From the NCBI GenBank assembly GCA_963727625.1, contig CAVSHR010000004.1, forward strand, positions 896,001 through 960,000: a DNA stretch of 64,000 nt. The letters run 5' to 3'. Under the pieces are notes generated by a model that did not search any database, was not told the DNA's origin, and saw only the letters and a program-made list of their open reading frames with translations. Position numbers and translations under genes: made by a program. This document shows positions 1-64,000 of the stretch, one piece after another (the stretch's first letter is position 1; each line of letters opens with the position of its first letter). This DNA comes from an uncultured delta proteobacterium. GTDB lineage: Bacteria; Desulfobacterota; Binatia; UBA9968.

Positions 1-1112
1 ATCCAGTCTCCTTTCGCTTCGAAAGCGATCCCTCCGTCTTGCACGACGACCGGCCGCTCGGCCGGCAGAGGCTTGTATCCCAGCGCGAAAAGCAACTGGG
101 TGACAGCTTCTTGCAGCGACACACCATCGGCCATCGACAACACCGGTGTGCCGATGCTTGGATCGTTTAGTTTGGCTTTGAGAGATGCCGGGATATTGCC
201 GTTAGGGTCGACGACCACGCGTTGTCGCAGATCCGGATTGTAGATAACCGGGTAGGTGCTCCTGTCAAAATGCACCGTGCCAGCCGGCAGCTTGATAGTT
301 TCCTCACCGCTCTCTTGGATTTCGCCGCCGATGGCGGCGACGACGCGGCCCAAGAGCGGCATGTTTTCCCTTGCCGGCGTGCTCAACACTTGTTCGCTAT
401 CCACCGGCGCCGTGGGCGCGACAACGGGTTCGGCCGCGTCCGACGCGCCAACCGCCGCAGCCGAACTCTGCGAAGCGGACCGGCTTGCAATTTTTGCACT
501 TGCCGTTTCGCCGACTGAGCGTGGCGCCGGCAAGTGAATAATCTCCCCCTCGTGGAGCGTATCCCAATCTCCCTTGCGTTGCGGATTGAGATCCTTCACC
601 AGGGAAGCGTATTGGGCAAGCTCCCGCAGGTTCATAAGGTTGAATTCCTGACGCAGGATCCGATAAAGAGATTCGCCAGATTTGACTCGATAGCTTATCG
701 TGCGCCCGGAACTCGATCGCTGAGCCTCTCGGGTTGTCGCTGCGGCGACCGACGGCGCATCGCCGACGTCATCGAGGCGCAGCGGAATAAAGATCTTATC
801 GCCGATACGTAGCAGGTCGAGTTTCTTAACCTGCGGGTTCAAGCCGCGAATGACCACTAAATAGCTCTGGAACTTTTTGCTCGACAGGCCCTTTTCTTCG
901 ATCAAGATTCTCCAAAGGGAGTCGCCGCGGCCGATTTGGCGCTCCTCGCCGGTCACATGCCGGCCGTGAAATTCGCGCACCTCAACCGACTTGCGCAGAC
1001 TCATTTCGGTTCCGCCGCGCGCCGGCGCCTGCTCCTGCGCTTCAGTAGCGGATGCGAACGGGAGCGAAACGAAAAGAAGCAACAGTAAACAATCGAGGCG
1101 CGCCCGAATCAT
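1..1112 (-). CDS. Secreted LysM-domain protein (partial, runs off window start)
   Basis: Not in ORF track. ATG at 1112 overlaps the cysS stop (ATGA). Manual translation gives the signal peptide MIRARLDCLLLLLFVSLPFASA, then two LysM-like repeats (GDSLWRIL...GLNP...LRIGDKIFIP; YRVKSGESLYRIL...DLNP...LHEGEIIHLP). Confidence 0.8.
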   Translation of the reverse strand, partial: MIRARLDCLLLLLFVSLPFASATEAQEQAPARGGTEMSLRKSVEVREFHGRHVTGEERQIGRGDSLWRILIEEKGLSSKKFQSYLVVIRGLNPQVKKLDLLRIGDKIFIPLRLDDVGDAPSVAAATTREAQRSSSGRTISYRVKSGESLYRILRQEFNLMNLRELAQYASLVKDLNPQRKGDWDTLHEGEIIHLPAPRSVGETASAKIASRSASQSSAAAVGASDAAEPVVAPTAPVDSEQVLSTPARENMPLLGRVVAAIGGEIQESGEETIKLPAGTVHFDRSTYPVIYNPDLRQRVVVDPNGNIPASLKAKLNDPSIGTPVLSMADGVSLQEAVTQLLFALGYKPLPAERPVVVQDGGIAFEAKGDW

Positions 1113-2512
1113 TTCACCTTCCACACCGTCCCTTTGGGGGTATCCTCGATGACGACTCCGATCTCTTGAAGTTGATTGCGGATTCGGTCCGCTTCTTGCC
1201 AGTTTTTACTTTGACGCGCCGCACTGCGCTCGGCAATCAAGCTCTCGATCCGCGCCTCAGAAACTTTGCCGTTTTTTAGCCAACGGCTTTTTTTCCGTTC
1301 AAAGTAACCTTCTTGAAGCAGTCCGAGGGTGTCGCAAATAGCGCAGAAAGCCGCAGCGCGAGCCTCGAGTCCTGCTTGTTTCTTGGCGTCGAACAGGCGA
1401 TTCAAGGCGCGCACTTCGTCAAAAATGAGCGCCAATGCGCGCGGCGTGTTGAAGTCATCGTCCATTTCGTTTCGGTACGACTTCATGAGCTCCGGGTCGG
1501 GCGCGACTGGAGAACCGTCCTTAAACAAGTGTGCGGCGCGATCGATGGTTTCAAATATTCGCTCGGCGGCTCGAGCCGCCTCCGCAAGTCCCTCCTTGGA
1601 AAAATCCATCGGGCTGCGATAATGGCTGGAGAGAAAATAGTGGCGTAGCGCCAAGCCGTCGAACTGTTCCAAGATCTCCCGAACGGTAAAAAAATTGCCG
1701 AGCGATTTGGACATTTTCTCCTGGTCGATATTCAGAAACCCGTTGTGAATCCAATAGCGCGCCAGCGGCTTGTCATATGCGCCTTCGGATTGAGCGATTT
1801 CGTTTTCGTGGTGCGGAAAGATCAAATCGCGACCGCCGCCGTGAATGTCGAAGGGTTGGCCTAGATATTTAGTGCTCATTGCCGAACATTCGACATGCCA
1901 GCCTGGACGGCCGGGTCCCCACGGGCTATCCCAGGTCGGTTCGCCGGGCTTGCTCGATTTCCACAAGGCGAAATCGAGCGGCGAACGTTTCCGCGCATCG
2001 ATTTCGACCCGCGCGCCGGCTTCCAATTCATCAATATTTTTTCGCGAGAGCTTGCCGTAACCGGAGAATCCAGCCACGGAATAAAACACATCGCCGTCGA
2101 CTCGATAGGCAACGTCTTTGGCTTCTAACTGTTTGATGATTTCGATGATCTCGGCAATATGTTGCGTAGCGCGTGGCTCGACGGTTGGGGCTAGCAGGCC
2201 GAGGGCTTGGCTGTCCCTTTGAAACTCGGCAATGTAACGATCCGTGATCGCCTCACAGCTGATCTGTTCTTCGTTGGCGCGCTTGATAATCTTGTCGTCG
2301 ACATCGGTAAAGTTACGCACATAGGTGACGTCGAAGCCGCAAGAGCGCAGATAACGGCAGATGACATCAAACGTTAAAAGGAAGCGGCAATGGCCGAGAT
2401 GGGCCGAATCGTAAACCGTGACGCCGCACACATACATGCGCACTTTTCCCGGGGTGAGCGGCGCAAATATCTCTTTCTCTCCGCTTAACGTATTAAAGAT
2501 CTTCAATGCCAT
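1109..2512 (-). CDS. cysS: Cysteine--tRNA ligase
   Basis: MYVCGVTVYD..HLGH (HIGH-type), DFALWK, PGRPGWHVECSAM, DIHGGGRDLIFPHHENE, KMSKS. Confidence 0.98.
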   Translation of the reverse strand: MALKIFNTLSGEKEIFAPLTPGKVRMYVCGVTVYDSAHLGHCRFLLTFDVICRYLRSCGFDVTYVRNFTDVDDKIIKRANEEQISCEAITDRYIAEFQRDSQALGLLAPTVEPRATQHIAEIIEIIKQLEAKDVAYRVDGDVFYSVAGFSGYGKLSRKNIDELEAGARVEIDARKRSPLDFALWKSSKPGEPTWDSPWGPGRPGWHVECSAMSTKYLGQPFDIHGGGRDLIFPHHENEIAQSEGAYDKPLARYWIHNGFLNIDQEKMSKSLGNFFTVREILEQFDGLALRHYFLSSHYRSPMDFSKEGLAEAARAAERIFETIDRAAHLFKDGSPVAPDPELMKSYRNEMDDDFNTPRALALIFDEVRALNRLFDAKKQAGLEARAAAFCAICDTLGLLQEGYFERKKSRWLKNGKVSEARIESLIAERSAARQSKNWQEADRIRNQLQEIGVVIEDTPKGTVWKVK

Positions 2513-2612
2513 CTTGGTGGATGCTCAATCTTACGGATCAAATGGTTTTATGCAAGCGATCTGCGATTGTCCAGCTTGATAAAGCGGGAAAAAAAGCATA
2601 GACAAAAGTCCT

Positions 2613-4271
2613 ATGAATTTCGCTAAACCTTATGAAGACTTACGCGAGTTTATCGCGGCTCTGGATGAACATGACAAATTGTACCGGATCCACCATGAAA
2701 TCAACAAAGACAGCGAGCTGCAGCCGCTGGTTCGCTGGCAATTTAGAGGCGGTATCCCTGAACGGGAGCGCCGCGGCTTTCTGTTCGATAATGTAACAGA
2801 CGGCAAGAAACGCAAATACAATTGTCAAGTGCTCGTCGGCGGGCTTTCGAGCTCCGAAGAGATTTATTGCCTGGGGCTCAAATGCCAGCCCGAGGAAGTC
2901 CCCGACCGCTGGATCTACGCGATGGATCATCTGATCGATCCGGTGCTTGTCGACTCAGGCTCCTGCCAGGAGGAAATTCACAAGGGCGATGGGCTACTCG
3001 CCCACGGCGGATTATTGGAATTTGCCGTTCCCATGTCGACTCCCGGCTTCGACAATGGGCCATACATTACCGCCGGACATTGGATCACCAAAGATCCGGA
3101 AACCGGCAAACGCAATGTCGGAAACTATCGCGGCTTGATCAAAGGGTCCACCTGCGCTGGCTTGATGTCCGGAACACCGCAGGATTTGTCGAGCCATTGG
3201 GAGAAATGCCGCAAGCTGGGCAAGCCCTTGGAAGTGGCGATCGTCGTCGGCACGATTCCCGCCGTCTCCTATTGCGCGACGCAAAAAGTGCCGCCGGACG
3301 TCGACGAATTGGCGCTCGCCGGAGGGCTGATGGGCGGGCCGGTGAAGCTGGTGAAATGTCAGACCGTCGACCTGGAAGTGCCGGCCAGCGCCGAGATCGT
3401 CCTCGAAGGCATCATCCCGACCAACTACATGGAAGAAGAGGGCCCCTACGGCGAGTCCATGGGCTACGTCGATCCGCGCACCTTGAGCACCGTGTTCGAG
3501 CTCAAATGCGTGACCCATCGAAAAAACCCGATCTGGGTCTCGATCATCAGCCAGGTGACGCCCAGCGAAAGCTCCAAGATCAAGGCGATGGGAATGGCCA
3601 CGCTGGTCAAGCGCTTCATCATCAGCAAAGGCTACGACTGCGTCAAGGAAGTGCATATGATCGAACCGCTGGTCAATCTGCGCCCTTATGTCGCCGTGAG
3701 TTTGAAGAAGCGCAACGACGAGGATCCCTGGGGCGTCATGCAAGCCGTGCTCGATTACGGCGACCGCGTCGGCAAGATGATCGTCGCCGTCGACGAAGAC
3801 ATCAACGTGAAAGATCCGGTGGCAGTCACCTGGGCGATTACCCATCGCTCGCAACCGCACAGGGACGTAAGAATCGTGCGCGACCGTCCCTTCGGCGCCA
3901 CGCCCATAGGCATGGTTGCCACCCATCCGTCGAGCCGTTACGACAACTCCGAGTCATCGCTTTTGATCGACGCTACGCGCAAAGCCGACTTCCCCCCGCT
4001 TTCGTTGCCCAAGGAAGAATTCATGGTCCGGGCCAAACAATTATGGGAGGAGCTCGGCTTGCCGAAGCTCACCCCGGAGGAGCCCTGGCATGGTTATTTG
4101 ATGGGACTCTGGCCGGAAAACCTCAATTACGAGGCGGAACTCGCGGCCCGGAGCGAACATGAAAAGGTCTGGGAGATACTGCGCAAAACCCGCGTGCAGG
4201 TCGGCGAAGGCGAAACTTTGAAATCCATGCGCGCGAAATGGGGCAAGACCCATTCCGGCAGAGCTGAGTAA
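2613..4271 (+). CDS. UbiD family (prFMN-dependent) decarboxylase
   Basis: DLREFI, NVGNYR, VKCQTVDLEVPASAEIVLEG, EGPYGE, VDEDI. Confidence 0.92.
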   Translation: MNFAKPYEDLREFIAALDEHDKLYRIHHEINKDSELQPLVRWQFRGGIPERERRGFLFDNVTDGKKRKYNCQVLVGGLSSSEEIYCLGLKCQPEEVPDRWIYAMDHLIDPVLVDSGSCQEEIHKGDGLLAHGGLLEFAVPMSTPGFDNGPYITAGHWITKDPETGKRNVGNYRGLIKGSTCAGLMSGTPQDLSSHWEKCRKLGKPLEVAIVVGTIPAVSYCATQKVPPDVDELALAGGLMGGPVKLVKCQTVDLEVPASAEIVLEGIIPTNYMEEEGPYGESMGYVDPRTLSTVFELKCVTHRKNPIWVSIISQVTPSESSKIKAMGMATLVKRFIISKGYDCVKEVHMIEPLVNLRPYVAVSLKKRNDEDPWGVMQAVLDYGDRVGKMIVAVDEDINVKDPVAVTWAITHRSQPHRDVRIVRDRPFGATPIGMVATHPSSRYDNSESSLLIDATRKADFPPLSLPKEEFMVRAKQLWEELGLPKLTPEEPWHGYLMGLWPENLNYEAELAARSEHEKVWEILRKTRVQVGEGETLKSMRAKWGKTHSGRAE

Positions 4272-4684
4272 GCTCCCCTAAAGCGATCGAAACGCCAGTG
4301 CGGCAATTCAGACATCAGCCCGCGCCGCTTCATGAGCTTCACCCCGGGGTACGTGACTCGGAGACAACCCACCGCCGCCACCGCTTGCTCGCGTTCGAGC
4401 GTGACCATCCAAATCGCAAATAACCACGCGCCACTTGTAAGCTTGCCGATCATTGGGCAAGCAGGCCTCAATTTATGTGGGATATGAGTTTCCAGGGCAA
4501 ACGCTCGGCTCGCTCACGGTAAAAGACCAATAATTATGCAGCGCCGCTACCCATTTGACGCGCGACTCAACATCATGCGAACGAGTTTTGTTACCATTCG
4601 GTAAGCAATTTGCGCCGCTCGCACGCTGCCATTTTTAGCGGCGTTGTGTTGAATCCTAACCGGACAAAGGCTATGTTTCCGTTC

Positions 4685-5236
4685 ATGAAACGGCTGGTAA
4701 AATTCACCGTGAACGGCGAGGAACACGAGGTAGAAATCGAGCCCAATCGTCTCTTGCTGCAAGTTCTGCGCGACAATCTCGGCCTCACCGGCACCAAAGA
4801 GGGTTGCAGCATCGGCGTTTGCGGCGCTTGCAGCGTGATCGTCGATGGCCGTCTGGTCAGCTCCTGTTTGACCCTGGCGGCGGGTTGCGCCGGCAAGAAA
4901 ATCGAAACCATCGAAGGACTCGCCAAGGACGGCGACCTCCATCCGCTGCAGCAGGCCTTCATCGAATATGGCGGTTTTCAGTGCGGCATCTGCACGCCCG
5001 GCCAAATCATGGCGGCCAAAGCGCTGCTCGACGAAAATCCCAAGCCGAGCGAAGAAGAAGTCAAGGAATGGATGTCGGGAAATCTCTGCCGCTGCACCGG
5101 TTATTACAAGATTCTCGAATCCGTCATGGCCGTGGTCAACGGCAAGACCGACCCCGAATACAAGTTTCGCAAGCGCGAAACCACGGCGAAGATCCAGAGC
5201 CTCGACGTTTATAAATCAGTCGCCAAGACAAATTAA
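4685..5236 (+). CDS. Xanthine dehydrogenase family (2Fe-2S) subunit (CoxS-like)
   Basis: TKEGCSIGVCGACSV, QCGICTPG, NLCRCTGY. Start taken at MKRLV (4673 also possible). Confidence 0.93.
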   Translation: MKRLVKFTVNGEEHEVEIEPNRLLLQVLRDNLGLTGTKEGCSIGVCGACSVIVDGRLVSSCLTLAAGCAGKKIETIEGLAKDGDLHPLQQAFIEYGGFQCGICTPGQIMAAKALLDENPKPSEEEVKEWMSGNLCRCTGYYKILESVMAVVNGKTDPEYKFRKRETTAKIQSLDVYKSVAKTN

Positions 5237-5249
5237 AATTAAGAAAGAA

Positions 5250-5337
5250 TCTCTCGCAAAGACGCCCAGTTAAGAGATCCGGAGAAACAACTCCTCCCAT
5301 CTGCGAGCTTTGCGCCTTTGCGGGAGACAATCCGAGC
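5250..5337. repeat. REP-like palindromic element
   Basis: tctcgcaaagacgc ... tgcgcctttgcgggagacaatccgag; same family as the inner hairpin at 7722-7816. Confidence 0.65.
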
Positions 5338-5360
5338 GACCACCAAAACCTACAACAACC

Positions 5361-7646
5361 ATGGCTAAATCAGAAAACTACTCGGTTATCGGCAAGCGCG
5401 TTCAGCGCGTCGAAGGTTTCGACAAGGTGACCGGCGACTCGGAATACATCGCCGACATCTACCTTCCCGGCATGCTCGTCGGTAAAGTCTTGCGCAGCCC
5501 CTATCCCCACGCACGCATTCGCCATATCGACACGACCAAAGCCGAGAAACTTCCAGGAGTGCGCGCAGTCGTGACTGCCGAGGACACGATCAAAAAGCCC
5601 TGGGGGGCGTTCTTTGCCGACCAATATATTCTCTCCGTCGGGAAGACTCGTTATGTCGGCGAGGAAGTCGCCGCCGTCGCCGCCATCGACCCGGATATTG
5701 CCGAAGAAGCGATCGATCTCATCGAGGTCGATTGGGAGCCCCTCCCCGGCGTCTTCGACGCCGAAGAAGCGATGCAAGACGGCGCCCCCTTGGTGCACGA
5801 CGACAAGCCAAACAACATTGCCATGCAAATGGATTTAGAGCGCGGCAATGTCGCCGCGGCTTTCGCCGACTCCGATGTGATCGTCGAAGACACTTTCACC
5901 AGCATGCCCCAGTGGCACTGTTCCATCGAGACCATCGGCAGCGTCGCCGAATACGCGCCCAGCGGCAAGTACACCATTTACATGAACACCCAGACGCTGT
6001 TTAACGCGCGCTACCGCATCGCCGCGGCCTTGGGTGTACCCGAGACCGACGTGCGGATCATTCAGAGCGCGGTCGGCGGCGGTTTCGGCGGCAAGTCCTG
6101 CGATGACAACAACGCTCTGGTCGCCGCAGTTTTGGCGAAAAAAGCGCGCAAGCCGGTCAAGCTGATCAATACTCGCGAAGAGGAATTTCTCGCCGGCTGC
6201 CGGCCGCGCGTCTTCATGAAGATCAACGTCAAGATCGGCTTTAAAAAAGACGGCCATATCCGCGCCAAGGAATTGAAGGTCATCGCCGACAACGGCGCCT
6301 ACTCGGCCAAAGCGCCGGCGATCACCGGCGTCGCGGCGATGCGCCACGATACTTGCTATAAATATTCCGACGTCAAGATCGACGCCAAGTTGGTCTATAC
6401 CAACAAAATCCCCACCGGCGCCTTTCGCGGCTTCGGTAATCCGTCGGCGGAGTGGGCGGTCGAGCAAGCCATCGACTTGGGCGCTCATGCGCTCGGAATC
6501 GACCCTATCGAGCTCGCCCGCATCAACGCCGCCGAGACCGGCTACGTGTCGCCCCATGGCAACCGCGTGACTAGCTGCGAGCTCAAGCAATGTCTCGACA
6601 TGGCCGAGCAAATGATCGACTGGAAAGCTAAGCGCGCCAACAAGCAGCCGAATACCGGCCTCGGTTTGGCCTGCACCGTTCACGTCAGCGGCAAGCGCCA
6701 TTTCGGCGATTACGACGGCAGTTCGGCTACGATCAAGATCAACGAGGACGGCAAGGCGCTGATCTTGAGCGGCGAGGGAGAATGCGGCCAGGGCGCTCAC
6801 ACGGCCATGTGCCAAATCGCCGCCGAAGAGCTCGGCGTGCCGGTCGAAGATGTGGAGATTTCCCGCGCCGACACCGATCTCACGACTTTTTGCTTGGGAG
6901 CGTTCGCGAGCCGGCTGACCTATGTCAGCGGCAACGCGGTCAAAAACGCCGCGGCTAACGTCAAGCAACAACTGTTCGAACAAGCCGCAGAGATGCTGGA
7001 GGCCAACGCCGCGGATCTCATCTCGCGCGACGGCAGGATCTTCGTCAAAGGCGCCGAAGGCAAATCGGTCACCGTCGGCGACGCGGCGCGGGCGCGACTC
7101 TTCCGTCACAACGGCGCGCCCATCGTCGGCTCGGGGAGCTTCGATGCCGATTCGGTCCTGCCCGACAGCGTGCGCTTCGGCAACGAGTCCGGCGCCTACA
7201 ACTACGGCGTGCAGGCCGCTCAGGTGCGCGTCGATCGCGAAACCGGCCAGGTAAAACTTTTGAGCTACGTCATTGCCTCGGATTGCGGCACGGTGATCTA
7301 CCCGATCGGCGCTGAAGGCCAGGTCGAAGGCGGGCTGGCTCAAGGCATCGGCTACGCGCTCACCGAGGGACTGCAAATCGATGAAGGCCGGCCGCTCAAT
7401 CCGAATTTTTCCGACTATCGCATTCCCTCCATGCGCGACATGCCGCCGCTGCAGCATGCCTTCGCCGATTCCTACGAGCCGACGGGCCCTTTCGGCGCCA
7501 AGGGATTGGGCGAGCTCAACATGGACCCCACGGCCGCCGTGATCAACAACGCGATCTTCGATGCCGTCGGCGTGCGCGTCAAAACCTTGCCGATCACGCC
7601 GGAAAAAATATTGCGGGCTCTGAAAGAAAAGCAGGGCGAAAAATAA
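5361..7646 (+). CDS. Xanthine dehydrogenase family molybdopterin-binding subunit
   Basis: LRSPYPHARI, VGGGFGGK, AFRGFG, GQG, GQVEGG, PFGAKGLGE. Start at MAKSEN. Confidence 0.95.
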   Translation: MAKSENYSVIGKRVQRVEGFDKVTGDSEYIADIYLPGMLVGKVLRSPYPHARIRHIDTTKAEKLPGVRAVVTAEDTIKKPWGAFFADQYILSVGKTRYVGEEVAAVAAIDPDIAEEAIDLIEVDWEPLPGVFDAEEAMQDGAPLVHDDKPNNIAMQMDLERGNVAAAFADSDVIVEDTFTSMPQWHCSIETIGSVAEYAPSGKYTIYMNTQTLFNARYRIAAALGVPETDVRIIQSAVGGGFGGKSCDDNNALVAAVLAKKARKPVKLINTREEEFLAGCRPRVFMKINVKIGFKKDGHIRAKELKVIADNGAYSAKAPAITGVAAMRHDTCYKYSDVKIDAKLVYTNKIPTGAFRGFGNPSAEWAVEQAIDLGAHALGIDPIELARINAAETGYVSPHGNRVTSCELKQCLDMAEQMIDWKAKRANKQPNTGLGLACTVHVSGKRHFGDYDGSSATIKINEDGKALILSGEGECGQGAHTAMCQIAAEELGVPVEDVEISRADTDLTTFCLGAFASRLTYVSGNAVKNAAANVKQQLFEQAAEMLEANAADLISRDGRIFVKGAEGKSVTVGDAARARLFRHNGAPIVGSGSFDADSVLPDSVRFGNESGAYNYGVQAAQVRVDRETGQVKLLSYVIASDCGTVIYPIGAEGQVEGGLAQGIGYALTEGLQIDEGRPLNPNFSDYRIPSMRDMPPLQHAFADSYEPTGPFGAKGLGELNMDPTAAVINNAIFDAVGVRVKTLPITPEKILRALKEKQGEK

Positions 7647-7682
7647 TCGTCACACCGAAATGGAATCGCACAAAACTCGTTT

Positions 7683-7855
7683 CACCACGAAGATCCCAAT
7701 GCAGCGAAATCCTAACCCTATCTCGGAGTATTTCTCGCAAAGACGCAAAGTCGCCAAGTTCGGAAATCCGTTTTATTTCTTTGCGGCCTTTGCGTCTTCG
7801 CGAGAGACATTCCGAGCACTTTGTGCGGCTGCGCCGTGCTGGGATCTTCGTGGTG
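7683..7855. repeat. Nested REP-like/MITE-like inverted-repeat element
   Basis: Perfect 16-bp outer IR caccacgaagatccca (7683-7698) / tgggatcttcgtggtg (7840-7855) around an imperfect inner IR of about 37 bp (7722-7758 / 7779-7816). Confidence 0.8.
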
Positions 7856-7889
7856 TCTCCCTCGTTGCGGCCCGCTCGCGAGAACGCGC

Positions 7890-8750
7890 ATGATTAGATT
7901 CGACTACCAGGAACCGACGACGCTTAAAAAAGCCTTCGCCTTGATGGAAAAACACGGCGACGACGGGCGCGTCATCGCCGGCGGCACTTCGTTGCTCATC
8001 ATGATGCGCCAGCGGTTGCTCATGCCCAAGGTGGTGATCAGTCTGGGCCGGATTCCCAAGTTGGACCGTATCACCTACAAGGCCAAGGACGGCCTGCGTA
8101 TCGGCGCCGGCGCGCGCCACCGCGACATCGAGCTCTCGCCCGCCGTGCGCAAGCATTATCCCCTGCTCCACGAGACTTTTCGCAAAGTCGCCCAGCCGCG
8201 CATTCGTAACATGGGCACGGTCGGCGGCAACCTTGCCTGCGGCGATCCGCTGACCGATCCGGGCGCAAGCCTGATCGCCCTCGACGCCGAAGTGACGCTA
8301 ACCAGCAGCAAGGGAAAACGAACGTTGCCGCTGGACGAATTTTTCATCGATTACTACCAAACCGCGTTGGAACCGGGCGAATTGTTAACCGAGATCCGCG
8401 TCCCGCCGTCCCAGCGCCCGGGCTGGTCGCATATCAAATTCACGCCGCGCAGCGTCGAAGACTTTGCCACGGTGGGCGTCGCGATCACTTTGAAGGCCGA
8501 CAACGGCACCTGCGACGATATTCGCATCGGTCTCAACTCGGTTTCCTCGACCATCGTCCATGCTCGAAAAGCGGAGGACGTTTTGCGCGGCAAACCGATA
8601 AGCGACGCTGCGCTCCGGGAAATGGGCGAAGTCGCCGCCAGCGAATGCGATCCGACCGACGACAACCGCGGCTCCGCCGAGTACAAGCGCGAGATGGTCA
8701 AAGTCTTGGTGCGCCGCGCCGCACAAGAAGCGCTCCAACGCGCACGTTGA
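7890..8750 (+). CDS. Xanthine dehydrogenase family FAD-binding subunit (CoxM-like)
   Basis: IAGGTSL, IRNMGTVGGNL, DDNRGSAEYK. Start at MIRFDY. Confidence 0.93.
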   Translation: MIRFDYQEPTTLKKAFALMEKHGDDGRVIAGGTSLLIMMRQRLLMPKVVISLGRIPKLDRITYKAKDGLRIGAGARHRDIELSPAVRKHYPLLHETFRKVAQPRIRNMGTVGGNLACGDPLTDPGASLIALDAEVTLTSSKGKRTLPLDEFFIDYYQTALEPGELLTEIRVPPSQRPGWSHIKFTPRSVEDFATVGVAITLKADNGTCDDIRIGLNSVSSTIVHARKAEDVLRGKPISDAALREMGEVAASECDPTDDNRGSAEYKREMVKVLVRRAAQEALQRAR

Positions 8751-9270
8751 TCCGTAACATTTCTGGTCAATTCTCGACCGAATACCCAATAAGTTAAAGA
8801 CCGCACTGGCTTCCGCCGAGCATCTCGCGTTCCTGCCGTTCGACATATTCGATCTGGCCATTCGACGAGATCGCTCCCATCCTGAGGCGCTCGCCGACTG
8901 CGGCAAGGCAGCTCGCGGGCACCACACGCCCGCGGAGTGCATGGTCCGGCCACGGTTCCCGACGCCGATCTCACCACCAGCGAGAAGTTATCGTCACTTA
9001 CCTGGCTTTCGATACGTGCCGGTGACTTCGAAGCACCCATCGCGGTGCTCGATCCGCACCGCGGATCTCTCTCTCAGTAATCGAGACTTGTCAACGGGAG
9101 TTCTCATAGCTCCGCCGGGACAACTATTTAGGAGGGGTCGTCCAATCTGTGGGAAAGTTCGCCCAGCTGTCAGGCTCGACATGCACCCACGACACAGTTA
9201 CAAGTCCATTGACTAAGGAAATCGGGCTAGTAGTGTTGTGTTCACGTTCAAGCGGGAAGGAGATAAAGCC

Positions 9271-10143
9271 ATGGACTTCGCGTTACGACGTAATCGAAAG
9301 AAAGTGCGGATTAACCCGGTTTGGATTGCTTCAATAATCGCACTGATTATGGTCTTTTCTGCCGTGGCGCTACTCCCGGAACAAGCGAGTGGCCGAGTCG
9401 TGAAATTTCCCTTCGACGCGGGGAATTTTCCGCTCTCTCCCCTGATAAACAACCGATACTGGCCCCTTCCCGCCGGCGCCGTCTTCGTCTACCGCGCACA
9501 AAGTGCCGAAGAATGCAGCTTCGACAAGATAACAGTCACACAGAACACTAGGTCTGTGTTGGGCGTGGAAACACGAGTCGTCCGGGACCAGGCCTGGGTC
9601 ACGGAAGTCAACGATGATGGCTCGTGTAATTTGGCAACGGCAACGATGACGGAAGATACCGAGGACTACTACGCGCAGGATATCTTCGGGAACATCTGGT
9701 ATTTCGGTGAAGCCACCCGCGCGCAGGATCAAGAATCCGGAGTGTGCAGCAGCGAAGGCTCGTGGGAGGCGGGAGGAACTATCACCCCCGCAGCGCAACC
9801 CGGGATCATCATGCTGGACCGGCCCCGTAAAGGGGACCGATACCAACAAGAGTTCGCTGAAGACGTGGCTGAGGACATGGCTTCGGTGTTGCGGCTGAAA
9901 GATTCCGTATCAATCGCTCTCGGCGAATTCGATCAGTGTCTGGTGACCAAGGAGTGGACGCCGCTCGGGCCGGGGGATATAGAGCACAAGTTCTACTGCT
10001 TCGACGCCTGGGGCAATTCCGCCGGTCTCGTCTACATCGAAGAGCTGAAAGGTAAAACGGTCAAAGTCGAGTTCATCGGCGACTCTCTGCCAGCGGCGTT
10101 TCCGGGCGAGTCAACCCCCTTCCCGGCGATCTGCATGCCGTAG
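9271..10143 (+). CDS. Hypothetical exported beta-rich protein
   Basis: RBS GGAG, N-terminal hydrophobic segment, motifs NRYWPL, DYYAQD..GNIWYFGE, GSWEAG, PGIIM, EHKFY. Confidence 0.75.
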   Translation: MDFALRRNRKKVRINPVWIASIIALIMVFSAVALLPEQASGRVVKFPFDAGNFPLSPLINNRYWPLPAGAVFVYRAQSAEECSFDKITVTQNTRSVLGVETRVVRDQAWVTEVNDDGSCNLATATMTEDTEDYYAQDIFGNIWYFGEATRAQDQESGVCSSEGSWEAGGTITPAAQPGIIMLDRPRKGDRYQQEFAEDVAEDMASVLRLKDSVSIALGEFDQCLVTKEWTPLGPGDIEHKFYCFDAWGNSAGLVYIEELKGKTVKVEFIGDSLPAAFPGESTPFPAICMP

Positions 10144-10392
10144 TCGCGGGCATGATTGCTGCGGAGGTGGCAATCAAAACGAGGCTGCCTTTGTCGCATG
10201 TCACGCCGGCGCAGGGTTGGGATTATGTATGTCTGGCTTCTTTGATGTTTTTGCAGTCCCCGTCTCTTTGCATTCACGCCGATCAAACAGTAAATATCTA
10301 GGTCGTGGCGCAGTGAAGATAAGATTTTCGCCAAATCAATGTTTTGTCGTCAATTGATGATCCGAAAAGCGTTTCCATTACTTCCTTTCCAC

Positions 10393-11553
10393 CTAGGGAT
10401 GGAGCTTGGAGAGGGTGGCACTAAGAGCAGCTACGATGAGCTGGAATAATTCTTTGTATTCCTCTGGATCGGGTCGATAAGGCCATGCCAGGGAATGACC
10501 GGTGGTGTTCCGAATTCCCCAGGTCGCGCGAACCGCTCTCTGGGTGAAGTCAGGCGTAGTATCGTTCTTGATCTCTGCGATGACATCGTCGAACGTCTGC
10601 GCACCAAACCCTTGGGGAGCCGCGGTGAACCCAAATGCCGAATAAATACTGCCATCATTCAGGAAGTTATTGATAGTAGCCTTGCGGTTGACACTTTTAA
10701 TCACCCCGCCAGCCGGCGAAGTTTTGAGAAGAGTTTCAAAAAGGAGCGCTCCCTTGAAGAGATGAAGAAAAAACGGTTCGCCGGTGCTCGTCGGAGTTCC
10801 TGCAAGCGAAAGTTCCTTTGCCCTCGATGAAAATTCTAATAGAAAAGTAAAAACTCCGGTAACAGCTGATCTCTTGATGGAGCCGGGCGTCATCGCTGGC
10901 TTGACCAATTTATCTCGAAGTTCGTCGAGAGAGAGACTAATTCCGCTGGAGCTAGTCACCTCCCTCATAACATCCTCGAAGATTTTGCGAGTAATAGTCA
11001 CTAGCTCCTTGGCAGCCTGATTATTAGTCCTGTCGTCAAATAGTACGAATTTTCCCGATGGAAGCTCGAACCATCGGTCTTTGTGAAGCCGCAAGTCTTC
11101 TTCCAATGCAGCATCCATATAAAACAAGGCCTTCTCGAAATCCCGCGCCAAATACGAGGCCATCCCCAAGAAATAAAAAGGAGTTCCTTTGTGAATGTTC
11201 TGATATTTTGCCGGGTCATCTGCGGCCATTATTCCAAGCACATGTTCCCATGCGTTGATCTGGGCCACCGGCGAGTACCATAGTCTGCGTATGATCCCGG
11301 TTGAAGAAAATAAATCATCCGCGACCCCAGCGGCCATAAGAGCGTCAGCAGGGTCAATTTGTAGTTTTCTAAAATCTTCTATAAGCAACTTCTTATAGTC
11401 GTTGGTATAGAGATATACTTCGATCACCGACTTCCCCGCGGATTGATTAAGAAAATCCACTGACAGGAAAGAATTCGCCTGAGGCGATAACACTGGATCC
11501 GGTCCGCCAGGGCCATCGGTTTCTGTTAGGCTCGTGTTTGTTTCCCCGACCAT
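10393..11553 (-). CDS. Hypothetical protein with TPR-like segment and C-terminal RxxxxH (HEPN-like) motif
   Basis: 386-aa AT-richer ORF; PFYFLGMASYLARDFEKALFYMDAALEED (TPR-like); RNTTGH near the C-terminus. Confidence 0.65.
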   Translation of the reverse strand: MVGETNTSLTETDGPGGPDPVLSPQANSFLSVDFLNQSAGKSVIEVYLYTNDYKKLLIEDFRKLQIDPADALMAAGVADDLFSSTGIIRRLWYSPVAQINAWEHVLGIMAADDPAKYQNIHKGTPFYFLGMASYLARDFEKALFYMDAALEEDLRLHKDRWFELPSGKFVLFDDRTNNQAAKELVTITRKIFEDVMREVTSSSGISLSLDELRDKLVKPAMTPGSIKRSAVTGVFTFLLEFSSRAKELSLAGTPTSTGEPFFLHLFKGALLFETLLKTSPAGGVIKSVNRKATINNFLNDGSIYSAFGFTAAPQGFGAQTFDDVIAEIKNDTTPDFTQRAVRATWGIRNTTGHSLAWPYRPDPEEYKELFQLIVAALSATLSKLHP

Positions 11554-11584
11554 TTGCTACCCCTTGAGAGTTTACGGCCTTTAT

Positions 11585-11857
11585 TCAAATTACTTTAAAC
11601 GCGGCCAAAAGACCGATTATTCCCACTGTTACTAGAACCAATCCAAATCGCTTGAACGTTCGTAAGATACCGTGCAATCTTCGCTCCGAATTGGGCCAGG
11701 ATTCATCGGGCACCACTCTATACAAAGCCGCCGTTACGATGTCCGCCCATTGCGCGTTCCACCGCTTTTTTGCGGTCACCGCATATAAGTAGTTCGCGTA
11801 CGCGCCAATTACGATCATTACAATGCTTCCGATCAGAAGCGACACATCTTCTACCAA
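11585..11857 (-). CDS. Small hypothetical membrane protein
   Basis: 90 aa with hydrophobic segments at both ends; co-oriented, 31 bp upstream of the 386-aa ORF. Confidence 0.5.
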   Translation of the reverse strand: MVEDVSLLIGSIVMIVIGAYANYLYAVTAKKRWNAQWADIVTAALYRVVPDESWPNSERRLHGILRTFKRFGLVLVTVGIIGLLAAFKVI

Positions 11858-12185
11858 TGCTCGGTCTCCGCAAAAACTCCGTAAAAGTCGGTTCTATGGC
11901 GTGCCCCTGGTCGTCGTTCGCGGCACGAATTACTATAGACCTTCAGCGTGATCGCGCAATCCGAATGCCCCTCGCTGTTATTCCGCTGTTTATCAGGCAA
12001 TGCCGCAATAGGGCCGAAAGCGATGAGGTGGTGTTTTTGATCGCGTTTTTCTGCAGATTCCTTAGTCGCGCTTCTAATTTCCGCCAAGGTGCAAAAATGG
12101 GATGGTCAAGTCTTTCATCTTGCTCTTTCAAAATGGTCGCTGAATATTCTGAAGTCTGCCGTGTTGAACGGCACGGAGGTAAACT

Positions 12186-12461
12186 ATGAATTTTCGTACA
12201 CACAAGGGAAAACTATTGAAGAACCCAAAAGTAAAGAAGGAGTACGAAAAACTCGGTCCGGAGTTCCACCTCGCGCAAAGCTTGATCAAAGCCCGTATGA
12301 AGAAAGGCTGGACACAAGCAGAACTGGCCCGCCGAGTCGGCATGCAACAACCAAATATCGCGCGACTCGAAGGCGGAAACTACGACCGGGTTTCATTACC
12401 TACTTTAAAAAAAGTCGCCCGCGCCCTGGGAGCAGAGATCGAGATCAAGCTCTCCGCGTAA
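12186..12461 (+). CDS. XRE family HTH regulator (HigA-like antitoxin)
   Basis: RBS GGAGG; KKEYEKLGPEF.LAQSLIKAR...WTQAELARRVGMQQPNIARLEGG. Confidence 0.9.
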   Translation: MNFRTHKGKLLKNPKVKKEYEKLGPEFHLAQSLIKARMKKGWTQAELARRVGMQQPNIARLEGGNYDRVSLPTLKKVARALGAEIEIKLSA

Positions 12462-12724
12462 ATAAGGCTGTTGCTCTCAAAACAACAGTTGGGGCGTCAT
12501 TTCGCGTCTGAGGCCATGGACGCCTATTTCCTAGTTCCGGTCCTCCGAGGTGAAGCGTTGATGGCGCGAGGTATTGAGAGTTCGACGGCAGCGCAAATGT
12601 TGATCACGAGTCCGCGTTACCCGCCCAATCCTCACTTTAGAGCCTCCAGAACGCGGCACGCCCTATGATGCTACCTACCGAAACGACGCTAGTCATAAGG
12701 ATGACCTGAAGATCACGGCCGACT

Positions 12725-13159
12725 TCACCCGGCCCAAATAATATCGAGTTCCAGAAGTAACCCAGCGTCTCGTTGCCGGCCATCTCCCGTTACGAATGGG
12801 ATGCGGAAACCCGCGGCGGCTTGAAATGCCATCAATGACGCGACATGGATCGCATCCAAGGCTGTTACCGGCACGGTCCCTTGAACAATCTCTTCAGCCC
12901 GGTTCAAAACGGTTTCGCCCACCTCGACCAACTCCCAGCGGGTGCGATCACTCCGAACCCTGCTCAGCGTCGCAACGAAGGCCTCTTCGGACAACTCTCT
13001 ATCGCGTCTTCGTCTCCCCAAGGCGGACATGATTTCAACGGGCGTAATCGCCGAGGAGAGCAAGTCGTGCTGGCGCAACAAAGACACAACCCGAGCAGAG
13101 CCCGGCTCTCTCACATATCGTTTGATCAGAGCGCTGGTATCGAAATAGGCGAATTTCAC
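12725..13159 (-). CDS. vapC: PIN-domain toxin (VapC family)
   Basis: YFDTSALIK, E.MSAL, LDAIHVASL, FVTGD; overlaps the antitoxin by 4 bp. Confidence 0.92.
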   Translation of the reverse strand: MKFAYFDTSALIKRYVREPGSARVVSLLRQHDLLSSAITPVEIMSALGRRRRDRELSEEAFVATLSRVRSDRTRWELVEVGETVLNRAEEIVQGTVPVTALDAIHVASLMAFQAAAGFRIPFVTGDGRQRDAGLLLELDIIWAG

Positions 13160-13440
13160 CGCTCGTTGCGCTCCTCGCTGATGGTCTGCGACAGGGGTTT
13201 CCCCTTAACGCGAATTGCCTTCCAGGTCGGCTTTCCCATGGGTCCTCGCTGCCGAGCCGGACGCAGCAAGCCCTCCGACTCCAGACGGCGAATGATCGTT
13301 TCTTGATCTTCCTTGGTTTCAAGCGGCTTGATGACCGCGATAGGCTTCCCCCGCTCGGTCAATACGACTTCCTTGCCCTGCTTCACCGCTTTCATCGCTT
13401 TAGAAAAACTCTGGTTAGCCTCTCTCAATCCCATGCGCAT
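13156..13440 (-). CDS. Phd/YefM family antitoxin
   Basis: MGLREANQSFSK..KAVKQGKEVVLTERGKPIAVIKP. Confidence 0.9.
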   Translation of the reverse strand: MRMGLREANQSFSKAMKAVKQGKEVVLTERGKPIAVIKPLETKEDQETIIRRLESEGLLRPARQRGPMGKPTWKAIRVKGKPLSQTISEERNER

Positions 13441-13456
13441 ATCGATCCTCTAATTT

Positions 13457-13472
13457 GTAGTGATATCACTAC
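13457..13472. promoter_or_regulatory. Palindromic operator upstream of the toxin-antitoxin operon
   Basis: Perfect 16-bp palindrome gtagtgatatcactac, 16 bp upstream of the antitoxin ATG. Confidence 0.7.
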
Positions 13473-13704
13473 CTAGTGTACGCTTCCTCTCTCGGGACGT
13501 CAAATTCTGTATGTGGACTCCCACTCCAGAACTTGATGGGAGACTAACTGGCGTGTGTTCTTGACCACGAACTCCGCATTACCGGCCCAATCATCGCTTT
13601 AGATCAGCAAGAAGATCCTGTGCTCGATTCCCACTGACAAACGGATCAACTATGGTCGAGTCCCACTTTCTGGCGTTCTTGTTTGGGATCGAGGCCTGGG
13701 GCCA

Positions 13705-14238
13705 GGACTCGATCCCTTGCGAGACGTGAGACTCATTGCGTTCGGCCGGATCGGTCTGGTCTCGCAGTCGCTCTTCACCGGTGTGGTCGATGCGGCGCTT
13801 TTGGCGGCGGCCGATACTGTCGAAGCGAAGAAATATGGCATGCGCATGCTCATGGATATGGCTACGGAGCGCATCCCCTGCCCGTTCACTTCGGTGGTGA
13901 CGATGAAAACGGTGCTGGACAAATCGCCCGTGCTGCTGGACCGATTTCTCAGAGGCATCCTGCACGGGATCAAACTTGCGCTGACCAATCCGGATATGGC
14001 AAAGAAGGCCTTGAGCAGACATATGCGGCTCGGTGAAGGCGAGACTCTCGATGAAGTTTATCAACGGGCCGTGTTGGCCTACGAGCGCGTGCCCATGGTC
14101 CCCAAAGAGGCAATCGAGACCGTGGTGAAGGTTTCGCCCATCCCTTCGAATCGAAACCCGTTCGGCGTGTTGGACATGGCTGTGCTCGAGCGCATCGATA
14201 ACGAAGGTTTTATTCGCTCGCTTTACGCGGCAAAATAG
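13705..14238 (+). pseudogene. N-terminally truncated NitT/TauT-family ABC substrate-binding protein
   Basis: Similarity begins abruptly at the mid-protein motif GLDPLRDVRLI and ends with the typical ...LERIDNEGFIRSLY; no signal peptide or N-terminal lobe upstream. Confidence 0.7.
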
Positions 14239-14258
14239 GGAATTTTCAGGAGGCTGTC

Positions 14259-15107
14259 ATGACGGATATCCGAGGCGTTGGGAAGAAGATCACCTACAGC
14301 GAGGACAATCCGATCAGCGCGGAGATCGACGCGCTGCGCAAAAACCGCGACAACATCAAGCGGCCGCCCAAAGGCGACGAGGAGCGCGAGCGGTTGGCGC
14401 GCTGGCTCGCGCACCGCGGCCGCGACGAGCTCGAAGTTACGGTCGGCACCGCGTGTTACGCCATGGCGCACTTCGAAATGGATTGCGAGTGGCGTTACTT
14501 TCTTGCCGAGCATGCCGGCACCGAGGCGGGCCACGGCTGGGGTTACATCCGCCAGGCCAATACCATCGACCCAAGCCGCGATCACTCGAAACCCGACCCG
14601 GAATTCGAGCGCCAGTACGGCCTGACGCCGCGCACCGAACACCACCAGATCATGAAGCGCGATTTTTTGAGCTACATTTTTTCCGGCAACTTGTGGCCTT
14701 ACGGCCATGTCACCGCGGCGAGCATCCAGAGCATCCAGATCACGACACCGAAACTGCTCGATTTCGAAGAGCGCGTGGTGCACGCCGAGGAGCGCACTCA
14801 TCACGACGCGATTTTGCAGAAAATCCACGACTACGTGTGGGAGCAGATCGAGATTTGGGGCGAAGCGCCGATTCGCCGGCGCATCGGCGAGATCGAGAAG
14901 CAGGCGCTCAACAGCCGCCCGCGCACGGTCTTCGATCCGCCGCGACGGGAGTTCCTACGCAAATACTTCAATGTGCCGGTAGAGAACGTGCGTAAATTTC
15001 CCGCGTGGCGGGAATATCTCTATCTCAACGTTCTCGGCTTTCCGCCCGAGCCGGTTTACATCGAGAACTGGCCCGCGGAAATTCCCCAACCCAAAGCGGG
15101 GCTGTAA
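14259..15107 (+). CDS. Hypothetical ferritin-like (di-iron) protein
   Basis: RBS AGGAGG; RDELE, TEAGH (ExxH) and EERTH (ExxH) motifs in helical context. Confidence 0.65.
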   Translation: MTDIRGVGKKITYSEDNPISAEIDALRKNRDNIKRPPKGDEERERLARWLAHRGRDELEVTVGTACYAMAHFEMDCEWRYFLAEHAGTEAGHGWGYIRQANTIDPSRDHSKPDPEFERQYGLTPRTEHHQIMKRDFLSYIFSGNLWPYGHVTAASIQSIQITTPKLLDFEERVVHAEERTHHDAILQKIHDYVWEQIEIWGEAPIRRRIGEIEKQALNSRPRTVFDPPRREFLRKYFNVPVENVRKFPAWREYLYLNVLGFPPEPVYIENWPAEIPQPKAGL

Positions 15108-15338
15108 AACGCATTGCCGACTTGAGGAGAAATTCTTTCAACGGCAGCCCCGCGTCGTGTTTTTCACTTAGCCGTTTTGACCGCCAGCAAGGATACCGTC
15201 GGGCTCGCGGTGCTTCGATCAGGTCTCAAGCATCGGGCGAGGTCCGCTCCAAATCATTGACATCGTGGCAGAACCGCCTTTCGCGCAAGTTGTCACCAAG
15301 CTTGATTCACCGAATCTCTAAAGATATTCTGCTATTTT

Positions 15339-15812
15339 ATGAAACAAACGATCCATGTCACGGTTAACGGCCGGCTCTACGAAGAAGACGTCGAGCCCCG
15401 TCTACTCTTGGCCCATTTTCTCCGCGAGAAAATCGGTCTCACCGGCACTCACATCGGCTGCGTCGTCGGCGAGTGCGGCGCCTGCTCGGTGCTGCTCGAC
15501 GGTAAAGTGGTGAAATCCTGCCTCCATTTCGCCGTGCAGGCGGACGGCCGGGAAGTCACCACCATCGAAGGGCTCGCGAAAAACGGCGAGCTCAATCCGG
15601 TGCAGGAAGCGTTTGTGAAGAACTATGCATTTCAGTGCGGCTATTGCACGCCGGGCATGGTGATGACGAGCTACGCTCTTTTGCAAACCAATCCCAACCC
15701 GTCGGAAGCGGAGATCCGCAAGGCGCTCGCCGGCAATCTTTGTATGTGCACCGGCTATGTGCAGATCGTCGAAGCGGTCAAAGAAGCGGCAAAGGGAATG
15801 AAAAATGGCTAA
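15339..15812 (+). CDS. (2Fe-2S)-binding subunit (CoxS-like)
   Basis: GCVVGECGAC, QCGYCTPG, NLCMCTGY. Confidence 0.94.
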   Translation: MKQTIHVTVNGRLYEEDVEPRLLLAHFLREKIGLTGTHIGCVVGECGACSVLLDGKVVKSCLHFAVQADGREVTTIEGLAKNGELNPVQEAFVKNYAFQCGYCTPGMVMTSYALLQTNPNPSEAEIRKALAGNLCMCTGYVQIVEAVKEAAKGMKNG

Positions 15813-18231
15813 GTTTGTCGGCAATCGTTCACGAAGCAAAGAAGGTCCGCGACATGTTACGGGCAGAGGGTTATTCACCGACGATTTCACCCTGCCCGGC
15901 ATGCTCCAGGCGATGATCCTGCGCAGCCCCCATGCTCACGCTAAAATTTTGTCCGTCGATCCGGCCGAGGCGCTCAAGAATCCCAACGTCTTTGCCACGA
16001 TCACGCCGGATGATGTCAAGAAAATGACCAAACCCTTCAAACCCGGCCGTTACGCCGCGGGGTTGAAACGTCCCATCGATGAATACGCCGGAGCGGTGGA
16101 CAAAGTCCGCTATGTCGGCGAGCCGCTCGGCGCGGTGGCGGCCAAAGATCGGGGCACGGCGGAAGACGCTCTGGAATTGATCCAAGTCGAGTATGAGCCC
16201 CTCCGCGCCAATGTCGATGTCCATGAAGCGATCAAGCCGTCGTCCGCGGTGCTCTTCGATGAGCTCGGCACCAATCTCGCGTGGACCGGTTCGCTGCAAT
16301 ACGGCGACATCGATGCAGCGTTCCAATCTGCCGACCGAATCGTCAAAGAGAATTTAAAAATTCACCGTTACAGCTCGACGCCGCTCGAACCTTTCGTGGT
16401 CATCGCGTCCTACGACGCGGCGAGCAAGCGCTTGACCGTATGGGTCACGGCGCAAGTGCCGGAAGTGATCTACGACGGACTGCGCGAAACCCTCGGCCTG
16501 CAGGATGTCCGCGTGATCATTCCGGATGTCGGCGGCGGCTTCGGCCAGAAGATTCATCTGATTCGCAAATACGTCATCCTGATTTCGCTGCTGGCGATGA
16601 AAACCGGCCGGCCGGTGAAATGGATCGAAGACCGCACCGAGCATATGATGGCCGGCGGCCACGCTTGCAACCAAGACGTCGAAGCCCAAGCCGCGGTGAA
16701 AAACGACGGCACCGTGCTCGGTCTCAAGTTCAAAGAATACGACGACGTCGGCGGCTCGATCAGCACCCTGACGATCCACTTCACCAACAAGCTCAATAAT
16801 CTGTCGAACACTTACAAAACACCGGCCATATCCATGGAAGGCCACGCGGTGGTGACCAACAAGTGCCCGGTGGTTCCCAACCGCGGCATCGGCAAGCCCG
16901 GCATGTGCTTTATCTGGGAACGGATGATGGACCGGGTCGCCCAGGCGCTTAACTTGAGCCCCATCGAAGTGCGGCGCAAAAATTTGATCCAGGCCGACCA
17001 GATGCCCTACACCACGATCAGCGGCAACGTTTACGACAGCGGCGATTATCCCGGCCTGCTGAAAACGCTCCTGGAAAAAATCGACTACGACAAGCTCCGC
17101 GACGATCAGAAAAAAGCCCGCGCGGAAGGCAAGCTCATGGGCATCGGCGTCGTCATCGGTGTCGAGCCCGGCGGACGCAACGCCGCGCGCGACATGGCGA
17201 TCTTTCCGGAAATGAAAGAGCCGCCCGGCTCCGGCGGCATCAACGGCGCAAAAATCAAACTCGAGAAGAACGGCACGCTCTCGCTCCATCTGGGCTCGCC
17301 CAACTGCGGCCAGGCCCATGAGACCACCACCGCGCAGGTCGCCGCCGAGATTCTCGGCTCGACGCCGGACAGAATCAGCACCAGCATCCCCTTCGATAGC
17401 GATCTGTCTTCGTGGGGCGTGGCGGCGGCCAACAGCGGCAATAATTTTCATCTCTACGACATCGGCGCGATTCACGGCGCGGCCCATAAGCTGCGCGATA
17501 AAATCCTCAAGCTCGCGGCCTACAATCTCAAAGTCGAGCCGTCGGCGTTATCCATCGAAGACAGCGTAGTGAAAGTGCCCGGCGCGCCGGCCAAACAAAT
17601 CACCTTCGCCGAGCTCGGCCGGATCGCCTACAACAACCAGCATCTGATTCCAGACGATATGGAGGCCGGACTGGAGGCGACCCATTACTACACGTTTCCC
17701 CACGCCAAGCCCAATATCGTGCCCGGCGCCGACCGCAGGGTGCGCGCCCAGTTCTCCTTTTCCGCCGGTGCCCACGCGGCCATCGTGGAAGTGGACAAGA
17801 ATACCGGCTCGGTGCATGTGCTGCGCTATCTGATCGTCGGCGACAACGGCGTGGTGATCAATCCGGACGTGGTCAACGGGCAGGTCTACGGCTCCGCCGC
17901 GCACGGTATCGCTGTCGCGCTCGGCGAGGGGTTCATGTACAGCCCGGAAGGGCAGCCGTTGACGATCACTTATCTCGACTACGGCAAATGTTCGACAGCC
18001 GAGACACCGCGGGTCGAGGTCATCCATCAGCCCTCCCCCTCGCCGTTTACGGCGCTGGGGCAGAAGGCCGCCGGCGAAGGCGCGGCGATCCCCTCGCCCG
18101 CCGCCATCGCCAGCGCGGTGGAAGACGCGCTCCAACCGTTCGGCGTGAAAGTTTGCGATCTTCCGATCACACCGGAATCGGTGTGGCGCTTGATCAACCA
18201 CAATCCGGAAAAAGAGCGGAGGACCTTCTAG
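15805..18231 (+). CDS. Xanthine dehydrogenase/CoxL-like molybdopterin subunit
   Basis: LRSPHAHA, DVGGGFGQK, RPVKWIEDR, YDSGDY, GQAHET, KAAGE; no VAYRCSFR, so not form I CODH. Confidence 0.93.
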   Translation: MAKFVGNRSRSKEGPRHVTGRGLFTDDFTLPGMLQAMILRSPHAHAKILSVDPAEALKNPNVFATITPDDVKKMTKPFKPGRYAAGLKRPIDEYAGAVDKVRYVGEPLGAVAAKDRGTAEDALELIQVEYEPLRANVDVHEAIKPSSAVLFDELGTNLAWTGSLQYGDIDAAFQSADRIVKENLKIHRYSSTPLEPFVVIASYDAASKRLTVWVTAQVPEVIYDGLRETLGLQDVRVIIPDVGGGFGQKIHLIRKYVILISLLAMKTGRPVKWIEDRTEHMMAGGHACNQDVEAQAAVKNDGTVLGLKFKEYDDVGGSISTLTIHFTNKLNNLSNTYKTPAISMEGHAVVTNKCPVVPNRGIGKPGMCFIWERMMDRVAQALNLSPIEVRRKNLIQADQMPYTTISGNVYDSGDYPGLLKTLLEKIDYDKLRDDQKKARAEGKLMGIGVVIGVEPGGRNAARDMAIFPEMKEPPGSGGINGAKIKLEKNGTLSLHLGSPNCGQAHETTTAQVAAEILGSTPDRISTSIPFDSDLSSWGVAAANSGNNFHLYDIGAIHGAAHKLRDKILKLAAYNLKVEPSALSIEDSVVKVPGAPAKQITFAELGRIAYNNQHLIPDDMEAGLEATHYYTFPHAKPNIVPGADRRVRAQFSFSAGAHAAIVEVDKNTGSVHVLRYLIVGDNGVVINPDVVNGQVYGSAAHGIAVALGEGFMYSPEGQPLTITYLDYGKCSTAETPRVEVIHQPSPSPFTALGQKAAGEGAAIPSPAAIASAVEDALQPFGVKVCDLPITPESVWRLINHNPEKERRTF

Positions 18232-19089
18232 ATGATTCCCGGTGCTTTCGAATACTATGCGCCCCGCACTTTGAGCGATGCGGTGAGATTCCTCGCCGAC
18301 CATAGAGACGATGTAAAAATACTTTCCGGCGGCCAGAGCCTGCTGCCGCTCATGAAGATGCGCTTGTCCAAGCCCGCTTTTGTCGTCGACATCGGCCGCA
18401 TACCCGGTCTCGACACCATCCAACAGGAAGGCGACGATCTCGTCGTCGGCGCGCTGGTGACCCACGAACAAATCGAGCACTCCGATCTGCTCAAATTGAA
18501 ATGCCCGCTACTGCCTCAGACCGCGACGACCATCGCCGACGTCCAGGTGCGTAACCGCGGCACCATCGGAGGCAGCGTCGCCCACGCCGATCCGGCCGGG
18601 GATTGGCCGGCAACCGTTATGGCGCTGGACGCGGAAATCAAGATCGTCGGGCCCAACGGCGAGCGCTGGATTAAATGCGATGAGTTTTTTCTCGGGTTGC
18701 TCATGAGCGTGCTCGAGCCGGACGAGATCGTCACGGCGATAAAGGTGCCGGTTACCGGCGCGGATAAAACCGCTTATTTAAAAGCCGCGCCGCGCTCTTC
18801 CGGTTTTGCCGTCGTCGGCGTCGCCGTACGACTGGCTCTGGATTCTGCGGGAACTTGCAGTGGCGCTACGGTCGGCATCACCGGCGTCACCGATAAGGCC
18901 TACCGTGCCGACCGCGTCGAACAAATACTTACGGGCAAGAAGCTGGAAGCAGCCGTGATTCAACAAGCAGCTGCCCAAGCCTGCCGCAACATCGAAGTGA
19001 TCGAAGACATCAACGGCTCTTCCGAGTACCGCAAGCACTTGACCGAAGTGTATGTGGCGCGGACTATAGAGACGGCGCTGCGGCGCTAG
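18232..19089 (+). CDS. FAD-binding subunit (CoxM-like)
   Basis: GGQSLLPLMKMR, QVRNRGTIGGS.AHADP. Confidence 0.94.
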   Translation: MIPGAFEYYAPRTLSDAVRFLADHRDDVKILSGGQSLLPLMKMRLSKPAFVVDIGRIPGLDTIQQEGDDLVVGALVTHEQIEHSDLLKLKCPLLPQTATTIADVQVRNRGTIGGSVAHADPAGDWPATVMALDAEIKIVGPNGERWIKCDEFFLGLLMSVLEPDEIVTAIKVPVTGADKTAYLKAAPRSSGFAVVGVAVRLALDSAGTCSGATVGITGVTDKAYRADRVEQILTGKKLEAAVIQQAAAQACRNIEVIEDINGSSEYRKHLTEVYVARTIETALRR

Positions 19090-19170
19090 CCAACCTCGCT
19101 ACCCCCTTTCAACCCGCTTCGAGACGACGACCGGCGCTCCCGCCGCGCAAGTTCCCCCCGGGAAACGCGG

Positions 19171-20055
19171 CTAAAGCATCCGTCTCCGTAAATACGAACT
19201 TAGGTAATCCACCAGCGTTACCAGAATATAGATCGCCATGATCAGCGTCAGCAACTGATTTTCGAGAAACAAGCTGATGGCGATATAGATGCGCTGTCCC
19301 AGGCCGCCCGCGCCGACAAAGCCGAGGACGGCGGCGACGCGGATATTCACCTCCCAACGATAAAGCGTGTAAGAAATAAATTGCGGCAGGACCTGCGGCA
19401 CGATCCCGTAGAAAAAAATTTGCAACTTGTTGGCGCCAGTGGCTTGCAGCGATTCGATGGGCTGAGGATCGACGTCCTCCAGAACCTCACCGAACAATTT
19501 GCCGAGCACGCCGCCCGTGTGAACGCCCAGAGCCAAGACACCGGGAAATGGGCCTAAACCGACGAGGAATACAAAAATCAACGCCCAAACCATTTCCGGT
19601 ATCGTGCGCAGGATATTAAGCAAGCTCTTGGCAACTAGGTAGGGCAGGAAACGCAGGCCGCGGCGCCAGCCCTGTTTAGGCTCCATCTCGTATAGCAGTC
19701 CCGAGTAAATCAGATTGCGCGACGCAAAAAAGACCATCGCCAGCGCGATCACCACCGCCATCAGGGTGCCCATGAACGATATTGCGAAGGTCTCGACCGA
19801 GCCCGTGGCCGCTTCGCGCAGAACGGTGGGCGAAAAATCGGGCGGGACGAGCCTCGTCATGTAGATAAGAATCTGCTCGCCGCCATCGCGACTGAAGAGC
19901 TGGGTGAGATCGATGCCGGCACCGCGGTAACTCCACACGAGAAATACCAACATGCCGGCAAGAACCAGCGTGTTGGCGATCTTCGAACTCTTCCCGGATA
20001 CCGCACCCGAGACCGGTATCGTCTCGCAGCTATTGGGATTCATCGGCCGGCTCAT
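19171..20055 (-). CDS. PhnE/PtxC family ABC permease
   Basis: RTIPEMVWALIFV..VGLGP, GVLGKLFGE, YRWEVNIR. Confidence 0.92.
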   Translation of the reverse strand: MSRPMNPNSCETIPVSGAVSGKSSKIANTLVLAGMLVFLVWSYRGAGIDLTQLFSRDGGEQILIYMTRLVPPDFSPTVLREAATGSVETFAISFMGTLMAVVIALAMVFFASRNLIYSGLLYEMEPKQGWRRGLRFLPYLVAKSLLNILRTIPEMVWALIFVFLVGLGPFPGVLALGVHTGGVLGKLFGEVLEDVDPQPIESLQATGANKLQIFFYGIVPQVLPQFISYTLYRWEVNIRVAAVLGFVGAGGLGQRIYIAISLFLENQLLTLIMAIYILVTLVDYLSSYLRRRML

Positions 20056-20906
20056 ATCATCGCGCGCACCTTGGCGCTCACGTAATCGACCGCCGCCACC
20101 ATGACGAACAGAATCATGAGAATCGTCAGCACCTCGTTGAAATTGAACATGCGCATGGAAATCTCAATCTGCTGGCCCAAGCCCCCCGCGCCGACCAGGC
20201 CAAGAATCGCCGACGCGCGCACCGCGCATTCCCAACGGTATAAAGTGTAGGAGACGAAATTTGGCAGGGCTTGGGGAAACCAGCCGTAGAAAAAAATTTG
20301 CAGCTTGTTGGCGCCGACGGCCTGCAGCGCCTCGAGCGGGCGGTGATTGACCGCTTCGAAAATTTCAGAATATACCTTGCCGAGCATACCGCCGTAAGCG
20401 ACACCGATCGCCAGCACGCCCGGAAACGGCCCCAGTCCGACAGCGCGCACGAACATAAATGCCCAGACAAACTCGGGGATACAGCGAAACAGGCTAAGGA
20501 CGCCGCGCGCGAAAGCATAGGCAGCGTAGCGCATCCCCTTGCGCAGCGGCGTTCCCTGCAACTCCGCTTCATTGAGGATGCCCCGAACGGTCAGCGTATT
20601 GGTGCCGAGCAAGCCGAGCGGAAAGCCAATCAGCACGGCGATGAGAATGCCCCAAAAAGAGATTTGAATGGTTTCCAGGGTCGGTCGCAGCATGAGCGAC
20701 AAAAAACTGCCGGAAAGCTCCGGCGGAAACATTCCGGTAATGAATTTTCCCAACGCCGCTCTGCCGCGCGGCTCGAAGAAAATCATCGGATCGACACCAG
20801 CCCGCCGCCAGCTTTCGACCACGGCGAAAATGAAGAGCCCGATAAAAACGTAAGGGAAAAGAGACTTATCCGACTGACGGATAGGCGACTGGACCGATTC
20901 TTTCAC
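20052..20906 (-). CDS. PhnE/PtxC family ABC permease
   Basis: RCIPEFVWA, GMLGKVYSE, YRWECAVR. GTG start at 20906 assumed. Confidence 0.9.
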   Translation of the reverse strand: MKESVQSPIRQSDKSLFPYVFIGLFIFAVVESWRRAGVDPMIFFEPRGRAALGKFITGMFPPELSGSFLSLMLRPTLETIQISFWGILIAVLIGFPLGLLGTNTLTVRGILNEAELQGTPLRKGMRYAAYAFARGVLSLFRCIPEFVWAFMFVRAVGLGPFPGVLAIGVAYGGMLGKVYSEIFEAVNHRPLEALQAVGANKLQIFFYGWFPQALPNFVSYTLYRWECAVRASAILGLVGAGGLGQQIEISMRMFNFNEVLTILMILFVMVAAVDYVSAKVRAMI

Positions 20907-21696
20907 TCGCTCCCTCGACGCTGGAGTGATCGCGGAAATTGCCGGAGTACAAATCCTCGAGCATCGCATCCGTGATCTTGTCAGGCGCGAGATCGAAGGC
21001 TATCTTGCCCGCTTTTATACCAATGACGCGGGGGAAATAGGCCAGGGCCAGGTCGACGCTGTGAAGACTGACGATCAGTGTTTTCGCGGTGTTTTGGCTG
21101 ATTTCGATCAACAACCGAACGATGGTTGTGGCCAGCGTGGGATCGACCGAAGAAACCGGTTCATCGGCGAGAACCACCTCAGGACCTTGCATCAACACCC
21201 GGGCGATCGCGACCCGTTGCTGTTGCCCGCCGGACAGCTCGTCGGTGCGCTCGAAAAGTTTCTCACCGATGCCAACCCGGCTGAGCGCTTCGTGGGCCAG
21301 CGTCACATTCGCAGGTTTCACCAAAGACCACAGCGAACGGAGTGTCGACCAGCCGCCCAGTTGCCCGGCCAGGACGTTGTGAATCACGCGCAGGCGGGGC
21401 ACGAGATTGTGCTGCTGGTATACACTGCCGATAAGACGGCGCGTGCGCCGCAAATCCTTACCGTGCAGCGCTTGTACATCTTCCCCGCTGATCCAGAGCT
21501 TCCCCGAGGTCGGCCTTAACGTACAATTTAGCAGGCGAAACAGTGTAGTCTTACCGGCACCGCTCGGTCCGATCAGAGCGACGCGCTGGCCTTTGGCGAT
21601 CTCAACACTGACGCCATCGAGGGCAACTTGATGGCGGCCAAACAGCTTGCGGACGTTTTCTAAGCGATACTGGAACTTCGATGGCAATGGACTCAC
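20866..21696 (-). CDS. PhnC family ABC ATP-binding protein
   Basis: GPSGAGKTT, LSGGQQQRVAIAR, LADEPVSSVDP. Confidence 0.93.
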   Translation of the reverse strand: MSPLPSKFQYRLENVRKLFGRHQVALDGVSVEIAKGQRVALIGPSGAGKTTLFRLLNCTLRPTSGKLWISGEDVQALHGKDLRRTRRLIGSVYQQHNLVPRLRVIHNVLAGQLGGWSTLRSLWSLVKPANVTLAHEALSRVGIGEKLFERTDELSGGQQQRVAIARVLMQGPEVVLADEPVSSVDPTLATTIVRLLIEISQNTAKTLIVSLHSVDLALAYFPRVIGIKAGKIAFDLAPDKITDAMLEDLYSGNFRDHSSVEGASERIGPVAYPSVG

Positions 21697-21699
21697 GCG

Positions 21700-22557
21700 T
21701 TATTTAAGCAACCCCGCGGCAATCGCCGCTTCTTCGATGCCCTTCCAGTCCGCATCCTTGGCGACGATGTAGCCTTTGGTCCGATGCAGATCGAGAAGTT
21801 TCTTGTCTTTCGGTTTTCTGTAGTCGAGCTTCAAAAACGCCTTGGTAATCTTGTCGACCGTCCCTTTGTCGACTCCGGCGCGCACCATCCAGACATAATC
21901 AACATAAGGAGGAGTCGTCCAGAAAATCACCACCTTTTTGGTGTCCACCTTCTTGGATTGCACCAGCTTGTCCCAAACCAGAAAATTGAGCGCGCCCGCG
22001 TCTACCTGCCCCGCTTCAACCCAAGCCGCGGTGGCGTCATGAGCGCCGCTGAAACTGAACTTGGAAAAATCCTTTTCAGGATTGATTCCGTTCTTAAGCA
22101 GATAATAACGCGGCATGAGATGCCCGGAGGTTGAGCTGACGCTGCCGAAGGCGAAGGTTTTGCCCTTGAGATCCTTCAAAGACTTGATACCGGTTTCTTT
22201 GCGGGTAATGAAATAACTTTTGAATTGCGCGTCCTCTTTGCGCATGATGATGCGGTGCGCTCCTTTGGCCTGTTTCGCTGCTTGGACGGAGGTCAAGCCG
22301 CCGTACCACACCATCTCCAAGCGATTCGCCGCCAGGCCTTCCACCGTCGCGGCGTAATCGACCACAGGGGTGAATTTCACCGGTATCCCGATCTCTTTGG
22401 TCAGATAATCCGCGAACGGCTGGTAAATCCGCAGCATTTCTTGCGGGTTTTCATCCGGGATCGCCGAAATCCGCAGCGCTTTCAAAGCTTGAGCTGAAAC
22501 GTTCTGAGTGAACAGTGCGAGCAGCAGCGCGAAACCCATTGTGAGTGTTTTATTCAT
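21700..22557 (-). CDS. PhnD-like substrate-binding protein, putative selenate-type subfamily
   Basis: Signal peptide; ISAIPDE, DYAATVE, VWYGGLT.VQA, FGS.SSTSGHLMPRY, FSGAHDAT, TPPYVDY.W. The subfamily call is by motif recognition, not a search. Confidence 0.8.
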   Translation of the reverse strand: MNKTLTMGFALLLALFTQNVSAQALKALRISAIPDENPQEMLRIYQPFADYLTKEIGIPVKFTPVVDYAATVEGLAANRLEMVWYGGLTSVQAAKQAKGAHRIIMRKEDAQFKSYFITRKETGIKSLKDLKGKTFAFGSVSSTSGHLMPRYYLLKNGINPEKDFSKFSFSGAHDATAAWVEAGQVDAGALNFLVWDKLVQSKKVDTKKVVIFWTTPPYVDYVWMVRAGVDKGTVDKITKAFLKLDYRKPKDKKLLDLHRTKGYIVAKDADWKGIEEAAIAAGLLK

Positions 22558-22611
22558 CGACAATTCCTCCAAGACTCCATCGACGGTTAATTAAACTTAA
22601 ATAACAAGAAA

Positions 22612-22642
22612 AACTATATGTCAAATAGAATTGATCTATGGA
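22612..22642 (-). promoter_or_regulatory. LysR-type operator overlapping the -35 of the ABC transporter promoter
   Basis: + strand aaCTATatgtcaaATAGaattgatCTATgga; contains TTGACA on the - strand (22619-22624); a second copy of the motif is at 25032-25062. Confidence 0.7.
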
Positions 22643-22729
22643 CCCGGACAAGTCCGGCTTCGCAACCATCGAATTGCCGATTTCAACGGCAGGAAGGGTC
22701 TGAATCCAGTCCAAAGGCGCAGAACGGTG

Positions 22730-23200
22730 CTAAGAATTTTCCCTGAGAAACGCCAAAACTTCTTGGGGATGGGCCTCGGCTTTCTTAACGGCAGGCCAAT
22801 GTTTGACGACTTCGCCCTTCGGTCCGATCACAACGGTGGAACGGATCGTGCCTTCGACTTCTTTGCCGTACATCATCTTCCGTCCCCACGCGCCGTATTT
22901 CTTCATCATTTCGGTTTTCGGGTCCGACAACAAAACGAAGGGCAGCTTGAAACTTTCAACGAACTTGTTATGCGACGCGATGCTGTCCTTGCTCACACCG
23001 AGCACGACAACACCGGACTTTTTCAAGTTCGGTGTCAGATCGCGGAACCCACAGGCTTCTTTGGCGCAGCCCGGGGTGTTGTCCTTGGGATAGAAATACA
23101 ACACCAGAGTCCTGCCCTTGTAATCGTCCAGCGAGTGTTTTTTCCCGTCGTTGCCATCGAGGCTGAACGCCGGCGCTTTTTTGCCTTCAAGATTTTTCAT
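22730..23200 (-). CDS. bcp: BCP/PrxQ peroxiredoxin (Cys form)
   Basis: [33 protein letters not shown]. Confidence 0.93.
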   Translation of the reverse strand: MKNLEGKKAPAFSLDGNDGKKHSLDDYKGRTLVLYFYPKDNTPGCAKEACGFRDLTPNLKKSGVVVLGVSKDSIASHNKFVESFKLPFVLLSDPKTEMMKKYGAWGRKMMYGKEVEGTIRSTVVIGPKGEVVKHWPAVKKAEAHPQEVLAFLRENS

Positions 23201-23337
23201 CGGTATTTAATTCCTCCTCGATGGCTGCCGTAATTTTTCTTAGATAACGGAAATACCCGTCATGCCAACAGAGCCGGCTCGGCGTTGCCTGTCTAAAAGA
23301 GGCTCATCTGAGCCGATCCATGGGACATTCCCGGTGT

Positions 23338-23619
23338 TCATTCGGTCACGTTGACGCCACGCCAAAACGCGACGTAGTTCCTGATTCGCTGTGCCGCCTG
23401 CTTGGGCTCGGGGTAGTACCAGGCGGCGTCTTGATTCAACTGGTCGCCGACCTGCACGTGATAGTAGCTGGCCAGTCCCTTCCATGGGCAGGTCGTGTGC
23501 TTGTCGCTGGGACGAAAAAGGTCTCGCTTCACCGAGTTCGGCGGAAAATAGTGATTGCCCTCCACTTGAAGGGTTTGATCAGACTCTGCCAAGACCGCCC
23601 CGTGCCAAATTGCCTTCAT
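23338..23619 (-). CDS. DUF427 domain protein
   Basis: MKAIWHGAVLAES...VEGNHYFP...CPWKG.ASYY...AAWYYPEPK. Confidence 0.9.
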   Translation of the reverse strand: MKAIWHGAVLAESDQTLQVEGNHYFPPNSVKRDLFRPSDKHTTCPWKGLASYYHVQVGDQLNQDAAWYYPEPKQAAQRIRNYVAFWRGVNVTE

Positions 23620-23648
23620 TTGATTCTCCTCCCAAGGTCCGACGACTG

Positions 23649-25005
23649 CTATGAGACACAGCGAAACTTTGCAAAGACATAGGGATAATGAGCCTGATAC
23701 CAATTGCGGAAGCTTGGCCGCAACAAATTCGCATCCGTCGCCCAGGATGCGCCTTTGAGGACAAAATGCTTGCCGTCGAAAAAATCCCGCGAATAATCCG
23801 GATAGCTTTCAATATAGGATGAAAAGCCTGGAAAGGGCTCAAACGGCGTGTCGGTCAGCTCCCAGCCATTGCCGACCAGTTCGAGCACTCCCCAGCGGCT
23901 CGCTCCCGCCAGGCGGGAGCCAACGGGTAGCGGCGCCCAGGAAAGAAAATCAAAATTACCATGGCGAGCGCCGGGAGCTGAATTGCCCCATGGATGTTCC
24001 GACTTCCGCCCGTCGGGGCCGTAATAGGCCGCGCGGTGAAATTCTGCCTCGGTCGGCAAGCGCTTGCCCGCCCAGCGCGCATAAGCCCGGGCCTCCGCCA
24101 AGCTCACGTATACCGGCCAGCTAGCCGCCTGTTGCAGTGGAAAGCTGTCGAACATCGCACGATAAAACCATGCGCCGTCGCGCTGAAACCAACACGCGGG
24201 ACAGCGCTTTCCTTCGAGATTTTTCCAGCGCCAATCTTCCCGCCGCCAGTGGCGCGCGTCCTGGTAGCCCCCGGATGCGACAAATTCGAAAAACGTCCCC
24301 GTTGCTAACCGGTAGCGAGTCGATTTTGAATGCCGGCACGTCAACGAACCTCTCGTCGAATTCATTGTCCCAACCGAAAGATATCTCGCCGAGTTTTGCG
24401 CCCAACCTTGCGCGACCGGCGGGAATCGTGATGGCGTGCGAAAACGCCGCGGTCTGAAACGAGTACTGAGGCGCGAACTTGGCCCGTCGCTTCCGTGCCG
24501 GCGGCACTCGCTGAAGCATGTAAGCGAGCGTCTCCTGATGCATGTACTCATGCTCCAGGATCATTTGAAACACCCGCCCGTTCTGCGCCATGGGACTGTT
24601 CGATCGCGAGCCGCCGAGCGCTTCCAATGACTCCAAAATCGCCCCACGCACATGATCGCGGTACTCAAGCGTCTCCGCCAGACTCGGCCAGCTCTCCGGC
24701 ACTTCCGGGTGCCAGTGGCATTCCCCTGTGTCCACGTCCGGATCGATACCGCGGCAGAAAAGATCGTCGAAATAGGGATTGAAGGATTTCCAATGGAGCA
24801 AAGCGCCGCAAACCTGGTTCCAGGAAAACGCCGGCAGATGGCCGATATAGAATATAAACGGATGGCGCCAAACGATCGGCTGGGCCTGGATCTCGTCGGC
24901 CGGAAGCATCGCAAAGATTTTATCGGTGCGCGCCCAGGCGGCAAGAAACAGGCCGCGAAGCTCCTCCATCGTGTCAAGCACATTGCGGATAACCGGTAGT
25001 GCCAT
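23649..25005 (-). pseudogene. EgtB/OvoA/SenA-family non-heme iron enzyme (DinB_2 + FGE-sulfatase domains), 1-nt frameshift near 24294
   Basis: N part has RHPFIFYIGH and EHEYMHQET; C part has FVASGGY, EARAYARWAGKRLPTEAEF, GNGWE, KGASWAT, FRNWY. Frames switch at AAC GGG GAC G TTT TTC. Confidence 0.85.
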
Positions 25006-25031
25006 GGCCCCTCCCTTCGTAAATCGTTTTT

Positions 25032-25062
25032 AACTATTTACTAAATAGCTACAGTCTATGGA
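25032..25062 (-). promoter_or_regulatory. LysR-type operator upstream of the EgtB-like gene
   Basis: aaCTATttactaaATAGctacagtCTATgga; same spacing and conserved bases as 22612-22642. Confidence 0.7.
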
Positions 25063-25104
25063 AGAGCGCGAAGAGATTTTTTGGGGGCGACGGAATGAGG
25101 GAAT

Positions 25105-26016
25105 CTAGGCCTGTTTGAGAAACTCTCTGAAGGCTTGCGCGATCGGATGGAGCGGCCGGCGGCGATGATAGACTTCGTAAAATCCCCGTTCCATCTTCAA
25201 GCCGCGAATCGGCACTTCAACGATGCTACCCTCGGCCAGCTCGCGGCGAATGGATATGCGCGACAGAATGGAGATGCCGAAGCCGCCCATCAACGACTCC
25301 TTGACTGCTTCCGTGCTGCCCAGCTCCATCGAAATATGCAGCAACTCGGCTCGCGAGCGCCGCCCCTTGGCAAGCAGCTGATTGATCGAATCAAGGGTTC
25401 CCGAGCCATGCTCCCGCGAAATGAAGTTCTCGCTGTGTAAATCGGCGACCTCGACGAACTCCCGCAGGCACCAGTGATGGCCATGGGGAACCGCGAGTAC
25501 CATCTCATCGTCCCAAATTTTTTTGAAACAGAGTCTTTCATCGCTGCCTTTGAAACCGACAAAGCCAAGCTCGACCTTGCCCTCGAAAACGTCTTCGATG
25601 ATGCCGGACGAATCGCCGATGCGCAGTATCGGTTTCACCGCGGGATATTTTTTCGTGAACGCGCCGAGCTTTTGCGGCAACAGATACTCGCCGGGAATGT
25701 TGCTGCCGCCGATCCAAAGTTCGCCGCTGAGCGTGCCATGAAATTGCTCAACGGCGGCCATGGCTTCGCGTTTGAAGGCAAGCAGGGTTTTAGCCCGTTC
25801 CGCCAAGAGCTGCCCCAACGGAGTCAGGCTGATCCGGCCATGCAGTCGATAAAGCAGCTGGCCGCCGACGGCTTCTTCCAATTCCTGCACATGGGCGCTG
25901 ACCGTGGGCTGGCGCAAATCGAGCAGCTCGGCGGCCTGAGAAAAGCTCCGCATTTCAGCGACCCAGTAGAATATTTCTAGCTTGTGAAGATCTAAATCTG
26001 TTTTGAGCTTGGCCAT
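25105..26016 (-). CDS. LysR family regulator (CysL / selenium-metabolism-associated type)
   Basis: SFSQAAELLDLRQPTVSAHVQELE HTH; IGGSNIPGEYLLP, IGDS, FISREHGSGT, ELGSTEAVK. Confidence 0.88.
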   Translation of the reverse strand: MAKLKTDLDLHKLEIFYWVAEMRSFSQAAELLDLRQPTVSAHVQELEEAVGGQLLYRLHGRISLTPLGQLLAERAKTLLAFKREAMAAVEQFHGTLSGELWIGGSNIPGEYLLPQKLGAFTKKYPAVKPILRIGDSSGIIEDVFEGKVELGFVGFKGSDERLCFKKIWDDEMVLAVPHGHHWCLREFVEVADLHSENFISREHGSGTLDSINQLLAKGRRSRAELLHISMELGSTEAVKESLMGGFGISILSRISIRRELAEGSIVEVPIRGLKMERGFYEVYHRRRPLHPIAQAFREFLKQA

Positions 26017-26073
26017 CGAGATTGGCGCGCGGCGCGGTTTTAATCGAGGAATCGGTCTGCAACAAGAAACCGG

Positions 26074-26125
26074 GGAGCATGGCACGCACTGAACGCGCCA
26101 TGCTCCGCGGCGACAGCGTTGCCGC
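26074..26125. terminator. Two hairpins between the Sec-BCP gene and LysR
   Basis: ggagcatggc...gccatgctcc (10-bp perfect stem) next to gcggcgac-agc-gttgccgc; no clear U-tract. Confidence 0.4.
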
Positions 26126-26592
26126 TACTTGGTTAAAAACTCCAGAACCTCGGCTGGATGCGCGCCGGCATCGGTGACTGGAATCCAATGCTTCTTAATC
26201 GTGCCGTCGGGACCGATCAAGGCCGTCGAGCGAATCGTCCCGTCAGAGACTTCGCCCTGGGCATTCTTGCGCGGCCCCCAGGCTCCGTAGACTTTCATCG
26301 TGTCCTTTTGCTGGTCAGCCAAGAGCACAAACGGAAGGTTAAACTTGCTGATGAATTGATTGTGCGAATCGATGCCATCCGGGCTGACACCCACCACCAC
26401 GGTATTCGCTTTAGTCACGGTATCGATAGCGTCGCGGAACCCGCACGCTTCCTTGGTTCAGCCCGGAGTATCGTCTTTAGGATAAAACCAAAGAATCACA
26501 TTTTTGCCGGCGTAGTCGGCCAGCGAGTGTTGCTTTCCGTCGCTTCCCGCTAGTGTGAACGCCGGCGCTTTTTGTCCTTCAAGTCCTGCCAT
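26125..26592 (-). CDS. Selenocysteine-containing BCP/PrxQ peroxiredoxin (UGA at 26458-26460)
   Basis: ORFs 26458..26649 and 26125..26418 are in one frame: [22 protein letters not shown]. The UGA aligns with the peroxidatic Cys of the paralog; RBS GGAGG; 155 aa with readthrough. Confidence 0.88.
26428..26449 (-). promoter_or_regulatory. Candidate bacterial SECIS hairpin
   Basis: AGCGU-GCGG-GUU-CCGC-G-ACGCU begins 8 nt downstream of the UGA. Confidence 0.6.
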
Positions 26593-26713
26593 TTGCCACC
26601 TCCGTGTATAATTAGATGTCTGGTTTCTATCACACCGAGAAAGTATCAATCAAACATCGAGTAACCAAGAGGCGCATTGTCATCAGCGCCGGTTGCAGCT
26701 ATATTTCCCGAGA

Positions 26714-27796
26714 ATGGCAAAGCAATCGTTACTGACGGAATCGCATCGGCGATCCGGCGCGATCCTGGTCGAAAAGGATGGCTGGCTGTTGCCGGATCAC
26801 TTTGGCGACCCTAGCGCCGAATACGAATCCGTTCGCAGCGCGGCTGGCATATTCGATTTCTCACATCGCGCGCTGCTTCAATTCACGGGGGCGGATCGCG
26901 TGTCCTTTCTCCAGGGCATGTTGTCGAACGACCTCAGGCCGCTGAAAATGTTCGGCGGCCAGCTGGCCGCCGTCTTAACCCAGCAGGGCAAAGTCATCGC
27001 CGACGTCCGTGTGCTGTGCGCCTTGAATTCGCTCTATTTGGACTTCTGGGAGCCGCTCAAAGAGAAAATTACCGCGCATCTCAATCGCTACCTGGTCGCC
27101 GACGAAGTGGAGATCAACGATCCGAACGACCAGTGGAAAATGATTTCTCTGCAAGGACCGCAAGCCCGGAAAATGCTCGACCAGCTCTTGGCCCCTGCGG
27201 ATTTGCCCACCCAGCCTAATCAACATGCGATGGTCCAGTTCGATGGCGCGCCGATCTGCGTCGTGCGCGCCGATCACAGCGGCGAAGGTGGCTTTGACTT
27301 GATTTTGCAGAATGGCCAATTGGACGCTTTCGCTCGGCGGCTCAAGCAACGCGGCGCCTCGTGGGTGGGGGGGCGCGCGCAGAACATTTTGCGCATCGAA
27401 GCCGGTATCCCGCTTTACGGCAGCGACTTCAATGAGGAGAACTTGCTGCTGGAAGTCGGGCTTGAAAATTCCTATAGCTATACCAAAGGCTGTTATCTCG
27501 GCCAGGAAGTCGTCGAGCGCATTCGCTCGCGCGGCCATGTCAACAAAAAACTCTGCGGTCTATTGATCGACGGGGACAAAGCCGCCACACCCGGTGATAA
27601 AATCACGGTAGAACAAAAAGAAATCGGCGTAATCACCAGCTCGGTTGTCTCACCCAGGCTGAATCGTCCCGTGGCGCTGGGCTATATCGGCAAGGAACAT
27701 TGGACCCCGGGGACGGAAGTGTCAATCGAACGCGACGGCGTACCCTGTCACGCGAGCGTGACGGCCTTGCCGTTTCAAAGTTCCAGCTCCTCTTGA
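26714..27796 (+). CDS. YgfZ/GcvT-family folate-binding aminomethyltransferase-like protein
   Basis: G.DRVSFLQG, RIEAGIP, KGCYLGQE. Confidence 0.92.
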   Translation: MAKQSLLTESHRRSGAILVEKDGWLLPDHFGDPSAEYESVRSAAGIFDFSHRALLQFTGADRVSFLQGMLSNDLRPLKMFGGQLAAVLTQQGKVIADVRVLCALNSLYLDFWEPLKEKITAHLNRYLVADEVEINDPNDQWKMISLQGPQARKMLDQLLAPADLPTQPNQHAMVQFDGAPICVVRADHSGEGGFDLILQNGQLDAFARRLKQRGASWVGGRAQNILRIEAGIPLYGSDFNEENLLLEVGLENSYSYTKGCYLGQEVVERIRSRGHVNKKLCGLLIDGDKAATPGDKITVEQKEIGVITSSVVSPRLNRPVALGYIGKEHWTPGTEVSIERDGVPCHASVTALPFQSSSSS

Positions 27797-27857
27797 ATCC
27801 TGACTTCAAGTTCGTATAGTAAGCGGAATTTTCGCGCTGACAGAAAGGAAGCTTGAA

Positions 27858-28166
27858 ATGGGTCATTTCGTCAAAGTTTGTAACGCCGCCGAAGTCAAGT
27901 CGGGTTGCGGCAAAAGTCTCGATATCGAGGGTAAAGCCATCGGCATATTCAATGTTGACGGCAAGTTCTACGCCATTAACGACGTGTGCGGCCACCGCGG
28001 CGGGCCGTTGGGCGAAGGCGAATTGGACGGCACGACGGTCATCTGCCCCTGGCATGGCTGGCGCTACAACGTCACCACCGGGGAGAACGAATTACTGCCC
28101 AACCTGCCGACGGAAAAATACGAAGTGAAGCTCGAAGGCGACGACGTTCTGGTCGATCTACCGTAA
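27858..28166 (+). CDS. Rieske (2Fe-2S) ferredoxin
   Basis: CGHRGGPL ... CPWHGW. Confidence 0.92.
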   Translation: MGHFVKVCNAAEVKSGCGKSLDIEGKAIGIFNVDGKFYAINDVCGHRGGPLGEGELDGTTVICPWHGWRYNVTTGENELLPNLPTEKYEVKLEGDDVLVDLP

Positions 28167-28189
28167 TCTCCCAAATCGCGACTATCCAG

Positions 28190-28224
28190 AGGCCCAGGGT
28201 CCGCCGGGATCATGGGCCTTTTTT
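28190..28224 (+). terminator. Rho-independent terminator
   Basis: aggccca...tgggcct stem followed by a T-tract, between convergent genes. Confidence 0.6.
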
Positions 28225-28229
28225 GCGCT

Positions 28230-28781
28230 CTAGGCTTTCAAGAACTCATTGATGTAATCGTGCAGCGCCTCTTTGGTACTGTCAAAACCGAGTTCTTGCC
28301 AAGGTACTTCCTTCGGAGAGAAAATCGCGGCATCGGTTGATTCATCGGCGGCCGTCAATTCGCCGCCGATTACTTCTGCCGTGTAAACTACGATGACGTT
28401 GGGTGATCGGGGATAGGAATAAACGTTTAGCAATGGCCCCAGTTTCACGTCGAGCTGCGATTCCTCTTTAGTCTCGCGCACCGCGGCGTCCTGCACGCTC
28501 TCGCCGCGATCGACATAGCCGCCGGGGAAAACCCATTTGCCGAGGGCCGGCTCGACGCCACGTTTGAGCAGGACGATCCCGCCATCGAGAGTGAAAACCG
28601 TACCGGCGACAACTTTAGGATCTTGATAAAAGATGAAGGCGCAAACTTGACATACCAAACGTCTCGGCTCGTTAAGCTTAATCACGCGTAAGTCCAAACC
28701 GCCGCCGCAGCGCGGGCAAAAACGGTATTCCACATGACCGTGAGCGTGCTCCTTGTGGTGTTGATGATGGTCTGATGGCAT
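28230..28781 (-). CDS. NUDIX hydrolase with N-terminal zinc ribbon
   Basis: FCPRCG...C..C; PGGYVDRGESVQDAAVRETKEE. Confidence 0.92.
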   Translation of the reverse strand: MPSDHHQHHKEHAHGHVEYRFCPRCGGGLDLRVIKLNEPRRLVCQVCAFIFYQDPKVVAGTVFTLDGGIVLLKRGVEPALGKWVFPGGYVDRGESVQDAAVRETKEESQLDVKLGPLLNVYSYPRSPNVIVVYTAEVIGGELTAADESTDAAIFSPKEVPWQELGFDSTKEALHDYINEFLKA

Positions 28782-28840
28782 ACTTTCCCTACTAGCGCAT
28801 ATTCGTTTGAAATAAAAGGAGTTTTCTGTAAACCTGTTTT

Positions 28841-29512
28841 ATGCTTCGCGCGGTTATTTTTGACTTCAACGGCATCATCGTCGACGACGAGCCGATTCAT
28901 TTCAAGCTGTTCCAAAGAGTGTTCGGCGAGGAGGGAATCCCACTCGCCGAAGACGCCTATTACGCCCGTTACCTCGGCTTCGACGACCGCGGCGTTTTCA
29001 GCTTCGGCTATCGCGAGCACCATCACCCATTGAGCGACGAGAAGCTCGCCCAACTCATCGAACGCAAGGCGGTTTACTACCAGGAGGCGATCCGTAATCA
29101 CGTCGCCATATTTCCCGGAGTCAAACCGCTGGTCGCGAAGCTCGCCGCCAGCCTGCCCCTGGCTGTCGCCTCCGGCGCGCTGCGCCACGAAATCGAAACC
29201 ATACTGACTACCGCCGGATTGATCGGCTATTTCGAAGCGATCGTCGGCGCCGAAGATGTCGAACGGGGTAAACCGGAACCGGATATCTTTCTAAAAGCGC
29301 TGGCGGCGCTGAATTCGCAAAGCGCCAAACCGATCCAAGCGAACGAATGCGTGGTCATCGAAGATTCCAAGGAAGGCGTGCGCGGCGCGCGCCGCGCCGG
29401 CATGAAATGCTTGGCGGTAACCAATTCCCACGGCGCGGATTTGCTCCACGAAGCCAACGCCGTGGTCGGCAGTCTGGAAGAAGTCGAGCTCGCTTTCTTG
29501 CAGACACTTTGA
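28841..29512 (+). CDS. HAD superfamily phosphatase (beta-PGM-like)
   Basis: FDFNG, GKPEPDIF, IEDS..G. Confidence 0.9.
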   Translation: MLRAVIFDFNGIIVDDEPIHFKLFQRVFGEEGIPLAEDAYYARYLGFDDRGVFSFGYREHHHPLSDEKLAQLIERKAVYYQEAIRNHVAIFPGVKPLVAKLAASLPLAVASGALRHEIETILTTAGLIGYFEAIVGAEDVERGKPEPDIFLKALAALNSQSAKPIQANECVVIEDSKEGVRGARRAGMKCLAVTNSHGADLLHEANAVVGSLEEVELAFLQTL

Positions 29513-29514
29513 CT

Positions 29515-29955
29515 CTACAAGAGTTTCCTCGACTGCACAGGCACCGACTCGGATCGAATCCCCAGACCGGCAAATACCTCGATGATTCGTTCGGCCTTTT
29601 GGCTTTTGATCGTGATCAATTCACCCACCTGATCGACATGGCGGTGAAGCCAAGCCTCCTTGGAGTTTTGAAAGTCTTTCAATTCTACTTTGTCGATGTC
29701 CCGGTAAGCTATCAGATCCTGTGAAAATAGCCCGAGAACCATGAATTCCGGGTACAAAGACACTCGCCACAAGAACATGTTTCGCCCCACCGAACTCCGC
29801 GAGCCGGAGTCCCGATGGACGGCACACCATTCCTCAAACAGCGGTGTCAGATTCTTTTCCTCAGCGCGCTTTATCCGCGACAAGAAAGCTGGTGAAACCA
29901 AAACCAATACGATCAAAATTAAGAACAGAAATAGGAAGGCGAACGTTATATCCAT
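29515..29955 (-). CDS. Hypothetical membrane-anchored protein
   Basis: RBS GGAGG; N-terminal hydrophobic helix; fills the gap downstream of the SDR. Confidence 0.6.
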   Translation of the reverse strand: MDITFAFLFLFLILIVLVLVSPAFLSRIKRAEEKNLTPLFEEWCAVHRDSGSRSSVGRNMFLWRVSLYPEFMVLGLFSQDLIAYRDIDKVELKDFQNSKEAWLHRHVDQVGELITIKSQKAERIIEVFAGLGIRSESVPVQSRKLL

Positions 29956-29999
29956 GACGGCATCCTCCGCTGGTGCCCAAGTGGCGTCGCAGCCCCGGG

Positions 30000-30716
30000 T
30001 TATCGGTATGGTGATTTCTGCGGCCGAACGGTAATTTCAACCGGACAGCTCGTCACCGGCGCATTGAGTATATAGAGAACCCCTTGCGCCACGTCGTCGG
30101 CCTGGATCATTTTGCTGCGATCCAAATGTTTAACCGGCGGAATCATCGGCGTATCAACAAAGCCGGGGAGAAGGACGCTGACCTTGATGCCGTATTCCCG
30201 AACTTCCTCGTAAAGCGACTGGGTGAAACCGATGAGACCGAACTTCGAAGCCGAATAGGCGGCGCCGTTAGCTTCACCGCTCTTGCCGGATACGGAACCG
30301 ATGTTGATCACAGCGCCCTCGCCCTTCTCGATCATCGCCGGCAAATAGCGCTGCGCAAGGATCATCGGCGCGCGTAGATTGAGACGAAAAGTCTGATCCC
30401 AGTCCTCGATCTTGGCTTTGATTACCGGCGCCCGTTTACCCCAGCCCGCATTGTTGATCAGGATACCGACACCGCCAAAGGCGCGCAGACTTTCGCGAAC
30501 AAGAATTTCAATCGCGGCATCTTCGGTGAGATCGGCGGCAATGATTGTCGCAGTGCCGCCCTCTCGATGAATTTCCCGTTCGACCGCTTCGAGCTGTGCT
30601 ATCGTGCGGCTCGATAATATGACGCGGCAACCGGATCGCGCTAGCGAGAGCGCGACGGCTCTGCCGATCCCCCGTCCGGCCCCGGTCACCAGCGCGACTT
30701 TGCCGTCGAGTTTCAT
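30000..30716 (-). CDS. SDR family oxidoreductase
   Basis: TGAGRGIG, NNAG, YSASK. Confidence 0.93.
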   Translation of the reverse strand: MKLDGKVALVTGAGRGIGRAVALSLARSGCRVILSSRTIAQLEAVEREIHREGGTATIIAADLTEDAAIEILVRESLRAFGGVGILINNAGWGKRAPVIKAKIEDWDQTFRLNLRAPMILAQRYLPAMIEKGEGAVINIGSVSGKSGEANGAAYSASKFGLIGFTQSLYEEVREYGIKVSVLLPGFVDTPMIPPVKHLDRSKMIQADDVAQGVLYILNAPVTSCPVEITVRPQKSPYR

Positions 30717-30741
30717 AAATACTCAAACCGAGCGACGTCAA

Positions 30742-31164
30742 TCAGTGTACCGTGGGCGTGTCGTCTTGGGGTGACGCTTGCGCCACTGAGGACCCGTGAT
30801 GGTGAATCATGCGCCAGCCCTCGGCACTTTTGCGGAATATATTAGTGGTAAGAATGGTCGCGGCGACCTTTTGGCCTTCGATCGCACTATTTAGGTTTTC
30901 GTAAAGCGTCACCCAAGCCAGCTCGCCGCACACTTCGATCGCAACGTCGGTCAACATAAAACGAATCGCCGGCGTGTTCTCGAAGATTCGTCGCCAGCTC
31001 TCCATCACCGGCTTCCGGCCGCGCTGGATTCGCCAGCCGGGATGGCCGCATTGAATCTCGGCGTCCCTGGCCCAAACCGCCTCCATCCGCTGCATATCGA
31101 GGGATTCAAAGGCGCGGTAGAAGCTTTCGTTGACCTCGGCGACCGCTTTTTCTTCTTGGCTCAT
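30742..31164 (-). CDS. SnoaL-like / NTF2 family protein
   Basis: FYRAFE..D...M..VW, HPGW, TNIF, W.M.HHHGS. Confidence 0.88.
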   Translation of the reverse strand: MSQEEKAVAEVNESFYRAFESLDMQRMEAVWARDAEIQCGHPGWRIQRGRKPVMESWRRIFENTPAIRFMLTDVAIEVCGELAWVTLYENLNSAIEGQKVAATILTTNIFRKSAEGWRMIHHHGSSVAQASPQDDTPTVH

Positions 31165-31171
31165 CAGCGAT

Positions 31172-31498
31172 TTAATGATGCGGCTTGGGAGTCACGAATA
31201 CTAGGGTCACTAGTTTCTGATGGCTGCGATTAGCCACTCCATGATTCTGTCCCGCCGGCGCCAGGGCGATCTCACCGGGGCCCAACTCGCGCTCTTCATC
31301 GCCGACTTTAAACACGCCTCGTCCTTCGAGCACGCAATAAACTTTGTCCTGACCGGCGTGAGTATGCGGACTCTGCTCCTGGCCTGGCTCGAAACAATAG
31401 GTGTCGCAAAAAAACCTGTCGGTCTCAAAGATGCCGTTTTTCTTCATCTTCTCAGGAGAAAACTGCATCGCGTCTGAAAGTTTTTTGAAGTTGCTCAT
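31172..31498 (-). CDS. Cupin domain protein
   Basis: PGQEQSPHTH...YCVLEG.G...PAGQNHGV.N. Confidence 0.88.
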   Translation of the reverse strand: MSNFKKLSDAMQFSPEKMKKNGIFETDRFFCDTYCFEPGQEQSPHTHAGQDKVYCVLEGRGVFKVGDEERELGPGEIALAPAGQNHGVANRSHQKLVTLVFVTPKPHH

Positions 31499-31584
31499 GA
31501 CCGCTCCTGTTTGGTCGATTTCGAGCGATACTACCATAGGGGTCGTTACATGCAAAACCACTGTGAATCTGTTATCTGTGGCCC

Positions 31585-32757
31585 ATGGATTCAGTGCTTA
31601 TTCGTTACCATGAAATCGCCCTCAAGAAAGGCAACCGGGCCTATTTCACAGAGCTGCTCAAGAGAAATCTTCTCGCCGCGGTCAAGGACTTGGGCGCGAA
31701 GGAAATTCGCAGCCTACCGGCGCGCCTGTTGCTCACTTTCAAAAACGACGTAGCCCAGGCCACGCTCACTGAGCGCATGGGCTCGGTGTTCGGCGTGGCG
31801 AATTTCTCCATCGTCGAACGAACCGCACGAGAAATCGACGTGCTGCGCAGTCGCATCTTAGATTCGTTGAACGGCCACCGCTTCGAATCTTTTCGCATCG
31901 AAACCCAACGAGGCGACAAGACCTTTCCCCTGACCTCCCCAGAGATCAATCGTCAGCTCGGCGCTGCGGTCAAGGCCAAATCCGGCGCCAAGGTCGATCT
32001 CGAAAATCCCGAATTCACGGTAACGGTGGAAATTCTGCCGCGCGACGCGTTTTTTGGTTTTAACAAACTCCCCGGCGCGGGAGGATTACCCGTGGGTGCC
32101 AGCGGGCGCGTCGTCTCGCTGATCTCCGGCGGCTTCGATTCCCCCGTCGCTGCCTACCGAATGATGCAGCGCGGCTGCCGCATCGTCTTTGTCCATTTTC
32201 ATAGCGCGCCGTTTCAGGACAGAACCTCCCAGGACAAAGTTCGACAGCTCATTAAACTTTTGACCAGGCATCAATTTCTCTCGCGCCTTTACCTCGTCCC
32301 CTTCGGCGAAATCCAACGCCAGATCGTCGCCGCGGTCGCCCGGCCGCTGCGCGTCGTCTTATATAGGCGCATGATGCTGCGCATCGCCGAGGCGATCGCC
32401 AGGAAGGAAAAAGCCAAGGCGCTGGTCACCGGCGAAAGCCTCGGCCAGGTCGCTTCGCAAACTCTGGACAATATGGCGGCGATCCAGCAAGCCGCGCGCC
32501 TGCCGATCCTGCGGCCACTTGTCGGCATGGACAAACAAGAGATCATCGATCAGTCGCGCCGGATTGGAACCTTTGAAATTTCCTCGGTCCCCGATCAGGA
32601 CTGCTGCCAGCTCTTCGTGCCCAAGCACCCGGCAACCAAAGCAAGATTCGTCGATGTGGAAAAGGATGAAAGCAAACTGGATATAAAAGAGCTGCTACGC
32701 TACGGATTCGATAACGCCACTAACGAGGACTTCATTTTCCCCGTGCAAAAGAATTGA
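31585..32757 (+). CDS. thiI: tRNA 4-thiouridine(8) synthase ThiI (no rhodanese domain)
   Basis: EIALKKGNR, THUMP domain, GGLPVG.SG, SGGFDSPVA, TGESLGQVASQT, DCC. Confidence 0.95.
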   Translation: MDSVLIRYHEIALKKGNRAYFTELLKRNLLAAVKDLGAKEIRSLPARLLLTFKNDVAQATLTERMGSVFGVANFSIVERTAREIDVLRSRILDSLNGHRFESFRIETQRGDKTFPLTSPEINRQLGAAVKAKSGAKVDLENPEFTVTVEILPRDAFFGFNKLPGAGGLPVGASGRVVSLISGGFDSPVAAYRMMQRGCRIVFVHFHSAPFQDRTSQDKVRQLIKLLTRHQFLSRLYLVPFGEIQRQIVAAVARPLRVVLYRRMMLRIAEAIARKEKAKALVTGESLGQVASQTLDNMAAIQQAARLPILRPLVGMDKQEIIDQSRRIGTFEISSVPDQDCCQLFVPKHPATKARFVDVEKDESKLDIKELLRYGFDNATNEDFIFPVQKN

Positions 32758-32789
32758 ACGGCTTGAACGATTGGAACGATTTGAACCAG
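32754..32789. repeat. 9-mer tandem repeat, 4 units
   Basis: ttgaacggc ttgaacgat tggaacgat ttgaaccag, starting at the thiI stop codon. Confidence 0.75.
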
Positions 32790-32802
32790 TCGGCTTCCGC
32801 CG

Positions 32803-33774
32803 CTACACATAGTGCTGAATCCGCTCCAGGCTGGGCGCGAAGAACAGCTCTTCGACCTTCGGCTTTTTCTTGATCATCCCCTGCTCATACTCGTACCGAA
32901 TCACCGCTTCAAGCGCCTTGCGGTTTTCTTCGAGATTGTAAGGCCAGGGATCGGCGCCGAAGATTTCCTTCTGCTCGCGCATCAGATCCTGCACCCAGAC
33001 CAGCGCGAAACTGCGCGGGTCGCTGTTGCGCGCGTAGCAGATTTCCTTGGCCTTCTGAAACGCCCGCACCAGGCTGATGCCCACCCAGGGATGCCTTTCG
33101 AGAATCGGATTCTTGACCACCACGGTATGCATGATCGGAAAGAAGCCGCCGTTTTTGTAGTATTCGATTTCCGCTTTTTTCGGCGCGGGGAAAAGCAACG
33201 CAACCTTCGGGTTGCTGTTTCGGATCGACGGCAGGGTTTCCGGGTAGAGCGCCGCATCGAGCTCGCCATCGAGCAACATCTGATCGACGTTTTTCCCCGT
33301 CGGCACGCGTCGCACGTTCATCCACTTGGCCGGCTCAAAGGCAATATCCTCCTCTTCCTGACACCACCATTCGATGGTCTTGAGATCGACGTCGTAATGA
33401 TCCTGCAAGATGCCGCGCATCCATAGCCCCGCGGAATTTTGCAGCGTGTCCAGGCCGACTCGTTTGCCGTTCAGATCGGACGGTTTTTCGATATCGCAGC
33501 CGGTGCGCTTCACCATGTACTGATGGCGAAACCGGCGGTGCGGAAAGACCGGAATCGCGTTGTAGTTGCAGCCCTTGTCGCGGGACACGAGATAGCCAAC
33601 CAGGGACAATTCACAGACATCAAATTCCTCGTGCCGCAGCATGCGGCCATGGCGCTCAGGCGACGGCATCGTCAAGACGTTGAGCTCGATGCCCTGAGGT
33701 TGAATTTCGCCGTTGATCAGCGGCCGCAGAAAATCGTAATCGCCGCAGGCGAGCGTGAGTTGCAGTTTGGCCAT
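32803..33774 (-). CDS. 4,5-dihydroxyphthalate decarboxylase-like / PBP-fold protein
   Basis: LTLACGDYD, FDVCELSL, IPVFP.RRFRH, FPIMHTVV, DPWPY. Confidence 0.8.
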   Translation of the reverse strand: MAKLQLTLACGDYDFLRPLINGEIQPQGIELNVLTMPSPERHGRMLRHEEFDVCELSLVGYLVSRDKGCNYNAIPVFPHRRFRHQYMVKRTGCDIEKPSDLNGKRVGLDTLQNSAGLWMRGILQDHYDVDLKTIEWWCQEEEDIAFEPAKWMNVRRVPTGKNVDQMLLDGELDAALYPETLPSIRNSNPKVALLFPAPKKAEIEYYKNGGFFPIMHTVVVKNPILERHPWVGISLVRAFQKAKEICYARNSDPRSFALVWVQDLMREQKEIFGADPWPYNLEENRKALEAVIRYEYEQGMIKKKPKVEELFFAPSLERIQHYV

Positions 33775-34365
33775 TCATTCTCCTTTGACATGTTGACGGA
33801 AAAGCTCGGGAGTGTCGATGTCGACCGTGATCCCTTCCTGGTCGGTCTCGATCTCGAGGGTGTCATCACGGTGCGCATTCACGACGGCTTTGGCACCTTG
33901 ATCCATCGGCGCCGCCAGCAGTTCGGCGAAAAGAGCCCGCGAAAAAATCACCGGGTGTCCTCTCCTGCCCTCGCGGCGAGGCACCACGATAAGTTTTTGC
34001 GACTCATAAAAGCGACGTATCATCTCATCGACCAATATGGGATCGATGTAGGGATGATCGACCAGATGGACCAGCATCCCCTCGCAATCGGCTTCCGACT
34101 CTAAGCGCCGCACGGCAACTTGCAGCGAGGATAATTGGCCGCGCATATAATCCGAATTGACTAAAATTTCGACGGGAAGATGCTCGATGCGCCGCCTCAT
34201 GTCCTCGGCGTTGTGGCCGAGAATCACGATCACCTTGCTGACAGAGCTCTGCTTAAGGGCGCTGACGATTCTCTCGATGAACGTTTGACCATCAATTGGC
34301 AACAGCGCTTTGGGCCGGCCCATGCGGCTCGATTCGCCCGCGGACAGAACGACGGCAACGATCAT
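33775..34365 (-). CDS. Molybdenum cofactor cytidylyltransferase-like (MocA) nucleotidyltransferase
   Basis: LSAGESSRMGRPKALL, GHPV.F, DIDTPE. Confidence 0.85.
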   Translation of the reverse strand: MIVAVVLSAGESSRMGRPKALLPIDGQTFIERIVSALKQSSVSKVIVILGHNAEDMRRRIEHLPVEILVNSDYMRGQLSSLQVAVRRLESEADCEGMLVHLVDHPYIDPILVDEMIRRFYESQKLIVVPRREGRRGHPVIFSRALFAELLAAPMDQGAKAVVNAHRDDTLEIETDQEGITVDIDTPELFRQHVKGE

Positions 34366-34380
34366 GGCCTGGTTTAAGAC

Positions 34381-35373
34381 CTATTGATAAACCTTATCGA
34401 TAAAGCCGCTCTTATCGAGCTCCCTTACGATGCTGTTGTCGACGATGTCGTCGACGCGCAATGAAGCGCCTCTTCTTCTTGCCAGCGCGTCCTTGATCTG
34501 GACTTCGGTGCCTTCCCGCGTGACCAGCGGCACTTTGTCATAGAGCTTGGCCACCGCGTTGTAAGAATCTTCCAGATAGGCAGGATTGGTCTGCTTGCTG
34601 TATCTGGCGATCAGTTTTTTGCTCTCTTCTTTACGGGTTTTGAAATAGTGGGTAGCCTCGATCAAACCCATCAGGACCCGCTTGACGGTGTCCCGATGGC
34701 CGGTGAGATAGGACTTGGTCGTGGTGGCGCAAATATAAGGAAACTCGAAGCGCGTTTGGAAATCGGCGGTGCTGATCAACACCCGATGGGGCATTCCCTG
34801 GGCCAATTGAATAATCCCCGGCGGAGAAGGAAAGCCAGCGATTCGGCCGCTCCGAAAGGCGCCGGCTCTCTCGGGCGCGCCGCCCACTTGCAGAATCGGC
34901 ACGTCTTTAACCGGCTCCAGACCCAGTCCCCTGATCAGAACCCGCGCCGCTACGTCCGACGCGCTGCCCACTCGGCTGATGCCGATGCTTTTCCCTTTAA
35001 GATCCTCCGCGGATTTGATCGACTGCTGCACAACCAGCTCGTAGGGAAGCGTGTTGAGCATGCAGCCTACCATCACGAGATGTGCACCGCCTACGGCGGC
35101 GCTGGCCACGCCTCCCCCGGACGCGTTCCCGATCGGAACGTCACCGGCAATGATGCTGGAAACGGCTGTCGTGGTGCTCGGAATATAGATCAGTTGGCTG
35201 TCAAGGCCGTTCTTCTTGAAAAAACCCGCGTCCTGGGCCGTATACCAAACCGCGTTGCTCGCATCCACCGAGCTATAGTCCATTTTGATTTGCACTTGCG
35301 CGCGGGCGGCGGCGTGCCAGCACAACATACTCCAGAACAATGCGAAGATTACCGTCCTCCAACGCATATCCAT
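34381..35373 (-). CDS. NitT/TauT family ABC substrate-binding protein
   Basis: Signal peptide; GFFKKNGL, DLKGKSIGISRVGS, GLEPVKDV, ELDKSGFI. Confidence 0.88.
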   Translation of the reverse strand: MDMRWRTVIFALFWSMLCWHAAARAQVQIKMDYSSVDASNAVWYTAQDAGFFKKNGLDSQLIYIPSTTTAVSSIIAGDVPIGNASGGGVASAAVGGAHLVMVGCMLNTLPYELVVQQSIKSAEDLKGKSIGISRVGSASDVAARVLIRGLGLEPVKDVPILQVGGAPERAGAFRSGRIAGFPSPPGIIQLAQGMPHRVLISTADFQTRFEFPYICATTTKSYLTGHRDTVKRVLMGLIEATHYFKTRKEESKKLIARYSKQTNPAYLEDSYNAVAKLYDKVPLVTREGTEVQIKDALARRRGASLRVDDIVDNSIVRELDKSGFIDKVYQ

Positions 35374-35511
35374 GTATCGCGATCCTCCTGTCAAGAATAT
35401 TTGCCGGAAACCTATCCTTTTTCCCTGGCAGAGAACCAATTAAACTCTACAGCGCAGAATGAATCAACCAATTCGGCGAGCGGGAAGAAGGGATTGCGCA
35501 AGCCAGGGCAC

Positions 35512-36612
35512 TTATTCAGCCGGCAGCGCCATGCATTCGCCGGCCGGCAGCTCAACCCAAACCGGCGTGCCGCGGCGCACTTGCAAGGTGTAACGTTGGT
35601 GGGTCTGCAAGGTATTCTTACCGAGCTCGATGGCGCATTCGAGATATTCGCCGAGAAACATCGCCGCGCCGACTTTGCCCTCGATAACATTGCCGTCCTT
35701 TGCGGGTTTTTCCAGAAGTACATTGATGCTTTCCGGCCGCACCACCACGACGACCTTGCTGCCCACCGACAGGCCATCAAGCAACATGCATTTGAGCCTG
35801 CCGTCATCGGTCTTAACCTCTCCCGAGCCGTCGGATTCGACTTTGGAAACCTCGCCGGTCATCTGATTGGTTGAACCGATAAAGTTGGCGACGAATTTAC
35901 TTTTTGGCTGCAGGTAAACCTCGCGCGGCGCGCCTTCCTGGATGATCACGCCGGCATTCATGATCGCGATTTTATTCGACATCGACAGCGCTTCGATCTG
36001 ATCGTGGGTAACGTAAAGCGTGGTGATCCTCAGGCGGCGCTGCAGTTCACGCAGCTCGAAGCGCATGCGTTCGCGTAGCTTGGCGTCCAAATTGCTCAAA
36101 GGTTCGTCCAGTAGCAAGACCTGCGGCTCGCGCACCAGCGCCCGAGCCAACGCGAGGCGCTGCTGCTGGCCGCCGGACAACTGCGTCGCCATGCGTTCTT
36201 CGTAGCTGTCTAACTCCACCTGGGCGAGCGCGTTGCGCACTTTCTTATGGACATCACTATTGCTAAAGCGCTGCTTGCCGACGCGCAAGGGAAATGCCAC
36301 GTTTTCGAACACGGTAAGATGAGGCCAGATCGCGTAGCTTTGGAATACCATGCCAATCGGCCGGCGATAGGCAGGCACAAAGGTTCGTTCAGAAGCTGAA
36401 TAAACCTTTGTTCCCGACACGATGATTTCACCCTCATTGGCTTTTTCCAAACCGGCGATACAGCGAAGCGTCGTGGTTTTACCGCAGCCGGATGGCCCGA
36501 GCAGCGTATAAAAGCGACCTTCCTCGACGGTGAACGAAATGTCGTTGACCGCCTTGACGCCGGCATTGTCGCCATCCTCGTATATCTTAACCAGAGACTT
36601 AACCTCTACCAC
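35512..36612 (-). CDS. ABC transporter ATP-binding protein (FbpC/PotA type)
   Basis: GPSGCGKT, LSGGQQQR, LLDEPLSNLD, TOBE tail. Confidence 0.94.
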   Translation of the reverse strand: MVEVKSLVKIYEDGDNAGVKAVNDISFTVEEGRFYTLLGPSGCGKTTTLRCIAGLEKANEGEIIVSGTKVYSASERTFVPAYRRPIGMVFQSYAIWPHLTVFENVAFPLRVGKQRFSNSDVHKKVRNALAQVELDSYEERMATQLSGGQQQRLALARALVREPQVLLLDEPLSNLDAKLRERMRFELRELQRRLRITTLYVTHDQIEALSMSNKIAIMNAGVIIQEGAPREVYLQPKSKFVANFIGSTNQMTGEVSKVESDGSGEVKTDDGRLKCMLLDGLSVGSKVVVVVRPESINVLLEKPAKDGNVIEGKVGAAMFLGEYLECAIELGKNTLQTHQRYTLQVRRGTPVWVELPAGECMALPAE

Positions 36613-36630
36613 AGACAGCCTCGTAAATTC

Positions 36631-38355
36631 TTATGATTGAATACCGACCTTGCCGGTAAGCTTGTAAAAGAGCGCCACGATGCTCAATAGCGTGGCAATC
36701 ATCAAGACACCGATCGCGGCAACGACCGTGACTTGGCCCTGCTCGAACATGGTAAACAATAAAATCGACAGCACCCGGCTTTCGCCGGTGGCAAGCAGAA
36801 CCGAAGTGGAAAATTCCCGAAACGAAACGATAAAGATGTAAATCCAGCCCGCCACCAGTCCTGGCCGCAACAGCGGCAAGGTCACCCGCTTGAAGCTTTC
36901 CCACCACGAAGCGCCGGAAGCCGACGCGGCCTCCTCAAGCTCGCTGTGAATTTGCAGGATCGAGCCTGAAGCCGAGCGCATGCCGTAGGGTATATAGCGG
37001 GTTACATAGGCAATCAGCAAAACCCAGATGGTGCCGTAGATCGGAATCGGAAAAGCGACGTAGAGCAGAATCAGCGCCATGCCCATGACGATACCCGGAA
37101 TCGTAATCGGCACAAAAGCGAGAAAGTCCAGTATCCAAGCACCGCGGAGCTTGCTCTTGTAGACGATCCACGCGACCAATGACGTCAACACCATCGCAAC
37201 CGTCGCAGTAAGCGTCGCCAGGATGATGCTGTTTTTCATCGCGTCCCAAAATGGCCGAAAGCTCCCAAGATAGCGATAATTGTCGAGGCTGAGTTTATCC
37301 AGAGCGTCCCATCCAGGCGTGGCAAAAAATGGCAGGAACGAAGCCCAAAACAATACCAGAAAAGGCAGCAGCACAACGCATAGAAAATAAGTCAGTAAAA
37401 AGCCCAGGCCGACCCAGCGCCAGGTGCCCAGGTCGAATTGGCGCGGCCTAAACGCCTTGCCCGTAACGGTTTGAAACTTCTTGCCTTCCTTGGTCGCCCG
37501 CGTATACAGCCACACGCCGACCGCGCTTAATAACAGCAGCCCCACCGCCAATGCACCGCCGCGGCCGTAGTCGGGGGGGTACTCGTTGAAAGCCAGGTAA
37601 ATTTCACTGGTGTAAACGTAAATTCGCGCCGGAATACCGATCAGCGCGGGGGTCTCGAACGACTCGAGAGTGCGGACAAAGAGAATCAACAAGACCGATC
37701 CGGCAGTCGGCATGAGCAAGCGCAGAGTGATGCGCTTGAAGGTTTGTAAGGTGCCGGCGCCGGACATCATGGCCGATTCCTCAAGAGACGGATCCATGGA
37801 CTTGAACGCAGCCACCATGAGCAGAAACGCCAGCGGCACCTGTCCCACCGAGTGCACCCAAATCATCCCGGGCAGGGAAAAAACGTTGAACGGCGCCGAC
37901 TGCAGTCCAAACAGGCTCATCAGCCACACGTTAAGGTAGCCGAATTTCGGACTGAGCAGAAAAATCCACGCGATGGCCTCCAATACCCCCGGAAGAATCA
38001 ACGGCACGACGGCAAGCGGAACGAAGATCGCCCGCAGCGGCGTATTGGTGCGCTCGGTCAGCCAAGCGAGCGATGTTCCAAGGAGAAAGGATAATATCGC
38101 CGAGCCCGACGCGAAGATCAAGGAATTCATGAACGTCGAGTAGGTGTACTGGCTGGCGTACGCGGCCTGATAGTTCTTCAGAGTATATACGAACTCGCGC
38201 GGCGCCACCTCGGCTTGAAAGCTGCCGATGAGCAGCATCAACAGCGGCAAGACCGCCAGATAGATGAGGATTCCGGCGCCGACCAACGGAATCAGCAACG
38301 CCGGATCCAAAGAAAAGCTCACTCTGCCGGTGCGAGGCAATGTGGCAGTCGCCAT
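36631..38355 (-). CDS. Iron(III)-type ABC permease (FbpB-like, duplicated domain)
   Basis: Two EAA-type loops (LEESAMMSGA, LEEAASASGA); about 12 TM segments. Confidence 0.93.
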   Translation of the reverse strand: MATATLPRTGRVSFSLDPALLIPLVGAGILIYLAVLPLLMLLIGSFQAEVAPREFVYTLKNYQAAYASQYTYSTFMNSLIFASGSAILSFLLGTSLAWLTERTNTPLRAIFVPLAVVPLILPGVLEAIAWIFLLSPKFGYLNVWLMSLFGLQSAPFNVFSLPGMIWVHSVGQVPLAFLLMVAAFKSMDPSLEESAMMSGAGTLQTFKRITLRLLMPTAGSVLLILFVRTLESFETPALIGIPARIYVYTSEIYLAFNEYPPDYGRGGALAVGLLLLSAVGVWLYTRATKEGKKFQTVTGKAFRPRQFDLGTWRWVGLGFLLTYFLCVVLLPFLVLFWASFLPFFATPGWDALDKLSLDNYRYLGSFRPFWDAMKNSIILATLTATVAMVLTSLVAWIVYKSKLRGAWILDFLAFVPITIPGIVMGMALILLYVAFPIPIYGTIWVLLIAYVTRYIPYGMRSASGSILQIHSELEEAASASGASWWESFKRVTLPLLRPGLVAGWIYIFIVSFREFSTSVLLATGESRVLSILLFTMFEQGQVTVVAAIGVLMIATLLSIVALFYKLTGKVGIQS

Positions 38356-38365
38356 AGATCACCTT

Positions 38366-38419
38366 TATGAGATAACTGCTATGAGATAACTGCGGTGAAG
38401 TTTAGCCGCAGTTATCTCA
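38366..38419. repeat. 14-bp tandem duplication plus 14-bp perfect hairpin
   Basis: tatgagataactgc x2 (38366-38393); tgagataactgcgg (38382-38395) pairs with ccgcagttatctca (38406-38419). Confidence 0.8.
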
Positions 38420-39428
38420 ACCTGAAAATTTCCTTCCAAATCTTCTCGTATTTCGGAAATTCTTTGATGTCATTTGCGGTGATAAAATAGGTTTTTTCCG
38501 TGCGGGTCTTCTCGACCGGTTCGACCTTGGGATGAGCCGGGGTGCGCCCGCCTTGTGACATGACTTTTTGCCCCTCGAGGCTCGCTATCCAGCGGGCGAA
38601 CAACAGCGCGGTGTTCGGATGTGGCGCATCTTTGAAGATCGCCGTACCGTTGATCGAAGCCACGCCTTCGGTCAACATGTAATTGACCGGCGCGCCTTTC
38701 TTGATCCGGCGCGGGTAATGGTGCGAGTAGCAGGTCAAACAAGCCGCCGCTTGGCCGGCGACCAACAATTCGGCCAACTGGGAATGTCCCTTGTGAAATT
38801 CGACATTTTGCGCGGCGATTTTTTTCCAGAAATCGATCGCCTTCTCGTCGCTCTTGAACCGATACTTAGCGAAGGCCAGAAGCATTTCCAGGTCCCGCGG
38901 CTCGGCGATCAAGCGATTCTTCCAGCGCGGCTGGAGAAAATCGTCGTAGGATTTAGGCTCCTCGTCTTTCTTGACCAGATTGGTATTCCAGGCTGCGATA
39001 AAATACTGCAAGTCCGACGCTACCCAAAACGGACCCTTTAAGCCAGTGGGATACGCCGCGGATTCAGGTAATTGGGTATCGAGCAGCAAGCGCTGATCGT
39101 GGGCTTGGACGACATTTTCCAATGGGATCTGTAAAATATCGCCAAAAGTTTTGCCACCGCGCGCCTCGGTTACGGCGCGAGCGACCAATTTATCGGATGT
39201 CGCATCGACATGATTGACTTTTATGCCGGGAAAACGCTTTTCAAATACCGGTAAGATCCTCTCGGCATTGATCTGCGCCAGGGTGCCGTAGAAATTGAGC
39301 GTGCCGCCTTCTTTCACCGCCTTTTTATGGATTTCATCGAGGGTTTCGGCTCTCGCGCTGGAAACGCTTATCAGCCCAAGCAACAACACTGCTAAATTCA
39401 AAAAGCAAAATCGCTTCACCAATACCAT
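38412..39428 (-). CDS. Extracellular solute-binding protein (AfuA/FbpA-like), paralog 4
   Basis: Signal peptide; FEKRFPGIK, WNT, AACLTCYSHHY, APHPNTA.LF. Confidence 0.9.
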   Translation of the reverse strand: MVLVKRFCFLNLAVLLLGLISVSSARAETLDEIHKKAVKEGGTLNFYGTLAQINAERILPVFEKRFPGIKVNHVDATSDKLVARAVTEARGGKTFGDILQIPLENVVQAHDQRLLLDTQLPESAAYPTGLKGPFWVASDLQYFIAAWNTNLVKKDEEPKSYDDFLQPRWKNRLIAEPRDLEMLLAFAKYRFKSDEKAIDFWKKIAAQNVEFHKGHSQLAELLVAGQAAACLTCYSHHYPRRIKKGAPVNYMLTEGVASINGTAIFKDAPHPNTALLFARWIASLEGQKVMSQGGRTPAHPKVEPVEKTRTEKTYFITANDIKEFPKYEKIWKEIFRLR

Positions 39429-39535
39429 ATCAAAAAACCTCCAGTTAAATTTGTAGCGACGGCGGGCGCCAACCACGTCCGGTTTTCTACCAATTGGCGC
39501 CCGCCGTTTCAATACACCGATCCTATTGGGGAGGG

Positions 39536-40558
39536 TTACCTCAGCTTGAAGATTTCCTTCCAAATCTTTTCGTACTTGGCAAATTGCGCTACGTCGTCGG
39601 CACCGATGGCGTAAATCTTCTTAGGCCGCACGGGAGACACGGGTTCGACCTTGGGATGCGCAGGCGTGCGGCCGCCCTTGGCATAAACCTCCTGGCCCCC
39701 CTTGGACTCCGCCCAGCGCGCAAACAGCCTAGCCGTATTCGGATGGGGCGCGTCTTTCGCAACCGCGACCGCTATGATTCCGGCTATCCCTTCCGACAGC
39801 ATATAACCCAACGGCGCACCTTTCTTAATTCGCGGGGGATAATGATGCGAGTAACAAGTAAAACAAGCCGCCGCCTGTCCCGCTACCAGCAGCTCCGCGA
39901 GATCTGAGTGCCCCTTGTGAAACTCGACGTTATTCGCGGCGATTTTCGTCAGGGTGGCACGGGCCTTTTCCAGGCTATTGTATTTATGCATCAAGCCGAT
40001 GACCATCTCGGCGTCGCGCGGCTCGGCGATCAGCCGGTTCTTCCAGCGCGGATCGGCAAAGTCATCGAAGGTTTTCGGTTCCTCCGACTTTTTGACCTTG
40101 TCGGTGTTCCAGGCGCCGACGAAAAAGATCAGATTGTTGGCGAGCCAATAGCTGCCCTTCATATCCTTGGGATAGTCGGCCGCTTCGGGGATCGGTTTAT
40201 CCAATAATAACTTCTGCTCGTACAGCTGATTGATATTCTCGAGACCGAATTCAAACACGTCGGAGAATACTTTGCCGCCGCGAGCCTCGGTAATCGCTCT
40301 CACTGCTAGCTTGTCGGAAGTCGCGTCGACATGGTTGATTTTGATGCCCGGAAAACGCTTTTCGAATACCGGGTAAATTTTTTCCGCGTTGATCTGCGCC
40401 AGCGAACAATAGCAATTGAGCACGCCTTCTTCCTTGAGCGCCTTCTTATAAAGCTCGTCCATTGTCTCCGCGCGCGTCCCTTGCGCTAGGCCGAGCAGAA
40501 ATAAAGCGGTCAGACCACCGAGAAACAAACCTTTCTTCATACTTCCTTTATCTACCAT
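39536..40558 (-). CDS. Extracellular solute-binding protein, paralog 3
   Basis: Same motifs; AACFTCYSHHY. Confidence 0.9.
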   Translation of the reverse strand: MVDKGSMKKGLFLGGLTALFLLGLAQGTRAETMDELYKKALKEEGVLNCYCSLAQINAEKIYPVFEKRFPGIKINHVDATSDKLAVRAITEARGGKVFSDVFEFGLENINQLYEQKLLLDKPIPEAADYPKDMKGSYWLANNLIFFVGAWNTDKVKKSEEPKTFDDFADPRWKNRLIAEPRDAEMVIGLMHKYNSLEKARATLTKIAANNVEFHKGHSDLAELLVAGQAAACFTCYSHHYPPRIKKGAPLGYMLSEGIAGIIAVAVAKDAPHPNTARLFARWAESKGGQEVYAKGGRTPAHPKVEPVSPVRPKKIYAIGADDVAQFAKYEKIWKEIFKLR

Positions 40559-40671
40559 GAATCCTCCTTGGTTATTTCAATTGAGCATTTGCAGCCGCTT
40601 AGAGCCCTGGGCTCCCCACGCCTTTGTAACTGCCTACAGGCCTAAATCAAGCGACTTGGCCCAAAACTCAG

Positions 40672-41697
40672 CTATCGCAGTTTGAAAACGTCCCTCCATA
40701 TCTTCTCGTACTTCTTCCAGTCTTTGATCTCTTCGGTGCCGATCGGATAGATTTTCTCTGGACGAATTTTGTCCTTGGGATCCACCTTGGGATGTGCCGG
40801 ATTTCGGCCACCTTGCGCATAGACCTTCTGTCCCTCCTCGCTGCCCGCCCATCGCGCGAAAAGCAGCGCGGTATTCGGGTGCGGTGCCCCCTTGGCCAGC
40901 GCCGTCGCGTTTATCGTTGCGATCCCTTCAGTCAGCATGTACCCCACCGGAGCACCTTTCCTTATGCGCGACGGGTAATGATGAGAATAGCAGGTGATGC
41001 AGGCCGCGGACTGTCCGGCCACCAGCAACTCCGCGAGATCGGAGTGACCTTTGTGAAACTCGACATTATTGGCGGCAATTTTCTTGATCAGGCTAATAGC
41101 CTTCTCATCGTTTTTGAATTTATGCCGGGCCAACCCTATGAGCAACTCAACGTCCCGCGGCTCGCCGATCAATTTGCCTTTCCATTTAGGATCAGCGAAA
41201 TCGTCGAATTGCGTCGGCTCATCGCCTTTTTTAACTTTGTTTGTATTCCAAGCCGCTGTCATGATCGTTATCGAGCTAGCCAGCCAATATGTGCCTTTCA
41301 TGTTGGCCGGATAGGCGGCAGCCTCCGGTTGGGCTTGATCGAGCGTCAGCTTTTGTTCGTGAAGCTGCAAGATATTTTCCAAAGAGATTTGAAAAACATC
41401 TGCAAATATCCTGCCGCCGCGGGCTTCGGTGATCGCTCGCACCGCCAGTTTATCCGCGGTCGCGTCGACGTGATTGATTTTAATGCCGGGAAAGCGCTTC
41501 TCGAACACTGGCAGTATTTTGGCCGCGTTGATCTGTGCGAGGGTACCGTAAAAATTAAGCGTGCCTTTTTCTTTAAGGGCTTTCTGATAGAGCTCGTCTA
41601 AGGTTTCGGCGCGTGCTCCCGGTGTCACGCCGAGCAGAAATAGCGCTATCGCCCCAACGAACGTAGTTAGGGATCGCATTTTTCGCATACCGACCAT
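40672..41697 (-). CDS. Extracellular solute-binding protein, paralog 2
   Basis: Same motifs; AACITCYSHHY; RBS AGGAGG. Confidence 0.9.
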   Translation of the reverse strand: MVGMRKMRSLTTFVGAIALFLLGVTPGARAETLDELYQKALKEKGTLNFYGTLAQINAAKILPVFEKRFPGIKINHVDATADKLAVRAITEARGGRIFADVFQISLENILQLHEQKLTLDQAQPEAAAYPANMKGTYWLASSITIMTAAWNTNKVKKGDEPTQFDDFADPKWKGKLIGEPRDVELLIGLARHKFKNDEKAISLIKKIAANNVEFHKGHSDLAELLVAGQSAACITCYSHHYPSRIRKGAPVGYMLTEGIATINATALAKGAPHPNTALLFARWAGSEEGQKVYAQGGRNPAHPKVDPKDKIRPEKIYPIGTEEIKDWKKYEKIWRDVFKLR

Positions 41698-41818
41698 GAA
41701 ACCTCCTTTTTCTACGGTCACCACAATACTGCGAGACTACTATCGATTCACCCGCTCGCTCTAAACTGAATCGCTCCGTCCACGCCCTTGGGTCACAATG
41801 CCCAGGGGCAAACCAAAT

Positions 41819-42835
41819 TTACCGGAGTTTAAATACTTCTTTCCAGATCTTCTCGTATTTTTTCCAGTCTTTGATCTCTTCGGTGCCGATCGGATAGATC
41901 TTATCCGGTTTGATCTTTTCGACGGGATCGACCTTTGGATGCGGCGGGGTGCGGCCGCCTGCCGCATAAACCTTTTGCCCTTCTTCGCTCGCCGACCAGC
42001 GCGAAAAGAGCAGCGCGGTGTTCGGATGCGGCGCGCCCTTTGCCAGCGCCGTGGCGTTTATCGTCGCGATTCCCTCGGTCAGCATGAACCCCACGGGAGC
42101 GCCTTTTTTGATGCGCGGCGGATAATGATGCGCGTAACAGGTGATACAAGCGGCGGCCTGACCCGCTACTAACAACTCTGCGAGATCCGAATGGCCTTTG
42201 TGAAATTCCACGCCGTTCGCAGCGATTGCTTTGATCAAGCTGACGGCCTTCTCGTCGTTTTTGAATTTATGTCGCGCCAACCCGATAAGAAGCTCGACGT
42301 CGCGCGGCTCACCGATCAACTTTCCCTTCCATCTAGGGTCCGCAAAATCGTCGAACTGCTTGGGCTCTTCGCTTTTTTTGACCGAATTCGTATTCCATGC
42401 CGCGGTGATAAAGATTAAATCCGCGGCGAGCCAATAGGTCCCTTTTAGATTAGCCGGATACGCGGCCGCCTCCGGCGGAATCTTTTCCAGAGTCAGTTTT
42501 TGTTCGTGCAGCTGCAAGATATTCTCGAGGGACATTTGAAAAATATCCGCCAGCACTTTGCCGCCGCGGGCCTCAGTGATGGCCCGAACCGCGAGCTTGT
42601 CGGCGGTCGCGTCCACATGATTTATTTTTATGCCGGGGAAACGTTTCTCGAAGACCGGAAGGATCCTGGCCGCGTTAATTTGCGCCAGCGTGCCGTAAAA
42701 ATTGAGCGTCCCGCCTTCTTTAACCGCCTTCTTATAAACGTCGTCCAGGCTGTCGCTCTGCGCCGAACTAATCGCCGGAAACAACACACCAAGGAGAACC
42801 AGCCAGATCCCTATGTGTCTTTTTTTAACAAACAT
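41819..42835 (-). CDS. Extracellular solute-binding protein, paralog 1
   Basis: Same motifs; AACITCYAHHY; RBS GGAGG. Confidence 0.9.
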   Translation of the reverse strand: MFVKKRHIGIWLVLLGVLFPAISSAQSDSLDDVYKKAVKEGGTLNFYGTLAQINAARILPVFEKRFPGIKINHVDATADKLAVRAITEARGGKVLADIFQMSLENILQLHEQKLTLEKIPPEAAAYPANLKGTYWLAADLIFITAAWNTNSVKKSEEPKQFDDFADPRWKGKLIGEPRDVELLIGLARHKFKNDEKAVSLIKAIAANGVEFHKGHSDLAELLVAGQAAACITCYAHHYPPRIKKGAPVGFMLTEGIATINATALAKGAPHPNTALLFSRWSASEEGQKVYAAGGRTPPHPKVDPVEKIKPDKIYPIGTEEIKDWKKYEKIWKEVFKLR

Positions 42836-43016
42836 ATCGACTTCCTCCGCTGTTTGTAATTATCCATCCCAGAGTTACTTTATCCGCCTTCGCCCCATTT
42901 CCTCTGTTACTTGTCCGAGCGAAAATGGAGTGCGCCACCGACCTATACCCAACTCACCATGATCCTTAGACGACCATCCCGGTGTAAAGCTTCAGCCTGA
43001 TTTTGCTGCGACACGA

Positions 43017-43997
43017 TTATAAATTCTCCAATTTTTTCAATGTCGCGCCGTAATCCCGCACCGCTTTGTCGACGGAATACTCAGGTTCGTAGCCGAGTTC
43101 CTCCTTGGCGCGGGAAAAATCGCTGGCAAGACGCGACTCGGGATAGGGCATAGGATTGTTTCCCTTGCGCAACGTAATCGCCGATCCGGGAAACACCTTG
43201 CGAACCGCGGCGACGATATCGTCGCCGCTAAGCGTATCCCCGTTGCCGATGTGAAACAGAGTCTCTTTGAACTTGTCCTTGAGCACGGCCAATACCGTGC
43301 CCTTGGCGGCGTCTTTGCCGTAAAGAATCTCCGCGGGGCCATAGGGCCAGCTGATGGTTGCGCTCTCGCCTTTCACCGCCGCGCGGATCATCTGCTGGAT
43401 GGCGATCTCGCGGGTCGCCTTGAGGCCGGCCGGCGACGGACCGTAGAGACCGCCGGTGTAGCGCAGACAAATAAAGTCAAAACCATATCGCTTAGAGTAA
43501 GCCCGTCCCATAAACTCGCAGCTCGCCTTGGTCGCGGCATAAACGGATGGGGGATTTAACGGAATGGATTCGTCGATTGCCTTTATCCCTTCGCCAAGCG
43601 AACCCAAATACACCGTTCCGGAGCTGGGAAACACCACGCGCGCAACTTTTTCCAGTCGCGCTGCCTCGAAGACATTAACCGTGCCCATGAAATTCAAACG
43701 CACGCCGCTGTAGGGACGGCGCTGCACTTCCTCGCCGAGAAAGGCGGCGAGATGAATGATGCGATCGCAGTCGTGATCGCGCAGAGCGGAAATGATCGCG
43801 GGCAGATCCATCATATCACCGCGAATCAGCGCGACCTTTTCGAGATCGACGCCCACGGCGCTGAGCAGCCGCTCGTTGAGGGCGACGTCAAAAACGACCG
43901 GTCGCTCGCCCCGCTCCAACAACATCGCGACCGCGTAGGCTCCGACCAGGCCCGACCCCCCGGTGATGAGTATTCCCTTCTTGGGCATGACGACCAT
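43017..43997 (-). CDS. NAD-dependent epimerase/dehydratase
   Basis: TGGSGLVG, HLAA, YAATK. Confidence 0.9.
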   Translation of the reverse strand: MVVMPKKGILITGGSGLVGAYAVAMLLERGERPVVFDVALNERLLSAVGVDLEKVALIRGDMMDLPAIISALRDHDCDRIIHLAAFLGEEVQRRPYSGVRLNFMGTVNVFEAARLEKVARVVFPSSGTVYLGSLGEGIKAIDESIPLNPPSVYAATKASCEFMGRAYSKRYGFDFICLRYTGGLYGPSPAGLKATREIAIQQMIRAAVKGESATISWPYGPAEILYGKDAAKGTVLAVLKDKFKETLFHIGNGDTLSGDDIVAAVRKVFPGSAITLRKGNNPMPYPESRLASDFSRAKEELGYEPEYSVDKAVRDYGATLKKLENL

Positions 43998-44286
43998 TTT
44001 ATAACCAGCGGACCGTGCCTCTAGTATACTAAAGATGCGCTTGAGTCAATGCCGCAACCTTGCTTTTTGGATCGTTGTTTTGAACGGACAAACAAAATCC
44101 CGTCTTCCCATAAACTGATTGATCGCAATGAAACAGCTCTTACTATTTGGCAATTCAGAGGCAAGCCAAACCTCGACGTTTTGAAGTGAGCTCTTTGATA
44201 GATATGATGCGCTGCGTCTTGACCCAGCGCATTTTTAGCGCCATATGTCATCCCACTTGTCTATACCCTGAGGAGGAGAACCCGTT

Positions 44287-45276
44287 ATGTCGCACCGTCG
44301 AATATTTTCTTTGCTCGCCTTGATCGCCTTTCTGAGCACAAGCGCAACCGCAAGCTCACAGGAAAAACTGCGGCTCGCTTGGGCGGGCTTCAGTCCGACC
44401 AACAGCCCGATCTGGACGATTGAGGACAGAAAATTATTAGAGAAACAAGGCGTCGACCCGGAAATCATCGCGATCAATGCCAGCCCAACGGTGCTTCAGG
44501 CGCTGTTGGCGAACGAGATCGATGCCGCCAGCATTTCGGTCACGACTCTAACCAGCTCGCGCCTCCAGGGCGCCGACACGGTGATGATCGTCGGTGTCGT
44601 GCCGACTTTCGTCGACCACATCATTTCGCTCTCGAGCATCACCAAGGTCGAACAATTGAAAGGTAAAATCGGCGGCGTCAATCGTCTCGGCAGTACTTCC
44701 GATCTCGGCCTTCGGCTTGCGCTTCGGAAACTCGGCGTGGATCCGGAGAAAGACGTAAAGATTATTCCGGTAGGCGGCAATGCGGAACGTTTTGCAGCGT
44801 TGTCCAAGGGACTCACGCAATTTACCATCATGCCCGAACCGTTCTTGACCCAGGCCGAACGGCTCGGCTTTCACAACTTCTACAACGTAAGCGAGCTGAA
44901 GATTCCGTTTTGGTGGAATGGGATTATCACGCGCGAAAGCATTCTTAAAAAGAAACGGCCGCTGATGCTCAAGCTTGCCCGCGCCATGGTCGAAGCGATT
45001 CACATCATCAAGACGGAAAAGAGCTACGCGATCAACCTTATCAAGAAACATCTGGGCGTGAATGACCCCGAAGGGTTGGAGCGCGCGTACCGAGATTACT
45101 CCAGCATCTTTCCGGAAGTCCCCTACCCGACTCCTGATGGAGTCAAGACCATGCTCGACGATCTCGCGCCAAAGAACCCCAAGGCGGCAACCGCGGATCC
45201 AAAAGCGTTTGTCGATCCGAGCCTGATTAAAGAATTGGATTCGTCCGGGTTCATCAAACGGCTGTACAAGAAGTAA
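44287..45276 (+). CDS. NitT/TauT family ABC substrate-binding protein
   Basis: Signal peptide; LKGK.GGVNRLGS, GVDPEKDV, ELDSSGFI. Confidence 0.88.
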   Translation: MSHRRIFSLLALIAFLSTSATASSQEKLRLAWAGFSPTNSPIWTIEDRKLLEKQGVDPEIIAINASPTVLQALLANEIDAASISVTTLTSSRLQGADTVMIVGVVPTFVDHIISLSSITKVEQLKGKIGGVNRLGSTSDLGLRLALRKLGVDPEKDVKIIPVGGNAERFAALSKGLTQFTIMPEPFLTQAERLGFHNFYNVSELKIPFWWNGIITRESILKKKRPLMLKLARAMVEAIHIIKTEKSYAINLIKKHLGVNDPEGLERAYRDYSSIFPEVPYPTPDGVKTMLDDLAPKNPKAATADPKAFVDPSLIKELDSSGFIKRLYKK

Positions 45277-45296
45277 TCACGCCAAGAACACATACG

Positions 45297-45346
45297 TGGA
45301 GCGATGGAGTATCGGGCTTGCGAAAACCCGGGTCTCCATCACTCCA
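45297..45346. repeat. Short hairpin with 8-mer-repeat arms (empty copy of the 57771-58325 element family)
   Basis: tggagcgatggag ... ctccatcactcca. Confidence 0.65.
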
Positions 45347-45455
45347 GTAATCCGAACTTGCCGCGCCCGTTGAAATACCGCGCCGGTCTAAGATAAGACA
45401 TAGTGTCGCGTCGCAGTAATCTTGCGCGGCGGTACCTTTCAGGAGGCACTCAATC

Positions 45456-46286
45456 ATGGCGGAAATTCTCACAGACGAACATGCGCTGTTGCGCCCCGGG
45501 CTGGGCCGTTTGAAAGGCAAAGTGGCGATTATCACCGGCGCCAATAGCGGCATTGGCCGGGCCACCGCCCGTCTATTTGCGCGCGAAGGCGCGAAGGTGG
45601 TTTGCTGCGACATTCAAGAGACCATCTCGCCGCGCATCGACCAGCTGATAAAAAACAACGAAGGCGGAGAAGCGATCTTTGCCAAGGTCGACGTCACCAA
45701 GCAGGAAGACTTGGACCGGATGGTCCAAACCGCACTGGACAGCTTCGGCGATCTCGATATTCTCTATAACAACGCCGGCGCCGGCATCCGCAAGAAACTC
45801 CACGAGCACAGCGACGAAGAGTGGAATTTCGTGTTGAACACGAATCTCAACGCCATGTTCCGCGGCTCCCGCGCGGTCCTACCCCATTTCATCAGGAAAA
45901 AAAGCGGCAACATTGTGACCACGGCTTCGACCTTCGGACTGTTAGCCTCGGCGGAATATCCCGGCTACTGCGCAACCAAGGCGGCGATCATCAACTTGAC
46001 CCGCGAGATGGCACTGGATTACGGGCCGCTCGGCATCCGAATCAACTGTGTCTGTCCCGGCGCCATCGAAACTCCGCGATTTCGCGGATTCCCTCCCAGG
46101 CCGACACTCGGCGAAGGCATGACAGAAGAACAGCGAAAGACCATGGGCGCGAGCAACAAAGCACTCCTGCGCATGGGCCGCCCGGAAGAGATCGCCTACG
46201 GCGTGCTGTTTTTGGTTTCGGACGAAGCGTCCTTCGTCACCGGCCATGCGCTGGTGGTCGACGGCGGCCAGACGATCGACGCGTGA
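45456..46286 (+). CDS. SDR family oxidoreductase
   Basis: TGANSGIG, NNAG, YCATK, VVDGG. Confidence 0.93.
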   Translation: MAEILTDEHALLRPGLGRLKGKVAIITGANSGIGRATARLFAREGAKVVCCDIQETISPRIDQLIKNNEGGEAIFAKVDVTKQEDLDRMVQTALDSFGDLDILYNNAGAGIRKKLHEHSDEEWNFVLNTNLNAMFRGSRAVLPHFIRKKSGNIVTTASTFGLLASAEYPGYCATKAAIINLTREMALDYGPLGIRINCVCPGAIETPRFRGFPPRPTLGEGMTEEQRKTMGASNKALLRMGRPEEIAYGVLFLVSDEASFVTGHALVVDGGQTIDA

Positions 46287-46326
46287 GCGAGAATGGGGTC
46301 ATGTCCCCGTCCCACACTTCGATTTC

Positions 46327-47409
46327 CTACTTGCGCACCACGTACCAGTTGTTTTGAATATCGTGCGCCAGCGCGTGCTTTTCGATCGAGCGAAAACCGG
46401 CCTTCGCCAAATATTCTTTGGTCTTCTCTTCGCCCCACATCGCGCCCAAGCCCTCGCCGCGCTGCGCCAGCGACACCGTCATACAGTGCATGCAGGAGAT
46501 CGTGTAAAGTAGCGACCCGAGCGGATGATCGAGGTTTTTGTGCACATGACTCGATCCTTTGATGTCTTGCATCAAGTAAGTCGCGCCGGGACGAAGCGTA
46601 CGGTGGATTCCCCGCAGCACGTTCAGCGGCTTAGCCTGGTCATGAACAGCATCGAACGTGGTGACCCAATCGAATGCTTCGAATTCGGCCGTTTCATCGA
46701 AGCGGCTCAAATCGGCGACGATGAACTCCACGTTGCGCAATTTTTTGTCGGCCGCCTCCTGCCACGCGGCAAGAATTGCTTCGGCAGACAAATCCATTCC
46801 CGTGAATCGGCTATTGGGATAGAGCTCGGCCAATCGATTAATAATTCGGCCGCGACCGCAACCGACATCTAGCATATGAACGCCGCGCGTGAGCTGATCC
46901 GCCAAACCTGGAACCAGCGGTACGATATGGGATTGCAACGATGAGAGGACGGACTGCCCGCTGTCTTCCGCCATGACCTCATGAAAACGCGGAAACCTGG
47001 CGTAGGGAACACCGCCGCCCTTCTTGAAGCATTCAACGATATCGTCCTCGACGCCGCCGAGCACAGCGATGTACTGCGAAAAGACCGCGACATTGTCAGC
47101 GCCCGCAGCGCGCGTGAGATAAGCCGCGTGTTCCGCAGGCAAATGAAAGCGCCCGCCGGTTGAATCAACTTCGACAATCCGTCCGGTAACCATGGCCCCC
47201 AGCCACTCGCGTACATAGCGCTCGTTCAGCCCGCTCTTCGCGGCGATCTCCGGTGAAGTGGCAGGCGGCTGATCTTTCATCGCATCGAATAAACCGGTGC
47301 GATGGCCCACTGAAATCATCAAGCACAGCGCGCCTCGGTTGAGCGTTCCTAAGAGTTCCTCGGCGAAGGCGCCGGCCTTGTCGGCGTTAAAGTTCGCGTC
47401 TTTCGACAT
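46327..47409 (-). CDS. Class I SAM-dependent methyltransferase with N-terminal wHTH (Rv2258c-like)
   Basis: GHRTGLF, ERYVREWL, LDVGCGRG, FDAVHD, LGAMWG. Confidence 0.9.
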   Translation of the reverse strand: MSKDANFNADKAGAFAEELLGTLNRGALCLMISVGHRTGLFDAMKDQPPATSPEIAAKSGLNERYVREWLGAMVTGRIVEVDSTGGRFHLPAEHAAYLTRAAGADNVAVFSQYIAVLGGVEDDIVECFKKGGGVPYARFPRFHEVMAEDSGQSVLSSLQSHIVPLVPGLADQLTRGVHMLDVGCGRGRIINRLAELYPNSRFTGMDLSAEAILAAWQEAADKKLRNVEFIVADLSRFDETAEFEAFDWVTTFDAVHDQAKPLNVLRGIHRTLRPGATYLMQDIKGSSHVHKNLDHPLGSLLYTISCMHCMTVSLAQRGEGLGAMWGEEKTKEYLAKAGFRSIEKHALAHDIQNNWYVVRK

Positions 47410-47551
47410 CTGTATCCTCCGTAATTACGATCAGTGCAGCCGTCTCTCTTAAAGCGGACGGCGAAGAGAATGCCGTGCAATCCTAACCTAGCCAAAGTTC
47501 AGGCCTGAATTGTAGCCCCTCATGTGGCCGAATCAATATCATCGGCCGGGG

Positions 47552-48193
47552 TTACTCCCAGGAGGGAAAATTCCCTTCGTCGGCCAGCTGGGTCATGCGC
47601 TGATCGAGGGCACGCAAGTAAGAGCGCCGATCGCCGGCCCACACTAGGCGCTCGCCAACAAAGATATCGCAAAAGAACGGCACGAGCAGCGCTTCGCCTT
47701 TCGGCAGCGCTTTTCCCAAACCATGTAGGAAAACCGGGATCACCGGCACCGTCGGATTGCTCGCAGCCAAGCGCGCGATGCCGCCTTTGAAGCTCTGCAG
47801 TCGTTCCGGCTCGCCGCGGCTGCCTTCAGGGAAGATGATCAACACCGCTCCTTTGGACAACGCTTCGTTGCACGGCCCGAGCGGATTGTCGTCGCCCCGG
47901 GAAACGGTCCGCTTGATCGGCAGGATACCGATCACTTTCAATGTGAACCAGGAAAACAGCCGCGAGCCGAGAAAATAGTCCACCGCTGCGACCGGACGCA
48001 GCTTTGGTAAGAGCCGCAGCGGAAAAAGGCTCATCAGCACCATGGTATCGAGATGGCTGTTGTGATTGGCGACGATGATCGCCGGGCCGCCGTCCGGCAG
48101 GCGTTCCCGATGGCGCACGTTGAGACCGAGAACGATCAGCACCAGCAGTCGGATAAACACGCCGTAAAATAAAAATCGCAGCAACGGAGCCAT
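47552..48193 (-). CDS. Lysophospholipid acyltransferase (PlsC family)
   Basis: NHNSHLD, FPEGSR. Confidence 0.92.
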   Translation of the reverse strand: MAPLLRFLFYGVFIRLLVLIVLGLNVRHRERLPDGGPAIIVANHNSHLDTMVLMSLFPLRLLPKLRPVAAVDYFLGSRLFSWFTLKVIGILPIKRTVSRGDDNPLGPCNEALSKGAVLIIFPEGSRGEPERLQSFKGGIARLAASNPTVPVIPVFLHGLGKALPKGEALLVPFFCDIFVGERLVWAGDRRSYLRALDQRMTQLADEGNFPSWE

Positions 48194-48194
48194 C

Positions 48195-49133
48195 TCAATA
48201 ATAGAGATAATAAACGAAGTGGAAGAACAACGGCGCGGTATAGGTCAAGCTGTCGATGCGGTCCAAAATACCGCCGTGGCCCGGCAACATGCTGCCGCTG
48301 TCTTTAAGACCGATGTCGCGTTTGAGTGCCGAGATCGTCACGTCGCCGATAAAACCGGCGACACTGATCAACACGCCGGCCAGCAGCGCGGTATCGAGAT
48401 GCAGCGGCGTCAACCACCCCGATAAGAACACCGCAAGAAGCGTGGTTGTAGCCACGCCGCCGAGAAAACCTTCCCAGGTCTTGTTTGGGCTTACTTTCGG
48501 AACGATTTTATTGCGGCCGAATATTTTCCCCCAAACATATTGCGCGACGTCGTTGAACTCGGTGAGAAAGACCAGAAACAAGACCAGACCGGCGCCGCCG
48601 GCGCTGGAATTTTTCTCCTCGGGCAGAACCAAAAGATAAGCGATATGGCTGATCCCAAACACCAGTGTCATGACACCCCAATGAATCGTTCCCGCCGCGC
48701 GCAGAAAATCCCTCGTCTCACCGATCATCACCATGCGCATGGGCAGTAAGAGAAAGACGTACACGGGTACGAATATGATAAACATGCCATACCAAGCCTG
48801 CGCCACCCAGTAATATTGCAGAGGAATGGCGAGATAGGCCCAGAACAGCACACGCCGATCGGCGCGCCGGGTCGGAATGATCGAGAAATACTCTTTGAGC
48901 GCCAAAAAGCTCACGAAACCGAAGAATGCCACGGACAGGTTGCGGCTCATCACCATGGCCGCCGTGAAGATCGTGACGATCACCCACCAGGAGCGAATGC
49001 GCAGCGCCAATTCGCTCCGGTCTTTTTCCGCTTTACGCCAGCGCAGCCATAGCAGGGACGCGGAAGCGAGGACGAGAATCGCATAGAGGCCGCCGAGCGA
49101 CCACAGAACCGCGGGAGCGACCCCGAGCTGCAT
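48195..49133 (-). CDS. Phosphatidate cytidylyltransferase (YnbB-like)
   Basis: SPNKTWEG, KRDIGLKD, PGHGGILDRIDS. Confidence 0.92.
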   Translation of the reverse strand: MQLGVAPAVLWSLGGLYAILVLASASLLWLRWRKAEKDRSELALRIRSWWVIVTIFTAAMVMSRNLSVAFFGFVSFLALKEYFSIIPTRRADRRVLFWAYLAIPLQYYWVAQAWYGMFIIFVPVYVFLLLPMRMVMIGETRDFLRAAGTIHWGVMTLVFGISHIAYLLVLPEEKNSSAGGAGLVLFLVFLTEFNDVAQYVWGKIFGRNKIVPKVSPNKTWEGFLGGVATTTLLAVFLSGWLTPLHLDTALLAGVLISVAGFIGDVTISALKRDIGLKDSGSMLPGHGGILDRIDSLTYTAPLFFHFVYYLYY

Positions 49134-49738
49134 CAGCGAAGCTCCGCCAGCGCGCCGCGCGCGCGATTGACGATGGTGACGACCAATAAAATTGCAGTTA
49201 AGATGAGCAGACCCGTTATCCAGTGGCCCGGCTTCAGGCCGACCCCCAAGAGCAGGCATAGAAGGCCAAAGACAAACGCGCGATCGCTCTTACCCATCGG
49301 TCCATCGAAGCGGCGCGCCGCACCGACTTGCACGGCAACCACTCCGGTCATTTCACTAATGATCGCGAGGATTACGATGATCACGACCCAGACCGCCTCC
49401 ACACCCGGCAGCAAAGCCAATGGCAGATAAAGCACCGTGTCCGAAAGCACGTCGCCCAGTTCATTGAGAATGGCGCCAAGTGAGCTTTGCATGCCATGCT
49501 CGCGCGCCAGCATGCCGTCGATGGCGTTGAGCGCCATGCGCAAAAATAACGCCACCGGCATGAGCAGCAGCGGCCATTTGGCATTTGGATTGAATGCGAT
49601 CGATGTGCCGACGAGACATGACAGCACCAGCGCCGCGACAGTCACTTGATTTGCGCTGACTCCAACCCGAGCGAGCCATCCGACCAAGGGGCGGAGCGAG
49701 GTTTGGAAGCGCGGCTTAAGAGCGTAGATCGAAGCCAC
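49133..49738 (-). CDS. CDP-alcohol phosphatidyltransferase (YnbA-like)
   Basis: SIYALKPRFQ, RMALNAIDGMLARE, NELGD..SD, GPMGKSDR. GTG start. Confidence 0.9.
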   Translation of the reverse strand: MASIYALKPRFQTSLRPLVGWLARVGVSANQVTVAALVLSCLVGTSIAFNPNAKWPLLLMPVALFLRMALNAIDGMLAREHGMQSSLGAILNELGDVLSDTVLYLPLALLPGVEAVWVVIIVILAIISEMTGVVAVQVGAARRFDGPMGKSDRAFVFGLLCLLLGVGLKPGHWITGLLILTAILLVVTIVNRARGALAELR

Positions 49739-49814
49739 CGGCGATCCTCGTTGTAAATTGGAAATTGCTGCAAAGCCTGGCCCGATGGCCTCGCAAGTGT
49801 CGAGTGCACGCAGT

Positions 49815-50657
49815 TCAGGGACGAGCCGGCTCGGCACTCACCGCCAGAAAGGCGCGCGCAAACTTTTCGATGGCTTCGGCCAAATCGTTGGCCGTGCGCT
49901 CGAAATTCCGCCGCGCGCGCAGATTACTGCCCAGTTCCAGCTGAATCGCGTCGATCTTGCTGCCGCGATGGCTGCCGTAGGTCCGCGTCGTGTAGCCGCC
50001 GGTATAGCGTCGTTCCCGCTCGACGCCGGCCGTATCGGGAAGAATCTTGTAGCCCTTGGAAGCGAGCTGGCCCAAAATGCTGTTGGGTCCGCCAATCGCC
50101 GCCGCTCCATGTCGCTGCTGCAATGCCGCGACGCTCTTGCCGTTGTCGGTGCCGCGGAAGATCGCGTCCGGCTCGGCGCCCTGACCGTGGACGTCGAGCA
50201 ACAAGCCTTCGCCCCAACGGCTGCGAATTCGTTCCGCCGCGGTTGCAACCGCACGGTGATAAGCGTCGTAATAAGGCTTCGCCGCCGCGGACTCATAGGC
50301 GCTCGATTCGGGCCTGTTGGCGTCAAGATATTTCCGTTCGAAATGAGCGATGACGAGAAAAGGCCTGGCGCCGAGCCGTTGGTCGATTTTCACGCCGACC
50401 GCCTCGGCGAGCTCGGCTGTATTGTTATCGCGCTCCGCGGTGAATTGCGCCACGCCGACACCGCGCCGCCGCGGCACACCGGGAAGCGACACTCTGCCAC
50501 CGTGGGGCGCCGCCAGAATTATCGGCAGCATACCGGACCACACCGTAAGCAAATCTGCCGGGTTCTTAAATTCCTGAGCCCAGACCGATCCATACAGCAA
50601 CAGCAGGATGGCTATCAATAAAGATCTCGCGGCAAGGGTTCGGCAAAGCTTCAGCAT
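49815..50657 (-). CDS. Exported N-formylglutamate amidohydrolase family protein
   Basis: APHGG, D.NR, YH, LLDVHG, GGYTT, IQLE. Confidence 0.8.
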   Translation of the reverse strand: MLKLCRTLAARSLLIAILLLLYGSVWAQEFKNPADLLTVWSGMLPIILAAPHGGRVSLPGVPRRRGVGVAQFTAERDNNTAELAEAVGVKIDQRLGARPFLVIAHFERKYLDANRPESSAYESAAAKPYYDAYHRAVATAAERIRSRWGEGLLLDVHGQGAEPDAIFRGTDNGKSVAALQQRHGAAAIGGPNSILGQLASKGYKILPDTAGVERERRYTGGYTTRTYGSHRGSKIDAIQLELGSNLRARRNFERTANDLAEAIEKFARAFLAVSAEPARP

Positions 50658-50750
50658 ATTTTTAAGGCAGCCCAAGTGAAAGTCACAGCCCCGAACGCGC
50701 CATTCTGCCGGGAAGAGGCCGAACCGGCAATGAAGTCAAAAAATTAGATT

Positions 50751-51506
50751 TTAAGGTTTTGGCTCCGGCATCTTGGCCGACAATTTTTTGAGAAAGTCCG
50801 CTGGAAACGGCTCGGCTTGCAGTTCTTGCGCTTGCCTGACCTTGTTCCAAGCCTCGGAGTAACGTTCCTGCTCATACAACGAGATCGCCCATTCGCGCCA
50901 ACTCATGGCGTATTTGGGATTGTTTTCTAAACTCTCGGTAAAGCGGCTGTTGCCCAGCACGAAATGCTGCGCCCGCTCCAGCTCGCGATCGGGCGGCAAA
51001 CGGGCGGCGTACTCCGAGTGCAACGTGCCGAGATCGCATAGCAATGGCACCCGTTGGGTCGGATCGTCGAGCAACTCGCGCGCCGTTTCTAGGAGCTCGA
51101 TGGCCTCGTACAATTTACCGCGCTGGCTCAGCACCGCGCCGAATCCCCAGAAAGCGCGAAAATTTTTCGGATTGACCAACCAGGACTGATTGAAGCGCAG
51201 CATCGCCAGATCCGACTGCCCGGAGCGCAGTGCCGTCCAACCCTGAGCCGCCAGCGCATTGCTGCCCGCCTGACGGCTTCCGAACCGCAAAGTCACGCCG
51301 CGAATGAAATTCTCGTCGGCTTTCTTTAGCTTGTCGGGCCTTGCGATCTTCGGCTGGCCGAACATCGGCAATTTATCGACGTCATCGCTCTGCGCTTGCG
51401 CCGTTCCGAGGGTGAACAACAAACCACCCAAGCACCCGGCTGCTGCGAATATGCGCGCGCGCGCCGCAAGACCCTTGATTGGCAATGGAAACCTTAATTT
51501 CATCAA
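50751..51506 (-). CDS. Exported TPR-repeat protein
   Basis: Signal peptide; LPMFG, AMLRFNQSWL.NP, TPR-like helices. Confidence 0.75.
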   Translation of the reverse strand: MMKLRFPLPIKGLAARARIFAAAGCLGGLLFTLGTAQAQSDDVDKLPMFGQPKIARPDKLKKADENFIRGVTLRFGSRQAGSNALAAQGWTALRSGQSDLAMLRFNQSWLVNPKNFRAFWGFGAVLSQRGKLYEAIELLETARELLDDPTQRVPLLCDLGTLHSEYAARLPPDRELERAQHFVLGNSRFTESLENNPKYAMSWREWAISLYEQERYSEAWNKVRQAQELQAEPFPADFLKKLSAKMPEPKP

Positions 51507-51622
51507 TAATTCCGCCTTAGGGTCAACTTATCACATAACTTAACCGGTCCAGTGCCAAGCTTTCCTTGACACCCTAAAACTTCTAGGGCTATTTTGACGG
51601 CAAATCAAACCGAGGAGCCTCC

Positions 51623-52393
51623 ATGATCGAAGGACTGAAAGATAAAATTGTCATTGTTACCGGCGGCGGCCACGGCATCGGCCGGGCCTATTGCCATGGA
51701 TTTGCCGAAGCCGGCGCAAAAGTCGTGGTTGCCGACATCGACGCGCCGGCTGCGGAAAAGGTCGCCGGCGAAGTCATTCAACAGTACGACGGCAAAGCGC
51801 TGGCCGCCAAAGTCGACGTTGCCAATGAACCATCGACCAAGGACATGGTCAAGCTCGTGCTCGACAAGTACGGCCGCATCGACGTCTTGATCAACAACGC
51901 CGCGATCTTCGCCACCATACCGATGAACCGTGGCGGCATCGATACCATCGACCCGGCGGAATGGGACCGTATGATGCTGGTTAATCTCAAGGGCTTGTTT
52001 TTCTGCTGCCGCGCCGTCCTGCCGACCATGCGCCAACAGAAGTCCGGGAAGATCATCAACATTTCTTCGGGAACCGTCATGAACGGCAGTGCCGGTCGCA
52101 TCCACTACGTGACCTCCAAAGCCGGCGTCATCGGCTTCACCCGTACGCTGGCGCGAGAAGTCGGCGATGACAACATCAACGTCAACGCCATCGCGCCGGG
52201 CTCGACATTGTCCGAGGACAATCCCAGCGAAGAAGTGCTCAAGATGCGCGGCGCGCGCGTCGGCGATCGCTGTTTGAAACGCGTTCAGCTGCCGAAGGAT
52301 TTGGTCGGCGCCATGCTGTTTCTCGCTTCACCGTTGAGCGATTTCATGACCGGCCAGACCGTCGCCGTGGACGGCGGCTCAGCGTTTCTTTAG
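51623..52393 (+). CDS. SDR family oxidoreductase
   Basis: TGGGHGIG, NNAA, YVTSK. Confidence 0.93.
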   Translation: MIEGLKDKIVIVTGGGHGIGRAYCHGFAEAGAKVVVADIDAPAAEKVAGEVIQQYDGKALAAKVDVANEPSTKDMVKLVLDKYGRIDVLINNAAIFATIPMNRGGIDTIDPAEWDRMMLVNLKGLFFCCRAVLPTMRQQKSGKIINISSGTVMNGSAGRIHYVTSKAGVIGFTRTLAREVGDDNINVNAIAPGSTLSEDNPSEEVLKMRGARVGDRCLKRVQLPKDLVGAMLFLASPLSDFMTGQTVAVDGGSAFL

Positions 52394-52405
52394 AAATTAC
52401 CTTTC

Positions 52406-53227
52406 ATGGCTGCGTACCAGCGCCGAACGATCATTGCCGGCGATATTAAAACCCATTTTCTGGAGGCCGGCAGCGGGCCGGATCTCGTATTGCTGCACGG
52501 CGGCGAATACGGCGCCTCGGCGGAAATCACCTGGCGCTCCAACATCGAAGCCCTCGCCCAGCGCTTTCATGTCGTCGCTCCCGACCTGCTCGGCTGGGGG
52601 CAGACCGACAAGATCTACAGTTTTTCCGACCCGGCCGGTTTGCGGATCAAGCACCTGCAACGCTTTCTCGAAGCCTTGGCCATCGGCCCGGCCTACTTTG
52701 TAGGCAATTCGGCCGGCGGCGGCCTCGTTCTGCGCGCGAGCGTTCGTCAGCCGGCGCCGATACAAATAAAAAAAATGGTCACCATCTGCGGTAACGCCAG
52801 CGTGTTCAAGACCACTTCCCAAGCCGATCTAGAAAACTACACGCCTTCGCCGGAGAACATGAAGAAGATCGTGGCGTTGCTCTATCACGATGCCAAATGG
52901 CAGTCCGAGGAGCACATCCGCGAGCGTTATGAGGCCTCGATCATCCCGGGCGCTTGGGAAACCTTATCCGCCGCCCGTTTGCGCAGTCCGGTCCATCAAG
53001 CGCGCTCGACCACGGACGAATTCGTCAAACTGCTTTCGCGCCTACAGATTCCCCTGCTGATCATGTCCTGTGAACACGATCCGGCGAATCAACCGGATTG
53101 GGACGTTAACTTTCAGAAGATCGTGCCGGGCTCCAAGGTCCACCGCTTCAGGCGTTCCGCGCACGAGCCGCAGATCGAAGAGACCGACGAGTTCAATCGG
53201 GTATTGACCGAATTTTTGTTGAGTTGA
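52406..53227 (+). CDS. Alpha/beta hydrolase (meta-cleavage product hydrolase-like)
   Basis: LLHGG, APD..GWG, GNSAGG nucleophile elbow, AHEPQIE. Confidence 0.85.
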   Translation: MAAYQRRTIIAGDIKTHFLEAGSGPDLVLLHGGEYGASAEITWRSNIEALAQRFHVVAPDLLGWGQTDKIYSFSDPAGLRIKHLQRFLEALAIGPAYFVGNSAGGGLVLRASVRQPAPIQIKKMVTICGNASVFKTTSQADLENYTPSPENMKKIVALLYHDAKWQSEEHIRERYEASIIPGAWETLSAARLRSPVHQARSTTDEFVKLLSRLQIPLLIMSCEHDPANQPDWDVNFQKIVPGSKVHRFRRSAHEPQIEETDEFNRVLTEFLLS

Positions 53228-53249
53228 AATATTCTCCACAGGAGACCCT

Positions 53250-54254
53250 ATGACCGCGCCGCGCTTACGCTACAAGATTTCGATCTTCTCTTTCATTCTG
53301 AGTTTTATCGCCGGCGGCAACGCTGCGGCGCAATTGACCAAGCTCAAGACCTCCTACAGCGCGCTCACCGCCAACATGGGTGCCTACTGGTTGGCCAAGG
53401 ACACCAAGATCTTTGAAAAGTACGGACTGGATGTCGACGTCGTGCTGATCGAGAGCGGCACGATCACGATCCAGGCTTTGGTTGCCGGTGAAACCGATAT
53501 CGCCATGGGCGGCGGCACGGTCGCCGTGAGCAGCGCGCTGGGCGGCAGCGATCTAGTGTCGATCTCGAGCATCGAAAGCCGACTTCCCTACGGGTTGCTC
53601 GCGCAGAAAAACATCAAAACCATCGGCCAGCTGAAAGGCAAGAAACACGCGATTTCGCGTTTCGGCAGTGTGTCCGATCTCGGCTCGCGATTGATCCTGC
53701 AAAAATTTGGTCTGTTGCCGGAGAGAGATGTGACGCTGCTACAGATTGGCGGCACCAGCACGCGTCTCGCGGCTTTGAGCAAGGGCACCGTCGACTCGAC
53801 GATTTTGACCCCGGAGTTCTTTCTACTGGCGAAAAAAGCCGGCTTTACCATCCTGGTCGACCCGACCCAGTACCAGATCGATTTTCCCCAGCTCGAAGTC
53901 GTTACCACGCGCCGTTTATTGAATTCGCGGCGCGACGTCGCGATGCGCTATTTGCGGGCGATTCTCGAAGGCATTCACAACTACAAGAACGACCGAGAAG
54001 GCAGCATCCGAGCCCTCGGCAAATATCTCAGAATCAACGACCGCGAAGCCCTGGAAGAAGTATATAAAATCTATTACAAGATCTATCAGCCGATCCCCTA
54101 TCCTTCCGCCGCGGCGATCCAGACCCAGCTCACCTGGATGGCCGAGCGCGATGCGCGCGCGAAGGCCGCTAAACCGGAGCAATTCATCGACGGCTCGATT
54201 CTGCGCGAGATTGAAAAAAGCGGATTCGTGTCCCGCCTTTACCGGCAAAAATAG
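53250..54254 (+). CDS. NitT/TauT family ABC substrate-binding protein
   Basis: Signal peptide; FEKYGLDV, LKGK..AISRFGS, EIEKSGFV. Confidence 0.88.
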   Translation: MTAPRLRYKISIFSFILSFIAGGNAAAQLTKLKTSYSALTANMGAYWLAKDTKIFEKYGLDVDVVLIESGTITIQALVAGETDIAMGGGTVAVSSALGGSDLVSISSIESRLPYGLLAQKNIKTIGQLKGKKHAISRFGSVSDLGSRLILQKFGLLPERDVTLLQIGGTSTRLAALSKGTVDSTILTPEFFLLAKKAGFTILVDPTQYQIDFPQLEVVTTRRLLNSRRDVAMRYLRAILEGIHNYKNDREGSIRALGKYLRINDREALEEVYKIYYKIYQPIPYPSAAAIQTQLTWMAERDARAKAAKPEQFIDGSILREIEKSGFVSRLYRQK

Positions 54255-54262
54255 TCATTGAG

Positions 54263-55711
54263 TCAAGCCAGTTTTGGCTGGGCGACTGCTATCGGCGGCC
54301 GTTTTTTACCGAAGCCGGTCGCCTGCTCAAACGCGTGACCGATTTGCAGCACTCCCAGATCGTCGCGATAGCGCCCGACGATTTGAATGCCGATGGGCAA
54401 GCCGTCATCGGTAAATCCGGCGGGGACTGAGACCGCGGGACAAAACGTCGGCGTGATCCAATAGGCGCTCTTCATCCAATCGAGATAACTCGTCATCCGC
54501 ACACCGTCGATTTCACCCGGCCAGTGAAGACTTGCGTCGAAGGGCGGCACTTGATTGACGGCGCAAAGCAGAAATTCATATTTTTGCTGAAACAGGCGCA
54601 CGCGCTGCATCAACTCGCCGTGCCGCGCCATCGCATTGGCAATATCGCTGCCGCTGAATTTACTGCCTGATTCTATTTGCCAGACCGCTTCGGGTTTCAT
54701 TTCATGGCGGTGTTTGACCAGCAGTGGACCGAGCGTGTGCCAGTAGTTCCAAGCGCGAAGGGTACGAAATATTTCGTCGCTGCCGGTTAAATCCGGAGTA
54801 GCTTTTTCGACGATGCAGCCAAGATCTGAAAAGGTTTGTCGCCGCGCGTCCAGAACAGACCGCACACGGCGATCGAGCGGCAAATTGCCCAGATCAGGCG
54901 ACCAGGCGACGCGTACACCTTTAAAATCGCGACCCAAGGGTTGCGCGAACAGTGACCGATCACATGGATAAACCGCGGGGTCGCGAGTATCCGCACCCGC
55001 CATCGCGCTGAGCAGAAAAGCAACATCACCGACCGACCGCGCCATCGGCCCTTTGACCGTGAATCCCAAAAACGGCATCGCCGTCGGCGCGGCAGGCACC
55101 AGACCGACGGTCGGCCGCAGCGCCACAATGTTGTTAAAGTTGGCGGGATTGCGCAGCGAGCCGCCAAGGTCGCTGCCGCTCGCCAAGGGCAACAGCCCCG
55201 CAGCCAGCGCCGCGCCGGCGCCGCCGCTCGAGCCCCCGGCGGTTTTGCTTAAGTCGTACGGATTGAGCGTCGTGCCGTAAACCTCGTTGTAGGTATGCGA
55301 GCCCATACCGAACTCGGATACGTTCGTTTTGCCGATAGCGATGACGCCCCTCTTGCGCAGGCGCTCAACCAACACCGAATCTTCGCTCGGCATGAAATGT
55401 TTGAAGATCGCCGAGCCGCGCGTCATCGGGAAACCGACAGCGGCGTCCAGATCTTTGAAGGCAAACGGCAGGCCGTGGAGCGGTCCAACATCCTCGCCTC
55501 GCGCGCACTGACGATCGGCCTCGTCCGCGAGAGCGAGACATCTTTCGTCGTCCAATTTGGCGACGATGGCGTTGATCTTGGGATTGACCCGCTCTATTTG
55601 ATTCAGAAACGCGCTCATGATTTCGCGCGCCGAGAGTTTGCCGGTCCGGAGGAGCGTCGCGAGATCGCGCGCGGCCATGAAGCAGATTTCGAAGTCAGCG
55701 CCGGTAGTCAT
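54263..55711 (-). CDS. Amidase (AS family)
   Basis: PLHGLP..FKD, GGSSGG, GSDLGGSLRNPA. Confidence 0.94.
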   Translation of the reverse strand: MTTGADFEICFMAARDLATLLRTGKLSAREIMSAFLNQIERVNPKINAIVAKLDDERCLALADEADRQCARGEDVGPLHGLPFAFKDLDAAVGFPMTRGSAIFKHFMPSEDSVLVERLRKRGVIAIGKTNVSEFGMGSHTYNEVYGTTLNPYDLSKTAGGSSGGAGAALAAGLLPLASGSDLGGSLRNPANFNNIVALRPTVGLVPAAPTAMPFLGFTVKGPMARSVGDVAFLLSAMAGADTRDPAVYPCDRSLFAQPLGRDFKGVRVAWSPDLGNLPLDRRVRSVLDARRQTFSDLGCIVEKATPDLTGSDEIFRTLRAWNYWHTLGPLLVKHRHEMKPEAVWQIESGSKFSGSDIANAMARHGELMQRVRLFQQKYEFLLCAVNQVPPFDASLHWPGEIDGVRMTSYLDWMKSAYWITPTFCPAVSVPAGFTDDGLPIGIQIVGRYRDDLGVLQIGHAFEQATGFGKKRPPIAVAQPKLA

Positions 55712-55882
55712 CTTGGAGTTCGAGACGAATTGGAAAGTCTCGGCATCGGGCCGAGCAGTGCACGAGTCTCAGTCAAGCGAATAAGATCCATTCACTGAGA
55801 ATCGGCTTGTGGGATTGATGTCATTTCGAACCCAGGAGAATTCCTTCTGTAATAGCGCCAAGTGGAAACACTTCGAGCGAAT

Positions 55883-56428
55883 CTATATCCCCGGCGTCCT
55901 CACTCCGACGGGCGGTCGAGCAACGTTCTTCGATATTTCGTCGACGTCCCACAACCGGGAGAACTTGAGCGCGCGCGGGCAGTGGCTGTAAGACTCTTCA
56001 ACGTTAAGCAATAATCCTTGAAGCACTTCCGCTTTTTCGTCCGGATCGAAGACTTCGAGTTTGGTGCCGTTCAATTCCGATCGATCAAGGACCTGAACTC
56101 GCCCGTTGATCCGCACCGTGGAATTGTGTCCGGGAATAAAAAATATCAATCCGACCTTGGGATTGCTTTCGACGTTGCCGTAACCGTGAAACAGCTTGTT
56201 GCCGGCGACGTCCGGGATGAATAACTGCTTGTCGTTGAGAATTTTCACGAAACCCGGCGTCCCTCCCTTGGGCGAGGCGTCGCAATCACCGTTTGCGTTG
56301 CTCGTCGCCATCACGCAGAAGGGCGAATGGCGGATAAAATCTTGGATCCACCCGGCCATGTATGCGCGCACTTTGCCTTTTGTCCGTTCCACCGGATATC
56401 CGAATTTGTCCTGATACTTGGTGTTCAT
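55883..56428 (-). CDS. Pyridoxamine 5'-phosphate oxidase-like FMN-binding protein (MSMEG_1061 type)
   Basis: DASPKGG.PGFV, PD..GN, HCPRALKFSRLW. Confidence 0.85.
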   Translation of the reverse strand: MNTKYQDKFGYPVERTKGKVRAYMAGWIQDFIRHSPFCVMATSNANGDCDASPKGGTPGFVKILNDKQLFIPDVAGNKLFHGYGNVESNPKVGLIFFIPGHNSTVRINGRVQVLDRSELNGTKLEVFDPDEKAEVLQGLLLNVEESYSHCPRALKFSRLWDVDEISKNVARPPVGVRTPGI

Positions 56429-56463
56429 ACTCTCTCCTTTTTATCCGCGGCCGAGCTTTGAAC

Positions 56464-57168
56464 TCAACGTCTTTTGCTTATCTCCGAAAGCAGTTCAAGC
56501 TGGATCTCCTGGATCTGCGTCAATCTTTCCCACTGATGAGATATCAAATGATCGACTTTCTCGTGCAGGTGTCGAATCTCCAGCTCGGCTTTTAGGTTTA
56601 CCTGATAATCATGTTGCGACCGCAGCCGGTCTTTGGTCTCCTGGCGATTCTGGCTCATCATGATCACCGGCGCCTGGATCGCCGCGATGCAGGAGAGAAT
56701 CAAGTTCAACAAGATATAGGGATAGGGATCGGGCGGGCGGGCATACAATACGAATGAATTAGACCCGATCCAAAGCACTAAGAACACACCGAAGCAGATG
56801 AGGAAAATCCAGCTGCCGCCGAACGTCGCGATCCGATCTGCCAGGCGCTCGCCGAAACTCCACACCTGTTCGAACTCTGTATCGACGTCTTTGGCCAGCG
56901 TCTCGTGCTCACGAAGGCTGTGTAAGACTTCTTGCTCGAGCGAGCTCAACTCGCCCTTCTCGGACTCAAGCAATCGATGAACATATTGCGACCGGTGGCG
57001 GTTGAGGTCGGTCCGGCATATCCACTTGTCCTGCGACCAGTCCGGGTGCTCACGCAAGATCTCCTCGGCAATCACGTCGCGCACGGCGATCCCGGGTATC
57101 AGCTCCCGCGGCGCAAAGCTCTTGGCGCAGATTGCGCAGTTTTTGGTTTCTTTAGCGGCGGTGACCAT
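56464..57168 (-). CDS. DUF1003 domain membrane protein
   Basis: ADRIATFGGSW.F, DPYPYILLNL.LS, QAPVIMMSQNRQ. Confidence 0.92.
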   Translation of the reverse strand: MVTAAKETKNCAICAKSFAPRELIPGIAVRDVIAEEILREHPDWSQDKWICRTDLNRHRSQYVHRLLESEKGELSSLEQEVLHSLREHETLAKDVDTEFEQVWSFGERLADRIATFGGSWIFLICFGVFLVLWIGSNSFVLYARPPDPYPYILLNLILSCIAAIQAPVIMMSQNRQETKDRLRSQHDYQVNLKAELEIRHLHEKVDHLISHQWERLTQIQEIQLELLSEISKRR

Positions 57169-57205
57169 GGCGCCATTGCAACTTTGGCAGAGCCAATAAT
57201 GATCG

Positions 57206-57760
57206 CTAGTTGTTTTCCAAAAAGGTCAGCCGCTCCGCCATCGGCGTTTCCGGAAAGATATAGCCGCAAGCCCGGCAGGTTCGCAGTTTCGGATCGGCGT
57301 TGAATTCGGCATAGACGGCGGAGACCTGCGAAGGGATGTTGCCTTGATTGACGATTCGCGACAACACCAGCTCATCGCATTTTTCACAGAACCAGGCGAA
57401 TTCTTCTTTTTCTTCCTGCCGGCGCTTGCGCTCGATCACCAGGCCCCAGGTGTTTTCGAAGCGGCGCGGCGAGTGCGGCAAGCCGCCCGGACAAACCAAG
57501 ATTTCCCCTTCTTTAATCCACGCCGACTGCCGGCGCTCCCCGTCCGGTTTGAGCACCAATTCCATCTGCCCTTCGACCTGATAGAAAAACTCATCTCCCG
57601 GCTCGATATGAAAATCCAGCCGAGTATTCGGCCCGCGCAGCATCATGACAAGAAAGTCTTTGTGATGAACCATGAGCTTGTTGGTGCGAAACGGCGGGTT
57701 GAACAGATGCGCGTTCTCTTTAACCCAATTCCTCAAATGGACTGTGGATAGTAATTCCAT
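57206..57760 (-). CDS. nbaC: 3-hydroxyanthranilate 3,4-dioxygenase
   Basis: GPNTRLDFH....EFFYQ, PHSP.R, rubredoxin-like CEKC/CRAC. Confidence 0.85.
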   Translation of the reverse strand: MELLSTVHLRNWVKENAHLFNPPFRTNKLMVHHKDFLVMMLRGPNTRLDFHIEPGDEFFYQVEGQMELVLKPDGERRQSAWIKEGEILVCPGGLPHSPRRFENTWGLVIERKRRQEEKEEFAWFCEKCDELVLSRIVNQGNIPSQVSAVYAEFNADPKLRTCRACGYIFPETPMAERLTFLENN

Positions 57761-57770
57761 GGAAATCCTT

Positions 57771-58325
57771 TTGGAGTGATGCAGTAGTGGAGTGTTGAAG
57801 TAATGGGTCTCGGAACCTACCCACCCCGCTACCCATACGTTTCATTACTCTCCTTGACGATTAAGTTATCGATCCAGTCTCCATCCAGTTTTTTTCTTTC
57901 AAGGCTTTCAACTAACTTTAGCAAACCGTTCTCTAGTTTATAGGCCAGTTGATCGAGCACCGAAAAGTCTTTATCGCTAATCTGCCCTGCAGTCCGATAT
58001 GCGTGCAAACCTGAAACGCTCTCGCCCAGTGATCCTAAGGCAATGTTGAGGAAATTCAGATACTCTCGGATCGATCGACGACAATACCCTTCAGCAATTT
58101 TCCGGTGTACCGAATCGCTGGCCGCGATTGCCTGCGATCCGATCCGTTTCAACTCATAAGGCAGTTTTCCGAACACGTGACTGGACAGGCGATAGAATTC
58201 TATGGCATCCTGTCAAATCCGGAGTTGCTGATAGCCACAATTTTTGTTCTTCAGCGCCTCAAAACTCCATCAGTCCAGTTTTCTCTTGCCCAACACTCCA
58301 GTACTCCAATACTCCATCACTCCAA
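57771..58325. mobile_element. Inverted-repeat-bounded element carrying a four-helix-bundle gene (IVS-like)
   Basis: 37-bp arms 57771-57807 and 58289-58325, 30/37 complementary, built of GGAGTnnT 8-mers. Confidence 0.65.
57829..58260 (-). pseudogene. Four helix bundle (23S rRNA IVS protein-like) pseudogene
   Basis: KNKNCGYQQLRI*QDAIEFY...SVHRKIAEGY.R.SIREYLNFLNIALGSLGE; TGA at 58213-58215 replaces the family Trp; no in-frame ATG. Confidence 0.8.
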
Positions 58326-59099
58326 CTACTTTGCCTTCCCTGCTTCCCTTGCCACCCCGTCGGTCAATGCCCACCAGATCGACAGGCCTTTGCGCAGCGC
58401 CTTGAGCACGCGGACTTGTAGTTCATGGGTCGTTGCAAGCTGTTCGACCAGCTCGTAGCCGATGTTGCTATGCTCGGTGTCGGCCTCGCCATGCTCGGCG
58501 AAGAATTCTATGTCGTGAGGCTTGAGTCCGTAATTATCCCGAAACGTCCGGAAAAACTTTCCGCCGGTCAACTGGTTGGAGAATTCGTTGCAGCAGTTGG
58601 TCGACGCCAGCTGTTCGAGAATGTGGTTGCTTCTCAGCGCGATGTCGAGCCAGCCGACGCGGGCCAAAACCGTCGTTGGCAAAAAATCTTCCTCGGTTTC
58701 GCAACGCTCCATTTCCTTGGCTGGGATACCGATGCTCTCGCCGAAGCGCAGGAACAACGCCCTGTGGCCCAATACTTTTCGCGGTGACCCTTCGAAGTAG
58801 CTGTAACCGACTTCCGAATGAATGACATCGACGAACTTCTTGTGGATCTCCGGATCGTGGATGCCGGACAACTGGCAGCGCACCAGCTTGGCGGTGTTGA
58901 TCGCCACGTTGTAAGCGAAGATACCCCAGGCTTCCTTGGCCCAAATCTTCACAGCCTCCAACGGCAGCTTGCCTTGGTAAAGATCCAAGTAGAACGGATG
59001 GTGCAAACGGGCATGACCGTTTTTCACCTCGTTGACCAAGACTTCACAGAATTCTTGAGTCGCTAGAGTCTTTCCTCTCAGTACCGCTTCAGCAGACAT
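58326..59099 (-). CDS. TenA/PqqC/CADD-like heme-oxygenase-fold di-metal redox enzyme
   Basis: HPFY..LYQGKL, HSEVG...GH..LF.RFGE, FFAEHGEADTEH. Confidence 0.8.
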   Translation of the reverse strand: MSAEAVLRGKTLATQEFCEVLVNEVKNGHARLHHPFYLDLYQGKLPLEAVKIWAKEAWGIFAYNVAINTAKLVRCQLSGIHDPEIHKKFVDVIHSEVGYSYFEGSPRKVLGHRALFLRFGESIGIPAKEMERCETEEDFLPTTVLARVGWLDIALRSNHILEQLASTNCCNEFSNQLTGGKFFRTFRDNYGLKPHDIEFFAEHGEADTEHSNIGYELVEQLATTHELQVRVLKALRKGLSIWWALTDGVAREAGKAK

Positions 59100-59129
59100 A
59101 TTTGCACCTCTTCGAGTCGTTGCGTTGCT

Positions 59130-59567
59130 TTACGGCTGCGGCCGTCTTCGATTGTCAAACTTGAACTTGTTGGCATTGCAGGCGATCTCGACCCGGTTGC
59201 CGTCGGGGTCGAGAAAACTGATCGAACGGTTACCCGCCACGATCAAGGTCTCCGGCCCACTGACAATCGGAATTTTTCGCCGCTTCAACACCGGATAGAT
59301 CTTGTCGATGACCTCGTTCGAATCGACATAGATACAGAAGTGATGCAGCTTCGGCGCGCCCTTGCCCGAGACATGCCGCACGGCCTTCGGCAGCGCCTGA
59401 AGAGCGATATCGTGATGTTCCCTTCCGTAACTCAAGAATGTCATCTTGGTCTTTAGGTTCCGCGCCGAAACCTTCAACCCGAGAATATCCCGGTAAAACC
59501 TCTCCGACTTCTTTAGATCGGCGACATTGAGGACAATGTGACCGAGCACTCCGTTGCGAATGTTCAT
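59130..59567 (-). CDS. VOC family protein (glyoxalase/extradiol dioxygenase)
   Basis: LGHIVLNV.D, FYRDILG, HHDIAL, LHHF, F.DPDGNRVE. Confidence 0.9.
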   Translation of the reverse strand: MNIRNGVLGHIVLNVADLKKSERFYRDILGLKVSARNLKTKMTFLSYGREHHDIALQALPKAVRHVSGKGAPKLHHFCIYVDSNEVIDKIYPVLKRRKIPIVSGPETLIVAGNRSISFLDPDGNRVEIACNANKFKFDNRRRPQP

Positions 59568-59699
59568 AAACGGCCCTAATAGATAACGGCGCCCGGATTC
59601 TGTCAAGCAGCCGCGTGTCCGATCGAATGATTCATTTGACAATGCTTTCGCGAATACGAGATATTCCGCGCTGGTGCAAAGACTATCGAGGAGTTGCGC

Positions 59700-60407
59700 A
59701 TGAAAATTATGGTGGTCATGGGCGAATACCCGCCCGAGGAAGGCGAACGGCGCCGTAAAGCGGTGCTCAAATGCGCGTCGCCGGGCACAGAGATCGGCTT
59801 CGGCGTCATCAAGGCGACTTTTTTTAAGCGCTCCAACTCTCAGGTCAATTCTCTTTCCGCCGGGCCGTTGGTCGCCGAAATTGCGCTCAAAGCGGAAGCC
59901 CATGGCTACGACGCGGTGGTGCCCTTCGGCACTCTCGATGCCGGCGTCGAGCTATCGCGCAACCTGGTGCGCATCCCCGTCGTGGGTGCGGGCCAATCGG
60001 TACTGCACCTCGGCGCCCAACTCAGCAACCGACTCGGAGTAATCGCTTACGAGGAAAAAAGCATTCCGTTCATGCGCAAGCAGATGCACGCCTGGCGCGT
60101 CGCTGACTCGGTGATCGGCATCCGCGGCGTACAGATTCCGCTCCCGGAAAGCACCAAGCACCGCGATGCCATGCGGGCTCGCTTCATCGAAGTAGCCCGC
60201 GAGTTAATCGACAAGTACGACGCCGAAATCATCGTGCCCATGGGCGTCACCATGGTGCCGGTGCAATATCCACCGGCCGAATTCGAAAAAGAGTTGGGCG
60301 TGCCAGTGATGGACGCGCTCAAGACCAGCATTCAAACCGCCGAGATGCTGGTGCGTATGGGTTTAACCCACAGCACCCGTACCTATCCGCGCCCGCCCGC
60401 AGCATAG
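59700..60407 (+). CDS. Asp/Glu/hydantoin racemase family protein
   Basis: AEAHGYDAVV, D.GVE..R.LV.IPVVGAG, LGVPVMD. Confidence 0.8.
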   Translation: MKIMVVMGEYPPEEGERRRKAVLKCASPGTEIGFGVIKATFFKRSNSQVNSLSAGPLVAEIALKAEAHGYDAVVPFGTLDAGVELSRNLVRIPVVGAGQSVLHLGAQLSNRLGVIAYEEKSIPFMRKQMHAWRVADSVIGIRGVQIPLPESTKHRDAMRARFIEVARELIDKYDAEIIVPMGVTMVPVQYPPAEFEKELGVPVMDALKTSIQTAEMLVRMGLTHSTRTYPRPPAA

Positions 60408-60433
60408 TGCTGAGTTATGAGTGCTGAGGGCTG
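60406..60433. repeat. 7-mer tandem repeat, 4 units
   Basis: agtgctg agttatg agtgctg agggctg, starting within the racemase stop codon. Confidence 0.7.
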
Positions 60434-60451
60434 ATTTTTGGAAGACAAGGA

Positions 60452-61324
60452 ATGAGACAGTTCGAATTAATTGAACCGCAAACTTTACACGACGCCTGCA
60501 TGGTTCTCGCCGAGAGTGAGGACACCAAGGCTGTCGCCGGCGGGACGGCGCTCTTGACGATTATCAAGCAAGGACTGCTGCGGCCAAAGGCGCTGGTTAA
60601 CTTGAAAAAAATTCGCGACGCTTCCGAGATCAACTTCGATCCGCAATACGGCCTGCGCATCGGCGCGCTGGCGACGATCAACGAGATTGAAACTTCCGAG
60701 TTGGTTCGCGAGCACTCCCCTGCGCTTACCGAAGCCTGTCACTTGGTCGCCAATATCCGGATTCGCAACATGGCAACCATCGGCGGCAACTTGGCGCACG
60801 CCGATTATCAATCTGATCCGCCGACGGTGCTTGCCGCGCTGGACGCGCGCATAGAACTCATGAGCACGACGGGATGCCGCGAATTGCCGTTAGGTGATTT
60901 TCAGCTCGGCAGTTACGAAACCGCGCTTCTGCCCGGAGAATTGCTCTCCGCAATAATCATTCCCCCGCCGCCTCAAGGGATGAAGGGTCGCTACGTCAAA
61001 TTCACCACCGGCTCGTCGGAAGAACGTCCCTGCGTGGGAGTCGCGGCAATGGCGCAGATGGAAAACGGCGTCTGTCGTGAACTGCGCCTTGCTATCGGCG
61101 CCGTCTCGCCGCAAGCCGTGCGCATTTCCGCGGGTGAAGAAGTTGCTCGTGAAATGATTCTGACCGATCAATTGATCGACAGCATCGCCTTAAAATCAGC
61201 ACGTAACGTTGAACCCATCGATGACCTGCGCAGTCCGGCGGATTACAAACGCCACCTGGTTCGCGTGCTGGTGCGCCGCGCGATCACGGCGCTGGTTGTC
61301 GACGTAGCGGAGCCAGCGCGATGA
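60452..61324 (+). CDS. Xanthine dehydrogenase family FAD-binding subunit
   Basis: AGGTAL, IRNMATIGGNLAHAD, DDLRSPADYK. Confidence 0.93.
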   Translation: MRQFELIEPQTLHDACMVLAESEDTKAVAGGTALLTIIKQGLLRPKALVNLKKIRDASEINFDPQYGLRIGALATINEIETSELVREHSPALTEACHLVANIRIRNMATIGGNLAHADYQSDPPTVLAALDARIELMSTTGCRELPLGDFQLGSYETALLPGELLSAIIIPPPPQGMKGRYVKFTTGSSEERPCVGVAAMAQMENGVCRELRLAIGAVSPQAVRISAGEEVAREMILTDQLIDSIALKSARNVEPIDDLRSPADYKRHLVRVLVRRAITALVVDVAEPAR

Positions 61325-63600
61325 CTCTTGTCGGCAGCAATATTGAAATGGCCGGCGCCCGCGCCAAGGTGAGCGGTTCGGTTAATTATGCCGCCAACCT
61401 GGAATTGCCGGGCCAGCTTTACGCCAAGGCGCTCCGCAGTCCTTATCCCCACGCGAAATTGATTCGCATCGATGCAAGCAAAGCCGTTGCCGTCCCTGGT
61501 GTGCGCGCCGTCGTAACGCGCGGCGATCTGGCGGAGCTTCATCCTCACTTCGGCACGGGAGTTGAAGATCAGCCCGTGGTGGTCATCGATAAGGTCCGCT
61601 ACGCCGGCGATATCGTCGCCGCGGTCGCGGCCGATAGCCGCGAGATCGCCGAAGCAGCGGTTGCGCTCATCAAAGCGGAATACGAAGAATTACCCGCCGC
61701 CACGGATATCCTCGAAACCATCAAAGCCGACGCACCGATCATCCACGAGAACCATGTCGACAAAAGCGCCGGGGGAAACATTCACGGTGTCTATCGCGGC
61801 ACCAGCGGCGACATCGAGCAGGGCTTCAAGGAATCCGACGAAGTGATTGAAAACTCTTATACTCTACCGCCCGTACAGCATGGCCATATCGAGCCCCAAG
61901 CGGTGACGGCCTTCTGGGAGCCGAGCGGCAAACTGGTCGTCCACACGCCCTGCCAAACGCCGTCGCCGCTGCAGGAGCAATTGGCGAAAGTGTTCAAGCT
62001 ACCGCTCAATCGGGTGCGCGTCATCGTGCCCCCGGTGGGCGGCGGCTACGGCGGCAAGAACCACGCGCGCATCGAGCCGGTGGTCGCGCTGCTGGCGCGC
62101 AAGGCGCGCCGCCCCGTGCAGTGGGTTCTCACGCGCGAGGAAGTTTTTCTCACCGGACGGCGCTTCGGCGCAGTGATTAAAATAAAAACCGGCTTCAAGC
62201 GCGACGGACGCCTGTGGGCGCGCAAAGCCGAAGTCTTTTACGACATGGGCGCCTACGCGCTCTCCGGCCCGGCCAATTCGAAGAACGCCTGCGTCATCGC
62301 CGGCGGCCCGTACAACATCCCGCACCGCGACTACACCACCTACGCGGTGTACACCAATCTTCCGCCGGCCGGTCCCTATCGCGGCGTCGGCGCGTCCCAT
62401 GCCTGCTGGGCCTATGAATCCGAAATGGACGAGATCGCCCGCCGATTACGCATGGACCCGCTCGAGCTGCGCTTGAAGAATCTACTCCAAGAGGGTGATA
62501 AATTTATTACCGGGGAGCCCATGATCTCGGTCGGGGTCTCCGAGTGCGTGAAGCAAGCGGCAAGCTCGATCGGCTGGCAAAGCGATCAAGAGCAAGCGCC
62601 GCGATCCGGCGTGATCGTCCGTGGCAAAGGATTGGCCGTCGCGATCAAAAGTACCTCTACGCCGAGCACTTCGGCCGCCAGCGTGCGTCTGAACTCGGAC
62701 GGGTCGGCAATCTTGCTGACCAGCAGCGCCGAGATCGGCCAGGGCGCGCACACCGCGCTAGCGCAGATCGTCGGCGACGTGCTCGGTCTAACGATCGAAC
62801 GAGTGACCGTGACTTTTCCCGACACCGACGTCACACCCTACGACAAATCCACCAGCTCGAGCCGCACGACGTTCCACATGGGACGCGCCGCCCAGATCGC
62901 CTCCCAGCAGATCCGTGATCAGATCCTAGAAGCGGGCGCAAAAGCACTTGAAGCAAGGGTTGAAGACCTAGAGCTCAAAGACCTTTCTCTAAAAGTAAAG
63001 GGCGTACCTGAAAGACGCCTCTCCTTTCCACAGATTTTCCGCGCGATCTACGGCGATCCGAGCGGTAGTCTATTCGGCAATTTCACCTTGCGGACCGAAG
63101 GCGGCGTCGATTCCAAGACCGGATTGGGCAAAGGATCGTCATTCTGGTTTTACTCCGCCGCCGGCGCCGAAGTCGAAGTCGATAGCGAGACCGGCAAAGT
63201 GCGCGTGCTCAAAGTCGCCACCGCCGTCGACGTCGGCAAAGCGATTCACCCGAAGCAATGCGACTTGCAAAACGAAGGCTCCGCGCTCGCCGGCTTGGGC
63301 TCCGCCCTTTTCGAAGAGATGTGCTTCGATAACGGCCAGCCGATCAACGCCACGTTTCTCGATTACCTCCTGCCGTCCATGCAGGACCATCCGGAACAGT
63401 TCGAATCCGTGCTCGTCGAAACGCCGCATCCCGACGGCCCCTTCGGTGCCAAAGGCATGGGCGAAGCCGCTCTCCCGCCCATGGCCGCCGCCATCGGCAA
63501 CGCGGTCGCCAATGCGCTCAACGGCATCCGCGTCCGCGACCTCCCTATCAAGCCGGACAAGATCGTGGCGGCGCTCAACGCCGCGCCGGACAAGCACTGA
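61321..63600 (+). CDS. Xanthine dehydrogenase family molybdopterin-binding subunit
   Basis: LRSPYPHA, VGGGYGGK, PYRGVG, EIGQG, SSRTT, PFGAKGMGE. Confidence 0.94.
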   Translation: MTLVGSNIEMAGARAKVSGSVNYAANLELPGQLYAKALRSPYPHAKLIRIDASKAVAVPGVRAVVTRGDLAELHPHFGTGVEDQPVVVIDKVRYAGDIVAAVAADSREIAEAAVALIKAEYEELPAATDILETIKADAPIIHENHVDKSAGGNIHGVYRGTSGDIEQGFKESDEVIENSYTLPPVQHGHIEPQAVTAFWEPSGKLVVHTPCQTPSPLQEQLAKVFKLPLNRVRVIVPPVGGGYGGKNHARIEPVVALLARKARRPVQWVLTREEVFLTGRRFGAVIKIKTGFKRDGRLWARKAEVFYDMGAYALSGPANSKNACVIAGGPYNIPHRDYTTYAVYTNLPPAGPYRGVGASHACWAYESEMDEIARRLRMDPLELRLKNLLQEGDKFITGEPMISVGVSECVKQAASSIGWQSDQEQAPRSGVIVRGKGLAVAIKSTSTPSTSAASVRLNSDGSAILLTSSAEIGQGAHTALAQIVGDVLGLTIERVTVTFPDTDVTPYDKSTSSSRTTFHMGRAAQIASQQIRDQILEAGAKALEARVEDLELKDLSLKVKGVPERRLSFPQIFRAIYGDPSGSLFGNFTLRTEGGVDSKTGLGKGSSFWFYSAAGAEVEVDSETGKVRVLKVATAVDVGKAIHPKQCDLQNEGSALAGLGSALFEEMCFDNGQPINATFLDYLLPSMQDHPEQFESVLVETPHPDGPFGAKGMGEAALPPMAAAIGNAVANALNGIRVRDLPIKPDKIVAALNAAPDKH

Positions 63601-63601
63601 A

Positions 63602-64000
63602 ATGAAGCTTTCGTTCTCTACAACGATCAACGACCAGGAGCATGCTGTTCAGGTCAATCCCAGCCAGACCTTGCTAGAATTTCTGCGCGATGACTTGAAG
63701 CTCAAAGGTGCCGTTGAAGGCTGCAGCGTCGGCGTCTGCGGCTCGTGCACCGTGTTGATCGACGGCAAACCGGTCAGTTCCTGCCTCACCCTCGCGAGCA
63801 ACATCGAAGGCAAACAAATCACCACCATCGAAGGCCTCTCGCAAAACGGCGAGCTCGATCCCGTGCAGCAAGCGTTCCTCAAGAACCAGGCGTTTCAATG
63901 CGGCTACTGCACGGGTGGCATGATCATGGCGGTTAAAGGCTTGCTCAACGCTCACCCGCACCCGAACGAGGAACAAGCGCGCGATTATTTGTCCGGCAAC
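63602..64000 (+). CDS. (2Fe-2S)-binding subunit (partial, runs off window end)
   Basis: Manual translation MKLSFSTTIND...EGCSVGVCGSCTV...QCGYCTGG...LSGN. Confidence 0.9.
   Translation, partial: MKLSFSTTINDQEHAVQVNPSQTLLEFLRDDLKLKGAVEGCSVGVCGSCTVLIDGKPVSSCLTLASNIEGKQITTIEGLSQNGELDPVQQAFLKNQAFQCGYCTGGMIMAVKGLLNAHPHPNEEQARDYLSGN

Follow-up and report, generated by a model that had tools for sequence, protein, structure and literature searches.

Positions 19171-26592 of the window (the whole analysed stretch, 64,000 nucleotides) contain nine co-oriented genes, all on the minus strand, an arrangement described in an earlier note on this DNA and borne out by our gene calls and family matches. Two PrxQ-type peroxiredoxins lie at the flanks of the island, one of them a genuine selenoprotein by the criteria given below, and 3' of the LysR gene a non-haem-iron sulfoxide synthase and a DUF427 protein share an operon. 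The features are as follows.

26125..26592, minus strand: PrxQ/BCP-type peroxiredoxin with selenocysteine (Prx1; AhpC-TSA 122.7 bits, PrxQ models)
26458..26460, minus strand: in-frame TGA (Sec codon) in Prx1
26428..26449, minus strand: SECIS-like hairpin (9-pair stem, one bulge, GUU loop), starting 11 nt past the U of the UGA
26074..26106, minus strand: terminator-like hairpin of 14 pairs, immediately 3' of the Sec-Prx stop codon
25105..26016, minus strand: LysR-family regulator (NF040786; HTH_1 and LysR_substrate)
25032..25061, minus strand: operator 1, CCATAG-N7-CTATTTAGTAAATAG, a LysR-type T-N11-A box with a downstream ATAG, upstream of the EgtB-like gene
24298..25005, minus strand: N-terminal part of the EgtB-IV-like sulfoxide synthase, with a DinB_2 domain and three iron-binding His
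24297..24300, minus strand: GGGG run at the frame break of the EgtB-like gene, with one extra base in or beside the run
23649..24296, minus strand: EgtB-IV-like sulfoxide synthase, C-terminal part (FGE-sulfatase domain, +1 frame)
23338..23619, minus strand: DUF427 (PF04248) protein (116.1 bits), beginning 29 nt past the enzyme stop codon
23301..23314, minus strand: weak terminator-like hairpin 3' of DUF427
22730..23200, minus strand: second PrxQ/BCP peroxiredoxin (Prx2) with a peroxidatic Cys
22612..22641, minus strand: operator 2, CCATAG-N7-CTATTTGACATATAG, upstream of phnD
21700..22572, minus strand: PhnD-family periplasmic binding protein (subfamily TIGR04553; ATG 22557 as likely start)
20866..21696, minus strand: ABC ATPase, PhnC type (TIGR02315, 263.9 bits against a cut-off of 266.1)
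20052..20969, minus strand: ABC permease, PhnE type (TIGR01097, 234.6 against 216.7)
19171..20055, minus strand: second ABC permease, PhnE type (TIGR01097, 258.0 against 216.7)

The UGA that had been proposed to stand at a catalytic Cys position is supported by Cys orthologues, by a hairpin 3' of the codon and by the Sec machinery. The TGA of Prx1 aligns exactly with the peroxidatic Cys of its paralogue (...FYPKDNTPG-C-AKEAC) and is followed five residues later by the resolving Cys (U-TKEA-C); a low-depth soil-metagenome contig also spans it, with no difference listed there. A search for selA, selB, selD and tRNA-Sec, which the earlier note had suggested, found all of them in the genome, the selD gene itself containing a TGA. 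Judged from sequence, Prx1 is a real selenoprotein, because the genome has selA-selB-selD and tRNA-Sec. Among related loci, the Prx1 codon is TGA in L014, L017, L029 and L034, as in the window, and TGC in L013, L015, L016 and L018, while Prx2 has Cys in the window and TGA in the orthologues of L014, L015 and L018. At least one Sec form occurs in six of the seven clusters in which both Prx genes could be assessed, and all six genomes with the cluster carry a TGA-containing selD. The SECIS-like hairpin forms in four of four UGA-bearing Prx genes folded and in neither of two Cys-bearing ones, and its stretch is identical across five Sec forms even though flanking synonymous sites vary; it has no Rfam match, and its fold z-scores are not significant. 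Prx1 does not differ essentially from the known bacterial Prx selenoprotein family (PrxQ/BCP), sharing the peroxidatic UGA, Cys-containing orthologues, downstream hairpin and full Sec machinery. Unusually for that family, it is now one and now the other of the island's two paralogues that holds the Sec position, depending on the genome.

The LysR reading frame is open from GTG 26085, with ATG 26016 as the likely start, and its product passes the selenium-associated model NF040786, to which the earlier note had pointed, only marginally (261.3 bits against 250, 11 bits over). The pattern CCATAG-N7-CTATTT...ATAG stands upstream of the EgtB-like gene and again upstream of phnD. Its core, CCATAGA-N6-CTATTT, has exactly two occurrences within the window, 25043-25061 (~40 nt upstream of the EgtB-like start) and 22623-22641 (~50 nt upstream of phnD); these same two sites gave the pattern, which makes the count post hoc. 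Independent support for the shared operator, itself an earlier claim, comes from related loci, where the box recurs upstream of the EgtB-like gene (L014, L017, L029 and L034), of Prx1 (L013) and, as a diverged copy, of phnD (L029). A weight matrix trained on six sites, the two window sites among them, gave these two 38.8 and 40.3 in a scan of the 6.6-Mb genome, against 22.0 for the next best site. Since they share one operator, the enzyme and transporter promoters are probably co-regulated. The same genome-wide scan found no operator ahead of either peroxiredoxin gene, so that in the co-regulated module proposed earlier joint control is probable for the enzyme and importer promoters, and one regulon for the whole island is only putative.

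The gene order Prx-LysR-enzyme-(DUF427)-Prx is conserved in nine related loci, which answers the earlier question of synteny; by the island genes, the organism stands closest to MAGs that carry the labels Syntrophobacter sp., delta proteobacterium, Thermodesulfobacteriota and Binatia. The transporter had been counted as part of the module, but a full one lies beside the cluster in just two of eight assessable loci (the window and L029). DUF427 keeps its position in L013, L014, L029 and L034 and is absent from three of eight assessable subclade loci (L015, L016 and L018); its sole PDB match, 3djm, is uncharacterised. Seven related loci also hold a gene for a cytoplasmic PhnD-like protein, for which no counterpart exists in any part of the present genome. 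Within 5 kb of NHISS enzymes, Table 1 of Abbott et al. (JACS 2026, PMC13674229) records DUF427 (5.7%), PhnE (3.1%) and ABC_peri_selen (3.1%) as neighbouring genes; the accessible main text does not follow these neighbours up, and neither 'peroxiredoxin' nor 'LysR' was found in it.

The enzyme had been called EgtB/SenA-like; the likeness to SenA did not hold. It fails the SenA, EgtB and OvoA model cut-offs (SenA, 228.5 against 420), and on the SenA C-terminal signature TIGR04373 it scores 43.6 against a cut-off of 71, where the genome's true SenA reaches 95.9. Among solved structures, EgtB-IV (8vih) matches best at 193.2 bits, followed by EgtB (4x8b, 170.3), OvoA (149.8), OvsA (110.7) and SenA (102.4). 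Compared with the composite motifs given in the available text of PMC11030361, its residues (R47, Y53, H56, D88, H152, H156, Y401, Y404, N434 and W435) form a cysteine-type R..Y..D donor site as in OvoA and EgtB-IV, not the N-E..H-R of SenA and OvsA. EgtB-IV, the type IV ergothioneine sulfoxide synthase of the OvoA-derived branch (8vih/8vig), is the best full-length solved match (residues 12-450) and shares the DinB_2 plus FGE-sulfatase architecture lacking a methyltransferase domain, as well as the R, Y, three-His, D, Y and N-W residues. The match is nevertheless distant (193 bits over 439 aligned residues), the substrate triad reads N-W-Y instead of N-W-F, and Cys84 is an extra conserved residue; we infer a diverged EgtB-IV-type enzyme. 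In the wider enzyme family, egtD directly adjoins the homologue in 65 of 80 loci, and all three of these neighbours that were checked score above the EgtD cut-off. A 78-row tree unites the six Prx/LysR-context rows in one clade (SH-aLRT 100, stem length 0.40), nested in the EgtD-adjacent family inside a sister set supported at 97. By tree and gene context, the window enzyme thus belongs to a derived monophyletic subclade that, unlike EgtB-IV, does not lie beside egtD, this adjacency having been lost, and is found with LysR, two PrxQ genes, DUF427 and the cytoplasmic PhnD-like protein. The subclade-specific changes (C84, and Y436 where the wider family has F) and the long stem branch suggest that the enzyme may not share the substrate of EgtB-IV; our literature search found no assay of any subclade member.

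A 1-nt insertion at or beside GGGG 24297-24300 splits the enzyme gene into two frames, at a point where 15 intact homologues have the consensus LPVTNGxFFEFV. This insertion is either an assembly or sequence error or the mark of a recent pseudogene. A tenable, if doubtful, alternative is that the biosynthetic arm is a decaying remnant, with a real frameshift, an enzyme pseudogene and only the peroxiredoxins and importer working. The extra base and the absent cytoplasmic PhnD-like gene together indicate that the arm may be inactive in this strain; moreover, of ten ORFs taken from suspicious adjacent-ORF regions, the five with Pfam matches were full-length and none was split, so the assembly is not obviously indel-ridden here. 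On the other hand, both halves are otherwise intact, with no stop across 451 codons and every invariant column of the 16-row alignment retained, as would be expected of an error in assembly or of something that happened very recently. There is also a homopolymer at the break, no contig from the three sequencing runs compared spans this place, and the related long assemblies of L029 and L034 are frame-broken in this gene too, L029 in neighbouring genes as well, which has the look of sequencing error.

The binding protein passes TIGR04553, the model singled out earlier, by 90 bits (340.7 against 250) and fails the PhnD equivalog (196.8 against 261.1). Among solved structures, picocyanobacterial PhnD1 proteins come closest to it (7s6g, 204.2 bits; 5lq5, 182.6 bits), and all 11 phosphate-binding or pocket-closing residues named for MITS9220 PhnD1 in the accessible text of PMC10284923 are conserved. 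According to the same text, PhnD1 proteins bind phosphite tighter than phosphate or methylphosphonate; the words selenite and selenate are absent from the main text. The fold, family and phnD-phnC-phnE order are likewise those of PhnD1/PhnDCE, whereas the window system has two phnE genes, a binding protein that NCBIfam lists as a putative binder of selenate, and a phnD gene whose LysR operator is also that of a thioimidazole-type enzyme. The pocket matches that of phosphite/phosphate-binding PhnD1, and selenate uptake is only putative. These likenesses, the sparse occurrence of the transporter beside the cluster and a literature search that turned up no experimental work on TIGR04553 or on the transport of selenate by its family would agree with an ordinary PhnD1-type phosphite/phosphate importer that has no selenium role and lies here by chance or for phosphorus supply. 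We consider this rather unlikely, since the operator common to the phnD and enzyme promoters, here and in diverged form in L029, argues for functional recruitment; the model scores also point away from it, putative selenate transporter genes are reported near many sen clusters (accessible part of 10.1101/2022.04.13.486033), and selenite shares the three-oxygen geometry of phosphite.

From the lack of SenB, SelD and EgtD, the earlier note had argued that the substrate or product could be new, but these genes are absent from the window only. A true senA-senB pair lies on contig C11 (371327-373740; senA 482.6 against 420, adjoining senB 401.7 against 300), selD is present, and an egtD-like gene elsewhere in the genome scores 287.1 bits, just under the cut-off of 290.9, so that the search for senB proposed earlier succeeded outright and that for egtD with this reservation. 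EgtD was found in four of the five other genomes carrying the subclade cluster; the genome of L013 (G151), whose completeness is not established, has the cluster, and neither EgtD nor SenB was found there. A few kb at most separate EgtD from senB in G153 and G154, where EgtD may therefore serve selenoneine only. No SenB or SelD adjoins the enzyme in any of nine related loci, and the queries used found no SenB in any of 80 homologue loci. The window enzyme resembles that of the senABC cluster (SenA NF041186, SenB TIGR04348, SenC/SelD) in superfamily and non-haem iron, in the nearby putative selenate-type binding protein, which some sen clusters also have, and in its selenium-using host; it differs in the failed SenA model and signature, the missing SenB/SelD neighbours and the cysteine-type donor residues. 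That the enzyme makes a C-Se bond in a selenium regulon with a product other than selenoneine, a reading in line with the earlier note, is quite improbable: the selenium-labelled families, the frequent Sec-Prx and selD, the shared operator, the long stem, NWY triad and extra Cys, and G151 speak for it, while the SenA scores, donor site, SenB/SelD-free neighbourhoods and dedicated senA-senB pair speak against it, and since peroxiredoxin-like ORFs are the commonest neighbours of NF040786 regulators in this phylum (7 of 92 neighbouring ORFs, with Sulf_transp 3 and AIRS 2), the selenium label may partly reflect adjacency to selenoprotein genes.

We slightly favour, as a whole, the explanation that the locus is a LysR-controlled redox-defence island in a selenium-using soil bacterium. 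LysR would bind the ATAG-N7-CTAT boxes and switch the enzyme operon and importer together on a redox or selenium signal. The enzyme would join cysteine and hercynine with O2 to give the sulfoxide precursor of an ergothioneine-type 2-thioimidazole antioxidant, with hercynine supplied by the egtD-like gene elsewhere in the genome, and selenoneine would be made in parallel by the separate senA-senB route. The importer would take up a three-oxygen oxyanion: if this is selenite or selenate, it would supply selenium to the selenoproteins and SenAB, and phosphite/phosphate is what its nearest characterised relatives bind. The island is thus probably not a new selenium pathway but a new arrangement of known parts.

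Nine genes run in the same direction on the minus strand at 19171-26592, as an earlier note on this DNA had described. The genes and the strong hairpin among them are as follows.

26125-26592, minus strand: PrxQ/BCP peroxiredoxin (Prx1) with an in-frame TGA
26074-26106, minus strand: strong terminator-like hairpin after Prx1
25105-26016, minus strand: LysR regulator, its frame open from 26085
24298-25005 and 23649-24296, minus strand: DinB_2 + FGE-sulfatase enzyme of the EgtB/OvoA superfamily, in two frames
23338-23619, minus strand: DUF427 (PF04248), 116.1 bits against a Pfam gathering score of 22.1
22730-23200, minus strand: second PrxQ peroxiredoxin (Prx2), with Cys
21700-22572, minus strand: phnD
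20866-21696, minus strand: phnC
20052-20969 and 19171-20055, minus strand: phnE, two genes

The hairpin after Prx1, together with a weak terminator-like hairpin after DUF427, suggests that the likely transcription units are Prx, LysR, enzyme-DUF427, Prx and phnDCEE. Plus-strand genes at 15805-19089, which run towards the end of phnE, encode the large subunit (808 aa) of a molybdenum hydroxylase and a FAD subunit of the CoxM type, and a link to selenium-dependent molybdenum hydroxylases is possible. An 808-aa ORF lies near the island in the related locus L014 too (15344-17770). Divergent from Prx1, a plus-strand gene at 26693-27796 encodes a GcvT/YgfZ-type folate-binding aminomethyltransferase homologue, and L014 has the same neighbour (7253-8347).

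In this assembly, the enzyme gene is interrupted by one extra base at or beside the GGGG at 24297-24300, where intact homologues read LPVTNGxFFEFV. The break aside, the gene is free of stop codons, and all alignment-invariant residues are kept. We built a read-through product by reading AGCA, a unique site, as S, which puts S-T-G-T in the place of what is probably a native S-N-G-x. The product had more than 8000 database protein matches, and the 120 listed were uninterrupted proteins of 418-462 residues with 67-79% identity. Programmed frameshifting was rejected as unlikely, since these 120 listed homologues of about 450 residues are uninterrupted. We also inspected ten ORFs from parts of the window where adjacent ORFs looked suspicious; five had Pfam matches, all with full-length domains, and no split gene was seen. 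In two related loci from long-contig MAG records, L029 and L034, the enzyme gene has frame breaks too; L029 has others in LysR and Prx2, and these look like assembly indel errors. The sequencing runs found to hold parts of the stretch were three of DNA (shares 0.06-0.09) and none of RNA, and their contigs miss 24297-24300. It is possible that this strain has no active enzyme, or that the break is an assembly error.

The read-through protein scored below the cut-offs of SenA (NF041186, 228.5 bits against 420), the SenA C-terminal signature (TIGR04373, 43.6 against 71), EgtB (TIGR03440, 233.1 against 360) and the OvoA N-terminal domain (TIGR04344, 248.4 against 400). Its only domains are DinB_2 and FGE-sulfatase, and the C-terminal methyltransferase domain of OvoA was not found in it. 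Its matches among solved structures were EgtB-IV (8vih, 193.2 bits; 8vig, 178.9 bits), mycobacterial EgtB (4x8b, 170.3 bits), OvoA (8khq, 149.8 bits), OvsA (110.7 bits), SenA (102.4 bits) and EgtB-II (88.3 bits). According to PMC11030361, the composite active-site motif is RxYH--DxHxHYxNWFx in EgtB-IV and xNEH--HRHxHYYN(F/Y)(F/Y)R in SenA. We mapped the 17 motif positions onto the enzyme by our own reading of pairwise alignments, which gave R47, Y53, H56, D88, H152, M155, H156, Y401, Y404, N434, W435 and Y436. In this mapping, the specified positions that could be placed agree with the EgtB-IV motif except for the last aromatic, which is Y436 instead of F. The selenosugar-type donor residues of the SenA motif are replaced by R47/Y53/H56/D88. 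The donor residues would thus be of the cysteine type and the N-W pair that of hercynine acceptors. The window enzyme differs from SenA in having no adjacent senB (TIGR04348) or selD/senC, none of which is in the window, and from EgtB-IV in that egtD, the usual hercynine-supplying partner encoded adjacent, is not beside the window gene. Most likely, it is a sulfoxide synthase of a diverged EgtB-IV type that would use cysteine, with its catalysis predicted from sequence.

A genome scan returned at least 584 loci with enzyme relatives, of which 80 were kept. In 65 of these 80, the enzyme gene has an EgtD homologue at a distance of no more than about 300 nt, and all three of the neighbours checked passed the EgtD cut-off; no SenB match was found in the 80 loci. 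Ten loci, L013-L019, L029, L034 and L044, resemble the window most, and neither in these nor in the window is EgtD beside the enzyme gene. A peroxiredoxin and a LysR gene are next to the enzyme gene in nine of the ten (all but L019), so that the proposed synteny is found in relatives. For the tree we used 78 rows, leaving out four of the 80 loci, L017 and L044 (truncated) and L029 and L034 (frame breaks), with the SenA of the same genome as the outgroup. The six rows with Prx/LysR context group in a single clade (SH-aLRT 100) on a stem of length 0.40, and this subclade is nested in the EgtD-adjacent family beside a Rokubacteria/Methylomirabilota/Verrucomicrobia group (support 97). C84 and Y436 mark the subclade, while C96 is common to the sister group as well.

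The island core kept in relatives consists of LysR, Prx1, the enzyme, Prx2 and a PhnD-like protein of 266 residues that lacks a signal peptide. This PhnD-like protein is encoded between the enzyme or DUF427 and Prx2 in seven loci, L013, L014 (11680-12480), L015, L016, L018, L029 and L034, and has other residues in place of the STS and D-Y of the pocket. The whole genome of the window holds no counterpart of it (best match 24% identity). DUF427 is found in the window, L013, L014, L029 and L034 and is missing from L015, L016 and L018. The order enzyme-EgtD-DUF427 recurs in seven Acidobacteriota loci (L036, L063 and L083-L087), which ties DUF427 to the enzyme family also where EgtD is present. 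The only PDB match of DUF427 is 3djm. As a lead only, a 2015 fold analysis places DUF427 in the beta-tent fold along with MsrB (PMC4287342). DUF427 (5.7%), PhnE (3.1%) and ABC_peri_selen (3.1%) appear among the neighbours of these enzymes in Table 1 of Abbott et al. (2026, PMC13674229), which does not pursue them.

The absence of SenB, SelD and EgtD from the window had been taken to mean that the substrate or product could be new. This does not hold, since senA-senB, an egtD-like gene and selD exist elsewhere in the genome. On another contig, senA (482.6 bits against 420) adjoins senB (401.7 against 300) at C11:371327-373740, with senB at 371327-372256. This SenA bears TIGR04373 and contrasts with the window enzyme, scoring 482.6 bits to NF041186 against 228.5. 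Next to the pair (L099:9289-11740, minus strand) are genes for a GlcNAcase-like protein, an AmpG-type MFS transporter and ACR3 arsenite efflux. There is no second selD beside the pair; the only strong selD is that of the selA-selB-selD operon on contig C5. The egtD-like gene, at about C11:398.4-399.4 kb, scores 287.1 bits, just under the cut-off of 290.9. Around it (L100:6373-9787, C11 about 398.4-401.8 kb), it runs divergently from genes for a ProV-type ABC ATPase and a 519-residue fused permease/betaine-type binding protein, an arrangement which we take to resemble the EgtUV ergothioneine importer. Among the five other genomes with a subclade cluster, EgtD is present in four (three over the cut-off, one split over contig ends), SenB in the same four, and a TGA-containing selD in all five; neither EgtD nor SenB was found in G151, the genome of L013.

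In Prx1, the TGA stands in place of the peroxidatic Cys (PG-U-TKEA-C) and aligns with the catalytic Cys of homologues. The Sec machinery, which the earlier note had left to be sought outside the window, is complete, with selA, selB and a TGA-containing selD at C5:715112-719466 and tRNA-Sec at C5:768830. Orthologues of Prx1 have TGA in L014, L017, L029 and L034 and TGC in L013, L015, L016 and L018. Prx2, a Cys form in the window, has TGA in L014, L015 and L018. At least one Sec form occurs in six of the seven clusters in which both peroxiredoxin genes are readable, L013 having none. A hairpin starting 11 nt 3' of the UGA forms in all four of the UGA genes folded and in neither of two Cys genes; its sequence is the same in all five Sec forms of Prx1, and nearby synonymous sites are variable. 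By their fold z-scores alone the hairpins do not reach significance, and an Rfam search of 26000-26700 gave no SECIS family match. The Prx1 hairpin was compared with a general consensus shape of SECIS elements. A soil-metagenome contig of low depth spans the Prx1 TGA, with no difference listed. The UGA at the catalytic Cys, the downstream hairpin and the full Sec machinery bear out the selenoprotein call and place Prx1 in a class of selenoproteins that is already known.

The binding protein of the importer scored 340.7 bits against TIGR04553 (cut-off 250), in line with the earlier assignment, and only 196.8 bits against the PhnD equivalog TIGR03431 (cut-off 261.1). TIGR04553, the putative selenate ABC transporter binding protein, is a model of type 'hypoth_equivalog'; no experimental paper on it was found in the literature searched, so the 'selenate' label is putative only. 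The nearest solved relatives are picocyanobacterial PhnD1 proteins (7s6g, 204.2 bits; 5lq5, 182.6 bits). PhnD1 proteins bind phosphite tighter than phosphate or methylphosphonate, and their named residues are D11, Y44, T65, S123-S124-T125-S126, H156, N174, D203 and Y204 (PMC10284923). All 11 are kept in the window protein in an alignment read against that list, and the words selenite and selenate are absent from the main text of that paper. A three-oxygen oxyanion, for example selenite or phosphite, would fit the importer best. A complete phnDCEE is attached to the island only in the window and L029.

The LysR protein passed the selenium metabolism-associated LysR model NF040786, to which the earlier note had pointed, by 11 bits (261.3 against 250). 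Matches over this cut-off occur in 96 of 151 genomes of the phylum, and the window LysR is near the bottom of these. Around the 30 best NF040786 matches, 92 ORFs at distances of up to 1.5 kb were scanned with Pfam, a rough survey in which UGA genes are split and flanks truncated; Redoxin/AhpC-TSA was commonest (7 ORFs), followed by HGD-D and Creatininase (4 each), Sulf_transp (3) and AIRS (2).

The box CCATAGA-N6-CTATTT occurs at exactly two sites in the window, ahead of the enzyme gene (25032-25061) and of phnD (22612-22641), a count made post hoc. Its recurrence in relatives gives support independent of that count: the box with a downstream ATAG lies ahead of the enzyme gene in L014, L017, L029 and L034, L029 has a diverged copy ahead of phnD, and in L013, with gene order LysR-Prx-enzyme, the box is ahead of Prx1. 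The operator proposed to be shared by the enzyme and phnD promoters is therefore confirmed. In the whole genome, a six-site weight matrix scored the window sites at 38.8 and 40.3 and the next best at 22.0, a comparison that is partly circular because both window sites are among the six. No box was found ahead of the Prx genes, selA-selB-selD or senA in this genome, so the detectable regulon is two promoters. A generic promoter scan gave no sigma-70-like promoter at the two operators. An operator search allowing one mismatch found no match in the LysR-Prx1 spacers of L015, L016 and L018; the L015 spacer has another AT-rich palindrome.

Taken together, the locus is most likely a LysR-controlled antioxidant island, and the selenoneine genes lie apart from it. 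From the earlier interpretation as a selenium regulon, the selenoprotein, the family labels, the synteny and the shared operator stand, but the new selenium chemistry does not; partner genes missing from a 64-kb window are weak evidence for new chemistry. An improbable alternative is that the subclade enzyme, with its changed N-W-Y triad and extra cysteine, makes a non-ergothioneine thio- or seleno-imidazole along with DUF427 and the cytoplasmic PhnD-like protein. If so, the cysteine pocket of the enzyme might accept selenocysteine or a donor derived from selenite. This would amount to a third way of forming a C-Se bond, independent of SenB and induced with a selenite importer through a selenium- or peroxide-sensing LysR.

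A single enzyme superfamily makes the thio- and seleno-imidazole antioxidants (ergothioneine, ovothiol, selenoneine and ovoselenol), and its uncharacterised branches are mined for new chemistry. The island defines a monophyletic uncharacterised branch, which has lost its usual neighbour egtD and sits between two peroxiredoxins, usually one of them a Sec form, with a dedicated LysR whose operator can be recognised. Members of the branch come from soil MAGs, Thermodesulfobacteriota-like and Binatia, the majority of which also have senB, a selenoneine-pathway marker. The island gives a reason to compare selenite with phosphite in the TIGR04553/PhnD1 pocket, and offers a candidate for regulated, stress-linked thioimidazole synthesis and a testable operator/regulator pair, making the subclade and its island a reasonable enzymology target.
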